A DNA stretch of 64,000 bases from an uncultured Bacilli bacterium. Lineage in GTDB: Bacteria > Bacillota_I > Bacilli_A > RF39 > UBA660. The translations under genes and the position numbers were made by a program. Positions within the stretch are counted from its first letter, which is position 1; every line of letters begins with the position of its first letter. Where the stretch lies: contig CANQYB010000001.1 in NCBI GenBank assembly GCA_947627975.1, positions 7,997 through 71,996 of the forward strand, read 5' to 3'. The notes under the pieces were generated by a model. That model ran no database searches, was not told where the DNA came from, and saw nothing but the letters and a program-made list of their open reading frames with translations. Shown piece after piece: positions 1 through 64,000 of this stretch.

Positions 1-689
1 TTAATTCTTCCTTCAACCATTTTAATTGCAATATTTTCCGGTTTTCCCTCATTCATAGCATTTGTCTTTTGAACTTCTTTTTCATGTGCTAAAACATCTT
101 CTGGAACATCAGTAGTAAAAACATATTGTGGTTTCATAGCTGCAGCTTGCATAGCAACATCTTTAGCAACTTGAACATTTCCTCCTTCAAGTTTAACTAA
201 AACTGCAATTTTACCACCCATATGTAAATAGCTACCAAATGTTTCATTATTACTTTTAGTCACAATTTCACATCTTCTAAAAGAAATTTTTTCACCAATT
301 TTAGCAGTTGCTTCGGCAATTAAATCACTAACACTATTTCCATCAGCAGTTACAACATTAACTGCATCTTCAAAATTTTTAGAATCACTATTTAAAATAG
401 CATTTCCAATTTTAGAAATTAAATCTTTAAATTCTTGATTTTTACTAACAAAATCTGTTTCCGCATTAATTTCTAATATAACTGCCTTATCATCATTTAT
501 AAAAACATCAGCAAGTCCTTCAGCAGCAATTCTACTAGCTTTTTTAGCTACTTTATTTAATCCATTTTCACGTAAATAATCCATAGCTTTATCAATATCA
601 CCATTAACTTCTGTTAATGCTTTTTTGCATTCCATCATTCCTGCACCAGATTTTTCTCTTAATTCTTTTACTAAACTTGCACTAATCAT
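1..689 (-). CDS. tsf: elongation factor Ts (partial; C-terminus lies beyond window start)
   Basis: Minus-strand translation 'MISASLVKELREKSGAGMMECKKALTEVNGD...' is a typical EF-Ts N-terminus. ATG at 687-689 with GGAGG at 695-699. Sits directly downstream of rpsB. Confidence 0.85.
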   Translation of the reverse strand, partial: MISASLVKELREKSGAGMMECKKALTEVNGDIDKAMDYLRENGLNKVAKKASRIAAEGLADVFINDDKAVILEINAETDFVSKNQEFKDLISKIGNAILNSDSKNFEDAVNVVTADGNSVSDLIAEATAKIGEKISFRRCEIVTKSNNETFGSYLHMGGKIAVLVKLEGGNVQVAKDVAMQAAAMKPQYVFTTDVPEDVLAHEKEVQKTNAMNEGKPENIAIKMVEGRI

Positions 690-700
690 ATAATGCCTCC

Positions 701-1654
701 TTATTTACTTAAATTTTCAATTAAATCTGCTTTTTTCATTGTTGAATAACCTTTTATTTTTCTTTCTTTTGCTAAAGCTTTAAGTTCAGTTAATGTTTTA
801 GAATTTAAATTATCATTTTTAGATATTTCTTCAGTTTTTATATTAGAATTTTCTTTTATTTCAGTATTTTTAACTTCTTCTTTTAATACTTTATTTTCAT
901 CTTGTTTTTCTATAACAACTTCTTTTTTAGAACCTTTTTTCTTATCATCTTCAGTAATATAATCAACAATTTCTAATCCTTTAGCCTCACAAATTGCATT
1001 ATTAAGTACTCCAAGAATAACTTTTACACTTCTTACAGCATCATCATTTCCAGGAATAACATAATCAACATCATCAGGATCACAATTAGTGTCAACAATT
1101 CCAAAAACAGGAATATTTAATTTTCTTGCTTCTCTTATTGCACTATATTCTTTTTTTGGATCTACAATTATCATAGCATTTGGTAATTTATCCATGTTTC
1201 TAATACCACTTAATAATTTATTTAATTTGGCATATTCTTTTTTTAATCCAATAACTTCCTTTTTAGGAAGCATTTCAAATACCCCATCTTTATCCATTTT
1301 TTCTATTTCTTCAAGTCTTTTAACTCTTTTTCTTATTGTTCTAAAATTAGTTAATGTTCCTCCAAGCCATCTTTCAGTTACATAAAAACTTTTACTTCTT
1401 TCTGCTTCATCTTTTGATGCCTCTTGAGCTTGTTTTTTTGTACCAACAAATAAGAAATTTCCTCCATTATTTGCTATTTCCTTGATAACTTGATATGCAT
1501 TTTCAATACATTTTTCAGTTTTATCAAGATCAATAATATAAATATCATCTCTAGTTGTATAAATATATTGTTTCATTTTAGGATTCCATCTTTTTGTTTG
1601 ATGTCCAAAATGAACTCCAGCTTCAAGTAAATAACTCATTGAAACTACTGCCAT
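701..1654 (-). CDS. rpsB: 30S ribosomal protein S2 with Lys/Glu-rich C-terminal extension
   Basis: 317-aa ORF with the S2 signature '[22 protein letters not shown]...'. Conserved rpsB-tsf order. Confidence 0.95.
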
Positions 1655-1838
1655 TTAAAATCATTCTCCTTTCGTTTTTTACCCAAATATTTCTAAATAT
1701 TATCACCTAATGGCACTAGATAATAAAATCCATATTTGTACTTATTTGATTTTATTTAAAAATCTCTTTAATTTTATCAAAAAAAATAAACAATAACAAG
1801 TATTTTTGTTGCAAAATAAAAAATAGTAATAATATTTA

Positions 1839-2315
1839 CTATTTTTTATTATTTATAAATAAAGCTATATATTTTATTGCAACTACTAAATAATATGCAA
1901 GAAAATTATATATTAGTAACCAAAGATAAATAATTTTTAAATTATTATATAAAAAATAATATTCAAATGGAAGAATTAATACAAAAATAAAAATAATATA
2001 AAAAAATTTAGGATTATCAATATTATTAAAACTCTTAGAAGTATTTTTATTATCATTTAAAAAATTAACATATAAATATAATATTATTGTAAAAAAAAGT
2101 AGAATATTGACAATACTATTATTAAATAATGAAAAGATTATATACAAAATTAATAATATTATTGATGGTATATTAAAATACTTTTTATAATTTTTAATTA
2201 ACCATTTCTTATAATTATTAACTTTTTTTATTTTTATTTTCATAGCATTACTACATATACTTAAAAAATAAATTAGCCACAGAAAAAAAGTTATATATAT
2301 TATTAATTTGTTCAT
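1839..2315 (-). CDS. hypothetical polytopic membrane protein
   Basis: 158-aa ORF with 4-5 hydrophobic helices. No recognisable motif. Confidence 0.45.
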   Translation of the reverse strand: MNKLIIYITFFLWLIYFLSICSNAMKIKIKKVNNYKKWLIKNYKKYFNIPSIILLILYIIFSLFNNSIVNILLFFTIILYLYVNFLNDNKNTSKSFNNIDNPKFFYIIFIFVLILPFEYYFLYNNLKIIYLWLLIYNFLAYYLVVAIKYIALFINNKK

Positions 2316-2352
2316 TTAAATTACTCCTTAGTATTAAAATTATAACATAATT

Positions 2353-2634
2353 TTATTCAATATTTAATTTTCCTTTATATTTTTTATTATAATTTGATAT
2401 TAAAGAATCAAATAAATATTCATTATAATTTTTTTTATTTATTTTTATATTTACATCTTTTATATCATAGTGATCTAAAATAAAAAAAATTCTACTTTGC
2501 AAAATATTTATATTATCCAAAGTAATATCATTTTCTAAATTAACAAATAAAGTCCTATTGTTATAATAAATATCCATTATATCACCCAATAAGAATTTAT
2601 CATTTTTATAAATTAAAGTAAATAGAATCGACAA
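2353..2634 (-). CDS. hypothetical small protein downstream of obg
   Basis: 93-aa ORF co-oriented with and immediately downstream of obg. No motif recognised. Confidence 0.4.
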   Translation of the reverse strand: MSILFTLIYKNDKFLLGDIMDIYYNNRTLFVNLENDITLDNINILQSRIFFILDHYDIKDVNIKINKKNYNEYLFDSLISNYNKKYKGKLNIE

Positions 2635-2645
2635 ATGTTATCAAA

Positions 2646-3929
2646 TTACTCTTTGAAATTGAAAATAGTACCACAAATTTCGACATCTTCTCCTCTTTTT
2701 GCTCCTAATTCTTCTAATTTTTCTTCTACTCCCATTTTACGAAGAATACTAGCAAAACGATCAATAGATTCTTGTTCGTTAAATTTAGTTTTTGCATATA
2801 ATTTTTCAATTTTTTCACCAGTTATTTTCCAAGTATTATTTTCATGAGTTATTATAAATGGCTCTTCTTCTTTAAATTTATAAATTACTTCATCATCAAA
2901 ATCTTTTTTTTCCAAAATGTCTTCAGACTTTGTATTTTCTAAAATTTCAGCAATATTTTCCATTAAAGAATCTACACCTTTATTATATAATGAACTAATT
3001 TCAAATACCAAAACATCTGGAAACTCTTTTTTAAAATTATCTAAGTTGGATTTAAAATTTTTTAAATCCATTTTATTTGCCACAACTATTTGTTTTTTAT
3101 TTTTAAGATTTTTTGAATACAAGGCAAGTTCATTATTTATTGTTTTATAATCATCAATTGGATTTCTTCCATCACTTGCTCCCATATCTATGACATGAAC
3201 TAATAATTTGCATCTGGCCGTATGACGTAAAAATTTATCACCTAATCCTAATCCCTTAGATGCACCTTCTATTAGTCCTGGAAGATCAGCCATAATAAAT
3301 TTTTTTCTTTTTTTTGTTGTAACTAAACCTAAATTGGGAGAAAGGGTTGTAAAATGATATGAAGCTATTTTTGGTTTAGCTGCACTAACTAAAGATAATA
3401 ATGTTGATTTTCCAACTGATGGTAACCCAATTATCCCTACATCAGCTAATAACTTTAGTTCGCATTTTATATATTTAACTTCCCCTTTATCACCATATTC
3501 AGAAATTCTAGGAGCAGTATCTTTATGAGTAGCAAAATGTTTATTTCCATATCCCCCTTTTCCACCTTTAGCAATTACATATTCTTGTTTATCATTAACT
3601 AAATCAACAATAACTTTATTTGTATCATTATCAGTAACTACAGTACCTGGAGGAACTTTAATAATAATATCAGAGGCATTTTTTCCTACTTTATTTCCTC
3701 CTTTACCATTTTCACCCTTTTTACCTTTAATTATTTTTTGATATTTTAAATCTATAAGTGTTTTTAAATTTCTATCAACTTGAAAAATTATACTACTTCC
3801 TTTTCCACCATCGCCACCATCTGGACCGCCCATAGGAACAAATTTTTCTCTTCTAAATGAAGTACAACCATCTCCTCCATCACCGGCAATAAGTTTTATA
3901 TTTATTTCATCTATAAACACAAGTATCAT
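2646..3929 (-). CDS. obg: GTPase Obg/CgtA
   Basis: N-terminal Obg fold with glycine-rich 'AGDGGDGCTSFRREKFVPMGGPDGGDGGKGSS'. G-domain 'GLPSVGKSTLLS' and 'DLPGLIEGAS', plus C-terminal OCT-like domain. Confidence 0.95.
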   Translation of the reverse strand: MILVFIDEINIKLIAGDGGDGCTSFRREKFVPMGGPDGGDGGKGSSIIFQVDRNLKTLIDLKYQKIIKGKKGENGKGGNKVGKNASDIIIKVPPGTVVTDNDTNKVIVDLVNDKQEYVIAKGGKGGYGNKHFATHKDTAPRISEYGDKGEVKYIKCELKLLADVGIIGLPSVGKSTLLSLVSAAKPKIASYHFTTLSPNLGLVTTKKRKKFIMADLPGLIEGASKGLGLGDKFLRHTARCKLLVHVIDMGASDGRNPIDDYKTINNELALYSKNLKNKKQIVVANKMDLKNFKSNLDNFKKEFPDVLVFEISSLYNKGVDSLMENIAEILENTKSEDILEKKDFDDEVIYKFKEEEPFIITHENNTWKITGEKIEKLYAKTKFNEQESIDRFASILRKMGVEEKLEELGAKRGEDVEICGTIFNFKE

Positions 3930-3987
3930 TCCTTTAATTTATTTGTATTTATTATACAATATTTTGAATATATTTTAAAGAGGTACT

Positions 3988-5280
3988 ATGAAAAAAAATA
4001 TATTTATAAAATCAACATTAATTTTATTAGTTGGAAGTATGATAACTAGAATTTTAGGATTTGTTATTAAAATAGTATATACAAGATTACTTGATGCAAA
4101 TTCATTAAATTTATACATGTTAGTTCTTCCCACGTATTCATTATTTGTAACAATAGCCTCTTTTGGTCTTCCCCTTGCTGTATCTAAAATTATTTCTGAA
4201 GAATCTAAAAGAGGTATAAAAATATTTACATCTTTATTTCCATTTATTATTATTGCTAATACAATTTTAATTATTATAATTATTTTAATATCGCCCTTTA
4301 TTTCTTCAACTTTACTTCATTCTAATAATACAAAATTACTTATAATTTGTATGTCTTTTGTACTCCCCTTTATTTCTATTTCCAGTTTAATTAGAGGTTA
4401 TTTTTTTGGAAAGCAAAAAATGTTTCCTCATACACTATCCAATATTATAGAACAAATTGTAAGACTCTTATTAATAATAATTATAATTCCTCCCCTTACT
4501 AAAATAAATTACACTTATGCAGTTATGGGATTAATTTTATTAAATATAATATCAGAAGTTACATCAATAATAATTTTTACTTTATTTTTACCAAAAAGTT
4601 TTAAAATTACAAAAAAAGATTTAAAGCCAGATTTAGCTACAGTTAAAGACGTTGTTAAAATTTCATTGCCGACAATTTCTTCAAGAATTGTTGGAAATAT
4701 TGGCTATTTTTTTGAACCAGTAATAATTACAAATTTATTAATATTAAGTGGCTATAGTAAACAATTTATTTTATCTGAATATGCAACTTATAACGCCTAT
4801 TCACTTTCTCTTTTACTTATTCCTTCCTTTTTTATCGCCTCAATTTCTACATCTTTAGTACCAGAAATTGCAAAATATTATTTCAATAAAAATAAAAAAA
4901 TGGTAAAAAGAAGAATTATTCAAGGATGTATATATTCATTTTTAATTGGTTTAGTTTTTAATGTATTTGTTTTTATGTTTGCCAAAAAAATATTACTAAT
5001 TTTATATGGTACAACCAAGGGGATTAACTATTTTAAAATTTTATCACCATTTTTTTTAATATTTTATCTTGAAGGGCCATTAATGTCTGGATTACAAGCA
5101 ATGAATAAAGCATCAAAATCTTTTAAAATAACTAGTTTAGGTATAGTAATAAAATTAATATTTTTAGCAATTTTTTCATTAGTTCATATTGGTTTGTATG
5201 GCCTAGTAATATCCGAAATTGTAAATATAATTTTTGTTGTTGGTTATAGCTTTATGGAAATAAAAAAATTGCTTAAATAA
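3988..5280 (+). CDS. Wzx/MurJ/SpoVB-type polysaccharide (lipid-linked oligosaccharide) flippase family membrane protein
   Basis: 430-aa ORF with about 12 TM helices and an N-terminal region typical of the polysaccharide-biosynthesis/MOP flippase family. RBS AGAGG sits before the ATG. Confidence 0.65.
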   Translation: MKKNIFIKSTLILLVGSMITRILGFVIKIVYTRLLDANSLNLYMLVLPTYSLFVTIASFGLPLAVSKIISEESKRGIKIFTSLFPFIIIANTILIIIIILISPFISSTLLHSNNTKLLIICMSFVLPFISISSLIRGYFFGKQKMFPHTLSNIIEQIVRLLLIIIIIPPLTKINYTYAVMGLILLNIISEVTSIIIFTLFLPKSFKITKKDLKPDLATVKDVVKISLPTISSRIVGNIGYFFEPVIITNLLILSGYSKQFILSEYATYNAYSLSLLLIPSFFIASISTSLVPEIAKYYFNKNKKMVKRRIIQGCIYSFLIGLVFNVFVFMFAKKILLILYGTTKGINYFKILSPFFLIFYLEGPLMSGLQAMNKASKSFKITSLGIVIKLIFLAIFSLVHIGLYGLVISEIVNIIFVVGYSFMEIKKLLK

Positions 5281-5285
5281 TCAAT

Positions 5286-6404
5286 TTATGAATTTTTCTT
5301 ATAAGTTATCTGATATTGACCATATGGAGTTGTTGTAGTTGGAGGTACTATATTAAAACTACCCATAAAAGTAGTTGACATTTCTTTAACCGAAGAATAA
5401 CCACCACTATTAAATCCTCCTTGAACACGATATTTACAATCATCTAAAGTTGGACAATACCATTCATCATCTAAATATTCCCAATGTAAAATTGTTTTTG
5501 AAGACGTATCATTATCTCCTGTCATTGTAATTTTTCCAAATGGAATACCATTCTCATTTTTATATTCAGATATTATTTTGCCACTATTACCTGTATCAAT
5601 AATAAGAAATCTTCTTATTAATCCTCCTTGTGAATGGGCTCTTACAATTTTTATAGTATATGTTTTAATTAATGTTCCATCTTGAGCATAAAGGTTCATT
5701 GTTTTATTATTATCGCCAACTACTAATGAAGAAAAAGAAGATGGTACTAATTTTCCAGAAGAAGATGGAGTAACATTAAAAGTTACTGAAGTAGTTGTAT
5801 TTGAAACATATAATGAATAAGAAGTTACAGTAGAACGAAAACTTGGAGATAAGTAATACTGTCCAGAAACACTTAAATTGGAAATAGAAGTACTAGAATT
5901 CAAAGTAGAAAATTCAATTGACTTTTGAGTTTGAAGGGGAGTATATTGATAACCTGAATCAATACCTAAACCTATACTAGAATCACTTGAATTAAAAAAA
6001 TTAGTATTTGCTGATACAAGACGCACTTTAATTGATCCTAAAGGAGCAATAATTCCAGAAGGAGCAGCATGTGAAGTATCAGGAATTTTATAATATATGG
6101 CTGATGATGAGGTATAATGTAAATTATAAGAAAAATAATATCCAGTATTATTTTTAATAGTTACATCTTTTTGCTGACCATTAGTATTTGAAACTATAGA
6201 TGATGTAAAAGTAATATTAGGAGTAGCAGCAGTTGTTGATGTTACAGTTTTATCTCCAGATTCACTAATAAAAAAAGAATAAGTAATAAAAATAGCAAAC
6301 ATTAAAATAATTAAAATAACACAAGAAAAAATAAAAGTATTTTTTGCTTTTTCTTCTGGGCTTATATATTTTTTTAGTTCAACTTTAACATTATTCTTAG
6401 CCAT
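5286..6404 (-). CDS. membrane-anchored Ser/Thr-rich surface protein with cadherin-like beta-sandwich domain
   Basis: N-terminal cytoplasmic tail plus a single TM (FIFSCVILIILMFAIFITYSFFI). The segment 'LSVSGQYYLSPSFRSTVTSYSLYVSNTTTSVTFNV...GDNNKTMNLYAQDGTLIKTYTIKIVR' matches the cadherin-like beta-sandwich pattern (L.vS.G.LsP.F....tsY.v.V...v.v....G.N.i.i.V.a.dG....Y.i.v.R). Confidence 0.6.
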   Translation of the reverse strand: MAKNNVKVELKKYISPEEKAKNTFIFSCVILIILMFAIFITYSFFISESGDKTVTSTTAATPNITFTSSIVSNTNGQQKDVTIKNNTGYYFSYNLHYTSSSAIYYKIPDTSHAAPSGIIAPLGSIKVRLVSANTNFFNSSDSSIGLGIDSGYQYTPLQTQKSIEFSTLNSSTSISNLSVSGQYYLSPSFRSTVTSYSLYVSNTTTSVTFNVTPSSSGKLVPSSFSSLVVGDNNKTMNLYAQDGTLIKTYTIKIVRAHSQGGLIRRFLIIDTGNSGKIISEYKNENGIPFGKITMTGDNDTSSKTILHWEYLDDEWYCPTLDDCKYRVQGGFNSGGYSSVKEMSTTFMGSFNIVPPTTTTPYGQYQITYKKNS

Positions 6405-6494
6405 ACATTCACCTTTTATTATTTATATCTTTATCTTATATTCCTATATTAGTATAACATATTAATAAATTATTTAAAATAAAAATTGCTTAAT

Positions 6495-6974
6495 TTAAGC
6501 AACTTTTATTATTTTTACATCAAATGAACCATTAGGTGAAGTTACTGATACTATATCACCAGCTTTTTTACCTATAACAGCCTTTCCAATTGGTGATTCA
6601 TTAGAAATTTTATTATTCATAGGATCTGATTCCATTGAACCTACTATTTTATATTCTTCTTCTTCATTATCATCAATATAAGAAATAGTAACAACAGAAC
6701 CAATATTTATCATATCTTTATCTTTGTTATCTATAATTTTGGCATTTTCCAACATAAATTCCAGTTCTTTAATTTTACCTTCTAATTCAGCTTGAGCATT
6801 TCGAGCAGCATCATAATCAGCATTTTCAGATAAATCTCCTTGAGCTCTCGCTTCTTTTAATGCAGAAATAATTTCTGGTCTCTTATTTAATTTTAAATCA
6901 TTTAATTCATTTTCCAGTTCTAAAAAACCATCTGCAGTCATTAAACATTCTTTTTTAGTTTTCATAATCATCAT
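6495..6974 (-). CDS. greA: transcription elongation factor GreA
   Basis: 159 aa with an N-terminal coiled-coil carrying acidic tip residues. C-terminal FKBP-like domain 'GKISNESPIGKAVIGKKAGDIVSV'. Confidence 0.9.
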   Translation of the reverse strand: MMIMKTKKECLMTADGFLELENELNDLKLNKRPEIISALKEARAQGDLSENADYDAARNAQAELEGKIKELEFMLENAKIIDNKDKDMINIGSVVTISYIDDNEEEEYKIVGSMESDPMNNKISNESPIGKAVIGKKAGDIVSVTSPNGSFDVKIIKVA

Positions 6975-7007
6975 CCTTTAAAATATTTCCATAAAAGAAT
7001 ACTACAT

Positions 7008-8192
7008 TTATTTTAATTTGTCAAATACTTTAATACGCATCATATCAAATTTATGAACTTCTACATCACAAGGTATTTTTACTATCATTTGAGGATGATT
7101 AGCAGCTTTTAATTTTTTGTCATCTTCATCCCATATTTTTTTAATTTTTAAATCAAAAGTTTCTGTTTTTGGTCCAAAAATTTGAACTATATCACCTATT
7201 TTAAAGAAATTTCTTTGTTCTAATGTAATAATCTTTTTTTTATTATCATAATTTTTTATTAATCCTAAAAAATCTTGATTTGAAAGTTCGTCTCTATCTT
7301 GATAATATTGTTCAGAATAATTTGGTAATTTATCAAAAAATTGAGGTGTACTTTCTCTATTTGCACATCTATTTAAAATATTTATGGCATAATTAATATA
7401 TTCATCATTTAAAGAATTATTTACAACTTTTTTCATAATATTTTTATATATTAATGTTACAGTTGCAATGTAATAAATAGAACGCATTCTCCCTTCAATT
7501 TTAAAAGATTCAACATTCATATTCATCAATTCTTTAATATACCTTACCATATTTAAATCTTTTGGCATTATAGAAAATTTATGCTTTTTATTAATATCAA
7601 ATAGCCAACGGCACACTTGGGCACAGCCCCCTCTATTAGAATCTCTTAAAGTACAGTAATTTGATAAAACGCATTGCCCTGAATATGATACGCACATAGC
7701 CCCATGAATAAATACTTCAATAGACATGCCAGTAGATACTAATGATTCAATTGTTTTTTTTGAACACTCTCTTGCAGCAACAATTCTTTTAACTCCTAAT
7801 TTTTTCCAAAATAAAGCATGATCTTTATTTGTTACACTCATTTGTGTTGATAAACACAAATCTAAATTTAAATGATTTTCCTTTACTAACTTTAAAACGA
7901 CAATATCACTAAATATTATTCCATCAACTTTAATTTTTTCCAAAAATTGTAAATATTTTTTAAGTCCCTTTAAATTTTCTTCATGAAAAACTATATTAAC
8001 AGTGATATAAATTTTTTTAGAATAACTATGAACATATTTAGTAGCATATTCTATTTCTTCTAATGTAAAATTAGTTGCATTGGCTCTTAATGAAAATTCT
8101 TTTCCTCCTAAATAAACTGCATCTGCTCCATATAATATAGCAATTTTTAATTTTTCTAAAGATCCTGCAGGAACTAGTAATTCATAATTCAC
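7008..8192 (-). CDS. peptidase U32 family protein (YrrO/TrhP-like, tRNA U34 hydroxylation)
   Basis: 394 aa with a U32 N-terminal TIM-barrel 'LLVPAGSLEKLKIAILYGADAVYLGG' and a Cys-rich 'GAMCVSYSGQCVLSNYCTLRDSNRGGCAQVCRW' segment. Lies in the conserved mltG-trmR-U32-U32 cluster. Confidence 0.85.
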   Translation of the reverse strand: MNYELLVPAGSLEKLKIAILYGADAVYLGGKEFSLRANATNFTLEEIEYATKYVHSYSKKIYITVNIVFHEENLKGLKKYLQFLEKIKVDGIIFSDIVVLKLVKENHLNLDLCLSTQMSVTNKDHALFWKKLGVKRIVAARECSKKTIESLVSTGMSIEVFIHGAMCVSYSGQCVLSNYCTLRDSNRGGCAQVCRWLFDINKKHKFSIMPKDLNMVRYIKELMNMNVESFKIEGRMRSIYYIATVTLIYKNIMKKVVNNSLNDEYINYAINILNRCANRESTPQFFDKLPNYSEQYYQDRDELSNQDFLGLIKNYDNKKKIITLEQRNFFKIGDIVQIFGPKTETFDLKIKKIWDEDDKKLKAANHPQMIVKIPCDVEVHKFDMMRIKVFDKLK

Positions 8193-8196
8193 ATAA

Positions 8197-9012
8197 TCAC
8201 CTCTTAACTTTATAAATTGTTTTTTTATTTAAAAAACCACTATTTGATAGAGGGATTCTTATTTTTTTATTATTTTTAATTGCTTTAATTAAATTAACTA
8301 TAATTTCTTTGGAAATTAAAGTAGTATTAATAAAATAAAATAATACATTACTATCTATATCTAAAAGTTTAGTTCCATTATAAATTTTTTCAGTCAAAAA
8401 AATAGTAGCATTTTCCTCTTCTTTCACCATAAAAGATTGATTACTTATATTGTCTTTAATAATAATTAAATTATTTAATGATTCATTATAATAATCATTA
8501 TAATTAGTTATTAAATTTCTTTTTGAATAACTAACTTGATTATGAGAAAGTATTTCTAATATAATTGGTTTTTTTAAATTAGAAACAATTTTTTTACATT
8601 CTAAAAAAGTTAACTCGTTTGCTAAAATGTAGCTATTAAAACCTAAATCTAAAAAAGCATTTATACTTTCATGATTAGTTCCAAAATGTCTTAAATTTAA
8701 AATTATATTTTTATTTTTTGTTTTTAAAAAATCATATATACCTAAATCAGAAATAATAAATCCTTTAATATTTTTAGGTACTTTTTTCAACTCTTTTTTT
8801 AAATCTTCAAGCATTTTAGTTGATAAAATTTTATTAATAACAATAAAGACATTATCAATATTGATTATGTCTTTTAATGTATAGCTTTTTTCATAAAATA
8901 CAGAAAAATTTTTTAAATAAATAGCAAAATTTTTAATTCCTAATTTTTCATATTCTTTTATATCTTCTAAATTATTAATTAAAATTAATATTTTATTTAG
9001 CATTATTATCAC
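8197..9012 (-). CDS. second U32-like protein (YrrN-like), divergent
   Basis: 271-aa ORF at the position of the second U32 gene in the conserved cluster. The sequence is very divergent, so the call rests on synteny only. Confidence 0.4.
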   Translation of the reverse strand: MIIMLNKILILINNLEDIKEYEKLGIKNFAIYLKNFSVFYEKSYTLKDIINIDNVFIVINKILSTKMLEDLKKELKKVPKNIKGFIISDLGIYDFLKTKNKNIILNLRHFGTNHESINAFLDLGFNSYILANELTFLECKKIVSNLKKPIILEILSHNQVSYSKRNLITNYNDYYNESLNNLIIIKDNISNQSFMVKEEENATIFLTEKIYNGTKLLDIDSNVLFYFINTTLISKEIIVNLIKAIKNNKKIRIPLSNSGFLNKKTIYKVKR

Positions 9013-9589
9013 GGAAACTTATAGCAAGTCCATCTCCTATATCTAAAAATTTTGTTGTAAATTCTTCATTAGTTTCTAAAAATTCTTTATAACTATTTAA
9101 CTTGTTTACTATACCCTTTAAGCCTTTTGTAGTTGCTTGCTTTTTACCATTTGCAAAACCATGAAAATTAATATTATCAGTTATTATACTTCCATTAGGT
9201 TTTAAAAAATATTTAAATTTTTCAAAAAATTTAATATATTGTCCTTTAGCAGCATCAATAAATATCATGTCATATGAAACATTTGACAAATTAACATCCA
9301 ATGCATCCTGATAAACTACTTCAATTTTATCTTCAAAATTACATTTTTTAACATTTTTTAAACATTCCATATAACGTGATTCATCTTTTTCAATTGTAGT
9401 TACTTTAACATCTAAAGCAGTTGATGCCATTAATATTGCAGAATAACCAATAGCAGAACCTATTTCTAATATATTTTTTATATTATTCATCTTTATAAAT
9501 TTCATAATAAATGCTATTGAATCTTTTTCAATAATTGGAACATTATTAGCAGCAGCATATCTTTCCATTTCTAATATAATATCTTTCAT
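8993..9589 (-). CDS. trmR: SAM-dependent O-methyltransferase, class I (YrrM/TrmR-like)
   Basis: 198 aa with a SAM motif 'ILEIGSAIGYSAILMA' and an acidic 'FIDAAKGQY'. Typical caffeoyl-CoA-O-MT-like fold. Syntenic with mltG and the U32 genes. Confidence 0.75.
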   Translation of the reverse strand: MKDIILEMERYAAANNVPIIEKDSIAFIMKFIKMNNIKNILEIGSAIGYSAILMASTALDVKVTTIEKDESRYMECLKNVKKCNFEDKIEVVYQDALDVNLSNVSYDMIFIDAAKGQYIKFFEKFKYFLKPNGSIITDNINFHGFANGKKQATTKGLKGIVNKLNSYKEFLETNEEFTTKFLDIGDGLAISFRDNNAK

Positions 9590-9590
9590 T

Positions 9591-10661
9591 TTAATTTCCT
9601 TCCTTATTTTTTAATGAATTTATTATTTTTAAATGTTCACTATAAGTTTTAGCATAATATATTTTTCCATCTTTACCAGCATAAAAATAAAGATAATCAT
9701 TAATATTAGGATTAATTACAGCATCTAATGAAGATGATGAAACATTACATACTGGTCCAATTGGAAGTCCTAATTTTGAAGATGCTCGAGTATTATAGGC
9801 GTTAACTTCGTTAAATTCAGCAACAGTAAGTGATTCAGATAATTTTTTTTGAGCTCCATAATATGTAGTAATATCACTACCTAAATTCATATTATTATTT
9901 AATCTATTATAAAATACGCCAGCTATTTCTTTTCTAGATTTATTATCATTTCCCTCAAGTTCTACAATTGAGGCTAAAGTTACTAATTCATGGATATTAT
10001 AATTTGATTTTGTATAATCAAATTCTTTCAAATGCTTATCAAAATTGTTAAGCATTACATCAATAATTTCTTCTACAGTAGCATTTTTTTTAAATGTATA
10101 AGTATCAGGATATAAATAACCTTCTAATGGATAATATATATCATCATTCAATATTTTATCATCTAAAAAAGAATATTTATTAATTAATGAATTAAGATAA
10201 TTTTTATTATTTAATTTATTTATTATATCATCATAATTATAAGAAAAGGCATTAGCAATTGATCGAGCATAAGTAGTTAAACTTTTTCCCTCAACAAAAG
10301 TAAGAGTAACACCTTTATTTTCCTCATTTTTGCCAGTTGATATATTATATATTATATCCCTTGTTGACATAGAATTTGAAAGTTTGTAAGTCCCATCCAT
10401 TAAAACTATATTTTTATTTAAATATAAATATAAATATGTTGCATACTTACTTTTAATTAAATTTTCCTTTTTTAAATTATTAACAATTGTTATTTTACTA
10501 CTGCCATTATCTACCTTAAATAAAATTTCTTTTTTATTTTTATTTACTGGCTCTAGTAAAATAACAAAACAAATTATTCCTATAATTAATACTATAAATA
10601 CAATAGAAATAATAACAATTAATAATTTTACCCATCTTTTAAGTTTTTTATTATTTTCCAC
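9591..10661 (-). CDS. mltG: endolytic murein transglycosylase MltG (YceG-like)
   Basis: 356 aa with an N-terminal TM and YceG-type C-terminal lytic transglycosylase motifs 'LASIVELEG' and 'LGLPIGPVCNVS'. Confidence 0.88.
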   Translation of the reverse strand: MENNKKLKRWVKLLIVIISIVFIVLIIGIICFVILLEPVNKNKKEILFKVDNGSSKITIVNNLKKENLIKSKYATYLYLYLNKNIVLMDGTYKLSNSMSTRDIIYNISTGKNEENKGVTLTFVEGKSLTTYARSIANAFSYNYDDIINKLNNKNYLNSLINKYSFLDDKILNDDIYYPLEGYLYPDTYTFKKNATVEEIIDVMLNNFDKHLKEFDYTKSNYNIHELVTLASIVELEGNDNKSRKEIAGVFYNRLNNNMNLGSDITTYYGAQKKLSESLTVAEFNEVNAYNTRASSKLGLPIGPVCNVSSSSLDAVINPNINDYLYFYAGKDGKIYYAKTYSEHLKIINSLKNKEGN

Positions 10662-10926
10662 TAGAATTTTCTTGCAAAGAAGAAAGTAAATCTTCTACTA
10701 CTTTCCACTCTTCTTCTGTTTCTATAGGTTTTAAAGTTTTATCTTTTCCAGATGGGTCATAAATTGATGCATAAACTTTTATATTTTCAGCATCATCATA
10801 TGTATTATCAGTATATACTATATAATTTTTTTTAGTTTCTTTTGAATCAAAAGTAAATAAAACGTTGCATTCAATTTTTTCATTTTTTTCATTTTCAATA
10901 ACAAACGAGTTTTTACTTTCCTCCAT
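10651..10926 (-). CDS. DUF1292-family small acidic protein (YrzB-like)
   Basis: 91-aa acidic protein located between ruvX and mltG, as in Bacillus. Confidence 0.55.
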   Translation of the reverse strand: MEESKNSFVIENEKNEKIECNVLFTFDSKETKKNYIVYTDNTYDDAENIKVYASIYDPSGKDKTLKPIETEEEWKVVEDLLSSLQENSSGK

Positions 10927-11335
10927 TTTTTTCCCTCCTCAAATAGGTATCTAAAATAATTGATGCAGCTAAAGCATCAATTTTCTTTTTTCGCTTTTTT
11001 CGAGTAACATCTGCACTTATCATTAAATTTTCTGCTTCTTTTGTAGACAATCTCTCATCCACTAAAATAACTTTAATTTTTAACTTTTTTTCTAAAATAT
11101 CATAAAATTTTAATGTTTCCTCAGCTCTTTTTCCTACTGTATTATTCATATTTTTGGGAAATCCTAAAACAAGAGTAGAAATTTGATAATTACTAATAAT
11201 TTCTTCTAGCTTTATAATAAGTTCATCATAGTTATTATAAAATATTGTTTCTAATGATGTAGAAATTGTATTAGTTTTATCAGAAATTGCTACCCCCAAA
11301 GTTTTAGTTCCTAAATCAAGTCCTAAATATCTCAT
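10913..11335 (-). CDS. ruvX: Holliday-junction resolvase-like nuclease RuvX/YqgF
   Basis: 'MRYLGLDLGTKTLGVAISD' N-terminus and an RNase H-like fold, 140 aa. Confidence 0.9.
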   Translation of the reverse strand: MRYLGLDLGTKTLGVAISDKTNTISTSLETIFYNNYDELIIKLEEIISNYQISTLVLGFPKNMNNTVGKRAEETLKFYDILEKKLKIKVILVDERLSTKEAENLMISADVTRKKRKKKIDALAASIILDTYLRREKNGGK

Positions 11336-11580
11336 TTTTTATTTTCTAAATAAAACTCAAGTAAAATTTGAATAATTTCAGTACGATCTAAATCTATTAT
11401 TTTATTTCTGGCATTTTTATATGAAGAAATATATCCTGGATCACCACTTATTAAATAACCAACTAATTGATTTACAGGATTATAACCTCTTTCACTTAAC
11501 GCCTCAAATACTTCATTTAAAGTTTTTGCAACTAATTCATTTTTAATAATAGAAACATCAAAAAGTGTTGTTTTATCCAT
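11332..11580 (-). CDS. ireB: IreB family regulatory phosphoprotein (UPF0297/YrzL)
   Basis: 82 aa with 'GYNPVNQLVGYLISGDPGYISSYKNAR', typical of UPF0297. Sits upstream of ruvX as in Firmicutes. Confidence 0.8.
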   Translation of the reverse strand: MDKTTLFDVSIIKNELVAKTLNEVFEALSERGYNPVNQLVGYLISGDPGYISSYKNARNKIIDLDRTEIIQILLEFYLENKK

Positions 11581-11698
11581 TATATCACCTCTTAATACAT
11601 AAACATTGTAACATTAAATAGATATTTTAACAAGTAAATAAACTTATGTATTATTTAATTTACAAAAATAAACATAGTATATGATAGGAGTGATATAA

Positions 11699-12190
11699 TT
11701 GTTAAAATTTATTAAAGAACAAATATATATCATTAAGAAAAATGATCCGTCAATAAAAAAAACCATTGAAATATTTCTTCATCCAAGTTTTAGAGCCTTA
11801 TTTTATTATAAAATATCCCATAAATTATATAAATTAAAATTATACTTTTTAGCAAGATTGATTTCTATGCGAGCAAAAATTACTACAGGTATTGAAATAC
11901 ATCCAGGAGCTACAATTGGCAAAAATTTTTTCTGTGATCATGGTAGTGGCGTAGTAATTGGCGAAACAGCTGTAATAAAAGACAATGTCATTATTTTTCA
12001 AGGAGTAACACTTGGAGCATTAAAAATTCAAAATGGAAAAAGACATCCAACAATTGAGGATAATGTAATAATTGGATCAAATGCTTTGATACTAGGAAAT
12101 ATCACAATTGGCAAAAATTCTAAAATATCTGCTGGCAATATTATAACTAAAGATATACTTCCTAATTCAAAGATAATAAAAAAAGATTAA
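11699..12190 (+). CDS. cysE: serine O-acetyltransferase (short form)
   Basis: Left-handed beta-helix hexapeptide repeats 'IHPGATIGKNFFCDHGSGVVIGETAVIKDNVIIFQGVTLG' and an N-terminal SATase helix. TTG start. Confidence 0.8.
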   Translation: MLKFIKEQIYIIKKNDPSIKKTIEIFLHPSFRALFYYKISHKLYKLKLYFLARLISMRAKITTGIEIHPGATIGKNFFCDHGSGVVIGETAVIKDNVIIFQGVTLGALKIQNGKRHPTIEDNVIIGSNALILGNITIGKNSKISAGNIITKDILPNSKIIKKD

Positions 12191-12194
12191 AATT

Positions 12195-12890
12195 TTAACT
12201 ATTCATAGTACATTTTAATCTTCTAATTACTTTTTTTTCAATTCTTGATATATATGATTGGCTGATACCAAGAATTTCAGCCACTTCTTTCTGTGTATAT
12301 TCTTTTGTATTATTTAAACCATATCTTAAAACCATAATTTGTTTTTCTCGTTTATTTAATTGATTAATTTCCTTTTCAAGTTCATCTTTATTCATCTTAT
12401 TTTCAAATTCTTTAATAACAATATCGCAATCAGTTCCAAGAATATCTTCAAGATGTAATTCATTTCCCTCAGCATCATAATTTAATGCATCTTCAAAACT
12501 TATTTCTGCTTTTTTATTTTTATTTTTTCTTAAAAACATTAAAATTTCATTTGCAATACAACGGGAAGCATAAGTTGCTAATTTAATGTTTTTATCAATT
12601 TTATACGTATTAATACCCTTTATAAGTCCAATTGACCCAATACTAACTAAATCCTCAATATCATAACCAGTATTTTCATATTTTTTAGCTAAAAATACTA
12701 CTAATCTTAAATTATGTTCAATTAATTTATTTTTTGCATCTTCATCTCCATTAAACGATTTTTTTAAATATTCTAACTCTTCCTCTTTTTTCAAAGGTGG
12801 TGGCAACATATTAGCACTACCTACATAATAAATTCTATTTTTCCTTAACTTTTTTAAAAATAAATAATTTTTTATTTTTTTTAATATCAT
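12195..12890 (-). CDS. sigE: sporulation sigma factor sigma-E precursor (pro-sigma-E)
   Basis: Sigma-70 regions 2-4 with 'YVGSANMLPPPLKKEEE', the characteristic pro-sigE/sigK motif. C-terminal HTH 'QKEVAEILGISQSYISRIEKK'. Immediately downstream of spoIIGA. Confidence 0.8.
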   Translation of the reverse strand: MILKKIKNYLFLKKLRKNRIYYVGSANMLPPPLKKEEELEYLKKSFNGDEDAKNKLIEHNLRLVVFLAKKYENTGYDIEDLVSIGSIGLIKGINTYKIDKNIKLATYASRCIANEILMFLRKNKNKKAEISFEDALNYDAEGNELHLEDILGTDCDIVIKEFENKMNKDELEKEINQLNKREKQIMVLRYGLNNTKEYTQKEVAEILGISQSYISRIEKKVIRRLKCTMNS

Positions 12891-13686
12891 TTTTCTTCTC
12901 CTCCCAAATTTTTTTATTTAATATAAGTGAAACATTTTCTATAAAAAAATCACTTTCACTAATACCCACTAATAAATTAGTAAAAACTCCTACATTTTTT
13001 ATTATTAATTTATTTATAGTAAAACATTTTAATAAACTTGTATGATTTAAAGATGAATACGGAACATAAATAATATTTTTTGGAATATAATCATTTAAAT
13101 ATTTTTTAGAAATTAAAATAATAGGTTTTTTAAAATATGGATCTATTAATTTATTACCAGTATCTAAAAAAGCATTTAATTTTAAAATTTTATTATTTTT
13201 TAATATCAAATCAACTTTATAGATATCATAATAATTTTCTTTATATTTTTTTATATTCTTTATATAAATATATAAACTTATAGGAGAAATTATTAATAAA
13301 ATAATAAAATTTATATTAAATTTATCATAATAAAATATTAATCCTTCATTTTTATAACTAAATGTAATGGATAAAAAATATAAAAATCCTCCTAAAATAA
13401 TACTTACTAAATATAAAGTTTTAAATGCTTTAAAAAAATCTTTTAAATTAAAAGAAATAAGTATCATAATAATACTAATTAAAACTTTGACCATAAATAA
13501 TTCTAAACTATTTAACTTAATAAATAAAAACAATATAGAAAAAGATCCAACAAAAGCTGATAATAAAAGATATTTAAATTTTATATTTTTTTTTAAAATA
13601 ATTGCTGTTGATAGCATAAGTAAAAAATCAAAAGAAAAATTTAGAAAAAAAACTAAATCAACATAAACAATCATAAGTATCACCAT
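12835..13686 (-). CDS. spoIIGA: sigma-E processing peptidase SpoIIGA
   Basis: 283 aa with five N-terminal TM helices and a C-terminal aspartic-protease motif 'FLDTGNKLIDP'. Canonical spoIIGA-sigE arrangement. Confidence 0.75.
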   Translation of the reverse strand: MVILMIVYVDLVFFLNFSFDFLLMLSTAIILKKNIKFKYLLLSAFVGSFSILFLFIKLNSLELFMVKVLISIIMILISFNLKDFFKAFKTLYLVSIILGGFLYFLSITFSYKNEGLIFYYDKFNINFIILLIISPISLYIYIKNIKKYKENYYDIYKVDLILKNNKILKLNAFLDTGNKLIDPYFKKPIILISKKYLNDYIPKNIIYVPYSSLNHTSLLKCFTINKLIIKNVGVFTNLLVGISESDFFIENVSLILNKKIWEEKKNDIKKNKKLFIFKKVKEK

Positions 13687-13714
13687 ATTTAATATAAAAT
13701 ATAATAAAAAATAA

Positions 13715-13756
13715 TTTTGTCAAAAAAAATACAAATTTTAAAATTTGTATTTTTTT
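13715..13756 (-). terminator. rho-independent terminator after LamG paralog 1
   Basis: Palindrome aaatacaaatttt/aaaatttgtattt followed by a U-run on the minus-strand transcript. Confidence 0.5.
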
Positions 13757-14924
13757 ATTGTAAAGCATTATAATTTTTTAATACTTCAGCCTCAGATAAT
13801 GCTCTACTATATACTTTTACATTGGATATTATTCCATTAAAATATTCATTGCTACACTTAGATCCATCAGGATTACATCCTAAAGCTAAATTAGTTTTAT
13901 TCCCTGGTTTTCCAATTTTTGTTAATGTGTCCGAAACGTGAATAGTTGTAGCTTGAACATTTCCATCTATATATAATTTAATATCCTTTCCATCATATGT
14001 TGTTACTACATGATATTTAGTTTCTGTAGCTAAATTTGATGCACTATTAAAACTACGATATGATCCTACATAAATAAACGGACCAACTTGTTGCTTATAA
14101 AATCTTATAGAATATCCTCCTGATTGCAAATTAGCAATAGGACACATATAAGTTGATGAAAAATTCTTAATAATAATTTCTGTTTCCAAAGTTACATAAT
14201 CATAATTAAGTTCACCTATTATTACACCATCATTTGTTCCATCAAATGAAAGTCCTTCACTTGTTTTTGTTGCACCTTCTACTTTTCCATTATGTCTATT
14301 TCCTGATTTGTCTATTAATGTATCACTTGCATTTTCTAAACTTCTTTTATTATATAATAGTTCTAATCCTTCTCTTACTATACTTTTGTCTTTTTCTTCA
14401 TAGCTTCCACTTTCTTTTATTCCTATTGTTCCCTCGATTGTTAATCCTTGATTATAATCTTGATTTTCTTTTGTTTCTTTTAATTGAAAAGTTATTTTAT
14501 ATGTTTGAATTTCTTTACTTTTTATTGTTTGTCCTTTTATTATTCCTAAATTTTCTCCTGCTTCTGGTACTTTACTTTCAGGAAGGCCTTTACATCCACT
14601 TGTACATGTTATTGTGTATACTAACTCATCTTTTAATATTTCATTATCAAGTTTTAACCACACTAAATCATATGTCACATCTACACTTCCAGTATTTTCT
14701 ACTGTTACTTCTTTTGTCTTACTCCATCCAGGACTTATTTCTGTAGCGTTAAATGAAGGTGTTTTATCTGAAAAACTTAAAGATAATGTTCCTGTTTTAG
14801 TTACTACATTTTCTGAATTTGTATTTCCATTTATTGTTGCACTAAAGTAGGCATAAGAACTTCCGACTATTAAAATACTTATTAAACACATTGTAATTAT
14901 TAATATTATATATTTTTTCTTCAT
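13755..14924 (-). CDS. secreted protein with SipW-cognate-type signal peptide (TasA/camelysin-like N-terminus) and C-terminal LamG/concanavalin-like domain; paralog 1
   Basis: N-terminus 'MKKKYIILIITMCLISILIVGSSYAYFSA' fits the G(S/T)-aromatic-A-x-F-S motif of SipW-cognate signal peptides. The C-terminus 'NGIISNVKVYSRALSEAEVLKNYNAL' is LamG-like. The first roughly 230 aa are near-identical to the 62309..63499 product. Confidence 0.7.
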   Translation of the reverse strand: MKKKYIILIITMCLISILIVGSSYAYFSATINGNTNSENVVTKTGTLSLSFSDKTPSFNATEISPGWSKTKEVTVENTGSVDVTYDLVWLKLDNEILKDELVYTITCTSGCKGLPESKVPEAGENLGIIKGQTIKSKEIQTYKITFQLKETKENQDYNQGLTIEGTIGIKESGSYEEKDKSIVREGLELLYNKRSLENASDTLIDKSGNRHNGKVEGATKTSEGLSFDGTNDGVIIGELNYDYVTLETEIIIKNFSSTYMCPIANLQSGGYSIRFYKQQVGPFIYVGSYRSFNSASNLATETKYHVVTTYDGKDIKLYIDGNVQATTIHVSDTLTKIGKPGNKTNLALGCNPDGSKCSNEYFNGIISNVKVYSRALSEAEVLKNYNALQ

Positions 14925-14940
14925 TTTTTATTCCTTCTTA
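14235..14940. repeat. about 700-bp direct repeat copy A (5' half of LamG paralog genes)
   Basis: About 97% nucleotide identity to 62810..63515. Both copies are on the minus strand. Confidence 0.85.
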
Positions 14941-14951
14941 TCTTTTTCATT

Positions 14952-15947
14952 TTAAATATTAAGTTTAATATTAAAATGTTTATAAGCTTTTTCTGTTGCT
15001 ATTCGTCCTCTTTGTGTCCTTTTTATAAAACCTTCTTGCATCAAAAATGGTTCAATAATATCCTCTAAAGTAGATACTTCTTCGCCAATTGATGAAGCAA
15101 GAGTTTCAACTCCAACAGGTCCACCATTAAACTTATTAATTAGACTTAGTAAATAATCTTGATCATTATTATCTAGTCCATAATCATCTACTTTTAATTT
15201 TTTTAATGATTCTTCAGCAGTTATTTTATCTATAGTTTCTTTTTCTAAAACTAAAGCAAAATCTCTAACTCTTTTAAATAATCTATTAGCAATTCTTGGA
15301 GTTCTCCTACTTCGAGAAGCAATTACATGTGCAGCATCCTCAGTAATAGGAAAATCTAATACTCTAGAGGTTCTTTTTACAATATCAATTAATTCTGAAG
15401 TTTTATAATATTCAAGTTTAGATACAATTCCAAATCTATCTCTTAAAGGTGATGAAATATCTCCAGCTTTAGTAGTTGCTCCAACTAAAGTAAATGGTGG
15501 TAAATCAATTTTTATATTTCTACTTGAGCCATCATTGCCAATAACTATATCAAGTTCAAAATCTTCCATAGCTGGATAAAGAATTTCCTCAATATATTTG
15601 GGCATTCGATGAATTTCATCAATAAATAAAACATCTCCAGGCTCTAAGGTAGATAAAATGGCCGCTAAATCACCACTTTTTTCTATAGATGGACCACTTG
15701 CAGTTTTTAAATTTGTCCCAAGTTCATTAGCAATAATATGTGCTAATGTTGTTTTACCAAGACCTGGAGGTCCATATAATAATACATGATCTAATACTTC
15801 ATTTCTGATTTTGCATGCTTTTATAAATACATCAATATTTTCTTTTATTTCTTTTTGGCCAATATACTCATTTAAATACTGAGGACGAATAAGTTCATCT
15901 TTATCATCATTATTTATAATTTTTTCATTAAGTATATCTTTATCCAT
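14952..15947 (-). CDS. ruvB: Holliday junction DNA helicase RuvB
   Basis: Walker A '[11 protein letters not shown]', sensor motifs, and a winged-helix C-terminus. Confidence 0.95.
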
Positions 15948-15959
15948 ATAAAGTCCTCC

Positions 15960-16514
15960 TTATTTTAATAAATATTTTAATGCTATTTTAATTTGATTTT
16001 CAATTTTTTCTTCATTTTTAATATTTGGTAAAACTTTTTTTATATCATTAGATTTATAACCTAAATTTTCCAATGCAGATATTAATTCTTTGTAATCATT
16101 TTGAATTTGACTATCTTCTTTTTTGACTAATTTACCTTTTAAATCTAATATAATTTGTCTAGCTAGTTTTTCTCCAACTTTAGGTATTTTTTTTAAATAT
16201 AATATATTTTCTCTTTCTATTGCATCTTTAATGCCAGAAACACTTCCACTTCCCAAAATAATCATTGCAACTTTTGGTCCTAATCCTTTAACATTTATAA
16301 ACTTTAAAAATAATTCTTTTTCTTCTTTATCTTTAAACCCATATAAAGTAAATTCATCTTCTCTAATATGACAATAAATATAAATTTTTATATCATTTTG
16401 CTCATTATAATAATAAGGATTAGAAACTAAAATTTCATAACCAATATTATTATTTTCAACTACAATATAATTTGGTGTTACATTCGTAACAGTGCCTTTA
16501 ATATAATTAAACAT
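15960..16514 (-). CDS. ruvA: Holliday junction DNA helicase RuvA
   Basis: 'MFNYIKGTV' N-terminus and HhH motifs 'VKGLGPKVAMIIL'. Sits upstream of ruvB. Confidence 0.9.
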   Translation of the reverse strand: MFNYIKGTVTNVTPNYIVVENNNIGYEILVSNPYYYNEQNDIKIYIYCHIREDEFTLYGFKDKEEKELFLKFINVKGLGPKVAMIILGSGSVSGIKDAIERENILYLKKIPKVGEKLARQIILDLKGKLVKKEDSQIQNDYKELISALENLGYKSNDIKKVLPNIKNEEKIENQIKIALKYLLK

Positions 16515-16562
16515 CTTATCACCTAAATTAATATTATCATATAAATGTTTTATTATTCAATA

Positions 16563-18686
16563 TTAAATCATACTTAATGATACTCTTTCATTTTCTTTGT
16601 TTATTTCTATTACTTTTACTTTAACAATATCGCCAACTTTTAATATTTCTTTAGGATCTTTAATAAAATCATTAGAAATTTTTGAAATATGAATTAATCC
16701 ATCATTATGTAAACCAATATCTATAAAAGCTCCAAAATCAACAACATTTCTTACAGTACCTTGTAATATATCTCCAATATTTAAATCATTTATATTTAAT
16801 ATATCACTTCTTAAAATTGGTTTTTCTATTTCATCTCTTGGATCTCTATTAGGTTTTATAAGTGATTTTATAATATCTTCTAACGTATATTTGTCAATAT
16901 TTAATTCTAAACTATTAATGTTTGTCGAAGTTATTATATTTATAAATTCTTTTTTGCCAATGTCATTTATATTTAAATTTAATTTTTTTAATATATCTTT
17001 TACGATACCATAATTTTCAGGATGAATTGATGTCTTATCTAAAGGATTAGAACCATCTATTATTCGCATAAATCCAATTGATTGTTCATAAATTTTAGGC
17101 GTTATGTATTTAATATTTTTAATTTCTTCTCGACTTTTTATATACTTAACTTTATTTTTATATTCCATGATTTGATTTATTACTTTTTTATTAAGACCAG
17201 AGACATAACTTAACAATGAATATGAAGCTGTATTAATATTTACACCAACTTGATTAACTACTTTACTTACAACAAAATTTAAACTCTCATCTAATTTTTT
17301 TCCTTGTATATCATGTTGATATAATCCAACACCAATATTTTTAGGATCTATTTTTACAAGTTCAGCCAAAGCATCTTGTAATCTTCTGCCAATACTAATG
17401 GCACTTCTTTTTTCTACTGTAAGATCGGGAAATTCCTTAATTGCTAATAAAGATGCAGAATATACACTAGCTCCGGCTTCTGATACAATAATATATTCTA
17501 CTTTTCTTTTAACCTTCTTTATAGTATTTGCTATAAATTTTTCACTTTCTCTTGATGCTGTACCATTGCCAATAGCAATAATATCAATATTATATTTATT
17601 GATTAAATCAATAACAATTTGTTCACTTTCTAAAATTTTATTATGAGGTTCATTTGGATAAATAACTTTAATATCTAAAACATTACCAAAAGGATCTAAA
17701 ACAGCTAATTTACAACCAGTTCTAAAAGCTGGATCAAACCCCATAACTACACTATTTTTTATTGGTGGAGTTAATAATAAACTTTCAACATTTTTAGAAA
17801 AATTATATATAGCAACATCAGAAGCCTTATCTTTTAAAAAAGTTCTTATTTCTCGTTCTATACTAGGAAATATCAATCTTTTGTAACTATCTTTAATAGC
17901 ATCTTCTATTATCATTGATTTATTTTTATTAAGTACTTTTTCGTTTAAAAAATTCAATATTTTATTTTCATCTATTTGAATTGTTACATTAAGAATTTTT
18001 TCTTTTTCACCTCGATTAAGTGCTAAAACTCTATGAGGTTTTATAGTTTTTATTTTTTCTTCAAAATTATAATACATTTTATAAATTTGCAATTTATCAG
18101 TAGCATTTTTCTTTTTCTCAGATTTGATAATTCCCTCTTTTAAAATAGTATTACGAATATTTTTTCGATAATATGCATTATCACTAATCCACTCAGCAAT
18201 AATATATTTTGCACCATTAATTGCATCTTCTATTTTCTTAATATTATTATTGAGAAATTTTTTAGCTACATTATTTATATCTTCATCTTTTTTTAAAGAC
18301 ATAATAATTTTTGCTAATGGTTCAAGTCCATTTTTAATTGCATCAGTTGCTTTTGTTTTTTTCTTATCTTTATATGGACGATATAAATCTTCAACTTCAA
18401 CCAATTTTTTAGCATTCATAATATTATTTTTTATTTCATCAGTTAATAGTTTTTTTTCATCAATTAATCGAATAACCTCTTCTTTTCTATTAAGCAAATT
18501 AATTTGATAGGTATAAACTTCATTAATTTTTCTAATTTCTTCTTCATTTAATGAACCAGTTTTTTCTTTTCTATATCTTGCAATAAAGGGAATTGTATTT
18601 CCATTTTTAAGCAAATCTAAAACTGCTTTAACTTGATAATCTAGTATATTTAAATCTTTACAAATATTAATTATTATTTCATCCAT
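16563..18686 (-). CDS. tex: transcription accessory protein Tex (YqgF/HhH/S1 domains)
   Basis: 707 aa with a YqgF-like domain, HhH motifs and a C-terminal S1 domain 'GDILQGTVRNVVDFGAFIDIG...DPKEILKVGDIVKVKVIEI'. Confidence 0.9.
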   Translation of the reverse strand: MDEIIINICKDLNILDYQVKAVLDLLKNGNTIPFIARYRKEKTGSLNEEEIRKINEVYTYQINLLNRKEEVIRLIDEKKLLTDEIKNNIMNAKKLVEVEDLYRPYKDKKKTKATDAIKNGLEPLAKIIMSLKKDEDINNVAKKFLNNNIKKIEDAINGAKYIIAEWISDNAYYRKNIRNTILKEGIIKSEKKKNATDKLQIYKMYYNFEEKIKTIKPHRVLALNRGEKEKILNVTIQIDENKILNFLNEKVLNKNKSMIIEDAIKDSYKRLIFPSIEREIRTFLKDKASDVAIYNFSKNVESLLLTPPIKNSVVMGFDPAFRTGCKLAVLDPFGNVLDIKVIYPNEPHNKILESEQIVIDLINKYNIDIIAIGNGTASRESEKFIANTIKKVKRKVEYIIVSEAGASVYSASLLAIKEFPDLTVEKRSAISIGRRLQDALAELVKIDPKNIGVGLYQHDIQGKKLDESLNFVVSKVVNQVGVNINTASYSLLSYVSGLNKKVINQIMEYKNKVKYIKSREEIKNIKYITPKIYEQSIGFMRIIDGSNPLDKTSIHPENYGIVKDILKKLNLNINDIGKKEFINIITSTNINSLELNIDKYTLEDIIKSLIKPNRDPRDEIEKPILRSDILNINDLNIGDILQGTVRNVVDFGAFIDIGLHNDGLIHISKISNDFIKDPKEILKVGDIVKVKVIEINKENERVSLSMI

Positions 18687-18803
18687 TTTATCACCGTATT
18701 AAATTATACCATAAAAAATAAAGAATTTCTTTAAATATAATAATTATTATAAATAGCCTAGTCTAAAAAAAAATTAATACATATATTAAAAAGAGGTGTA
18801 TTA

Positions 18804-19610
18804 ATGAAAGAGTTTATAACGATTTTACCACATTCAATTCAAGCATTATTAGCAGCTATATTTACATATTTAATTACTGCTTTAGGTTCATCAGTTGTTT
18901 TTTTATTTAAAAAACCTAAAAAATTAATTTTGGATAGTATGATTTCTTTTGCAGCTGGTGTGATGATTGCCGCATCATTTTTCTCTTTAATTGAACCAGC
19001 TATTACAATGGCTAAAAATTTAAAACTTTGTGTATGGCTCACATTAGTTATTGGCGTAATTTCTGGAGGAATATTTTTATTTATTTGTGATAAAACCTTT
19101 GATCATTTTCAAAATAAATTTAGTAATAATAAAATTAAAAATAATAGCATGAAAAGAATCTGGTTATTAATTTTTTCTATTACCATTCATAACATTCCGG
19201 AAGGTTTAGCAATTGGAGTAGCATTTGGATCTTTAACCTATAATTTAAATGGAGCAACATTAGCAGCAGCATTTGCTTTAGCAATTGGTATCGGAATACA
19301 AAATTTTCCAGAAGGTAGTGCTATTTCGTTACCACTTTTAAGAGAAGGATTTTCACGAAAAAAAGCATTTTTTTGGGGACAAATTAGTGGGATTGTTGAA
19401 CCAATTTCAGCATTGCTTGGAGCAATATTAATTATCAAAGTAAGATTCTTGCTACCATTTTGTTTAGCATTTGCAGGAGGTGCTATGATATATGTAGTAG
19501 TTGAAGAATTAATTCCTGAATGTCAAAAAGGTGAAAATAAAAATATCATGGCTTTTATTATTTTAATAGGTTTTTGTATAATGATGGCTTTAGATGTTGC
19601 TTTAGGATAA
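18804..19610 (+). CDS. zupT: ZIP family metal (zinc) transporter
   Basis: 268 aa with 8 TM helices and ZIP signatures 'HNIPEGLAIG' and 'HNFPEGSAI'. Confidence 0.85.
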   Translation: MKEFITILPHSIQALLAAIFTYLITALGSSVVFLFKKPKKLILDSMISFAAGVMIAASFFSLIEPAITMAKNLKLCVWLTLVIGVISGGIFLFICDKTFDHFQNKFSNNKIKNNSMKRIWLLIFSITIHNIPEGLAIGVAFGSLTYNLNGATLAAAFALAIGIGIQNFPEGSAISLPLLREGFSRKKAFFWGQISGIVEPISALLGAILIIKVRFLLPFCLAFAGGAMIYVVVEELIPECQKGENKNIMAFIILIGFCIMMALDVALG

Positions 19611-19646
19611 AAATAAGGATTTAACATAATTAAATCCTTATTTTTG
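19611..19646. terminator. bidirectional rho-independent terminator between convergent zupT and serS
   Basis: aaggattta-cataat-taaatcctt hairpin flanked by A-run and T-run. Confidence 0.55.
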
Positions 19647-19789
19647 TATAACAAAATTTTTTAAATATAAATTTTTTGGTTGAATTGGAAAAACTTTTTG
19701 TTTATATTCTTTTTACTTTTCTTTTATTTGATTATTTCTTAATAACTCATTTATGTATGCTATTTTTATATAATAAGTAATTAAATCAT

Positions 19790-21076
19790 CTACTTCTTTT
19801 CAATTTTTTTCATTCCACCCATGTAAGATTGTAATACTTTTGGAATTTTTATTGACCCATCTTTTTGATAGTTATTTTCAATTAAGGCTATTAACCCTCT
19901 TGGAGATGCAAGTACTGTATTATTTAAAGTATGTACTAAATAATTTTCATTTTCGCCTTTTGCTCTAATTTTTAATCTTCTAGCTTGAGCATCTCCTAAA
20001 GTTGAACATGATCCTACTTCGAAATACTTTTGTTGTCTAGGGCTCCAAGCTTCCACATCACATGATTTAACTTTTAAATCAGCAAGATCTCCACTACAAC
20101 ATTCTAAAGTTCTAACAGGTATATTTAAGCTTCTAAAAAAGTCCACAGTAAATTTCCACATTTTATTATACCAATCCATTGAATCTTCAGGTTTACAAAT
20201 AACAACCATTTCTTCTTTTTCAAATTGATGAACACGATACAATCCTCTTTCTTCTATTCCATGTGCTCCAACTTCTTTTCTAAAACATGGAGAATAAGAA
20301 GTTAATGTTAATGGTAATTTTTTTTCATCAATTATTTGATCTTTATATTTTCCTATCATAGAATGCTCTGATGTACCAATTAAATATAAATCTTCTCCTT
20401 CAATTTTATACATCATAGCTTCCATTTCTTCAAAACTCATTACGCCATCTACAACATCACTTCTAATCATAAATGGTGGAATACAATATGTAAAACCTTT
20501 ATCTATCATAAAATCTTTAGCATATGCAAGCATGGCAGAATGAAGACGAGCAATATCACCCATTAAATAATAAAAACCATTTCCAGATGTCCTACCACTA
20601 GCATTATCTTTATCTAGTCCATCAAAAGTATCAATTATATCAGTATGATAAGGTATTTCATAATCTAAAACTTTTGGTTTTCCATATTTTTTTATTTCTA
20701 CATTATCATTATCATCTTTACCTATTGGTACAGAAGGATCAATAATATTAGGTATAACTAGTAGTCTTTCTCTTAATTCTTTATTACAATTTTCCTCTCT
20801 TTTTTCTATTTCAGTAATTTTTTCATTTATTTCTATTACTAGCTTTTTTTGATTTTCTGCTTCATTTTTTTGATTTGTTTTATATAATTCACCTATTTTA
20901 TCAGATAATTTGTTTCTTCTTGCTCTAAGTTCATCCCCTTGAAGTTTTAATTCACATACAAGATCATATAAATCAATTGCTTCATCTACTAGACATAGTT
21001 TATGATTTTGATATTTCTTTTTAATATTTTCCTTTACTAATTCCCTATTTTCTTTAATAAATTTAATATCTAACAT
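19790..21076 (-). CDS. serS: serine--tRNA ligase
   Basis: N-terminal coiled-coil arm plus class II core motifs 'FRKEVGAHG' and 'GSCSTLGDAQARRL'. 428 aa. Confidence 0.95.
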   Translation of the reverse strand: MLDIKFIKENRELVKENIKKKYQNHKLCLVDEAIDLYDLVCELKLQGDELRARRNKLSDKIGELYKTNQKNEAENQKKLVIEINEKITEIEKREENCNKELRERLLVIPNIIDPSVPIGKDDNDNVEIKKYGKPKVLDYEIPYHTDIIDTFDGLDKDNASGRTSGNGFYYLMGDIARLHSAMLAYAKDFMIDKGFTYCIPPFMIRSDVVDGVMSFEEMEAMMYKIEGEDLYLIGTSEHSMIGKYKDQIIDEKKLPLTLTSYSPCFRKEVGAHGIEERGLYRVHQFEKEEMVVICKPEDSMDWYNKMWKFTVDFFRSLNIPVRTLECCSGDLADLKVKSCDVEAWSPRQQKYFEVGSCSTLGDAQARRLKIRAKGENENYLVHTLNNTVLASPRGLIALIENNYQKDGSIKIPKVLQSYMGGMKKIEKK

Positions 21077-21579
21077 ATATAATCATTCTCCATTTCCTTT
21101 ATTTTATTCATTATTTTTTGATAATTGGGTTGATATTTAACTCTATTTCTTTCCCTATCTTTAATTGTGGGATTATTTATTCTTTCCAAATTCATATTAT
21201 GTTCTAAATCTGCTTTTTTTATATGTAAAACATTTAAATTATCACTTTGAATAAGTCTATTAATATAATCATTATACGATTCATTTTCTCTTTTAGTAAT
21301 TATGCTTACTATTTGGACCACTTCTTTTGAAAATCCTAATTTAAGTAAATATTCTTCATCAACAAAATCAATATCTTCAATGACATCATGTAATAATCCT
21401 GCAATTTTTTCTAAGTCATTTATACCTTTTGATGACACAGTATACAAATGCACTAAATAACGATTTCCACCTTTATCTACTTTATTTTTAAAAAGTTCAT
21501 GCACTAAAATTTCTGCTTTTTCATATTCATTTTTTTTATTTAAAATATTATTCATTACAATCACCCCTATATATTTCAA
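21070..21579 (-). CDS. HD-domain phosphohydrolase (Rel/SpoT-like HDxxED motif)
   Basis: 'HLYTVSSKG...IAGLLHDVIEDIDF' is an HD motif resembling the (p)ppGpp-hydrolase HD fold. 169 aa. Confidence 0.55.
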   Translation of the reverse strand: MKYIGVIVMNNILNKKNEYEKAEILVHELFKNKVDKGGNRYLVHLYTVSSKGINDLEKIAGLLHDVIEDIDFVDEEYLLKLGFSKEVVQIVSIITKRENESYNDYINRLIQSDNLNVLHIKKADLEHNMNLERINNPTIKDRERNRVKYQPNYQKIMNKIKEMENDYIC

Positions 21580-21796
21580 AACGATATTTTTGTTTTGTAA
21601 TATTATCAGGACGTTTACTTATATCTTTTTTATCTAAAAAAGAAGATATTGGTCTTGCCCATAATTTATTATCATGTTCATATATTATCATTTCTTCTAA
21701 TGTTTCAGAATTTAATGCTATATCTTTTACCTTTATTTTAAAACCTTTAAAATGTATATAGGTAGCCCCAATTATAACTTTGTCTTTCAAAAACAA
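21548..21796 (-). CDS. small conserved hypothetical protein (DUF1653-like), first ORF after T-box leader
   Basis: 82-aa ORF, probably TTG-initiated, with AGGAGG upstream. Overlaps the HD gene start. Confidence 0.4.
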   Translation of the reverse strand: MFLKDKVIIGATYIHFKGFKIKVKDIALNSETLEEMIIYEHDNKLWARPISSFLDKKDISKRPDNITKQKYRFEIYRGDCNE

Positions 21797-21799
21797 TCC

Positions 21800-22040
21800 T
21801 CCTTATAAAAAAACACCATATTTATTGCTTAAGGAGCAAATAAATGCGGTGCCATCCTTTGTTTTACTTAATTTAGATAACGGAATACTCCGGTAGTAAT
21901 TAACTACTCTTGAAAGTAGATTCATAAATTTCTATTTATTAGTTTTCACCTACCACTAACTCTCTTTTAAAATAAAAATAAACTACTAATCTTTCATTAA
22001 CGATTTCTATTTTTATTATAAAAAAAAATAATAATAATTG
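21800..22040 (-). promoter_or_regulatory. T-box riboswitch leader (serS operon)
   Basis: The minus strand contains AGGATGGCACCGCAT (plus-strand coordinates 21844-21858), matching the T-box core GGGTGGNACCGCG. This overlaps a terminator hairpin caccgcatttatttgc/gcaataaatatggtg followed by a U7 run (plus 21806-21851). The upstream end has AGAGAG plus a GGTGA-like stem I. Confidence 0.55.
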
Positions 22041-22047
22041 CAAGTTA

Positions 22048-22626
22048 TTATTTTTCTATTTCAAATAAATTAGAAAAATATTTTTTTAACTTTTCATTTC
22101 CAATTCTTTTTCTATAACAATTAGCACAAAGGGGAAAATAATTTTTATCCCCTACTTTTATGTCATTATCTTTTTTTCCTTCATAATAAGTATATGATGC
22201 TTCTTTCCCACAATCATAGCAACTTGCCTTAATTATTTCAATTTCATCACTTATAGAAAGAATTTCAGGCATACATAAAAAACCTTTTAAATCACTAGTC
22301 ATATTTAAACCAGCAACATAAATATTTATATCATAAATGAGTGATAAATAACTTAAAATATTAACATTACCCTTTATAAATTGTACTTCATCTATAAATA
22401 TATTTTTTATAGATTCATTAATATATGGCAAAATTTCTTCAAAATTATTTATACATATAGCATTAATACCTTCTTTGTAATCTTTACTTTTTATGATTCC
22501 TAAATCTCTATCATCAATTTTAGGTTTAAAACAAATTATATGTTCCTTATTCCAAATTTTAAAATATTCTCTCAACATTGATGATGATTTTCCACTATGC
22601 ATAGGTCCTGTAAATGTCTTTATCAT
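22048..22626 (-). CDS. tdk: thymidine kinase
   Basis: 'GPMHSGKSS' P-loop and a C-terminal zinc ribbon 'CYDCGKEASYT...CANCY'. Confidence 0.9.
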   Translation of the reverse strand: MIKTFTGPMHSGKSSSMLREYFKIWNKEHIICFKPKIDDRDLGIIKSKDYKEGINAICINNFEEILPYINESIKNIFIDEVQFIKGNVNILSYLSLIYDINIYVAGLNMTSDLKGFLCMPEILSISDEIEIIKASCYDCGKEASYTYYEGKKDNDIKVGDKNYFPLCANCYRKRIGNEKLKKYFSNLFEIEK

Positions 22627-22700
22627 TTTTACTCCTTTTAATTTTTAAATTGTTATTATTTCAACTTATAATCAGTATTAAGATAAAAAAATAAACTAGA

Positions 22701-23165
22701 TTAACTAGTTAAATTTTTCAAAGTACATAATCCATCAGTAGGATCATTACCATCATTACTACCTGCATTTGTATCTACCGAAATATCATTTTTATTATTA
22801 CCAGAAGCTAAATATTTATTATTACTATTTTTGATTTTTATTTCAGAAATAGTTCCATTTTCATCAAAACTTATATATCCACTATAACCACTTTTTTCAT
22901 CAATATAATTATACTTTTGTAATTGGTCAAAACTAATTTTACATGAACTAGAAACATCAGAAACAGCATAAGCATTTTCAGCTGCTGATGCAATTGAAGC
23001 TACTTCATCTTTAAATGCATCTCTTCTTGCTTTATTCATTATATTTAAAACACTTGGTAGAGCAATTAAAATTAATACTGATAATATTACGATTACAGCT
23101 AGCAATTCTATTAATGTAAATCCTTTTTTATTCTTTTTTAAATCAAACATTTTAGTCCTCCTCAT
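22701..23165 (-). CDS. type IV prepilin-like protein (N-terminal cleavage/methylation domain), paralog 1
   Basis: Basic leader ending in Gly, then FTLIELLAVIVIL with Glu at +5: '...KKNKKG|FTLIELLAVIVILSVL'. The alpha-beta pilin body is similar to the 63585..64000 product. Confidence 0.7.
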   Translation of the reverse strand: MRRTKMFDLKKNKKGFTLIELLAVIVILSVLILIALPSVLNIMNKARRDAFKDEVASIASAAENAYAVSDVSSSCKISFDQLQKYNYIDEKSGYSGYISFDENGTISEIKIKNSNNKYLASGNNKNDISVDTNAGSNDGNDPTDGLCTLKNLTS

Positions 23166-23213
23166 TATCTGTAATAATTATAACATTTAGTAATTTCATA
23201 TGCAAGAAAAAAA

Positions 23214-24584
23214 TTAAAAGATTAAATTTTTTTTAACATGATCTATTACCTCATCAACAGTCATCTTATTTTGTTCCATTGTATCACGATTTCTTAAAGT
23301 AACAGTATTTTTTTCCATTGTTTCATCGTCAATTGTTATTGCATATGGAGTTCCAATAGCATCTGCTCTTCTATATCTTTTTCCTATGGATCCTGATTCA
23401 TCATAATCACACATGAAATATTTAGACAATTCTTGATAAATTTCTTTTGCTTTTTCAGAATGATATTTTTTAATTAAAGGAAATACTGAAATTTTAATTG
23501 GTGCAATAAAAGGCAAAAATTTCATAACTTCTCTTGTTGTTCCATCTTCTAATGTTTCATAATGATGACAATTAAATAAAAGAGCTAAACATGTTCTATC
23601 TAAGCCATATGTTGATTCAATAACATATGGTATAAATTTTTCATTTGTCTCAGGATCTAAATATTCCATTGACTTATTGGAAAATTCTTGATGTTTATTT
23701 AAATCATAATTTGTACGATTATGAGTTCCATTTATTTCTCCCCAGCCAAAAGGAAATTTATATTCAATATCACAAGCAGACTTGGCATAAAAAGCTAATT
23801 TTTCATGATCATGAAACCTTAAATTTTCTTCTTTTATTCCCAAATCTATAAAAAATTGTTTGCCATAATTTTTAAAATATTCATATAATTTTGTATCTTG
23901 TCCTTCTTTACAAAATGTTTGATATTCCATTTGTTCAAATTCTATTGTTCTAAATATAAAATTACCTGGAGTTATTTCATTTCGAAAAGCTTTTCCAATT
24001 TGACCAATACTAAAAGGTAATTTACATCTCATTGTTCTTTGAACATTTAAAAAATTAACATATTCCCCTTGAGCATTTTCTGGTCGTAAATAAACTATAT
24101 TTTTTGAATCACTAGTTACTCCTCTAAAAGTTTGAAACATTAAATTAAATTCTCTTATATCTGTAAAATTTGTTTTTCCACATTTTGGACATTTTATATT
24201 ATTTTCTTTTATATATTTACTTTTTTCTTCATTAGACATTGCATCTCCAATTGAAGAATTACTAAATTCATTAATTAAATTATCTGCACGATATCTTGTT
24301 TTACAATCTTTGCAATCTAACAGTGGATCGGAAAAAGACGATACATGTCCACTTGCTTCCCAAACTTTTGGATGCATTAAAATATCAGCGTCAAGTTCAT
24401 ATGAATTTTCTCTTTCTTGAATAAACCTTTTTCGCCAAGCATCTTTTATATTATTTTTTAATCTACATCCAAGTGGTCCATAATCCCATGTGTTAGCAAG
24501 ACCGTCATATATTTCACTTCCTTGAAATATAAATCCATATTGTTTACAAAAATTAACCAAATCATCCATTTTAAAATCTTTCAT
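23214..24584 (-). CDS. glyQS: glycine--tRNA ligase, alpha2 homodimeric type
   Basis: 456 aa with class II motifs and an anticodon-binding C-terminus. Preceded by a T-box leader. Confidence 0.9.
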   Translation of the reverse strand: MKDFKMDDLVNFCKQYGFIFQGSEIYDGLANTWDYGPLGCRLKNNIKDAWRKRFIQERENSYELDADILMHPKVWEASGHVSSFSDPLLDCKDCKTRYRADNLINEFSNSSIGDAMSNEEKSKYIKENNIKCPKCGKTNFTDIREFNLMFQTFRGVTSDSKNIVYLRPENAQGEYVNFLNVQRTMRCKLPFSIGQIGKAFRNEITPGNFIFRTIEFEQMEYQTFCKEGQDTKLYEYFKNYGKQFFIDLGIKEENLRFHDHEKLAFYAKSACDIEYKFPFGWGEINGTHNRTNYDLNKHQEFSNKSMEYLDPETNEKFIPYVIESTYGLDRTCLALLFNCHHYETLEDGTTREVMKFLPFIAPIKISVFPLIKKYHSEKAKEIYQELSKYFMCDYDESGSIGKRYRRADAIGTPYAITIDDETMEKNTVTLRNRDTMEQNKMTVDEVIDHVKKNLIF

Positions 24585-24600
24585 TTTTATCCTTCTTTCT

Positions 24601-24744
24601 AAAAAAAATGACCCTTATTTTATTATAGGGACGAAAAATCTCCGCGGTTCCACCCTATTTACTCTAAAATAAGAATCACTTTAAAATATATAGCTCTTGG
24701 TTTTCCAACACCCGTCAACACTTATTTAATATATTATAACTTAT
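24601..24744 (-). promoter_or_regulatory. T-box riboswitch leader (glyQS)
   Basis: The minus strand contains AATAGGGTGGAACCGCGGAG (plus-strand 24641-24660), a near-perfect T-box consensus. It is followed by a short hairpin and a U8 run (plus 24601-24632), then the RBS AGGA before the glyQS ATG. A GGA-containing stem I candidate lies upstream. Confidence 0.7.
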
Positions 24745-25479
24745 TTATTTTAAGTTAACAATATTTTTTAAAAATTTTTTTGATTTAATATATAAACCTG
24801 TATAATCATCATACATTTCATTTAATATATTATCTATTTCCAATTTTACATTTTCAGAAATATCTAATTTAGTAATAGAATTAATATTTACATAATAATA
24901 ATTTCTTATCATTTTTATTGTTTTTATATTAGTAGTAATATTTGATTTATTACAGTTTTCACAAATAAATCCACCATCAGAAACGGATATTGCTATAATA
25001 TTTTCTTTATTTCCACATTTATTACAACAATCTAAATTAAGACTAATTCCTAAAAAATCTAAATATTTAATTTCAATAATATTTTTTATAATTAGAGGAT
25101 CTAATCCAAAATTAATTTTATTAAGTGCAGAAATAAGCAATTCAAAAGCTAACGGACTTTGACACTGTTTTTCTACTTCAAAGGTAAGTTCAACTAAATA
25201 ATTTAAATAACTAATTAATTCTAAACTATTATATATGTTTTCAAAATTATCAATAACATCAACAGTAGTTAAGGTAGAAATTTTATCTTCTTTATAATAA
25301 GTATAAAAATATCCATAAGTAAACTTATTTGTTTTACCCTTTAACGTACTTTTAATATTTTTTGATCCTCTTGCCATCAAAGATATAATTTTTCCCTCTT
25401 CTGTTAATACATTTAGTATTTGAGAAGTTTCTTTAAATGGCGTAGTTGAAACAACTATTCCTCTTATTTTTTTTATCAT
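24745..25479 (-). CDS. recO: DNA repair protein RecO
   Basis: OB-fold N-terminus and a zinc-binding 'CNKCGNKEN...CENCNKSN' motif. 244 aa. Confidence 0.85.
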   Translation of the reverse strand: MIKKIRGIVVSTTPFKETSQILNVLTEEGKIISLMARGSKNIKSTLKGKTNKFTYGYFYTYYKEDKISTLTTVDVIDNFENIYNSLELISYLNYLVELTFEVEKQCQSPLAFELLISALNKINFGLDPLIIKNIIEIKYLDFLGISLNLDCCNKCGNKENIIAISVSDGGFICENCNKSNITTNIKTIKMIRNYYYVNINSITKLDISENVKLEIDNILNEMYDDYTGLYIKSKKFLKNIVNLK

Positions 25480-25559
25480 TATTTTCCACTTCTTTTATAT
25501 TTTAAATAATATTCTATTTTACCTGTTTTTTTAAATAATTCCCAGTATTTATCTTTCAT
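25479..25559 (-). CDS. small basic protein (YqzL-like), translationally coupled to recO
   Basis: 26-aa ORF 'MKDKYWELFKKTGKIEYYLKYKRSGK' with a perfect RBS GAGGAGG 6 nt upstream. Its stop overlaps the recO start (TAATG). Occupies the position of yqzL between era and recO. Confidence 0.45.
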   Translation of the reverse strand: MKDKYWELFKKTGKIEYYLKYKRSGK

Positions 25560-25602
25560 TAATTTCCTCCTCTATATATATACTGAGAATTTTTTTAATT
25601 TT

Positions 25603-26487
25603 TTATTCAAAATTCTTAAAACCTAAATCATTTAAATATTTATCTTTATCAAGCCAATTTTTAATCGTTTTAACATGTAATTCTAAAAAAACTTTTTTTT
25701 CTAGCATTTTTTCTATTTCTTCTCTAGCACTAATTCCAACTTCTTTTAAGCGTAAACCTCTTTTACCAATAACTATCTTTTTTATTGAATCTCTATCAAC
25801 AATTATATCAACTCCACAATTTACAATGTCTTTTTTTTCTTCAAAATAAGTAGTTATACAAGTTATTTTATGAGGTAATTCTTGTTCTAAAACATTTAAT
25901 AATTTTTCTCTTACAAATTCAGAAATCATAAAATTAATACTATTAGTGGTATATAAATCATCTTCAAAATATTTAATATTATCAGTTAAATATTTTTTTA
26001 TAACTTCTAATAATCTTTCAATATTATCATTTTCTTTGGCACTTATAGGTACTATTTCCGAAAATGAAAATAAATTTTTATACTCATCTATTTTTAAAAG
26101 AATAACTTCTTTACTTATCTTATCAATTTTATTTATTGCAAGAATTACAGGTACTTCCGTATTTTGCAATGCATTAAGCATAAATTTATCTCCAGGACCA
26201 ATTTTTTCTGATCCATCTACAACTAAAATTATTGCATCTACATCATTTAGTAATGATAAAGCTTCTTTATTTAAAATTTTTCCAAGCTTGTTTTTGGGAG
26301 ATGAAATGCCAGGGGAATCTACAAATACAATTTGATAATTATCTTCATTATAAATTCCTTGAATAATATTTCTAGTAGTATTTGGTTTTGAAGATGTAAT
26401 TGCTACTTTTTTTTGTAAAATAGAATCTAATAATGTACTTTTTCCTGTGTTTGCTCTTCCTACAATAGAAACAAATCCACTTTTCAT
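25603..26487 (-). CDS. era: GTPase Era
   Basis: 'GRANTGKSTLLD' G1 motif, 'DSPG' motif, and a C-terminal KH domain. Confidence 0.95.
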   Translation of the reverse strand: MKSGFVSIVGRANTGKSTLLDSILQKKVAITSSKPNTTRNIIQGIYNEDNYQIVFVDSPGISSPKNKLGKILNKEALSLLNDVDAIILVVDGSEKIGPGDKFMLNALQNTEVPVILAINKIDKISKEVILLKIDEYKNLFSFSEIVPISAKENDNIERLLEVIKKYLTDNIKYFEDDLYTTNSINFMISEFVREKLLNVLEQELPHKITCITTYFEEKKDIVNCGVDIIVDRDSIKKIVIGKRGLRLKEVGISAREEIEKMLEKKVFLELHVKTIKNWLDKDKYLNDLGFKNFE

Positions 26488-26544
26488 AAGTTACCTCCTA
26501 ATAATATATTATTATATTTTTTTTGAATTTAAAAGATTTTTCAT

Positions 26545-26940
26545 TTAAAATAATTTTAAAAAATAAGGCAAAAATATTATTAAACCAATTATTCCACTAC
26601 CAATTGAGGTAATTAATACTGCAGAAGAAGACAAGTCTTTAGCAATTTTAGCTAAAGGACAAATTTTATCAGTTACAAGATCAATTGCTGCTTCTATTGA
26701 AGAATTTATAAATTCAAAAGCAAAAACAATAGAAATTGATAAAATAATTATTATCCATTCTAAACTAGTTATAGAAAATATAAATCCCAAAATTACTACA
26801 GCTATGGCAATAAAAGTATGTATTAAAATATTTTGTTCTTGTTTATATGCACTTAATATCCCTGAAAAAGCATATTTAAAACTATTTATTAATCTTTTTA
26901 TTCCATATTTTTTATGCTTATCTCTATCAAATTTTTTCAT
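26545..26940 (-). CDS. dgkA: diacylglycerol kinase / undecaprenol kinase family
   Basis: 131 aa with 3 TM helices and the DgkA signature 'EAAIDLVTDKICPLAKIAKDL'. Confidence 0.8.
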   Translation of the reverse strand: MKKFDRDKHKKYGIKRLINSFKYAFSGILSAYKQEQNILIHTFIAIAVVILGFIFSITSLEWIIIILSISIVFAFEFINSSIEAAIDLVTDKICPLAKIAKDLSSSAVLITSIGSGIIGLIIFLPYFLKLF

Positions 26941-27436
26941 CTAACAATTTCCTTTGCAAATCAAACATTATTTTTTCATCTTCTTTATTTTCATGATTGT
27001 ATCCAAGTAAATGTAAAAGACCATGAATTGCTAAAAAAGATAATTCTCTTTTTATGCTGTGACCATAATCTTTTGCTTGTCTTTCCATTTGGGGAATTGA
27101 AATATAAATATCACCAAGAACTCTTACATTTTTATTATTTATATTAGCTTCATCTTCAAAAGCAAATGAAATAACATCTGTAACTTTATCTATTTTACGA
27201 TAAATTTTATTAATTTGTTTAATCTCATCATCATCTATTAAAATTATGGAAAAAATAGAATTTTTAATTTTTAAATATTCTAAACTTTTATTTATTGCCT
27301 TTTTTAAAAATATATATTTTTTTTTATTATAAGTATTTACAATATTATAATCATTCATATAATTAAACCTCTTACTAAAAAAATTAAACAAATAATTGTT
27401 TAATTTCATTATATTATAAAATAAAAATTTTTGCAT
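26927..27436 (-). CDS. ybeY: rRNA maturation endoribonuclease YbeY
   Basis: Metal-binding 'HGLLHLLGYNH' motif. 169 aa. Confidence 0.9.
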   Translation of the reverse strand: MQKFLFYNIMKLNNYLFNFFSKRFNYMNDYNIVNTYNKKKYIFLKKAINKSLEYLKIKNSIFSIILIDDDEIKQINKIYRKIDKVTDVISFAFEDEANINNKNVRVLGDIYISIPQMERQAKDYGHSIKRELSFLAIHGLLHLLGYNHENKEDEKIMFDLQRKLLDEKI

Positions 27437-28605
27437 TAATTTATTTTTGGGGAAATATTTTTAGTATATGTTTGTTGTTGACCAATTTTTTTATAAACTG
27501 ATAAAAATACTTCAGCCTCAATTGTATTTTTATTTCTTACCTTTTTTAGTATTTTTTGTTTTTCAATGTACTCATAATCTTTTAAATTTTTAGTAAATTT
27601 ATTTTTTATATTTAAATAAATCATTTTATCTTCTTCATTTTTACTTATAGTTTTTTTTATTTTTTCTTCTTTTTTTAAAATTTGAAAATAAAATTTAGTA
27701 TTAAAAAAATGAAACAAATAAATATTTTTCACACTAAAATTTTTGAATTTATTTTTAAATATTATATATTCCTTATCTAAAGTTTTTAATTTTAAATTAT
27801 ATCTTTTTTTATTAGTTTGTTTTTTTTCAATATAATTAACAGGAATTTTGACATAGGCAGTATACCAAACTGTAGCATATACTTCTCCACTTGCACACAC
27901 ATCGCTTTTAACTTCTTCATCTTTTTTAATTTCTCCACTAATAATTATGTCACCTTTTTTTACATAATCATTTATATCTTTTATTTTTATTCCCTTTATA
28001 GCTCTTACATTTTTAATAAGTCCATCTTTATTTGCTACTATATTACAATATTTTTCTTTTTCTTCATTTTTTTTATTAATTATTCTTTTTTCAACATGAA
28101 CTATTAATTTCATACCTTTTTTTTCAAATTCAATCCATTCTAAAGTATCTTCATGTTTATCTAAAATTTCTTTTTTAATTTTTTCTTTTATTTTATAAGA
28201 TTTATTAAAAGTTAATTTTCTTATTCCATAATTATCTAATTCGTTATATAATAAATTTCTAATAAATTTATCACTTGAATATATATCTACTGATATAATT
28301 ATATTTGAAAGAACAAATAATAAAATTATTCCAGCTAAAATAGTAATCAAAAACAATTTATTTTTTATAATAATTTCTTTTATTTTATAAAATCCAAGTT
28401 GTGAATCAATTTTACATTTAAATAATTTATTTATTTTCTTAAAATCACTTTTTAATATGGTTAAATATATTTTATTATTATTTATAGTTAAGTTTTGGTA
28501 ATTAATATTTTTTTTTATTAAAAAATTTATAAAATATCTATAATCTTTTTCATATACAATAATTTTAACTTTAGAAATTTTTATATCATTAATTATATTT
28601 TTCAT
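27436..28605 (-). CDS. yqfD: sporulation protein YqfD
   Basis: 389 aa with a central TM segment and Lys-rich ends. Occupies the yqfD position in the yqfC-yqfD-...-ybeY-dgkA-era-recO operon. Confidence 0.6.
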   Translation of the reverse strand: MKNIINDIKISKVKIIVYEKDYRYFINFLIKKNINYQNLTINNNKIYLTILKSDFKKINKLFKCKIDSQLGFYKIKEIIIKNKLFLITILAGIILLFVLSNIIISVDIYSSDKFIRNLLYNELDNYGIRKLTFNKSYKIKEKIKKEILDKHEDTLEWIEFEKKGMKLIVHVEKRIINKKNEEKEKYCNIVANKDGLIKNVRAIKGIKIKDINDYVKKGDIIISGEIKKDEEVKSDVCASGEVYATVWYTAYVKIPVNYIEKKQTNKKRYNLKLKTLDKEYIIFKNKFKNFSVKNIYLFHFFNTKFYFQILKKEEKIKKTISKNEEDKMIYLNIKNKFTKNLKDYEYIEKQKILKKVRNKNTIEAEVFLSVYKKIGQQQTYTKNISPKIN

Positions 28606-28852
28606 ATAAGAAATTTATGTTATTAAAAATTCCTCTAATAACAAGTTCTCCTTCTTGCATATTAATAATTTTTAAATTTTCACCATTAATTTCCAAGTTA
28701 AAATTTGCAAATTTTAAAGATATTAACTTACTTGTAAAATTTAAAATGTCTTTATAATTATTAACATATATATTATTATCATAAATTGAAATAAAATAAT
28801 TTTGATCATATAAAAACGTTTTTAAATTTTCAAATATATTCAAATTAATCAC
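28589..28852 (-). CDS. yqfC: sporulation protein YqfC
   Basis: 87-aa protein upstream of and overlapping yqfD, with a 'GENLKIINMQEGELVIRG' beta-rich core typical of YqfC. Confidence 0.6.
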   Translation of the reverse strand: MINLNIFENLKTFLYDQNYFISIYDNNIYVNNYKDILNFTSKLISLKFANFNLEINGENLKIINMQEGELVIRGIFNNINFLYEKYN

Positions 28853-29131
28853 CTAATAATTATATGGCTTAAAAAAAATAAAAATTCTTTTATTTATGTT
28901 TCTTTATTTTTTTATTTATTTTTAATTTTGATAAATTTATTGAAGTAGATGATACATTTTCAATCATTTTATTTATAATATAATCTATTCTAAACATTTT
29001 TTCCTCTTTTCTTTTGTTAAAAATTAACATATTTTTTTACAAATATCTATAGTATCGACATAAGTTTTCATTTTTTTTGAAATTTAAAAAAAAATTTATT
29101 TTAAATTTTTTAATTATATTATATAATTAAA

Positions 29132-29707
29132 TTGGTGATATTTGTGTTATATCCAAACAATATAAAAAAAGAATTTAAAAAAGAAATATCTCATAAAAAT
29201 AGAGGAATGGATTTAGAAAAATTAATAAATGAAAGTAATAAATATTATCTTCAAAATGACATAGCTATAATTTATAAAAAGCCAACTCCAATTGGAATAA
29301 CAAAAGTTATCTATCAAAATAATAAACAAATTATAAAAAATGGTTATTTTGAAAGTAAATCAACTCTTGACTATAATGGAATTTATAAAGGAAAATATAT
29401 AGATTTTGATGCTAAAGTTACAATTAATAAAACATCATTTCCTTTAAATAATATCCATCCTCACCAATTTGAACATATTGAAAATATTATAAGACATGGA
29501 GGGATTTCATTTTTAATAATAAAAATGAATTTAAACTACTATTTATTAGATGGACAGAAGTTACTAGATTTTAAAAATACAACTAAAAGAAAATCTATTC
29601 CATTTGATTTCATAGAAAAAAACTGTAAAAAAATAAAAGAAGGATATAATCCTCCTTTAGATTATTTACAAGTTGTTAAGGAAAACTATTTTAAGGAGAG
29701 TGTTTAA
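29132..29707 (+). CDS. recU: Holliday junction resolvase RecU
   Basis: 191 aa with 'DYNGIYKGKYIDFDAK' and 'FLII' core nuclease motifs. Canonical recU-ponA pairing. Confidence 0.8.
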   Translation: MVIFVLYPNNIKKEFKKEISHKNRGMDLEKLINESNKYYLQNDIAIIYKKPTPIGITKVIYQNNKQIIKNGYFESKSTLDYNGIYKGKYIDFDAKVTINKTSFPLNNIHPHQFEHIENIIRHGGISFLIIKMNLNYYLLDGQKLLDFKNTTKRKSIPFDFIEKNCKKIKEGYNPPLDYLQVVKENYFKESV

Positions 29708-29708
29708 A

Positions 29709-32372
29709 ATGAATAAGAATAATAAAAGAAAAAAAGAAAATGTTTCTAAAACAAAAAAACAACTTAAAAATAATAAAGAAAAAAAACATATTATTTTAAT
29801 AGCTATAATAAGTGTTTTAATATTATTTTTAATAATAGGTATAATTTTTGCGGTATTTATTGTATTATCAGCTCCTAAATTTTCAAAAAATGCCCTATAC
29901 AACAAAGAAATGTCGATAATTTATGAATCAAAAGGTAACGAAATAGCCAGGTTAGGAACTGAAAAAAGAGAACTTGTAAATTACGAAGATTTACCTAATG
30001 TTTTAATTGATGCTATTATAGCTACTGAAGATTCAAGATTTTATCAACATAATGGATTTGATATTGCCAGATTTGTTAAAGCAGCACTTGGGCAAATATC
30101 TGGAAATTCATCTGCTGGTGGAGCTTCAACTTTAACAATGCAAGTTGTAAAAAACACTTTTACTTCTACTACTTCAAAAGGAATTGAAGGAATTGTTAGA
30201 AAATTTACTGATATTTATATGGCTATTTTTAAAGTAGAAAGTAATTATACTAAAGAAGAAATAATAGAATTTTATGTTAATGCTCCTTTTTTAGGAAATG
30301 GTGCATATGGTGTTGAACAAGCAAGTCAAACTTATTTTGGCAAAAGTGTTAGTGATCTTACATTATCAGAAGCTGCATTAATTGCTGGTATGTTTCAAGC
30401 CCCTAATACATATAATCCCTATTCAAATCCCGAAGCAGCTACTAAAAGAAGAGCAACAGTTTTAAACTTAATGTATAAACATGGTTATATTACAAAAGAA
30501 CAACAAAAACTTGCAAATAGTGTTTCTATTGAAAGTTTATTACTTCCTAAGTCTGAAATTAAAAATAATAATGAATATCAAGCATTTGTGGATACAGTTG
30601 TAGAAGAAGTAATTGATAGAACTGGTAGTAATCCTTATAATGTGCCTATGCTAATATATTCAACAATGGATACTGATAAACAAATTGTTTTAAACAAAAT
30701 AATGAATGGTGAATTAGTTAATTATCCAAATGATGTAGTTCAAAATGGAATTGCAATTACTTCTGTTAAAGATGGATCTATAGTTGCAATTGGAGCTGGT
30801 AGAAATCGTGTTGGCGAAAGACAATATAATTATGCTACTATGGCGTATCGAATGCCTGGTTCTGCAGCAAAACCTTTTTTTGCATATGGTCCTTTAATTG
30901 AATATAATAATGCATCTCCAGCAACTTATTTCTTTGATTTACCTTATGCCTATTCTAATGGCCAAAGTATAAAAAATGCTGAAGGTGGATTTAGAGGTAT
31001 GATGAACATGCGAACTGCCCTTTCAACAAGTCGTAATATTCCAGCTATTCAAGCATTTCAACAAGTAGATAAAGAAAAAATTAAAGAATTTGTTCATAAT
31101 GTTGGATTACACTATGGAGATGAATTATATGAATCAGCTGCCATAGGTGGATATACTGGTTCTTCTCCTCTTGAAATGTCTGCTGCTTATGCCACACTTG
31201 CTAGAGGTGGAATTTATATAGAACCATATTCCTACACAAAAATAATTTATCGTGAAACTAAGAAAGAAGAAGATATAAAAATAAATAAAAAACAAGCAAT
31301 GAGTGATTCAACAGCATTCTTGCTTACTGATATTCTTCATTATGCAGTAACTAACAAAAATTTATATGGTAGTATAAAATCAAACGGCACCGAACTTGCA
31401 GGTAAAACTGGTACTTCAACAATTGATAGTAATGCCCGAAAAAGATACAATTTACCATCATCAGCCGTAATGGATAGTTGGGCTAACATTTACTCACAGG
31501 ATTATTCAGCATCAATTTGGTATGGCTATCCTGATGCTTCTAGGGGATACTATCTTACAATTAATTCTGGTGGAAACATGAGAAAGAAAATAGCTCAAAT
31601 ATTAGGAAGTCAAGTTTTAAATACTGGTTCCAAATTCAATATTCCATCAAGTGTAGAAAAAGCATCATATGCCCTAAATTCAATCCCTCTTTCTAAAGGA
31701 AGTTCTGGAACAGATTGGTTTAAAAAAGGTACAGCTCCTACAGAAGTTACCAAATACGAAACTGGAGATACATTAGTACCAACAGATGTTAAAGCTACTG
31801 AGGAAAATGGCAAAATAACTATTTCTTGGTCTTCCCCTACTGCTGATCAATCTACAGATGTTAAATCCACTAAAGATTATTTTAATAAACTTTATGGAAA
31901 ATTTGCTAATAGTTTCTATAATGAATATCTAAAATACGGAGGATTAACAGCTGATGGTGGTGCAAGTTATACTGTTACAGTAACAGATCCAGCTGGAACA
32001 TCACAAACAGTTGGTAGTACTTCATCAACTTCTATTACTTATACTCCAACTAAAAATGGCACTTATACTTTTTCTGTTAATGGAGTTCAAGTTAATATCA
32101 AAATATCTTCTATAAAAGAAACAAAAAATTTAATTGCTAGCAGTATATCTTTTAATTCACCTTATTATGATTCAAATACCAAAACATTAACTTTACCAAG
32201 TAATTTTGATGTAACTACTCTAAATCCAATTTTTTATAATGTCGATGGCAATAAATTAAATTGTCCAAGTTATAAACAAGCTTTATCGCGTTCAGATTCT
32301 AAAATCACTTATAATTCTGGTGAAGAATGTGGTAACATAGATTTTACTTTAAATATTATATATAATAATTAA
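29709..32372 (+). CDS. ponA: class A penicillin-binding protein (PBP1A-type transglycosylase/transpeptidase) with Ser/Thr-rich C-terminal extension
   Basis: The start is most likely the ATG at 29709 (RBS AGGAGA), not the upstream M at 29673, which overlaps recU. GT51 motifs 'EDSRFYQHNGFD' and 'GASTLTMQ'. Transpeptidase motifs SAAKP, SRN, KTGT. Confidence 0.9.
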   Translation: MNKNNKRKKENVSKTKKQLKNNKEKKHIILIAIISVLILFLIIGIIFAVFIVLSAPKFSKNALYNKEMSIIYESKGNEIARLGTEKRELVNYEDLPNVLIDAIIATEDSRFYQHNGFDIARFVKAALGQISGNSSAGGASTLTMQVVKNTFTSTTSKGIEGIVRKFTDIYMAIFKVESNYTKEEIIEFYVNAPFLGNGAYGVEQASQTYFGKSVSDLTLSEAALIAGMFQAPNTYNPYSNPEAATKRRATVLNLMYKHGYITKEQQKLANSVSIESLLLPKSEIKNNNEYQAFVDTVVEEVIDRTGSNPYNVPMLIYSTMDTDKQIVLNKIMNGELVNYPNDVVQNGIAITSVKDGSIVAIGAGRNRVGERQYNYATMAYRMPGSAAKPFFAYGPLIEYNNASPATYFFDLPYAYSNGQSIKNAEGGFRGMMNMRTALSTSRNIPAIQAFQQVDKEKIKEFVHNVGLHYGDELYESAAIGGYTGSSPLEMSAAYATLARGGIYIEPYSYTKIIYRETKKEEDIKINKKQAMSDSTAFLLTDILHYAVTNKNLYGSIKSNGTELAGKTGTSTIDSNARKRYNLPSSAVMDSWANIYSQDYSASIWYGYPDASRGYYLTINSGGNMRKKIAQILGSQVLNTGSKFNIPSSVEKASYALNSIPLSKGSSGTDWFKKGTAPTEVTKYETGDTLVPTDVKATEENGKITISWSSPTADQSTDVKSTKDYFNKLYGKFANSFYNEYLKYGGLTADGGASYTVTVTDPAGTSQTVGSTSSTSITYTPTKNGTYTFSVNGVQVNIKISSIKETKNLIASSISFNSPYYDSNTKTLTLPSNFDVTTLNPIFYNVDGNKLNCPSYKQALSRSDSKITYNSGEECGNIDFTLNIIYNN

Positions 32373-32373
32373 A

Positions 32374-32405
32374 AAAAGATACTTTTTATGTATCTTTTTT
32401 TTTTG
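32374..32405 (+). terminator. rho-independent terminator after ponA
   Basis: aaagatac-ttttta-tgtatctt hairpin followed by a T10 run. Confidence 0.6.
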
Positions 32406-32511
32406 GCTAAATAAAACCAAAATCTATATAAAACATTATATAATGTTATTTTATTTTATGAATTATTTAAAATATTTTATAATTATTAGGCCTAATATTT
32501 TTTAACTTAAT

Positions 32512-33018
32512 TTAATTTAATTTATCTACCCATAATTTTAATGAATCTTGAGCATTTTTTAATTCATTAAATATTTCCTCATCAGATTTCTTCATTGAGT
32601 GATATTTATCTTTATAATAATTTATTTTTTTGGAAATATAGGAATTATTGTTTACAAGTTCATATTTAAACCCTTTAGGTAAAATTTTAAAATTATAGTT
32701 TTTAGCAAAAGATATATATATGTGTGTTTCCGTCTTTTCATCTTTATGATAAAAATATTTATCATCTTTTTTTATAAAATGTAAAGTTTTATCTTTTTTT
32801 GAGTTATTTAAATAATCTTGAAATTTTTCTATAGGACATTTATAAATTGGCAACATTAAGCCACTTTCATTATGACCTGCACAGGAATAATTTGTTTTAT
32901 ATCCTTTTTTATTAAGCGTTGCAATAACATAACTTATTTCATAATCACAGTAAATATAATTCTTTAATTCATCACTAATTTCAAAATTCTTTTTATTTAT
33001 AAAAGCTATTAAAGACAT
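32512..33018 (-). CDS. hypothetical protein
   Basis: 168-aa Lys/Tyr-rich ORF with no recognisable motif. Confidence 0.4.
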   Translation of the reverse strand: MSLIAFINKKNFEISDELKNYIYCDYEISYVIATLNKKGYKTNYSCAGHNESGLMLPIYKCPIEKFQDYLNNSKKDKTLHFIKKDDKYFYHKDEKTETHIYISFAKNYNFKILPKGFKYELVNNNSYISKKINYYKDKYHSMKKSDEEIFNELKNAQDSLKLWVDKLN

Positions 33019-33067
33019 ATTTTAACACCTCGAAAAAATTATAACTTATTATTTATAATAATTCAAA

Positions 33068-35098
33068 TTAATTGTAAGTTTTTATTTTATAATTCCTATT
33101 ATTTAATATAATTTCAACGCTTCCATCTTCATCAGTTCGATATATTTTAGACTTTGATAGAATTTTTAAAACATTTTCATTTGGATGTCCATATTTATTA
33201 TTTTTGCCAACTGAAATTAGCGAATATTTTGGATTAATAGTATTTATAAAATTTAAACTTGAAGACGTATTTGATCCATGATGACCTACTTTTAAAAAAT
33301 CTATATTTGTTAAATTATATTTTTTTACTAAATCTTCTTCTTTTTTTATTCCAGCATCTCCCATAAATAAAAATTTATAATTTTCATAATTAAAATATAT
33401 TACATTAGAATTATCATTTTCATTATTGTATTTTTTTGTATTTAAAAATTGAAATTTATCATATTGTTCAACATTTTTATAATAAGAAATTTTTTTGCTT
33501 TTTAATATTTTAATTAATTTTAGTTCCAAATTATTATATTCATCATTGTTAAAAATAACATTCTTAACTTTTATTTGTTTTATAAAATATTTAGCATATC
33601 CCATATGATCATAATCCCCATGAGTTAAAATAAGATAATCAATTTTATTTATTCCCTTACTTTTTAAAAAAGTTATAATATTATCTTTTAAATATTCATT
33701 ATAACTACCACCTGTATCAATCATTGTGACATTTTTATTAAATTTATCTTGAATTATAAAACAATCACCTTGAGATACATCTAACATATAGACATAACTA
33801 TTAAAATTTAAATAAGGAATTAATTTTATAAAACAAAACAAAAATATAATATAAATTAAAAGTTTTATTCTTTTTAAATTAATTAAATAATAAACTAAAG
33901 GATAATATATTATTAACAAAATAATATTAAATTTTGGAAAATTTAAATTTAATATTTTAATATTAGCCAAAAATAAAGATATTTTTTCTAAATTAATAAT
34001 TAATATATTAAATAATTTTAGAAAAATAGGAAATACAAAACAAATTAATGATAATGGATAAATAATAATTGTAATTAATGGAACAAATAACAGATTATAC
34101 ATAATTGATAATAAATTAATTTCATAAAAATTTAAAATAGTTATTGGTAAACTATATAAAAATGCTACTAATGATACTTTTAATATTTTTAAAAAATATG
34201 AGCCATTTTTTAAAAAATTATAACTAATTAATAATCCCAAACTAGTAATAGTAGAATAAAAAAAGGAAATACTATAAATGTAATTATAATTTAAAAAAAA
34301 CATTAAGGAAATTGCTAAAAAAAATAAATTAATAGCCTTTATAGATAGATTAAATAAATTATTAAATTTAAATAAAATAAATATAATTAACGCTCTTACT
34401 ATTGAAGGAGTAAATGAAGTTAAAAAAGCATAATAAATCAAGAGTAAAATAATTATTAAATATATAATTTTTTTAGGTAATTTTATTTTATTTAGTAAAA
34501 TAAATAAAATACTTGAAAACAATGTTACATGCATACCAGATATAGCAAATAAATGAGAAATACCGTTTTTTTGGTAAGATTTTAAAATATTATTACTTAA
34601 ATTTTCTTTATCTCCCAATATAAATGTTTTTAAATACCCAGTTTTATCTATTTTAGTAATTCTATGATTAACAAAATTTTTAATATTATAAAATAAATTA
34701 ACTTCATTGTTTACAATTTTAATTTCCTTAACATTCATTGAATAATAAATCTTTTTACTTTTTAAATAATTTTTATAATTAAATGTATTTGGTATTGTAT
34801 TTTTATTAATTAAATTTATATTTCCTTTTAAATTTAATGTTGTTCCTAAAGGCAAAATTATTGATTTATCATCATTATTTTTAAAATAATAAAAAGCAAT
34901 TATTTTTTTTTTATTTTTTACTTCCAAGGTTATTTTTTCACTATCTTTTTCAAAACTAATTAATTTACCTATAAAATCATTTTGTTTTATTTTAGAATAA
35001 TTAAAACTATATATATTAAATATTACCCAAATTAAAGATAAAATGAAAATTATAATATAAATATATTTATACTGTAATATTATCTTTAATTTTTGCAA
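33068..35098 (-). CDS. comEC: DNA internalisation competence protein ComEC/Rec2
   Basis: Polytopic competence domain followed by a metallo-beta-lactamase domain 'LILTHGDYDHMGY'. Downstream of comEA. Confidence 0.85.
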   Translation of the reverse strand: MQKLKIILQYKYIYIIIFILSLIWVIFNIYSFNYSKIKQNDFIGKLISFEKDSEKITLEVKNKKKIIAFYYFKNNDDKSIILPLGTTLNLKGNINLINKNTIPNTFNYKNYLKSKKIYYSMNVKEIKIVNNEVNLFYNIKNFVNHRITKIDKTGYLKTFILGDKENLSNNILKSYQKNGISHLFAISGMHVTLFSSILFILLNKIKLPKKIIYLIIILLLIYYAFLTSFTPSIVRALIIFILFKFNNLFNLSIKAINLFFLAISLMFFLNYNYIYSISFFYSTITSLGLLISYNFLKNGSYFLKILKVSLVAFLYSLPITILNFYEINLLSIMYNLLFVPLITIIIYPLSLICFVFPIFLKLFNILIINLEKISLFLANIKILNLNFPKFNIILLIIYYPLVYYLINLKRIKLLIYIIFLFCFIKLIPYLNFNSYVYMLDVSQGDCFIIQDKFNKNVTMIDTGGSYNEYLKDNIITFLKSKGINKIDYLILTHGDYDHMGYAKYFIKQIKVKNVIFNNDEYNNLELKLIKILKSKKISYYKNVEQYDKFQFLNTKKYNNENDNSNVIYFNYENYKFLFMGDAGIKKEEDLVKKYNLTNIDFLKVGHHGSNTSSSLNFINTINPKYSLISVGKNNKYGHPNENVLKILSKSKIYRTDEDGSVEIILNNRNYKIKTYN

Positions 35099-35747
35099 AT
35101 AATAAATCCCCTATTCCTGTTACATTTTTAATGTCATCAATATTAGCAAAATTACCATAACTAGCTCTATAATCTAAAATAGCTTGTGCTTTAGAAGAAC
35201 CAATAGATTTTAAAGTCATTAACTCATCTAAATTAGCTGTATTTATATTAATTTTATCATTTGTAGAATTTGTATTATTTGATACTTTACTACTAGAATT
35301 GCTAGAAATAATTGAAACATTTTTATTAGTTTTTAGACAATTAGTATAATCAACATCATTTGTATTACATGTATGATTTTCATTCAATTCCTCTTTTAAT
35401 TCATTTTTACTTTTTATAATAATTACCATTTCTTTTTCTAATTTTTTACTTAAATTTATATTTAAAGTAGTAGCATTTTTTAATAATCCTCCAGCCATAT
35501 TTATTGCATCATTAACAATATTATTACTTTTAACTTTATAAACTCCTGGATTTTTTACATAACCTTTTATATCAATAAAAAAATCTTGGCTATTTATTTT
35601 ATTACTCTTTTTTTCTGTTATTTCATTTGTTTCTGATGATACTTGATTAGAATTTATAAAAAATAATATACCGATTAAAATTATTAAAAAACTTATAATG
35701 TACAAATATTTTTTTATATATTTTCCTCCTTTCACATATATGTACAT
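35067..35747 (-). CDS. comEA: competence protein ComEA (SLBB + helix-hairpin-helix DNA-binding)
   Basis: N-terminal TM and a C-terminal HhH pair 'INTANLDELMTLKSIGSSKAQAILDYR'. Confidence 0.8.
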   Translation of the reverse strand: MYIYVKGGKYIKKYLYIISFLIILIGILFFINSNQVSSETNEITEKKSNKINSQDFFIDIKGYVKNPGVYKVKSNNIVNDAINMAGGLLKNATTLNINLSKKLEKEMVIIIKSKNELKEELNENHTCNTNDVDYTNCLKTNKNVSIISSNSSSKVSNNTNSTNDKININTANLDELMTLKSIGSSKAQAILDYRASYGNFANIDDIKNVTGIGDLLFAKIKDNITV

Positions 35748-35792
35748 TATTTTTTTTAATTTTCCTTTTAATTTTTAAATAATAAAAAAAAA

Positions 35793-36428
35793 TTAATTGT
35801 CATTACTAAAATGACAACCACAATAATTTTGACGATATAAACAATATTTTTTTGATAAAATAATGCTTTTTTTATAACCATCTTCTTTTTTAAAATCAGA
35901 AATTAAAAAATTTATATTATATTTTTTTTCCAAAAACAAACCTATCTCATTAATTATTTTAGAATTTTTATGGGGTGAAACAGTTAATGTTGTTCCAAAA
36001 AAATCATAATTATTTTCTTTAGCAAATTTTGCTGTCTCATCTAATCTTAAATAAAAACATTTATTACAACGAATTCCACCTTCTTTTTCCTTTTCCAAAC
36101 CTTTTGTAAATTCTAAAAATTTTAAATTATCATAATCACAATTTATGTATTTTATATTTATATTTTCTTTTTTCAATTCATTTATTAATCTTATTTGTTC
36201 ATTTTTTCTTTTTTCATATTCATAAAATGGTTCTATATTAGGATTATAATAATAAATTGTGATATCAAAATAAGGTTGTAAATATGTTATAACATGTGAA
36301 GAACATGGGGCACAACAACTGTGCAACAAAAGTTTTTTCTTATTTTCTTTATTTTGATTTTTTAATATTTCATTTTGTAATAGTTTATAATTCATATTTA
36401 TTAAATAAATATAATAAATAGTTAACAA
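35793..36428 (-). CDS. queH: epoxyqueuosine reductase QueH (DUF208)
   Basis: 'LLHSCCAPCSSHV' and 'GGIRCNKCFYLRLDE...YCGC' Cys motifs of QueH. 211 aa. Confidence 0.75.
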   Translation of the reverse strand: MLTIYYIYLINMNYKLLQNEILKNQNKENKKKLLLHSCCAPCSSHVITYLQPYFDITIYYYNPNIEPFYEYEKRKNEQIRLINELKKENINIKYINCDYDNLKFLEFTKGLEKEKEGGIRCNKCFYLRLDETAKFAKENNYDFFGTTLTVSPHKNSKIINEIGLFLEKKYNINFLISDFKKEDGYKKSIILSKKYCLYRQNYCGCHFSNDN

Positions 36429-36481
36429 GAGAGAATTGTTTTTTACTACTAATTATCATATTTTTCCTTTATTTATTTCTC

Positions 36482-37192
36482 TCAAAATGGTGTAAAGACA
36501 AAATTTTCACTATTTGATGAATCTAAATAAATATAACCTTTTTCATTATCTAAGGATGAATTTATTTTGGGATATAAATTTAAATTTTCAATATTAAGTA
36601 TATTAAAATAAACTTTATTTCCATCATTCATATAAGCTAGGAATCTTTCTTTATCAATTTTAACATTTCCAGAACTAAGAGGAGTATATTCTATTTCTGA
36701 AATTAAATTTAAATTATCTGAATCTATTTTTTTTAAACCTTTTATTAGTTTTTTTTCTAAATTATTATCTAAATTAGAAATTAAAGTTGGTACACCTAAA
36801 ATACTATCATTTTTAACACTTTTGCCATTATCAAGAATAACTAAATCAGAATTTTGTTTTCTGTATAAAATTTTATATTCTTCAATATTTATTGTTAATT
36901 TACCTCTTAAACTTTTTTTTATTTTTACATTTTTTACTAAAGATATTTTTTTTATTCTATTTTTTAATAATAGAGAATTTGACTTAAATATCGATGGATA
37001 ATCTTTAATCTTAGCAACTTCTATAATCTCATTATCTTTAATATTTTTATTACCAGTAATATAAATATTTTTTATTTTTAAATTAAAAATGTAACAAAAA
37101 AAACTTATAATTAAATATAAAATTAATAAAAGTAAAATTAATTTTTTAATACTTAATTTTTTTCTTTTTACTTTTTTTGTTTTTTTTATCAT
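36482..37192 (-). CDS. ftsQ: cell division protein FtsQ/DivIB
   Basis: Basic N-terminus, single TM, POTRA-like region. Directly downstream of murG. Confidence 0.7.
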   Translation of the reverse strand: MIKKTKKVKRKKLSIKKLILLLLILYLIISFFCYIFNLKIKNIYITGNKNIKDNEIIEVAKIKDYPSIFKSNSLLLKNRIKKISLVKNVKIKKSLRGKLTINIEEYKILYRKQNSDLVILDNGKSVKNDSILGVPTLISNLDNNLEKKLIKGLKKIDSDNLNLISEIEYTPLSSGNVKIDKERFLAYMNDGNKVYFNILNIENLNLYPKINSSLDNEKGYIYLDSSNSENFVFTPF

Positions 37193-38284
37193 TTAATCAC
37201 CTATAACTTTTTTTATTATTTTATAAATTTCTTGACTACTATTTATAACTTTTTCTTTTTTTAAGTTATTTCTCATATTTTTTAAACTATTTGTATCAGT
37301 TAATAATGCATCAATTTCACTATTTAATAACTTTTTATTTAAATTTTTTTCTTCAATAATTTTACAACATTTTTTATTTACTAAAGACATTGCATTATGA
37401 TATTGATGATTATTAGCTACATAAGGAGAAGGTATTAAAATTGAAGGTAAATTCAAAGCAATTATTTCGCTTATTGTTGATGCTCCAGCACGAGATATAA
37501 AAAGATCTGTAATTTTCATAACTGAAGTTAAATTGTCTATAAAGGGTACTATTTTAACATTTTTAGGAAAAATATTATTATTCACTAATTCCTCATAAAA
37601 ATTACTACCACTTACAAATAAAACTTCATAATTTTTATTACCAACACTTTTTAAATATTCTAAACATTTTGTATTTACAGTTTGTGAACCTAAAGATCCT
37701 GATGCAAATAATACTAATTTTTTATCTTTAGAAAGACCAAATTCTTCTTTAGAAGCAGGTTTAATATTTATGGCTTTATCTGAACAGGGATTTCCTGTAA
37801 AATAAACATTATTTGTATCAAAATATTTTTTTGAGTCACTAAATGATACCAAAACTTTATTAACTTTTTTTGCCAATACTTTATTAGTTTTACCAGGTAT
37901 TGAATTTTGTTCATGAATTATAGTTTTACATTTCATTTTATTAGCGGTTTTTATAACAGGATATGTAACATATCCTCCTACTCCAATAACAATATCAGGC
38001 TTAAATTTTTTTATTATTTCTCTACATTTTTTTTGAGCTTTTAAAATTAAATAAACATTTTTTATATTTCTTAACATATTGGCTTTGGAAATTCCATATA
38101 TTTCTAAAGCTTCATATTTTATACCTCTTTTAGGTATAAGATCTTTTTCCATTCTATTATGAGTTCCAATAAATAAAATATCAGCCTTTTTATCATTTTT
38201 TTTAATAATATCAATAATTGCTAAAGCTGGATAGATATGACCACCTGTTCCACCAGCAGAAATAATATATTTCAATAAAATCAC
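37193..38284 (-). CDS. murG: UDP-GlcNAc:undecaprenyl-PP-MurNAc-pentapeptide GlcNAc transferase MurG
   Basis: 'ISAGGTGGHIYPALAI' N-terminus and GT28 C-terminal domain. 363 aa. Confidence 0.9.
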   Translation of the reverse strand: MILLKYIISAGGTGGHIYPALAIIDIIKKNDKKADILFIGTHNRMEKDLIPKRGIKYEALEIYGISKANMLRNIKNVYLILKAQKKCREIIKKFKPDIVIGVGGYVTYPVIKTANKMKCKTIIHEQNSIPGKTNKVLAKKVNKVLVSFSDSKKYFDTNNVYFTGNPCSDKAINIKPASKEEFGLSKDKKLVLFASGSLGSQTVNTKCLEYLKSVGNKNYEVLFVSGSNFYEELVNNNIFPKNVKIVPFIDNLTSVMKITDLFISRAGASTISEIIALNLPSILIPSPYVANNHQYHNAMSLVNKKCCKIIEEKNLNKKLLNSEIDALLTDTNSLKNMRNNLKKEKVINSSQEIYKIIKKVIGD

Positions 38285-38416
38285 CTACTTAATTATAGTA
38301 TAAAATATTTTTTTCTTTCTTAAATATTTAAATTACATATACATTATACTATAAATTTTTATTTAATTAAATAGTTGTTTCTCACATATAATTAACAGAA
38401 AGAGAGGCTTAAAGTA

Positions 38417-39502
38417 TTGAAAAATATCACCAAACGTATAAAATTTGTATTTATAATTACATTATTATTTTTAATTATAATTATTTTAAAAGTCTTTTAC
38501 ATTCAAGTTATTGACTATAAAAAGCTAAATAAATTATCTGCAGATCTTTGGGGCAGAAATTTACCTATTGCCGCTGAAAGAGGAAAAATACTTGATAGAA
38601 ATGGTAAAATTTTAGCAGATAATATAACTACTACTTCTCTTGTACTAATTCCTAATCAAATAAAAAATAAAGAAAAGGTTGCTAAAGATTTGGCTAAGAT
38701 TTTAAATGTATCTTTAAAGGAAATGGAAAAACATGTATACAAAAAGACCTCAATTGAAAGAGTTCATCCAGAAGGAAGAAAATTAAGTTATGAAATTGCT
38801 AAAAAAATTGATCAACTTGCATATGATGGAGTTTATCTTGTAAAAGAATCTAAAAGATACTATCCTTATAAAGAATTACTTGCACATACTTTAGGCTATG
38901 TTGGAATTGATAATCAGGGATTATCTGGTCTTGAATTAGAATATGATGATTATTTAACTGGAAAAGATGGCGCAATAAAATACTTTTCAGATGGAAAAGG
39001 AAAAAAATTGGCATTATCTGAAGTTTACGTTCAACCTCAAAATGGAATTGATGTTAATTTAACAATAGATTTAGATATTCAATTATCCATTGAAAGAGAA
39101 CTAAATAATGTTGTAGAAAAATATGATCCAGAACATGCTTTAATAATTGCAATGGATCCTAATAATGGAGAAATTTTAGGAATGGGTTCAAGGCCATCTT
39201 TTGATCCAAATAATTATCAAAATTATTCTAATGAAGTTATTAACCGTAATTTGCCAATATTTATGACTTATGAACCTGGATCAACTTTTAAAATAATAAC
39301 TTTAACTGCTGCTCTTGAAGAAAAAAAAGTTAATTTATTTAAAGATCGTTATACAGATAGTGGTGGTGTTACTATAAATGGTGCAAGAATAAAATGCTGG
39401 AAAGCTGGAGGACATGGTGATCAAAGTTATTTAGAAGTAGTTGAAAATTCATGTAATCTTGGAGTAAATACAGAAACATATTTGAATTTAAAGAATTACT
39501 AG
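38417..39502 (+). CDS. spoVD: SpoVD-like class B PBP, 5' segment of a gene split by a 15.5-kb insertion
   Basis: TTG start with RBS AGAGAGG. The ORF encodes the dimerisation domain plus the start of the transpeptidase, including STFK, and ends '...LEVVENSCN' followed by 15 element-derived codons and a stop. It is collinear with B. subtilis SpoVD up to the SCN of the SXN motif. The host portion ends at 39458. Confidence 0.8.
   Translation: MKNITKRIKFVFIITLLFLIIIILKVFYIQVIDYKKLNKLSADLWGRNLPIAAERGKILDRNGKILADNITTTSLVLIPNQIKNKEKVAKDLAKILNVSLKEMEKHVYKKTSIERVHPEGRKLSYEIAKKIDQLAYDGVYLVKESKRYYPYKELLAHTLGYVGIDNQGLSGLELEYDDYLTGKDGAIKYFSDGKGKKLALSEVYVQPQNGIDVNLTIDLDIQLSIERELNNVVEKYDPEHALIIAMDPNNGEILGMGSRPSFDPNNYQNYSNEVINRNLPIFMTYEPGSTFKIITLTAALEEKKVNLFKDRYTDSGGVTINGARIKCWKAGGHGDQSYLEVVENSCNLGVNTETYLNLKNY
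39455..39458. other. attL core (AATC) at left element/host junction
   Basis: The same tetranucleotide is present at 54954-54957. The host reading frame is collinear across the two copies. Confidence 0.55.
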
Positions 39503-39600
39503 GAAATAAAATAATTTACTCTACCCAGATAGATGTTTGTTCTACCTATAATTTAATTTATGAAGGAGTTAAATATTCAAATATTGAAGAAAATAATATA

Positions 39601-40383
39601 ATGCCAAAAGAACATATTATAATTTCTAATTTTAATATAGAAGATAATAATATTAAAAAGAAACAAATGCATTTTGATACAAGTACTTATGAAAAGTTAA
39701 TTTTTAATAAAAAAACAACTGCTATTAATTTATTCAATAGTTTAGATAAAAAAATTTTAGGTATAGGAAAAAATATATCAAGAAATTATTTAATTAAAAA
39801 TGTTGTCTATAAATTAAAAAGGAAGATTGTTGAGGTACAAATCAATCAATCTAATTTATTAGTATCATTATATAAAGAAGCAAAAAGATTTGATAATAAT
39901 AATAAATTATTATTAAGAAAAGGATATGAAAACACTAGTTTATGTTATTTTATACAAATTGAAAGTGATGAAGATATTAACTACTGTATTAATCTAATAC
40001 AAAAAATGTATAATTATCTTATCATTTCTAAAATTGATTATATTGATATACTTTATAAAAAATTAGTATTCAATATCAAATTAATAGATAACTCTATAAC
40101 TTTTCATAATACTAACAAAGGATTAATATTTAAAGGAAAAAGAAATTTTACAATTTTAATTAAGCAAAAAAATAATGTATATATTAGACTTCTTAATGTA
40201 GATGACAAAAACAATTTATTAGGAATAATAAAAAGAACAACATATGAGCCATTATGCAAATATTTTAAAGTTTACAAAGATGAAGATATAAATTTTATAA
40301 TTCCTTATATTAAAAATAGTTTCGAATTATCAAAAATTAATCCACTAGATTTAAAACATGATTTTATAAAATTATATTACTAA
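39601..40383 (+). CDS. hypothetical protein at left end of element (frame is open back to the attL junction at 39457)
   Basis: 260-aa ORF with a weak RBS. The same frame has no stop for 47 codons upstream, right back to the junction. Confidence 0.45.
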   Translation: MPKEHIIISNFNIEDNNIKKKQMHFDTSTYEKLIFNKKTTAINLFNSLDKKILGIGKNISRNYLIKNVVYKLKRKIVEVQINQSNLLVSLYKEAKRFDNNNKLLLRKGYENTSLCYFIQIESDEDINYCINLIQKMYNYLIISKIDYIDILYKKLVFNIKLIDNSITFHNTNKGLIFKGKRNFTILIKQKNNVYIRLLNVDDKNNLLGIIKRTTYEPLCKYFKVYKDEDINFIIPYIKNSFELSKINPLDLKHDFIKLYY

Positions 40384-40465
40384 AATAACAATTATTTTAT
40401 TCTTAAATAAAAATCCAGCACATATAAAGTTATTTTTGGCATATAAATAATTGAGGTGAAAAAAA

Positions 40466-41530
40466 ATGAAAATTGAAAGTGATTTTATTACTGGTAAAAA
40501 TAAAGTTAATTTTACCAATTCACTAAATGCTCCTTTACTATATTTAAAGCTAAGTGTAAATTCTGAAACTATTATTCCTGATACTAACGATTTAATAATT
40601 TATGTTGATAATGATGAAGATGGCCTTAACAGAAAAACATATGCATATACTTTAAATAATAAGCTACAATTAAATGACCAATTTATTATTGAAAGTAAAA
40701 TTTTAAATAATAATTTAAATATGACGGCTTATATTAAAAACGAAGAAAAATTAGAATATATCGATTATGAACCAATAAATACTTTTGATGGAAATAATTA
40801 TTTATCAACTAATTATGAAAATATAGAAATCGAACTAATATATCCAGAAAATAATGATTTAAGTAAAAGATATCTATTAAATTCTATATACAATGAAAGT
40901 GAAAGTATAAATGAAGCAGATAATAATTTCAATGCTTTTACTAAAGATGAAAATGGCATTAATTTAGATGTTAATAATTTAAATGTTGGATGTATTACAA
41001 ATTCAAATAATAATTTTAGTGTTGATACTGATGGAAATATTTTAGCAAATAGTATAACATTAAAAAATGGTGTTAATTTAAATTATGAAGACTTATTTGA
41101 TAAGATATATCCTGTTGGTTCTATTTATATTTCAGTAAATAATATAAATCCTAGTACTATTTTTACAGGAACTTGGGAAGAATTTGCTCGTGGACGAACT
41201 TTAGTTGGAGTTGATGAATCACAAAATGAATTTAACGAAGTTTTGAAAACTGGTGGTAATAAATTATTACAATCTCACATTCATACTGGAACTACTAATG
41301 TTACAGGAAGCCATCAACATACTGGAAATACATTAGAAGTTCAAAAGAAAACTTCAAGTTCTAGTGATTGTGCCAGAAATATTTCTTCATCATATGATCA
41401 TGTTGGTGTTACAATAACTAATCCTGCAGGAGATCACTCTCATACATTTACTACTGAAAGTGCTGGTGCAGGTGATTCAGGTAACTTACAACCATATATA
41501 ACTTGTTATATTTGGAAGAGAATATCATAA
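40466..41530 (+). CDS. phage tail-collar (tail fibre) domain protein
   Basis: 'YPVGSIYISVNNINPSTIFTGTWEEFARGRTLVGVD...LLQSHIHTGTT...GSHQHTG...GDHSHTF' follows the tail-collar pattern P.G.I...P...G.W....GR...G followed by a histidine-rich repeat. RBS GAGGTGA. Confidence 0.65.
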   Translation: MKIESDFITGKNKVNFTNSLNAPLLYLKLSVNSETIIPDTNDLIIYVDNDEDGLNRKTYAYTLNNKLQLNDQFIIESKILNNNLNMTAYIKNEEKLEYIDYEPINTFDGNNYLSTNYENIEIELIYPENNDLSKRYLLNSIYNESESINEADNNFNAFTKDENGINLDVNNLNVGCITNSNNNFSVDTDGNILANSITLKNGVNLNYEDLFDKIYPVGSIYISVNNINPSTIFTGTWEEFARGRTLVGVDESQNEFNEVLKTGGNKLLQSHIHTGTTNVTGSHQHTGNTLEVQKKTSSSSDCARNISSSYDHVGVTITNPAGDHSHTFTTESAGAGDSGNLQPYITCYIWKRIS

Positions 41531-41614
41531 AAAGATATTCTTTTTTCTTTTTTTAATGACTTTGGCACTTACTAACATATTTATTTGAACATATTATGAA
41601 AATGGTGATACAGT

Positions 41615-41941
41615 TTGATAAAATTTTATATAAATATTAAACAAGAGTTAAATATTCTAAAAGAAAGAAAAAAATTATTAGATTTTGAAAAAGATATAAT
41701 AGATAAGTTAATTATTAAAAAAGAAGATAGTTTAAATATAATAGATAATCATTTAAAAGAATTAAAAGGAATTGAAAATAAATTATACTATCAAATAGTA
41801 GTTCTCGGAAAAAGTGTTACAAAAGCTGTCGATAAAGTTGCATTTGACGAATATAAAGATGTATCGACAATTTGGAAGAACTACTACCCTAATGTGAAAA
41901 AAAAATTAAAAGAATTAGAAACTCTAGCAAATAACAAGTAA
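41615..41941 (+). CDS. hypothetical coiled-coil protein
   Basis: 108-aa ORF with a TTG start and GGTGA RBS. Lys/Glu-rich helical. Confidence 0.4.
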   Translation: MIKFYINIKQELNILKERKKLLDFEKDIIDKLIIKKEDSLNIIDNHLKELKGIENKLYYQIVVLGKSVTKAVDKVAFDEYKDVSTIWKNYYPNVKKKLKELETLANNK

Positions 41942-41971
41942 AATTTTCATATATTAAATTAGAGGTGAAAT

Positions 41972-44900
41972 ATGAAAGAATTAATAAATAAGCGAAAACT
42001 TCGTGAAAAGCATTTTTTAAAACCAAACGGTGAAATAATTGCATATACTTATGATTCAGATGTACACTATTTAAAAAATGGTCAATATGAAGACATAGAT
42101 AATACAATTATTAAGACATCTAATGGCTATGAAAATAAAAATAATTCCTTTAAAACTATTTTTAATGACAATAATTTATTAACATTAAAAAAAGATAATA
42201 ATTATTTAATTTTTAATTTAGATAATTTAACAAAAATTAATCCTATTAAAAAAGATACAAAAGAAATATTATTTGAAAATATTTCAAATAATATTAATAT
42301 TAGCTATAAACTTATAAATGATAAAATTAAAGAATCTATTATAATTAAAGATAAAAATTTTGATTTAGAAAAATTAATTTTTAAAATTGATACCAATTTA
42401 ACTTTAGAAAAAATTGATAAAAAAATTATTGCTAAAAATAATAATGAAACTATTTTTATAATTGAAAGTCCTTTTATGTATGATTCATCAGGAATATATA
42501 ATTATAATGTATTATATGATTTAAAAAAAGTTGAAAATAATTATATTATAGAATTAAGTTTAGATAAAGAATGGTTAAAAGAAAAAAACAGAAAATTCCC
42601 TATTATAATCGACCCAACAATCACTAATTATACAAATGAAAATAATGTTTATGATACTTATATTTATGAAAATGATTCAAATGTTAATAGAAATGATCAG
42701 GATATCTTAAAAGTTGGAATTGATAACAGTAATAAAATTTATCGAACTCTACTAAAATTTGATTTACCTACTATTGGAACTGGAAGTCAAATAACAGATG
42801 CACAAATCTGTTTAACAGGCTATCCTAAATTTCCCAATGCAGATATTAAAAATTATTCATACATAGATATACATGAAATGACAACTTCATGGGATGAAAA
42901 ATCAGCAAATTGGAATAATTTTCATGATAAATATAATAAAAGAATAGAAGCATATGGAAACTATACTGCTAGTCTTAATTTATTGGAAGAAGTTGTACCA
43001 AAATTTAATTATTATAACATTACTAATTTAGTTAAAAAATGGTATTCTGGTCATCCTAATAATGGTGTAATGTTAAAAGCACATTATGAAACTCGTGATA
43101 AAAATGATGATATTTGTTCTTATTTTTCTAAAAATAATCTTGTAACTAATTATAATCCTAAACCTTTACTTGCTATAACATATCGCAATCAAAATGGTTT
43201 AGAAGATTATTTGGCGTATAAGAAACAAGAATTTCAAAACGGTACTACATATTTAAATAATTATAATGGTAATTTGACAACATCATTTGATATTATAAAT
43301 ACTATTGGTGGAAAGATGCCTTTAAAAATTATAATGCATTACAATACAAATGATGTTGTTCTTAAAAATAATTATGGCTATGGTCTTGGATATAAATTAA
43401 ATTATCATGAAATGATTAAAGAAGTTAAAATCGAAGAAACAAATTATTTAGAGTATACTGATAGTGATGGTACAATTCATTATTTTTCTGAAAATGAAAA
43501 TATATATAAAGATGAAGACGGTTTAAGATTAGAAGCAGTTAAAGATAATAATATCTATACAATCACAGATATTGATGGTAATAAAAAAGAATTTACTTTA
43601 ATTAATAATATTTACTATTTAACAAAATTAATATCTACAGAAAATTTTACTAATTTAATTGAATATGATAATAATCGTATAGTTAAAATCACTGATGAAA
43701 ATGGAGATACTATCAATATTACTTATGAAGATGGTAAAATAACCTTTGCTAATAAATATAAGACAGTTATTATAAATTGCAATGCAAATGGCCAAATGAC
43801 TGAGCTTTTAAAAAATGGAACTACGACTTCATTTATATATAATAATTTAAATTTAATAGATAAAATAATAGATACAAACCAATTATCGATAAAATATGAA
43901 TATTATGATGCTATACCTTATCGTATGAAAAAAATTACAGAATATGGTTTAAATGATACCTTAGGTAAAGAAATAAATATTGAATATGGTTTTAATATTA
44001 CTTCCTTTAAAGATAATCTAGGTCATAAAAATACATATACTTTTAATAATATGGGTAATCCTATATCAGTTACTAATTTAGATATTAATGAAACTTTAAG
44101 AGATGGTTATGGACAAAATAATTTGTTCAGTGATTTTTATGGTTTAGAAAATAAATTACTTTCCAGTGAACAATTAAATAAAACTATTAAAAATTATATT
44201 AATAATTCAAGTTTTGAAACAAATGAAGAAATTTTTATGGGGCCAAATGTATCATTTACTAATGAAGAAGCAAGATCAGGATTAAGAAGTTTGAAATTTA
44301 CTGGAAGTAATTCATATAACATGATTAATATAGATGCGAAAGAATGTTATTATACTTTTAGTGGCTATTTTAAAGGTACTGGTAAAGCACAAATAAGTAT
44401 TCAATTACATGATAGTAATACTTATATGTATGAAACATTAAGTGATGAATTTTCTTTAACAGATGAATTTGAAAGACACGATGTAACATTCTATGTTTCA
44501 GAAGACTTTGCTAATTATGTAGATATTTATATTCATTTGGATGGTCTAGTATTATATCTTGATGATATTCAATTAGAAAAAGGTGAAGTTGCCAATCAAT
44601 ATAATTTAATTGATAATTCAGACTTTTCTGAAAATTTAACAGGTTGGGAAATTGAAACACAAGATGAAAATAATGAAGAGATAATTTTAAATAATGAAGA
44701 GATTATAGAACTAGAAAGTGGTTTAAAAGCACTAAAAGTAAATTTAGACCCATATATTTCTAAAACATTATCAAAAACTTTTAATATTTCTGGAAAAGCT
44801 GGAGATACATTTGTTTTATCATTTTGGTATAAAAACGCTTCATTAAATGAAACTATGTGGGCTTATCCAGCAAATTGTTTAGTTAGTTTTAATTTTCCAA

Positions 44901-47900
44901 ACTTACCAGAAGGAGAAGGATTTGACTGGACACCAATTGATACCCAACTTAATTTCAATGAAACAGAATGGCAATATTTTTCAGCAAGTTTTTCTGCAGA
45001 ATATGACTATGATAAAATCTTTTTCAACCTATTTATGTTAAGAAATGCTAATAATATTCAATTAACAAATATAACTTTATATAAAGATTTATCTAACTTT
45101 AATTATGATTATGATGAAAATGGTAATTTAATTGAAGCAACAGATTTAAATCAAAACAAATCTACATTTAACTATGACAAAAATAATCAATTAATTAAAG
45201 AAACTTATCAAAATGGAAATAATTTTTCATATGAATATGATAATATTAATCAAACAAAATTATTAAGTAGCATTTCTGGAACAGGTATTGCCAATGAAAT
45301 TAAATATGATAAATTTGAAAATCCAATTATTACTAAAATTAAATCAATTAAAACTAATGATACAATTGATGGAGATTATTATATAAGACTTAAAAGTTCA
45401 GAAAAGTATTTAGATGGTGATTATGAAAATAAAACTTTAAATTTCATAGAAAACACTTGTAGTCACGAAGTATGGACTATTAAAAAAGTTGATAATTATT
45501 ACACTATTAAATCATCATTATTAGACTTTTACTTAAATGTAACAAATAATATTGTTAGTCTTTCTAAAGAAAAAACAAAGTTTGATTTTTTTGAAAATGA
45601 CAATAAAAGTTATTTAATAAAAATTTATGATACTGATAATTATTTAAAATATGATAATGATAATAATAAAATAGTTATTTCTACAATTGAAGATGATTCA
45701 AATTTGGAATTCTATTTAGAAGATGCAAGTTACTCTATGTTTGTAGAAAATGAAGCTGAATATACTGAAGATGGAAAATTTATTAAATCAATAACTGATA
45801 CAAATTTTAATAAAATTTATTATGAAATAGATCCATCAAATGGTTTAACAAAAAAAATTACTGATCCAAATGGAGTAAGTACAAATTATACTTATAATGA
45901 AAAAGAACAAATAACTAACATTGAAATAAATAATGAAAAAATAGAATATTTTTATAATAATCAAAATCTTTTAAATAAAATTAAAAGTAATTCTATGGAA
46001 TATAATTTTGAATATAATGAATTTTTAAAACCAAAAACAATTAAAATTGGTGATAATATTACCTTGATTTCCAATGAATATGAAGATAGAAATGGTAATT
46101 TAATAAAAACAACTTATGGTAATGGGCATTCTGTATCATATGAATATGATGATTTAAATCGAATAAAATCAATGACAAAAGATAAAAAATATAATTTCAA
46201 ATATGATAATTTTAATAATATAGCAAAAATTGAATATAATATTCCATCATCAGATACTCCAATAAAATATCAATATGTTTATGATAAAAGTCAAAGGTTA
46301 GTAAAATATTCTCATAAGGATTTTAAATTAGAAAATACTTATGATATCAATGGTAATGTTATAAATAAAAAATATTACTTAAATAATACTAAACAAAACG
46401 AAGAATTTTCATATAATAAAGATGATGCTTTAATTTCATCACAATTTGATAACAATAATAATATTAATTATATATATGATCCGCTTGGTAGATTACAAGA
46501 GCAAAACATAAATAATCTATACAAAACAAAATATGAATATTTAACAAATGGAAAAAGGACTTCTCTACTAATAAATAAAATGACTAACAATAATAATTCT
46601 TATTCATACAAATATGATAAATTAGATAATATTACTCATATTTATTATAATGATAAATTAATATATAAATATTATTATGATGAATTTAATGAACTTATAA
46701 AAGAAGATGATTATATTCAAAATAAAACATTTAGATATATTTATGATAAAAATGGCAATATATTAAGTAAGAATACTTATGAACTTAAAACATTTAATTT
46801 ATTAGATAAAAAAGTATTTGAATATAATAATAAAAATTGGACAGACCAGCTAACCAAATACGAAAATGATATAATCTCTTATGATGAAATAGGAAACCCT
46901 ATTTCTATAGGAAATAATATTACAATAAATTGGCAAAATGGCCGTGAATTGAAAAAATATATTGATAAGGCAAATGATTTAATTATAGAATATAATTATG
47001 ATAAAGATGGAACTAGAACTTCTAAAAATGTTAATGGAAATGAAACTACTTATGTTACAGATGGCGAAACAATTATATTCGAAAAAAATAATAGTAATAT
47101 AATTTATTATCTTCGAGATAGTAATAACGATTTAATAGGACTAAAATATAATGATACAATTTATTATTATTTAAAAAATATTCAAAATGATATTATAGGT
47201 ATCTTAGATTCTAATTATAATCAGATAGCTGAATACACATACGATTCTTGGGGAAATATTATAAGTATTAAAGATAATAACAAAAACGAAATAACTGATG
47301 AAAACCATATAGCTTTAATTAATCCATTTAGATATCGTAGTTATTATTATGATAAAGAAACTAATTTATATTATCTTAATTTTAGGTATTATAATCCTAT
47401 TTGGTCAAGATTTATTAATGCCGATAATTATATAAGCACCGATAAAGATAATTTTATACCTAATTTGTATACATATGTTGCAAATAATCCAATAAACAAT
47501 CATGATTCAACAGGTTATTCTTTAAAAAAATTAATTAAATCTGTAGTTAAAAAAGTAAAGAAAGCTATAAAAACAGTAAAAAAACTTGCAAAAAAACTAA
47601 AAAAAGCTTTTACAGCTGAGGCAGAAGTTGGAATTGGATTAGGAAGCGGTACTATTGCTGGAACTTCTAAAACAGGTAAAACTTTTTCACAAACTATGGG
47701 AGTTGGTTATATTGATGGTGAAAAAAAATATTATACATCAACAGTTGGTTCCTTAGAAAGTGGTAAATTTAAAGATTTTACTTTTGGTGGACAATTTGAA
47801 GTTAGACATTACGATCATGGATATGAAAACCCTATGACACTGCCTTTTGAAATATGGAATGATCCTAATACAGTTAAAACATTTACTCTTTTCAATAAAT

Positions 47901-48022
47901 ATTATGAATATATAGGAAATCAATTAGACAATAGTAATGAAATTTTCATTGGACTTGGTTTTGAAGCATTTTGCTTAGGAGGAGTTAGATTAAAAATAGG
48001 TTTCAATATTAAATTAGATTAA
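41972..48022 (+). CDS. RHS/YD-repeat polymorphic toxin with N-terminal DNRLRE-like and CBM-like domains, RHS core and a C-terminal cationic variable domain; no signal peptide
   Basis: 2016 aa, RBS AGAGGTGA. It carries a DNRLRE-like segment 'ILKVGIDNSNKIYRTLLKFDLP...IHEMTTSWDEKSANWNN'. Many YD repeats are present, for example 'YDKNNQLIKETYQNGNNFSYEYD' and 'YIYDPLGRLQEQ'. The RHS core 'YYYDKETNLYYLNFRYYNPIWSRFINADNYI...NLYTYVANNPINNHDSTGY' precedes a 170-aa C-terminal domain beginning with a KK-rich amphipathic helix. Confidence 0.85.
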   Translation: MKELINKRKLREKHFLKPNGEIIAYTYDSDVHYLKNGQYEDIDNTIIKTSNGYENKNNSFKTIFNDNNLLTLKKDNNYLIFNLDNLTKINPIKKDTKEILFENISNNINISYKLINDKIKESIIIKDKNFDLEKLIFKIDTNLTLEKIDKKIIAKNNNETIFIIESPFMYDSSGIYNYNVLYDLKKVENNYIIELSLDKEWLKEKNRKFPIIIDPTITNYTNENNVYDTYIYENDSNVNRNDQDILKVGIDNSNKIYRTLLKFDLPTIGTGSQITDAQICLTGYPKFPNADIKNYSYIDIHEMTTSWDEKSANWNNFHDKYNKRIEAYGNYTASLNLLEEVVPKFNYYNITNLVKKWYSGHPNNGVMLKAHYETRDKNDDICSYFSKNNLVTNYNPKPLLAITYRNQNGLEDYLAYKKQEFQNGTTYLNNYNGNLTTSFDIINTIGGKMPLKIIMHYNTNDVVLKNNYGYGLGYKLNYHEMIKEVKIEETNYLEYTDSDGTIHYFSENENIYKDEDGLRLEAVKDNNIYTITDIDGNKKEFTLINNIYYLTKLISTENFTNLIEYDNNRIVKITDENGDTINITYEDGKITFANKYKTVIINCNANGQMTELLKNGTTTSFIYNNLNLIDKIIDTNQLSIKYEYYDAIPYRMKKITEYGLNDTLGKEINIEYGFNITSFKDNLGHKNTYTFNNMGNPISVTNLDINETLRDGYGQNNLFSDFYGLENKLLSSEQLNKTIKNYINNSSFETNEEIFMGPNVSFTNEEARSGLRSLKFTGSNSYNMINIDAKECYYTFSGYFKGTGKAQISIQLHDSNTYMYETLSDEFSLTDEFERHDVTFYVSEDFANYVDIYIHLDGLVLYLDDIQLEKGEVANQYNLIDNSDFSENLTGWEIETQDENNEEIILNNEEIIELESGLKALKVNLDPYISKTLSKTFNISGKAGDTFVLSFWYKNASLNETMWAYPANCLVSFNFPNLPEGEGFDWTPIDTQLNFNETEWQYFSASFSAEYDYDKIFFNLFMLRNANNIQLTNITLYKDLSNFNYDYDENGNLIEATDLNQNKSTFNYDKNNQLIKETYQNGNNFSYEYDNINQTKLLSSISGTGIANEIKYDKFENPIITKIKSIKTNDTIDGDYYIRLKSSEKYLDGDYENKTLNFIENTCSHEVWTIKKVDNYYTIKSSLLDFYLNVTNNIVSLSKEKTKFDFFENDNKSYLIKIYDTDNYLKYDNDNNKIVISTIEDDSNLEFYLEDASYSMFVENEAEYTEDGKFIKSITDTNFNKIYYEIDPSNGLTKKITDPNGVSTNYTYNEKEQITNIEINNEKIEYFYNNQNLLNKIKSNSMEYNFEYNEFLKPKTIKIGDNITLISNEYEDRNGNLIKTTYGNGHSVSYEYDDLNRIKSMTKDKKYNFKYDNFNNIAKIEYNIPSSDTPIKYQYVYDKSQRLVKYSHKDFKLENTYDINGNVINKKYYLNNTKQNEEFSYNKDDALISSQFDNNNNINYIYDPLGRLQEQNINNLYKTKYEYLTNGKRTSLLINKMTNNNNSYSYKYDKLDNITHIYYNDKLIYKYYYDEFNELIKEDDYIQNKTFRYIYDKNGNILSKNTYELKTFNLLDKKVFEYNNKNWTDQLTKYENDIISYDEIGNPISIGNNITINWQNGRELKKYIDKANDLIIEYNYDKDGTRTSKNVNGNETTYVTDGETIIFEKNNSNIIYYLRDSNNDLIGLKYNDTIYYYLKNIQNDIIGILDSNYNQIAEYTYDSWGNIISIKDNNKNEITDENHIALINPFRYRSYYYDKETNLYYLNFRYYNPIWSRFINADNYISTDKDNFIPNLYTYVANNPINNHDSTGYSLKKLIKSVVKKVKKAIKTVKKLAKKLKKAFTAEAEVGIGLGSGTIAGTSKTGKTFSQTMGVGYIDGEKKYYTSTVGSLESGKFKDFTFGGQFEVRHYDHGYENPMTLPFEIWNDPNTVKTFTLFNKYYEYIGNQLDNSNEIFIGLGFEAFCLGGVRLKIGFNIKLD

Positions 48023-48063
48023 TTTAATAATTAAAAAATAAGATACAAAATTTATTATATAAA

Positions 48064-48106
48064 AATGAAATATTTATCTGAAAAAGATATATTTCATTTT
48101 TTTTAA
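48064..48106 (+). terminator. rho-independent terminator after RHS gene (repeat copy 1)
   Basis: atgaaatatttatct-gaaaa-agatatatttcat hairpin followed by a T8 run. Near-identical to 51338..51380. Confidence 0.65.
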
Positions 48107-48257
48107 TTTAATTTAGAAAAATCAAACTGTTAAAATCATAAACATAAATTTTTTAATAATACAATTTGCCAATTCCAAAATAAACATATCTTTAATAAAT
48201 ATTAAAAAAAGCAAATTTATTATAGATACAGAAACTATTGTAGAAAAAATATAATAT

Positions 48258-48295
48258 TTGTGTTATAATTTTAATATAAAGGATGTATTTATATT
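48258..48295 (+). promoter_or_regulatory. extended -10 promoter (TGTTATAAT) plus conserved 20-bp RBS module aatataaaggatgtatttat, copy 1
   Basis: TGnTATAAT lies at 48261-48269. The 20-mer at 48273-48292 is repeated at 49146-49165. Confidence 0.5.
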
Positions 48296-49078
48296 ATGAA
48301 AAAGAAAAGAAAAATAAAAAAAGGTCTAAAAATATTTTTAATTACTATTATTATAACAATTATTGCATTTATTGGAATTGTTGTTTTACTAGCAATTATG
48401 GATTTAAAACAAGAAAGCAATTTAGAACAAGAAATTATAAATTATAATACTAAAGATTTAGCAAAGGATGATTTTACTGTGAAAATAAACACTAAAGGAG
48501 ATTATGCATATGTAGAAAAAGCAGTAAAAGAATATTATAAAAGTCTATCTGATAATGTCAAAACAATAAATTCCTATTTAAACAATGAAAAATTTTCTAA
48601 TCTTTTAACAGTAAATAATTTAGAAAGTGATAGACCTGATTTTACATTTAGTCATAATACTATTAAAATTACAAAAAACAATATTAATAAAGCAATTAAA
48701 AATATCGATAAATTATGTGATGAAAAAACTATTAAAAATTTACTTGATAAAGATAAGCTTGATGATGCTGATTATTATTATGATTTTTATTTGGAGTTAA
48801 TGTATACAAAAAATGATAAAAATAATTTTAAAAATTTAAAAAATAGAACGGATAATCTTGGAACACAATTAAATTCTTATTTAGATAAACTAGATGAAAC
48901 AATTAACTTTTTACAAAAAAATGATAAATCTGTTATATATGAACAAAACAATCAATCAATACTTTTTAAATCTCAAACATTATACATAGAATGGAAAAAA
49001 CAAATTGCAGAATTAGAAGAAATAGCAGAAAATATAGAAAAAGCCGAAAATACTGAAAATTCATCAAATGAAGCTTAA
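48296..49078 (+). CDS. membrane-anchored protein, candidate immunity protein 1
   Basis: 260 aa with a basic N-terminus plus one TM 'IFLITIIITIIAFIGIVVLLAIM', then a soluble Lys/Asn-rich domain. First gene downstream of the RHS toxin. Confidence 0.5.
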   Translation: MKKKRKIKKGLKIFLITIIITIIAFIGIVVLLAIMDLKQESNLEQEIINYNTKDLAKDDFTVKINTKGDYAYVEKAVKEYYKSLSDNVKTINSYLNNEKFSNLLTVNNLESDRPDFTFSHNTIKITKNNINKAIKNIDKLCDEKTIKNLLDKDKLDDADYYYDFYLELMYTKNDKNNFKNLKNRTDNLGTQLNSYLDKLDETINFLQKNDKSVIYEQNNQSILFKSQTLYIEWKKQIAELEEIAENIEKAENTENSSNEA

Positions 49079-49132
49079 ATATCATAGATTTATAAAATAA
49101 AAAAATATTTTTTTATAAAAAATAAAATATTT

Positions 49133-49163
49133 ACGGTATAATCTCAATATAAAGGATGTATTT
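49133..49163 (+). promoter_or_regulatory. promoter (GGTATAAT) plus conserved RBS module, copy 2
   Basis: Contains the same 20-mer as the region upstream of 48296. Confidence 0.45.
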
Positions 49164-50186
49164 ATGAAATTAATTAGAAAAATTAAAGATAAATTAATGG
49201 AAAATCCAAGAAAAACATTTATTATTTGCAATGTAATTTTAGCTTTATTAAATTATGTAACAATGAAAATGGATTTCTTGCTTGATTTTACCATTTTTAA
49301 TATTTTTATTTTCATATTTTATAGAATTCTATTAATATTCATAACAATTTTTAATTGTTACTATATTTATAAACATCCAAAAGATAAATTAATAATAATA
49401 ACATTTTTTGCGACAATTTTATCAATTCCTTTATTCCTAATTTGTTTTGAAACTTATATATTAATGATTTTGGCTTATATAATATTATTCTTTATCATTA
49501 ATAAGCCAGAAAATGTAAAACAAAGTGCTTTAAAAAATATTATATTTTTTATATGTAATATATCATTATTTTTATTATATTATATTACAAATGGAAAAGA
49601 TTTAATAATTGAGATATATCCTATAATTTTTATGGTTATAATAATATTAATAACAATTTTTAATTGCTATTATATTTATAAAAATCCTAAAAACAATCTT
49701 GTGGGAGCAATAGCCATTACTTCTATTGTTTTTTCATTCCCTTTAAGTGATGTTTTTCCTATTTTATATCTTCTAATAATTTTATCTTATTTACTATTTT
49801 TTATAATAAATAAAAAAATAGTTTTAATATTCATTGGAATAGTAGTCTTTATTTTGACATTAACTTTTTCTATAGAATCTTATATTTATAACCATAATAA
49901 TGAAGATTCAAACAAAGCAGTTGATATAGGTTTTTCACCTACTAAAAAGTATTATGGTTACTGTGAAAGTTATAAATTAGCAAATAATAAGTTAGAAAAC
50001 AAATTTTATTGGGGTAAGAAAAAACTACCAATAGATATTTTTAATACAATTGATCCACTTGAACAAAATATAAATATACCAACATGTAAAAAAGGTAAAA
50101 TAAAATGGATAACAGATGATGAAATAGAAGTAAATGGAAAAAAAATATCAATAAAAAATAAATGGGAAAAAAAATTCGAAAGTTAA
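49164..50186 (+). CDS. polytopic membrane protein with internal tandem duplication, candidate immunity protein 2
   Basis: 340 aa with 8 or more TM helices. The module 'ITIFNCYYIYK(H/N)PK(D/N)(K/N)L' occurs twice, about 100 aa apart. The nucleotide repeats are at 49342-49400 and 49652-49700. Confidence 0.5.
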   Translation: MKLIRKIKDKLMENPRKTFIICNVILALLNYVTMKMDFLLDFTIFNIFIFIFYRILLIFITIFNCYYIYKHPKDKLIIITFFATILSIPLFLICFETYILMILAYIILFFIINKPENVKQSALKNIIFFICNISLFLLYYITNGKDLIIEIYPIIFMVIIILITIFNCYYIYKNPKNNLVGAIAITSIVFSFPLSDVFPILYLLIILSYLLFFIINKKIVLIFIGIVVFILTLTFSIESYIYNHNNEDSNKAVDIGFSPTKKYYGYCESYKLANNKLENKFYWGKKKLPIDIFNTIDPLEQNINIPTCKKGKIKWITDDEIEVNGKKISIKNKWEKKFES

Positions 50187-50227
50187 AACATATTAAATTA
50201 ATAAAATTTTTTTGGAAGTGATTAGTA

Positions 50228-51148
50228 ATGATTTGTAAAAATTGTAAGAAAAATATTTCTCAAAAATCTGAGTTTTGTAAATATTGCGGAAATAAAATAA
50301 AAAAAGATAAATTATCTATTATATCTAAAATATTTATTTTCCCTTATATTTTTGTAATGTTTGTTATTTTTATTTTAATGTTTGTTTTTCCATTTGTAAA
50401 TCAAAATAATAATAGTTTAACTAAAGAAAAGTTTATTAATTACATGAAAAATAATAAGTGTAATTTAGTTAATGTTTTAGATAAAGAAAAATATGATGGT
50501 GTAGATTTTTATTATGTAACTAATAAACCTTGTCCTTATTTAGCCAGTTATACTATATTTGAAAATCCTAAAATGCAAAATGCCTTTTATAACAGTTTAG
50601 TAAATGATGTAAAAAATAATTCAAATACTAGAAATAGTAGAGAAATTAACATGTTAAATTATTTTGAAGTTTCAACATACGGGGAAAATTTTAAATTAGC
50701 AGCATCAAAAAATAATGAAGTATTTTATATTTCTGTTAAAAATCAAAATACAGATAAGGCTGTAAAAGTAGCCAAAGAATTTGGATTTTACTTTGAAGAA
50801 AGTCCTATTGGAAATAAATTAACATATATATTTATAATTATGTTAGTACTTATACTTATGATTAGTTGGTGGAAAATAAATATTAAAATGGGAAGAAAAG
50901 GTTGGATTTGTTTAATACCAATTTATAATATATTATGTTTATCTAAAGATGTTTTTGGCTCTTATAAATATTTTATAATATATTTAATACCCCTATTTAA
51001 TATTTATTCTATACATATAACATGTTATAATTTAGGAAAAGTATTCAAAAAAAGTGAAAACTATTTAATTGGTCTTGTATTATGTTTCCCATTATTTGTT
51101 TCAATGTTAGCATTTGATGATTCTAAATATATTATTGAAAAAAAGTAA
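50228..51148 (+). CDS. zinc-ribbon membrane protein, candidate immunity/accessory protein 3
   Basis: N-terminal 'CKNCKKNISQKSEFCKYCGNK' zinc ribbon, then a TM, a soluble domain and two C-terminal TM helices. Confidence 0.5.
   Translation: MICKNCKKNISQKSEFCKYCGNKIKKDKLSIISKIFIFPYIFVMFVIFILMFVFPFVNQNNNSLTKEKFINYMKNNKCNLVNVLDKEKYDGVDFYYVTNKPCPYLASYTIFENPKMQNAFYNSLVNDVKNNSNTRNSREINMLNYFEVSTYGENFKLAASKNNEVFYISVKNQNTDKAVKVAKEFGFYFEESPIGNKLTYIFIIMLVLILMISWWKINIKMGRKGWICLIPIYNILCLSKDVFGSYKYFIIYLIPLFNIYSIHITCYNLGKVFKKSENYLIGLVLCFPLFVSMLAFDDSKYIIEKK

Positions 51149-64000: not shown

Follow-up and report, generated by a model that had tools for sequence, protein, structure and literature searches.

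A large serine recombinase gene with attP inside its reading frame appears to give a spoVD-targeting element of uncultured Bacilli two integration-dependent recombinase isoforms

Serine integrases are thought to use one and the same protein for both directions of recombination, with a separate directionality factor (RDF) choosing between them. In an uncultured Bacilli bacterium, the recombinase gene at the right end of an element inserted in spoVD reads across the element boundary into host DNA, which raises the question of where this gene ends when the element is free. We analysed a stretch of 64,000 nt carrying the element (hereafter the window), to which all coordinates refer (Table 1). Sequence comparison across a family of elements widespread in gut Firmicutes suggests an answer, in that the family appears to encode two recombinase isoforms, the choice between them being set physically by the integration state.

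Table 1. Features of the spoVD locus and of the inserted element (window coordinates).
Feature	Position	Strand	Remark
Host spoVD 5' part, AA crossover included	38417..39456	+	Rejoined ORF passes TIGR02214
attL core AATC, common with attR	39455..39458	.	Crossover AA 39455-56
attP P' arm, encodes SWSKYRNI(F)	39457..39482	+	Dyad symmetry with P arm
Start-less C-terminal extension, 308 codons + stop	39457..40383	+	In frame with the recombinase in the circle
Conserved 33-codon segment FEFxExLxNxIxYSxxIDVCSTYNLIYxGVxYS	39481..39579	+	5' of any start codon
Variable spacer, ~30 codons, contains ATG 39601	39580..39672	+	ATG is the ORF-finder start of the 260-aa gene
DUF5655 region, two tandem alpha/beta domains	39673..40380	+	YdhG / YjbR / T4 MotA C-terminal ("double wing") type fold
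Cargo and conjugation-gene remnants	40466..52928	+	All co-oriented with spoVD
Conserved 82-aa ORF directly 5' of the recombinase	52973..53221	+
Integrated-state recombinase ORF, 573 aa	53261..54982	+	Resolvase, Recombinase, Zn_ribbon_recom domains
attP P arm inside the recombinase ORF, encodes ..KCCCINTK(Q)	54928..54953	+	Dyad symmetry with P' arm
attR core AATC	54954..54957	.	Crossover AA 54954-55
Host spoVD 3' part (T of Asn codon, PGFVNLG... to stop)	54956..55808	+

The spoVD gene of this host is interrupted by a 15.5-kb, probably decayed conjugative element and split at an AA dinucleotide. Joining positions 38417..39458 to the sequence from 54958 onwards regains one ORF of 630 aa (across ...VVENSCN/PGFVNLG...) that scores 716 bits against TIGR02214 (spoVD_pbp; cut-off 688). 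As judged from this rebuilt ORF, the element interrupts a sporulation gene, and its precise excision would restore the reading frame. In the integrated state, the spoVD 5' ORF reads into the element until a TAG at 39500-02. Downstream of the spoVD 3' part lie mraY and spoVE/ftsW; a yqfD-like gene is also present in the window. The cargo encodes a Gp10_C/tail-fibre-like protein, a 2016-aa RHS-repeat protein and a DUF5684 protein, next to a type IV coupling protein (T4CP) shortened to 501 aa. In the relative L002 the T4CP is complete (680 aa), and genes for a MobL-type relaxase, a VirB4-like ATPase and an M23 peptidase are also present. Since it retains only a shortened T4CP, the window element is probably a decayed or mobilisable derivative of a spoVD-targeting integrative element that was originally conjugative. 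The same left end was also found in another host, with flanks of only 66-74% identity.

The recombination sites have the layout of a serine-integrase attP, that is, a short imperfect palindrome with a central dinucleotide and no long direct repeats. The attL and attR sites of the window element have only AATC in common. The first-pass annotation had taken these four bases as the core; AATC is indeed present at both ends, but the crossover itself is the AA dinucleotide, the break between element and host falling directly after CAA in relatives, and the four bases are identical at both ends because of the codon choice of this host. Around the AA, the P and P' arms show dyad symmetry at 20 of 26 positions (chance P(>=18) = 1e-4). 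The first 22 bases of the P' arm (39457-39478, TCTTGGAGTAAATACAGAAACA) occur once in the window when up to three mismatches are allowed, and they are identical in L002. We conclude that attP is an imperfect palindrome of about 54 bp, centred on AA and lying inside the coding sequence of the recombinase.

In its integrated form, the recombinase ORF is preceded by a strong Shine-Dalgarno sequence (AAGGAGGT), contains the motif YGRVSTDKDDQ at residues 26-36 and has the resolvase, recombinase and zinc-ribbon domains of a large serine recombinase (LSR), each scoring above its cut-off (PF00239, 97.5 bits; PF07508, 69.5; PF13408, 32.4). Residues 1-565 are encoded by the element and the final eight are host spoVD in the -1 frame: with no stop inside the element, the ORF passes ...TKQ (CAA, 54953-55) and ends in host-encoded SRFCKFRS, as the first-pass annotation had already read from the sequence. 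The frame was open up to the Q at the crossover in all 118 LSR relatives, a fairly close sample (identity at least 77%). Most of them keep the ending ...KC[SC]C[IV][DN]TKQ, with ...CSHVDTHQ in a divergent subgroup. Past this Q, the relatives diverge as Q[SPY][RWG][ILVF][CR], which corresponds to host N-P-G-F-V in the -1 frame, and they end at 569-588 aa (one at 607) with mutually unrelated tails; the variable recombinase tails of relatives are thus host sequence. At least one cluster of such integrated LSRs comprises 1348 member sequences. Selection differs along the protein, with a dN/dS of 0.11 for the LSR core versus ~0.7 for its tail (residues 526-556).

When the element is closed into a virtual circle, the LSR frame goes on from 39457 (TCT TGG AGT...) through 48 stop-free codons to the ATG at 39601 and stops at 40381-83, 308 codons past the crossover, for a total of 873 aa. 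All 11 left ends sampled, from four lineages, lack a stop for 306-312 codons past the crossover when read in the phase that matches the LSR. In the window, the probability of 48 stop-free codons is 0.004 after shuffling of the stretch and 0.005 from element composition. Among the 51 window ORFs of at least 150 aa, the gap from the upstream stop to the first ATG, GTG or TTG is 48 codons here, 15 in the next longest case and four at the median. The open frame across attP is therefore correct and not due to chance. The first-pass annotation had counted 47 such codons and had rightly called the run unlikely, although its estimate of a few percent was too high. It had also noted that in the integrated state the frame is closed exactly at the junction, and an in-frame TAA at 39454-56 is indeed formed by the last base of a host Cys codon (TGT) and the AA core. 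Its proposal that attP lies in the 3' part of the recombinase gene is supported by the conserved phase, by a coding linker and by 871-aa ORFs in relatives (both described below), and the differing C-termini that it predicted are found at the ORF level, with 573 aa in the integrated state versus 873 aa in the circle. Because the LSR frame continues via attP into the extension, the LSR gene is a composite one with attP in its interior, and about 300 residues are lost from the C-terminus of its product on integration. The annotated 260-aa "gene" at the left end is probably the severed C-terminus.

The extension was expected from the first-pass reading to be TnpX/TndX-like; no such resemblance was found, and residues 34-138 of the 260-aa ORF match DUF5655 instead (PF18899, 33.2 bits, gathering cut-off 24). 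The predicted fold of the extension matches those of YdhG, YjbR and the DNA-binding C-terminal domain of MotA. In a full-length alignment built for structure prediction, DUF5655 proteins were only 12-20% identical to the 871-aa query, suggesting misplacement. Could the left-end ORF then be an ordinary DUF5655 gene that begins at ATG 39601 (or the corresponding codon in relatives), with the read-through in the circle a functionless by-product? A potential start is present in most lineages (ATG at codon 48-52 of the extension, or GTG at codon 45), gene callers give many proteins of 256-264 aa, and the confident AF2 fold starts only at about residue 75. In the conserved linker, pLDDT stayed below 50 in two runs with the extension modelled alone, the second with a linker-rich alignment, and therefore no fold backs a domain there. 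Codon substitution patterns speak against an independent gene. The 33 codons upstream of the spacer with its ATG (linker codons 9-41) are under purifying selection, with NG86 dN/dS values of 0.04-0.8, mostly 0.1-0.4, at dS of 0.4-1.6 (for example, nine synonymous and two non-synonymous differences between L097 and L066), similar to the DUF5655 domain (0.3-0.45), and their motif is retained even by the most distant members of the family. In the window, where no ATG, GTG or TTG occurs from the junction to 39601, the recombinase frame is the sole possible translation of these codons. The following spacer evolves at a dN/dS of about 1.2-1.5, yet this neutral segment is free of stops in four lineages (P = 0.017-0.030 each, by shuffling). 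These comparisons indicate that the extension evolves under protein-level constraint and that the linker is coding.

Start signals point the same way. At ATG 39601, where the first-pass annotation had noted only a weak ribosome-binding site, no Shine-Dalgarno sequence is present (the best match is AAG); matches of 5-8 nt precede 8 of 9 neighbouring genes. Internal starts in relatives likewise have none at usable spacing. In L072 and L095 the only start-like codon is a GTG, and the first 100 codons of one L033 copy contain none at all. A promoter scan gave sites no more frequent than in shuffled AT-rich sequence and was given no weight. With neither a consistent start codon nor a Shine-Dalgarno sequence at the left end, we regard an independent DUF5655 gene as unlikely.

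A second possibility is that the extension is expressed mainly in the integrated state, from the mother-cell promoter of spoVD and a start codon in the host half of attL (TC-ATG-CAA-TCT... or TTG-CAA), so that it would be coupled to sporulation, for example as an excision trigger. The whole element is co-oriented with spoVD, and in a pattern scan nothing resembling an intrinsic terminator separated the spoVD 5' part from the extension. Moreover, L004, L100 and L033 have TGC as the host Cys codon, and the frame is open behind the host ATG or TTG, where gene callers give proteins of 294-330 aa starting MQSW... or MLE.W.... However, the codon is TGT in 7 of 10 attL junctions, including that of the window, which places a TAA exactly at the junction. 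As TGT or TGC decides the frame, the outcome would hang on a synonymous host base beyond the control of the element. The host ATG also lacks a Shine-Dalgarno sequence, and such expression would leave unexplained why the recombinase frame is always open to the crossover. We consider this reading very unlikely.

The split-gene reading predicts that a single long recombinase ORF should occur in free elements, as the first-pass annotation had proposed to check, and such ORFs are present in actual DNA. Two metagenome contigs from different samples and different assemblers, L002 (33.8 kb) and L003 (7.2 kb), carry the order T4CP, 81-aa ORF and LSR::attP::linker::DUF5655, the last as one ORF of 871 aa. 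Their junctions are identical, and the two proteins (P0043 and P0044, respectively) align with the virtual window fusion at 73% identity, covering 100% of it. In L126, an element of the L002/L003 type is integrated at spoVD (99.35% identical over 2458 nt), and the identity ends exactly at the crossover, after ACAAAGCAA (...CAA). A second complete integrated element, L100, gives an ORF of 877 aa in its virtual circle. The attP form was caught in one element type only, in two assemblies, and its junction could stem from tandem copies rather than from a free circle. That the open frame is an AT-rich coincidence and the 871-aa ORFs are assembly chimeras might be argued from there being only two such contigs of one element type, but it is hardly credible given the low probability in the window alone, the repetition of the pattern in four lineages, the independent origin of two identical junctions, attL/attR repeats of just 2-5 bp, which are unable to mislead an assembler, and a junction palindrome of 19-20 of 26 positions as expected for an LSR attP.

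A scan of genome contigs with a single junction peptide gave one locus only (L004), and an attP-specific DNA pattern (RAYACNMANCAATCTTGGNGNNANTAYAG) had no match in JGI metagenomes or IMG/VR. A looser P'-arm pattern matched 120 loci, mostly random. A tblastn filter left 10 true relatives among them; nine matched in the linker/DUF5655 part, and in L099 the match was confined to an LSR of 53% identity. A junction-centred protein search listed left-end proteins alone and no LSR fusions. Similarly, a profile search of a representative library of 1.84 billion proteins gave 89 matches, a very narrow family, and no further LSR fusions. L033 was considered as a counter-example, since a 54%-identical LSR there has its own stop 45 nt before a copy of P'-linker-DUF5655. 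An internal stop marks this LSR gene as a pseudogene, and no P arm is present at the junction; we interpret the arrangement as an element nested in a pseudo-site.

We therefore favour, as a probable explanation, a composite LSR gene with an internal attP that is split by integration and whose long isoform is made and matters; the last two points we infer from the sequence pattern. In the circle, the continuous gene encodes a protein of 871-877 aa, consisting of a canonical LSR (~525 aa), a weakly constrained tether of 31 aa, 17 aa encoded by attP, the conserved 33-aa segment, a free spacer of ~30 aa and two YdhG/YjbR/MotA-C-like domains (DUF5655). Integration cuts the gene at the crossover. 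The right end keeps the LSR, which gains a meaningless host-encoded tail, and the extension of ~308 codons ends up at the left end, cut off by 15 kb from its promoter, ribosome-binding site and start codon. Every catalytic and DNA-binding domain lies 5' of the cut, which leaves a full canonical LSR in place and costs the protein no more than an accessory module at its C-terminus; canonical LSRs work without such an extension. Since the long isoform can be encoded by the circle alone, it would be available for integration after transfer, and the short isoform for excision.

The likeliest role of the extension is that of an added DNA-binding or regulatory module, which would be active in the circular state only. 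The two C-termini may also serve, as the first-pass annotation suggested, to tell the integrative from the excisive state. A more specific version, in which fission at attP is a directionality switch, is tentative and on balance rather doubtful: the long isoform would be a strict integrase, confined to integration by the 33-aa segment and the DUF5655 DNA-binding module, and truncation would lift this control and yield an isoform competent for excision with little or no RDF. That the extension is itself an RDF was considered and rated unlikely, because it shows no similarity to RDF families in Pfam, NCBIfam or PHROG and because an RDF fused to the LSR in the circle would prevent the very integration that the circle needs.

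Several known systems couple gene structure to integration. In the integration-dependent immunity of mycobacteriophages (BPs, Brujita and Charlie; clusters G, N and P), attP lies near the 3' end of a coding sequence, so that the C-termini differ between the free and the integrated state and act as an integration-state sensor. There, the gene that is split encodes a repressor, which loses a short ssrA-like degradation tag, and integration depends on a tyrosine recombinase, whereas the window element splits the serine recombinase itself and loses a folded module of ~300 aa. In lambda sib retroregulation and at the joint promoter of Tn4451 TnpX, the crossover separates or joins a cis element, and recombinase expression differs between the free and integrated states; these systems act via mRNA stability or a promoter, and the window element via protein sequence.

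The closest parallel in gene splitting is found in the "suicidal" tyrosine integrases of the SSV type (SSV1, SSV2, pTN3 and pT26-2, from archaeal viruses and plasmids), whose gene is intact only in the free circle; such self-splitting has been described as a peculiarity of archaeal tyrosine recombinases, and the splitting is treated as directionality control (PMC8371274). As in that group, the recombination site of the window element lies inside the gene of its own recombinase, which is fragmented by integration. In the SSV type, however, the enzyme is an archaeal tyrosine recombinase and is itself disrupted. The window enzyme is a bacterial LSR with all LSR domains upstream of the cut, and is therefore an analogue of these integrases and not a member of the group.

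Among sporulation genes, skin/SpoIVCA in sigK, SPbeta/SprA-SprB in spsM and gin in gerE are LSR-bearing elements interrupting mother-cell genes, with the LSR gene at one end beside att and with precise excision restoring the frame (PMC4191935, PMC5499854, PMC5595907). The spoVD frame can likewise be restored by removal of the window element. Unlike in the window element, the LSR genes of skin, SPbeta and gin are described as ending inside the element, and a separate RDF sets the direction. Our literature search found no paper joining spoVD, intervening elements and serine recombinases. Neither a bacterial precedent nor one from a serine recombinase emerged from searches on DUF5655, on spoVD intervening elements or ICEs and on attP located in a serine integrase gene. 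In engineered C-terminal fusions of an integrase with its RDF, a module attached to the LSR via a flexible linker alters the action of the enzyme (PMC5737554; PMC12286644). These fusions are synthetic and switch the enzyme to attL x attR, whereas the window fusion is natural and confined to the attP state, where an RDF-like activity would oppose integration.

If the two isoforms differ in activity, the arrangement would represent a new, RDF-sparing control of directionality, and it would then offer a ready-made part for synthetic recorders, because the protein sequence itself reports the state of the DNA. If they are equal in activity, the locus still illustrates that genes of mobile elements can be mis-annotated when seen in integrated form only. 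A general screen is suggested by these results, in which the attP of every mapped LSR element is rebuilt and searched for ORFs crossing it.

The 82-aa ORF directly upstream of the LSR gene had no match in Pfam, NCBIfam or PHROG, RDF families included, and can be proposed, by inference only, as a candidate directionality factor or regulator. An ORF of 81 aa occupies the equivalent position in L002, L003, L100 and L126, and compared by eye with the copies in L002, L003 and L100, the window ORF closely resembles them.

The window carries a 15.5-kb insert that interrupts a penicillin-binding-protein gene. Rejoining its two parts gives one 630-aa ORF that reads through ...VVENSCN|PGFVNLG... and scores 716 bits against the spoVD_pbp model TIGR02214 (curated cut-off 688). 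AATC is common to both junctions, and the ORFs of the insert all lie on the + strand, in the same orientation as spoVD. The host neighbourhood includes murG, era, glyQS, comEA/comEC and a yqfD-like sporulation gene (157 bits, under the curated cut-off); this context fits a spore-forming Firmicute of very high AT content (22.7% GC) and the NCBI label "Bacilli bacterium".

Features of the mobile element and its surroundings, in window coordinates
Feature	Coordinates	Strand	Remarks
Host gene neighbourhood	27436..28605; 33068..35747	-	
spoVD, two parts	38417..39458; 54958 onward	+	
TAA closing the left-end frame	39454-56		integrated state
AATC at the junctions	39455-58; 54954-57		
Element codons ending the spoVD 5' ORF	39457..39502	+	15 codons (LGVNTETYLNLKNY*), then stop
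Left-end frame (extension)	39457..40383	+	
Cargo genes beside the RHS-repeat gene	40466..41530; 48296..51148	+	Gp10_C/phage-tail-fibre-like protein before it, small unknown ORFs after it
RHS-repeat protein	41972..48022	+	2016 aa; weak ricin-type lectin match
Type IV coupling protein	51423..52928	+	501 aa, TTG start; 680 aa in L002
Conserved 82-aa ORF	52973..53221	+	
Large serine recombinase (LSR)	53261..54982	+	
Virtual attP	54928-54955 joined to 39457-39482		
Last LSR codon within the insert (CAA)	54953-55	+	

The final gene of the insert encodes a large serine recombinase (LSR) with Resolvase, Recombinase and Zn_ribbon_recom domains. It has no stop within the insert: ...INTKQ is followed by SRFCKFRS*, which is spoVD read in the -1 frame. 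When the element ends are joined as a circle, the LSR frame goes on from the left end as TCT TGG AGT..., passes through 48 stop-free codons to an ATG at 39601 and ends at 40383, for a total ORF of 873 aa. In the integrated state, the left-end frame is closed by a TAA made of the host T of a Cys-TGT codon and the AA core. The ORF and junction sequences bear out the first-pass annotation, which had described an LSR open through attR, a host-derived tail, a stop-free circle frame and this TAA. It was also right that such an open stretch is unlikely by chance, but its figure of a few percent was too high: for 144 nt the probability is 0.004 by shuffling and 0.005 from element base composition, roughly ten times rarer. 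Among the 51 window ORFs of at least 150 aa, the ORF at 39601 has the longest distance from the upstream stop to the first ATG/GTG/TTG (48 codons; next 15, median 4). Since the spoVD 5' ORF ends in element codons and the LSR in host codons, both broken junction genes carry foreign tails.

This arrangement recurs in related elements. In all 118 LSR relatives listed (77-99% identity), the frame is open as far as ...Q, and the ending is mostly ...KC[SC]C[IV][DN]TKQ and, in a divergent subgroup, ...CSHVDTHQ. Past this Q they diverge into tails Q[SPY][RWG][ILVF][CR]... of varied lengths (proteins of 569-588 aa, one of 607), which are N-P-G-F-V of the host read in its -1 frame, with codons particular to each host. 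On the other side, 11 of 11 left ends from four lineages (the window and related contigs L002, L033 with two copies, L044, L066, L069, L072, L095, L097 and L100) are open in the matching phase for 306-312 codons from the crossover, L095 ending at its contig edge. As the two sides hold the same phase relative to AA, any pairing gives an open circle ORF; in L100, a complete 10.1-kb integrated element, joining the ends virtually gives an ORF of 877 aa.

A search with the virtual 873-aa protein retrieved two 871-aa proteins (P0043 and P0044; 73% identity over 100% of the query), encoded on contigs L002 (33.8 kb) and L003 (7.2 kb) from different samples and different assemblers. Both contigs show the order coupling protein, 81-aa ORF, LSR::attP::linker::DUF5655 and more element genes, and no spoVD was found nearby on either. 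Identity to the window is 86% in the LSR core, 48% in the tail, 71% in the linker and 53% in DUF5655. Further genes of L002 encode a MobL-type relaxase, a VirB4-like ATPase and an M23 peptidase, which suggests that the family consists of ICEs. L126 carries an integrated copy (P0098, whose cluster has 1348 member sequences) that matches L002 at 99.35% identity over 2458 nt, and this identity ends exactly after ACAAAGCAA. Beyond the break, L126 reads CCCAGGATTTGTAG (host N-P-G-F-V) and L002 reads TCTTGGAGTAAATACAG (the P' arm). The two contigs are a single element caught integrated and in the attP state, and the break places the crossover at AA or directly beside it. The attP-form contigs cover one element type, and the relatives compared are fairly close.

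The virtual attP is an imperfect palindrome in which 20 of 26 arm positions match around the central AA (random element positions average 8.6 dyad matches; P(>=18) = 1e-4). Allowing up to 3 mismatches, the window contains the first 22 P'-arm bases only once. Given the position of attP, both arms are coding, encoding ...KCCCINTKQ|SWSKYRNI.... The earlier proposal that attP lies within the recombinase gene agrees with both arms being in the LSR frame and with the real 871-aa ORFs, and homologous elements drawn as circles do have one long LSR ORF. The sequences show that attP sits within a composite LSR gene and that the circle encodes a protein of 871-877 aa.

Alternatively, DUF5655 may be translated separately at a low level in the integrated state. 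A potential start is kept in most lineages, either an ATG (extension codon 48-52) or a GTG (codon 45). In the window there is no ATG/GTG/TTG between the junction and 39601, and the first 100 extension codons of one L033 copy include nothing start-like. No Shine-Dalgarno sequence was found at usable spacing before the internal starts (window best match AAG), and 8 of 9 neighbouring genes have a 5-8-nt match, the LSR itself having AAGGAGGT. Gene-caller starts are scattered (MQSW..., MLE.W..., MFVEKL..., MIYDGV..., MSDVN...), as is typical of a fragment without a real start. The MLE.W...QSW and MQSW proteins start within the host half of attL, only where the host Cys codon is TGC; it is TGT at 7 of 10 junctions, making TAA. 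Integration leaves the extension at the opposite end without expression signals.

Nei-Gojobori dN/dS estimates between lineages were 0.11 for the LSR core (residues 1-525), about 0.7 for its tail (526-556) and 0.11 for the P-arm codons (557-565). They were 0.04-0.8, mostly 0.1-0.4, for a conserved segment (extension codons 9-41), about 1.2-1.5 for a spacer (codons 42-72) and 0.3-0.45 for DUF5655. If the conserved segment were constrained as DNA, by a promoter or an extended att site, its synonymous positions would be held as well, but those vary (dS 0.4-1.6; 9 synonymous and 2 non-synonymous differences between L097 and L066). In four lineages, the unconstrained spacer is stop-free and all its length changes are in-frame (shuffle P = 0.017-0.030 each). 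The motif I-D/E-V-x-S/T-T-F/Y-x-L-x-Y-x-G-x-x-Y is kept in the most distant family members found in a library of 1.84 billion representatives. These patterns show protein-level selection on the extension.

AlphaFold2 predicts extension residues 75-307, assigned by Pfam to DUF5655, as two tandem alpha/beta repeats. The model is largely confident (pLDDT 82-96 in most 10-residue blocks), falling to 64-76 around residues 71-80, 151-160, 251-270 and 291-307. In two runs, pLDDT was <50 for residues 1-74, which comprise the attP-encoded part, the conserved segment and the spacer; the conserved segment may need a partner to fold. The literature search found DUF5655 named in a single paper, and there in passing only.

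As the first-pass annotation anticipated, the encoded recombinase C-terminus differs between states, with a 573-aa integrated LSR carrying a host tail versus an 873-aa circle ORF. Integration cuts the encoded protein down to a canonical LSR plus a random host tail. The circular element, whether newly excised or just arrived in a recipient, would be the source of the long isoform, which would thus be the enzyme performing integration. For excision, an integrated element would have the short isoform at its disposal, perhaps acting with the product of the conserved 82-aa ORF. The likely contribution of the extension is a module for DNA binding or regulation that works only while the element is circular. 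A role like that of a recombination directionality factor (RDF) is unlikely, since engineered Int-RDF fusions behave such that a fused RDF would block the integration the circle needs (PMC5737554; PMC12286644).

The 82-aa ORF lies directly upstream of the LSR. An 81-aa ORF occupies this position in L002, L003, L100 and L126, and by eye the first three closely resemble it. It had no match in Pfam, NCBIfam or PHROG, and by size and position could be a directionality factor or regulator. The cargo looks like an RHS-toxin delivery cassette. With its 501-aa coupling protein and no relaxase or VirB4 gene, the window element appears to be a decayed or merely mobilisable ICE derivative.

Closest in logic are the archaeal SSV-type "suicidal" tyrosine integrases, whose attP likewise lies within their own gene (PMC8371274). 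The window element differs in enzyme family (serine) and domain of life, and its cut leaves the enzyme intact and takes off an accessory module. In mycobacteriophage integration-dependent immunity, the split gene is a repressor and the removed part a degradation tag. Here, the split gene is the LSR and the removed part a module of about 300 aa; an integration-altered C-terminus is common to both (PMC3694055). The skin, SPbeta and gin intervening elements share with the window element an LSR and a sporulation-gene target. Our literature search found no report of spoVD as an intervening-element target or of an LSR ORF spanning attP. An LSR gene split at its own attP is a variation on known systems rather than a new category.

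Other copies show rearrangements. In L100 (12991..13371), the rejoined spoVD frame stops about 70 codons past the junction, reflecting either a second host-gene disruption or a sequence problem close to where the contig ends. A window-type left end (P' arm, linker and first 110 codons) lies in spoVD of a second host, the rabbit-gut MAG Lapin-016 bin18 (L004, 10001..11451), with flanks only 66-74% identical to those of the window. Its host TGC yields ATG-CAA at the junction, and its DUF5655 gene is intact only to codon 110, where a copy of window 49095..50200 in inverse orientation interrupts it. L033 carries two P'-linker-DUF5655 copies (960..2645 and 8704..9624, - strand), one of which occupies an ordinary spoVD attL. 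The other is located 45 nt downstream of an LSR pseudogene (54% identity) that has an internal stop, its own terminal stop and no P arm; it probably arose by nested insertion into a pseudo-attB. L125 (9900..10100; MAG GCA_019973115.1) has a P-O-P' junction, ..CSHIDQKQ|SWSGY.., with the recombinase deleted, adjoining an inverted spoVD 3' part with an attR-like half site. It is what remains of an element after rearrangement, and spoVD is permanently broken there; the same MAG has a separate 707-aa PBP in an mraZ-mraW-ftsL cluster.

Follow-up and report, generated by a model that had tools for sequence, protein, structure and literature searches.

A signal-less RHS polymorphic toxin family with a tail-fibre partner gene, and a copy carried by a decayed mobile element in a spore-forming host

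The 64-kb stretch of DNA that we analysed, referred to here as the window, contains a 15.5-kb element with a serine recombinase that is inserted in a gene for a class B PBP (Table 1). When the two halves of that gene are joined at the element's junctions they read ...ENSCN/PGF... in frame. Pfam assigns PBP_dimer and the first 107 positions of Transpeptidase to the ORF at 38417-39502, and Transpeptidase positions 255-298 together with PASTA to 55419-55808. The first gene of the element encodes a DUF5655 protein; this gene is found only in copies of the same element and lies outside the conserved toxin module. The truncated VirD4 gene is a remnant of a conjugative element: its product matches conju_CD1115 over profile positions 109-431 of 442 (221 bits, below the cut-off of 250) and Pfam T4SS-DNA_transf over positions 128-438 of 468. 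What carries the cassette is a mobile element in decay that splits a SpoVD-like PBP gene, and YqfD and a sporulation-type sigma factor in the window are signs of a spore-former. The original prediction that the cassette rides on an element splitting a sporulation gene is supported as far as a PBP gene in a spore-former is concerned.

Table 1. Features of the element and of the toxin cassette that it carries (positions in the window)
Feature	Position	Strand	Basis or detail
Left junction, attL core AATC	39455..39458	.	PBP frame breaks after ...ENSCN
DUF5655 protein, first gene of element	39601..40383	+	Pfam DUF5655 5.6e-08
Phage tail-fibre/receptor-binding homologue (collar/Gp10_C knob), 354 aa	40466..41530	+	Pfam Gp10_C 2e-29
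Coiled-coil protein, 108 aa	41615..41941	+	Homologues between fibre and RHS in relatives
Signal-less RHS polymorphic toxin, 2016 aa	41972..48022	+	ORF call and Pfam/NCBIfam profiles
Family-defining N-terminal domain, aa 1-225	41972..42646	+	Glycan-enzyme-type beta-sandwich
DNRLRE/CBM96 domain, aa 227-397	42650..43162	+	NCBIfam NF033679 6.3e-26
CBM_4_9 carbohydrate-binding module, aa 741-856, within YD shell	44192..44539	+	Pfam 1.2e-07
RicinB_lectin_2 insert, ricin-type beta-trefoil lectin-like, aa 1132-1192	45365..45547	+	Pfam 3.9e-07
RHS-associated core (Rhs_assc_core), aa 1757-1848	47240..47515	+	TIGR03696 1.8e-16
Lys-rich amphipathic leader helix of tip	47516..47602	+	14 K/R among first 40 residues
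Toxin domain proper, ~138 aa, Gly-rich, all-beta	47600..48013	+	Eight long amphipathic strands predicted
Terminator-like AT-rich hairpin and U8, end of fibre-RHS transcription unit	48061..48109	+	Folding against shuffles
Membrane protein 1: one N-terminal TM segment and 225-aa ectodomain	48296..49078	+	TM prediction
Membrane protein 2: at least 6 TM segments, internal duplication	49164..50186	+	TM prediction
Membrane protein 3: zinc ribbon, TM segment, ectodomain, DUF5684 membrane domain	50228..51148	+	Pfam DUF5684 1.2e-10
VirD4/CD1115-family coupling protein, N-terminally truncated	51423..52928	+	NCBIfam conju_CD1115 2.3e-65
Large serine recombinase, right end of element	53261..54982	+	Pfam Resolvase, Recombinase, Zn_ribbon_recom
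Right junction, attR core AATC	54954..54957	.	PBP frame resumes PGFVNLGLKLG...

The ORFs of the cassette were all recovered at the positions stated for them. The largest gene of the cassette has a GAGGTG Shine-Dalgarno sequence 5' of its start and encodes an RHS protein with a hydrophilic N-terminus and no signal peptide. An in-frame TGA (41966-41968) two codons 5' of the ATG leaves no room for an upstream signal peptide, which excludes a cleavable one from an earlier in-frame start, and the same hydrophilic start, MKEIEL..KR..REKHFL, is present in 120/120 of the best homologues; the predicted lack of a Sec or lipoprotein signal is therefore borne out. Pfam and NCBIfam scans reported no LXG or WXG domain, as had been expected, and no PAAR or SpvB domain either; nor was an LPXTG, S-layer or other wall-anchor domain reported. 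The DNRLRE region, the CBM modules, the YD repeats (8.8e-32 in Pfam) and the RHS core that had been read from the sequence were all recovered by profile scans. In front of them, residues 1-225 form, with confidence, a beta-supersandwich of the galactose-mutarotase-like type, as in polysaccharide lyases and glycoside hydrolases, which is no known secretion domain. The DNRLRE domain also matches Pfam CBM96 (35.2 bits) and Disaggr_repeat (35.7 bits); the CBM_4_9 and RicinB_lectin_2 inserts exceed the Pfam cut-offs with the protein scanned as segments (32.6 against 25.9 bits and 31.1 against 25.6 bits), and the RHS core scores 60.4 bits against a cut-off of 32.5. The core ends ...NNPINNHDSTG and, on reading its sequence, its motif has both Asp positions. 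The 6-kb ORF is intact and identical across four independent assemblies. It is followed by a strong terminator-like hairpin (dG -12.3 kcal/mol, z -3.47) that none of 200 shuffles equalled in stability. The separate promoter that had been predicted for each membrane gene is not confirmed: promoter-like consensus sites numbered 185 against 167.6 +/- 14.4 in shuffles, a consensus search weakened by the 22% G+C of the DNA; an extended -10 match lies directly 5' of the first membrane gene.

The fibre protein matches PHROG tail protein and tail fiber families and, in tblastn, is 30-37% identical to tail or receptor-binding proteins from phages of the Gram-positive genera Blautia, Faecalimonas, Streptococcus and Lactococcus. 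A homologue is encoded at most 700 nt upstream of the RHS gene in 64 of 65 non-redundant complete loci, often almost overlapping it; the tail-collar protein noticed in the original prediction is a conserved partner of the toxin. Homologues of the 108-aa protein occupy the interval between the two genes in 17 of the 65 non-redundant loci. This protein matches no Pfam, NCBIfam or PHROG family, and its conserved motif, GIE.KLYYEIVV.G.NVTKAVDKVA...STIWKNYYPKVK, may be read as helix-turn-helix-like, although hhalign gave no significant match to sigma region 4 (probability 0.13); it is a candidate adaptor, chaperone or regulator.

The C-terminal tip of the toxin is 168 aa long and matches no Pfam family. 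It had been taken for a unique domain, and proves instead to be recurrent: it is represented by 28 clusters, and some 20 of the 120 full-length homologues closest to the toxin carry it (about one in six). The eight predicted strands have strongly amphipathic faces, glycine makes up 13.8% of the residues, and no Asp, His, Cys or Ser is invariant across the tip family. Profile searches gave weak signals for OMP_b-brl and the Epx4 stem region. A structure model of moderate confidence (pLDDT 73.5) is eight-stranded and all-beta; its best structural matches are soluble barrels as often as membrane barrels, and Foldseek returned nothing significant. The Lys-rich helix that opens the tip had been considered the mark of a membrane-active payload. 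Among 130 relatives with a clear boundary, however, 47 have K/R-rich leaders and 57 have TM-like hydrophobic ones; the Lys-rich type also stands before Ntox44, Tox-WTIP and cell-wall hydrolase tips, and the TM-like type before AHH and REase-7 nuclease tips. A leader helix of one kind or the other is thus a family-wide feature that precedes nearly every tip, nucleases included, and is uninformative about the payload in the window. The helix fails as a signature, but the all-beta amphipathic prediction, the lack of invariant catalytic-type residues and the membrane-protein immunity candidates of relatives suggest that the payload plausibly acts on membranes.

Three membrane proteins are indeed encoded downstream as candidates for immunity. 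Membrane protein 1 shares 59% aa and 75% nt identity with the gene that follows a different-tip RHS gene in locus L039, a similarity that begins 35 nt before the start codon, and is probably not a tip-specific immunity protein, to judge from these alignments. Membrane protein 2 is an orphan that occurs only in copies of the same 15.5-kb element and has no match in Pfam, NCBIfam or PHROG. Membrane protein 3 has at least three predicted TM segments and an ectodomain that shares 33.6% identity (9e-20) with the product of the ORF directly after a same-family tip in L051; it alone of the three resembles a gene after a same-family tip elsewhere and is the strongest candidate for immunity that the window offers. 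Seven independent loci (L015, L043, L070, L096, L097, L098 and L099) have an RDD-family membrane protein gene 2-16 nt after a window-type tip, and the tip is followed by membrane proteins of other kinds in L040, L050, L051, L083 and L093. The RDD gene is absent from the element and from the whole window. Since this usual partner of the tip is lacking and the first gene is shared with a different-tip locus, the three genes are not clearly cognate immunity genes. Every immunity candidate beside a window-type tip in relatives is a membrane protein, a location consistent with a membrane-damaging tip.

We found 632 homologues of the toxin at E<=1e-5, the best 120 of which are 1936-2141 aa long (one 1424-aa fragment set aside) and 40-55% identical over 92-100% of the query; species-representative genomes contain at least 493 loci, and contig names indicate that several genomes of the group hold more than one. 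Our findings show a family of RHS polymorphic toxins without a secretion signal, almost always with a tail-fibre gene directly upstream, in hosts that are uncultured, low-G+C, spore-forming gut Bacilli. Its members are YD-repeat proteins about 2000 aa long that have glycan-binding-like modules both at the head and inserted among the repeats, and swappable tips of 155-215 aa after the RHS core; tip types include Ntox44, AHH, Tox-REase-7, Hydrolase_2 and Tox-WTIP. Orphan tip/immunity arrays occur at L039 and L040. The family is very common yet apparently undescribed, as we found no published description of it. The original prediction held that the export route was not obvious. This is true of the window, where neither the lysis genes nor the module's sigma gene is present in the element or anywhere in the 64 kb, but in relatives such genes are co-located with the toxin. 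Among 43 well-flanked loci (at least 4 kb on both sides), a holin gene lies within 5 kb on the same strand in at least 30, a peptidoglycan hydrolase gene is present in at least 24, both are present in at least 23, one or both in at least 72%, and a small sigma factor gene in at least 17 (40%), all of these being lower bounds from seed-limited searches; 10 of the 43, like the window, have none of the three. Pfam families of the neighbouring genes include Phage_holin_4_1, Peptidase_M23 with LysM, CW_7 with LysM, and PG_binding_1. The holin of L011 is a TIGR01593 'toxin secretion/phage lysis holin' (1.5e-34), some holins of the family are TcdE-family, and the sigma factor of L005 belongs to the sigma70-ECF superfamily (3.9e-14), superfamily membership being the level of this assignment. 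The modules inspected are flanked by housekeeping genes, and no sheath, tube, baseplate or capsid genes lie beside the well-flanked loci inspected.

We lean, at somewhat better than even, towards a family of fibre-partnered RHS toxins that are released by holin and hydrolase, the window copy having a membrane-damaging tip and having been captured by the element; the mechanisms that we infer, for the family and the window copy alike, are as follows. The fibre, judging by gene adjacency, would bind the toxin and guide it to a receptor on the surface of the bacteria targeted. The module would be turned on by a small sigma factor dedicated to it, and the phage-type holin and peptidoglycan hydrolase would let the toxin out, through lysis of a subpopulation or holin-dependent export; the co-location of holin, hydrolase and sigma genes points to release of the holin/endolysin kind, as for Tc and C. 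difficile toxins. Once autoproteolysis at the core has occurred, the leader helix would insert the tip in the target's membrane or bring it through, and the window tip may then damage that membrane. The copy presumably captured by the serine-recombinase element retains the genes for the fibre, the 108-aa protein, the toxin and the three membrane proteins. Being without sigma, holin and hydrolase genes, it would depend for release on genes elsewhere in the genome, or else on the mother cell or the whole cell lysing, and its self-protection would probably come from membrane protein 3 or from a gene elsewhere. It counts against the release model that the proposed export route is not encoded near the window copy and that the holin and hydrolase genes beside the fibre gene could be prophage debris, as in L101; the passage of a 230-kDa protein through a Gram-positive target wall is also unaccounted for.

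The fibre and the RHS protein might instead be components of a virion or prophage, belonging to a phage tail or a particle resembling one, as a tail-tip or fibre-associated toxin would, with the holin and endolysin as ordinary phage lysis genes. The fibre is a genuine homologue of phage receptor-binding proteins, and in IMG/VR contig L101 a 652-aa tail protein (phrog_372), two small ORFs and an endolysin precede the module, L065 and L071 being arranged much like it. Yet 2.9 million viral contigs gave 3 true family members against the 493 or more loci in genomes, 50,697 phage records gave none beyond one weak match to the DNRLRE region, the well-flanked loci inspected sit among housekeeping genes and have no structural genes of a capsid, tube, sheath or baseplate, and immunity-like genes and orphan arrays (L039, L040) typify chromosomal polymorphic toxin loci; we regard this origin as quite improbable. 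WapA and similar RHS proteins of Gram-positive bacteria depend on cell contact for their action, and the present toxin could, although this is unlikely, be a contact-dependent WapA- or teneurin-like surface protein that is exported non-classically and anchored to the wall by its CBM and lectin modules, with the fibre a separate adhesin or irrelevant. Its several carbohydrate-binding-like modules accord with such a role, as do the teneurin-like proteins that are noted in PMC13018210 as having no signal peptide and an unknown mode of delivery, but no signal peptide or wall-anchor domain is reported here, and a fibre gene that is nearly always present and often all but overlaps the toxin gene speaks for two partners in one function. 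The holin and hydrolase would also go unexplained unless they provide the export route, at which point this explanation merges with the main one.

Decay of the window copy into cargo that is no longer deployable, its accessory and RDD genes lost and its persistence due to being harmless when unreleased, is similarly doubtful. The missing lysis, sigma and RDD genes, the truncated VirD4 gene and a tip that seems to have taken the place of another ahead of an older membrane-protein gene all favour it, but the long ORF has remained intact and identical between assemblies, the RHS gene has a good ribosome-binding site and a terminator, and the presence of more than one locus in several genomes of the group means that accessory genes could act in trans. 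The defence module that had also been proposed, acting against phage or by abortive infection, is very hard to credit: the cassette is on a mobile element whose first gene weakly matches the candidate defence protein PDC-S18 (6.8e-07), but PADLOC matched neither the fibre nor the 108-aa protein, nor any of the membrane proteins or remaining genes of the element, and polymorphic tips, immunity-like genes and orphan tip arrays are the architecture of interbacterial toxins.

The preferred reading, a fibre-partnered toxin released by lysis-type genes, has parallels in known systems. [quoted passage not shown] Also in common with YenTc are a co-encoded phage-type holin and endolysin, which in YenTc serve release from a subpopulation, and a separate receptor-binding component. 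Unlike Tc toxins, the family has no TcA pentamer, and SpvB and TcB beta-propeller domains were not detected with Pfam or NCBIfam. Its partner protein is a small fibre of the kind with which phages bind receptors, its hosts are commensal Gram-positive bacteria of the gut, and its targets, as the tips and the immunity-like genes after them indicate, are bacteria and not insects. It also lacks a spanin, and the window copy is without lysis genes. The same gene-island logic is seen in the PaLoc of C. difficile (TcdR sigma, TcdE holin, TcdL endolysin remnant and the signal-less TcdA/TcdB); a small sigma factor, a TIGR01593 holin, a hydrolase and a giant signal-less toxin are shared with PaLoc and with the UviA/UviB BCN5 bacteriocin system of C. 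perfringens. Here, however, the toxin is an RHS polymorphic protein rather than a glucosyltransferase, a fibre partner and immunity genes are added, and the sigma factor is assigned at the level of the sigma70-ECF superfamily. Tse5/RhsP1-type Rhs effectors have membrane-depolarising tips and TspA-type T7SS toxins have polytopic membrane immunity proteins; in both, T6SS or T7SS delivers a tip that is helical or a glycine zipper. A membrane-targeting payload neutralised by integral membrane immunity proteins is suggested here too, although the window tip is predicted to be all-beta, matches none of them in sequence or significantly in fold, and would be delivered differently.

The YD shell, RHS core, polymorphic tip and downstream immunity gene are shared with WapA of B. 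subtilis and S. suis and with bacterial teneurin-like proteins, and a DNRLRE domain is borne by some of these Sec-dependent Gram-positive RHS/YD toxins, S. suis WapA among them (PMC12704120, PMC13018210). Those proteins have signal peptides and wall-binding domains, whereas the 120 of 120 members of the present family that were examined have neither; the family begins instead with a conserved, hydrophilic beta-sandwich and is partnered by a fibre. The carrier recalls the intervening elements of sporulation genes, skin in sigK, SPbeta in spsM and gin in gerE (PMC4191935, PMC5595907). Unlike them it has a SpoVD-like class B PBP as its target, a case that we did not find in the papers retrieved on such elements; like them it has a large serine recombinase at one end and splits a reading frame whose halves join in frame, in a spore-forming host.

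The RHS toxin encoded in the window belongs to a polymorphic toxin family, because the C-terminal tips differ among members that are otherwise conserved. A homologue search with the toxin returned 632 proteins; the best 120 of these are nearly all 1936-2141 aa in length and share 40-55% identity with it at 92-100% query coverage. In most homologues the alignment ends at 92-95% coverage, where the tips begin to vary: they include Ntox44, AHH, Tox-REase-7, Hydrolase_2 (a cell-wall hydrolase) and Tox-WTIP domains as well as the beta domain of the window. A scan of one genome per species located at least 493 family loci, and their hosts are nearly all uncultured gut Bacilli (with labels such as Bacilli, 'Tenericutes', Mycoplasma sp. 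CAG:776, Clostridium sp. CAG:1000, Ca. Onthocola and similar). This prevalence among species-representative genomes from the human and animal gut means that gut bacteria may use the family as one of their major weapons against competitors.

The domain layout of the toxin in the original prediction, with DNRLRE/CBM modules, RHS repeats and an RHS core, was borne out by Pfam and NCBIfam. The N-terminal domain is a beta-supersandwich and the shell consists of RHS/YD repeats (Pfam RHS_repeat, 8.8e-32; NCBIfam YD_repeat_2x, 4.2e-18, and RHS_core, 9.2e-19). The RHS-associated core lies directly before the tip (TIGR03696, 60.4 bits vs a cut-off of 32.5) and has both of its Asp positions (RFINAD... 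and ...NNPINNHDSTG); cleavage there would be expected to free the tip. The tip occupies aa 1849-2016, the part beyond its leader being aa 1877-2016. The protein was also correctly described as having no signal peptide. Its N-terminus is hydrophilic (maximum 12-residue hydropathy 0.21 within the first 60 aa), and its ATG is preceded by a Shine-Dalgarno sequence and, two codons upstream, by an in-frame TGA that closes off any signal peptide from an earlier in-frame start. The hydrophilic start MKEIEL..KR..REKHFL is common to all 120 of the best homologues. The upstream 108-aa ORF shares the reading frame of the RHS gene; since two in-frame stops, TAA (41939-41941) and TGA (41966-41968), stand between them, these are separate genes and not a disrupted fusion.

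Features of the toxin cassette, the element that carries it and the toxin protein (G+C of the region about 22%)
Feature	Position	Strand	Remarks
Class B penicillin-binding protein (PBP), N-terminal fragment, 361 aa	38417-39502	+	
DUF5655 protein	39601-40383	+	left end of element; weak match to PADLOC candidate defence protein PDC-S18, 6.8e-07
Fibre, 354 aa	40466-41530	+	Pfam Gp10_C, 2e-29
108-aa protein	41615-41941	+	
RHS toxin, 2016 aa	41972-48022	+	
DNRLRE/CBM96 domain	toxin aa 227-397		
CBM_4_9	toxin aa 741-856		inserted among YD repeats
Ricin-type lectin-like module	toxin aa 1132-1192		inserted among YD repeats
RHS-associated core	toxin aa 1757-1848		
Membrane protein 1	48296-49078	+	
Membrane protein 2	49164-50186	+	
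Membrane protein 3	50228-51148	+	
VirD4/CD1115-family coupling protein	51423-52928	+	without first ~110-130 residues; TTG start
82-aa ORF	52973-53221	+	no family match; directly upstream of serine recombinase
Large serine recombinase	53261-54982	+	

We compared the ORFs of 96-98 loci with a set of seed neighbour genes and restricted the counts to non-redundant complete loci. Fibre and toxin are partners at the level of gene order, a fibre gene lying no more than 700 nt upstream of the toxin in 64 of 65 such loci; a homologue of the 108-aa protein stands between the two in 17 of the 65. A relationship of this small protein to sigma region 4 was considered but is not supported: hhalign placed the two in the same register with a probability of 0.13. 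Lysis and sigma genes are co-located with the toxin in most relatives. Among the 43 loci flanked by 4 kb or more on either side, a holin is found within 5 kb on the same strand in at least 30, a peptidoglycan hydrolase in at least 24, both together in at least 23 and a small sigma factor in at least 17, all of these being lower bounds that iterated HMMs of the neighbouring genes scarcely raised. The holin of locus L011 matches TIGR01593, 'toxin secretion/phage lysis holin' (1.5e-34), and Phage_holin_4_1 also occurs among the neighbours (Pfam); the hydrolases have M23+LysM, CW_7+LysM or NlpC/P60+PG_binding_1 architectures (Pfam/NCBIfam), and the sigma factor is a member of the sigma70-ECF superfamily.

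The fibre is of phage type. Its match to Gp10_C spans positions 1-139 of 139, it matches PHROG tail families (down to 2.9e-24) and 420 phage records, and its homologues are tail and receptor-binding proteins of Blautia, Faecalimonas, Streptococcus and Lactococcus phages. In locus L009, the closest relative with genomic context (53% identity), the upstream 'fibre' (8976-9560) has the conserved N-terminal segment (NCITNPNNKFGIDSEGNIHANSISL), followed by a different C-terminal domain that does not match Gp10_C. The fibre partner therefore seems to be built from a part near the toxin that stays constant and a receptor-binding part that can be exchanged. The toxin itself is nearly missing from phage collections, with one weak match among 50,697 phage records and three true family members among 2.9 million viral contigs. 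In one of these three, a tail protein and an endolysin precede the module, which suggests that it descended from a prophage late region.

The cassette is cargo of the 15.5-kb recombinase element, given that the two halves of a PBP gene lie on either side of it. The PBP frame stops after ...ENSCN at 39455-39458 and resumes as PGFVNLGLKLG... at 54958, AATC is present at both junctions of the element (39455-39458 and 54954-54957), and the two halves (38417-39502 and 54958-55808) join in frame as ENSCN|PGF, where the joined junction would read ...TCATGTAATCCCGGTTTTGTAAAT... The interrupted gene encodes a class B PBP with PBP_dimer, Transpeptidase and one PASTA domain; the rest of the transpeptidase and the PASTA domain follow the right junction, and mraY and ftsW/spoVE come after them. 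The host is taken to be a spore-former because the window encodes YqfD and a sporulation-type sigma factor, and the split gene may plausibly be spoVD, the alternative being the division PBP. The arrangement is like that of skin-like intervening elements in having a large serine recombinase at its end and halves that join in frame; our literature search found no report of an intervening element in spoVD. The truncated VirD4/CD1115-family gene, which also lies within the recombinase element, is what remains of a conjugative element. From its position the 82-aa ORF could conceivably be a recombination directionality factor, and an unrelated 73-aa ORF holds the same place before the recombinase in another locus of the family, L051. 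There, in a stretch at 4007-14382, a toxin with a tip of the same family adjoins a large serine recombinase (524 aa), and holin, hydrolase, fibre, immunity-like and sigma genes are also carried; from this locus, a complete toxin module is apparently able to travel on recombinase elements.

The tip had been called unique, a description that no longer holds. Exhaustive phmmer searches found it in 28 representative clusters (best 6.6e-25), always straight after an RHS core. A profile built from 18 tip sequences matches roughly 20 proteins among the 120 nearest full-length homologues. A word-indexed search returned nothing with the tip as a single sequence and one protein with the profile, being too insensitive for a short, divergent domain; a metagenome scan with a 5-sequence tip alignment gave two short loci only, both of them informative. 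In one tip-containing sequence, the 243-aa predicted protein P0129, a tip identical to that of protein P0131 is fused to the first 88 residues of a serine recombinase. This fusion may be an artefact of assembly or gene calling, or it may record a rearrangement that a recombinase brought about at a toxin locus.

No Pfam family describes the tip; the only signals were weak ones, to OMP_b-brl (0.0098, for two of the 18 members) and to Epx4, a pore-forming toxin (E 0.062). The possibility that it is an ADP-ribosyltransferase or another enzyme was rejected: Asp, His, Cys and Ser are nowhere invariant in its alignment, in which Gly, Phe, Asn-Pro and Lys are conserved. An AlphaFold2 model (pLDDT 73.5, pTM 0.65) has eight long strands, which are strongly amphipathic, a hydrophobic face being set against one of Gly, polar and charged residues (Gly content 13.8%), and Foldseek found no significant match to it. 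In 130 relatives with a clear core boundary the tip is introduced by a K/R-rich helix (47) or a transmembrane-like hydrophobic helix (57), and most of the remaining 30 look to us like weaker amphipathic helices. The same leader types stand before quite different payloads, and we infer that the leader helix is a general membrane-engaging or translocation device.

The immunity candidates of the relatives are all membrane proteins, consistent with a payload that acts on membranes. Seven independent loci that carry a tip of this family (L015, L043, L070, L096, L097, L098 and L099) have an RDD-family protein of 124-148 aa that begins 2-16 nt past the toxin stop; where the tips are more divergent (L040, L050, L083 and L093) a two-TM protein comes next. 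We rate the tip and the RDD protein as a candidate pairing that constitutes a new, unannotated toxin-immunity family. The three membrane genes that the original prediction placed after the toxin are present in the window; none is of the RDD type, and the first is common to a locus with another tip. A terminator-like hairpin follows the toxin stop, from which 273 nt lead to the gene for membrane protein 1; consensus promoter scanning carries no information at 22% G+C. When every forward frame of 47900-51300 was searched with an HMM, neither an RDD gene nor a remnant of one came up, whether as a degraded copy in the 273-nt gap or hidden within membrane protein 2. The gene for membrane protein 1 has 75% DNA identity with the gene after a differently tipped RHS protein in L039, and the similarity starts just 35 nt before the start codon, so an exchange of tips seems to have taken place upstream of a membrane protein 1 gene that was already there. 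Membrane protein 3, whose ectodomain is 33.6% identical (9e-20) to the post-toxin protein of L051, is by this resemblance the best candidate for protecting the window strain. Arrays of orphan RHS C-terminal fragments, each with a small gene of its own after it, lie downstream of the main toxin in L039 (15042-16546) and L040 (16878-19500). Such arrays are the usual mark of tip replacement through recombination.

How might so large a protein leave the cell? The Sec-exported, wall-associated type of RHS protein (WapA, teneurin-like proteins) has a wall-binding domain and a cleavable signal peptide; a signal peptide is absent from the window toxin and from 120 of 120 relatives. The toxin does not fit the T7SS toxins, having no Pfam or NCBIfam match to an LXG/WXG100 domain, and the sampled ORFs of the window are housekeeping genes; nor does it fit the T6SS Rhs effectors, with no such match to PAAR and a Gram-positive host. 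As for Tc toxins, SpvB/TcB N-terminal and beta-propeller domains are missing from its Pfam/NCBIfam matches, and there is no TcA-sized neighbour gene in the window or in the family islands inspected. Those islands stand between housekeeping genes and contain no tail tube, sheath, baseplate or capsid genes. For the family, release probably proceeds through the holin and endolysin, by analogy with the type 10 secretion of Tc toxins (PMC10847048, PMC10847046) and with TcdR/TcdE/TcdL logic. The fibre and the CBM and lectin modules would guide the toxin to its target, the leader helix would assist entry into the membrane, and the beta domain of the window tip would damage that membrane. Going further, we tentatively propose, while regarding it as rather doubtful, that the loci represent a new trafficking class of Gram-positive polymorphic toxins, lysis-released and fibre-guided, with the window tip as a beta-barrel membrane toxin whose release could be tied to sporulation. 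The module would be self-contained and descended from a prophage late region; it would comprise a signal-less RHS cocoon and the fibre, together with a small sigma factor, a holin, an endolysin and an immunity gene. Producer cells would be sacrificed or permeabilised to release a toxin particle guided by the fibre. The leader helix, Lys-rich or hydrophobic and universal in that it would begin every tip, would then bring the payload into the membrane of the target or through it. The window tip would be a small, previously unrecognised beta-barrel membrane toxin, which RDD-family proteins would neutralise in relatives.

Around the window copy, neither the element nor the whole 64-kb window contains a holin gene or a peptidoglycan hydrolase gene. 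Lacking release and regulatory genes of its own, it would either depend on other genomic loci, or on lysis of the cell or mother cell, or be a silent remnant. Release tied to sporulation through mother-cell lysis could apply here because the module is without its own lysis genes and its carrier element interrupts a SpoVD-like gene.

Neither RHS polymorphic toxins nor the holin-dependent release of toxins is new in itself. Here, however, a signal-less RHS family of Gram-positive bacteria, with a universal leader on its tips, is combined with a dedicated phage receptor-binding fibre, a small sigma factor and lysis genes. This combination is missing from the trafficking modes given in Zhang et al. 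2012 and was not found in the literature searched, although absence there is no proof of novelty. The export and delivery of giant signal-less RHS toxins in Gram-positives is an unresolved question, and a 2026 paper on bacterial teneurin-like proteins states that the delivery mechanism 'remains to be elucidated' (PMC13018210). The family makes this question testable and offers a concrete hypothesis, in which the phage receptor-binding fibre would be the targeting subunit and the holin and endolysin genes would provide the exit. Pfam has no annotation for the beta-rich tip that is paired with RDD-family immunity, or for the leader helix found throughout the family, and the presence of a toxin cassette on an element that splits a SpoVD-like gene ties interbacterial antagonism to sporulation-gene rearrangement. 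Elsewhere in the window, two paralogues lie 48 kb apart on the minus strand (13755-14924 and 62309-63499); both combine a Laminin_G_3 domain with an N-terminus of the camelysin-like Peptidase_M73 type.
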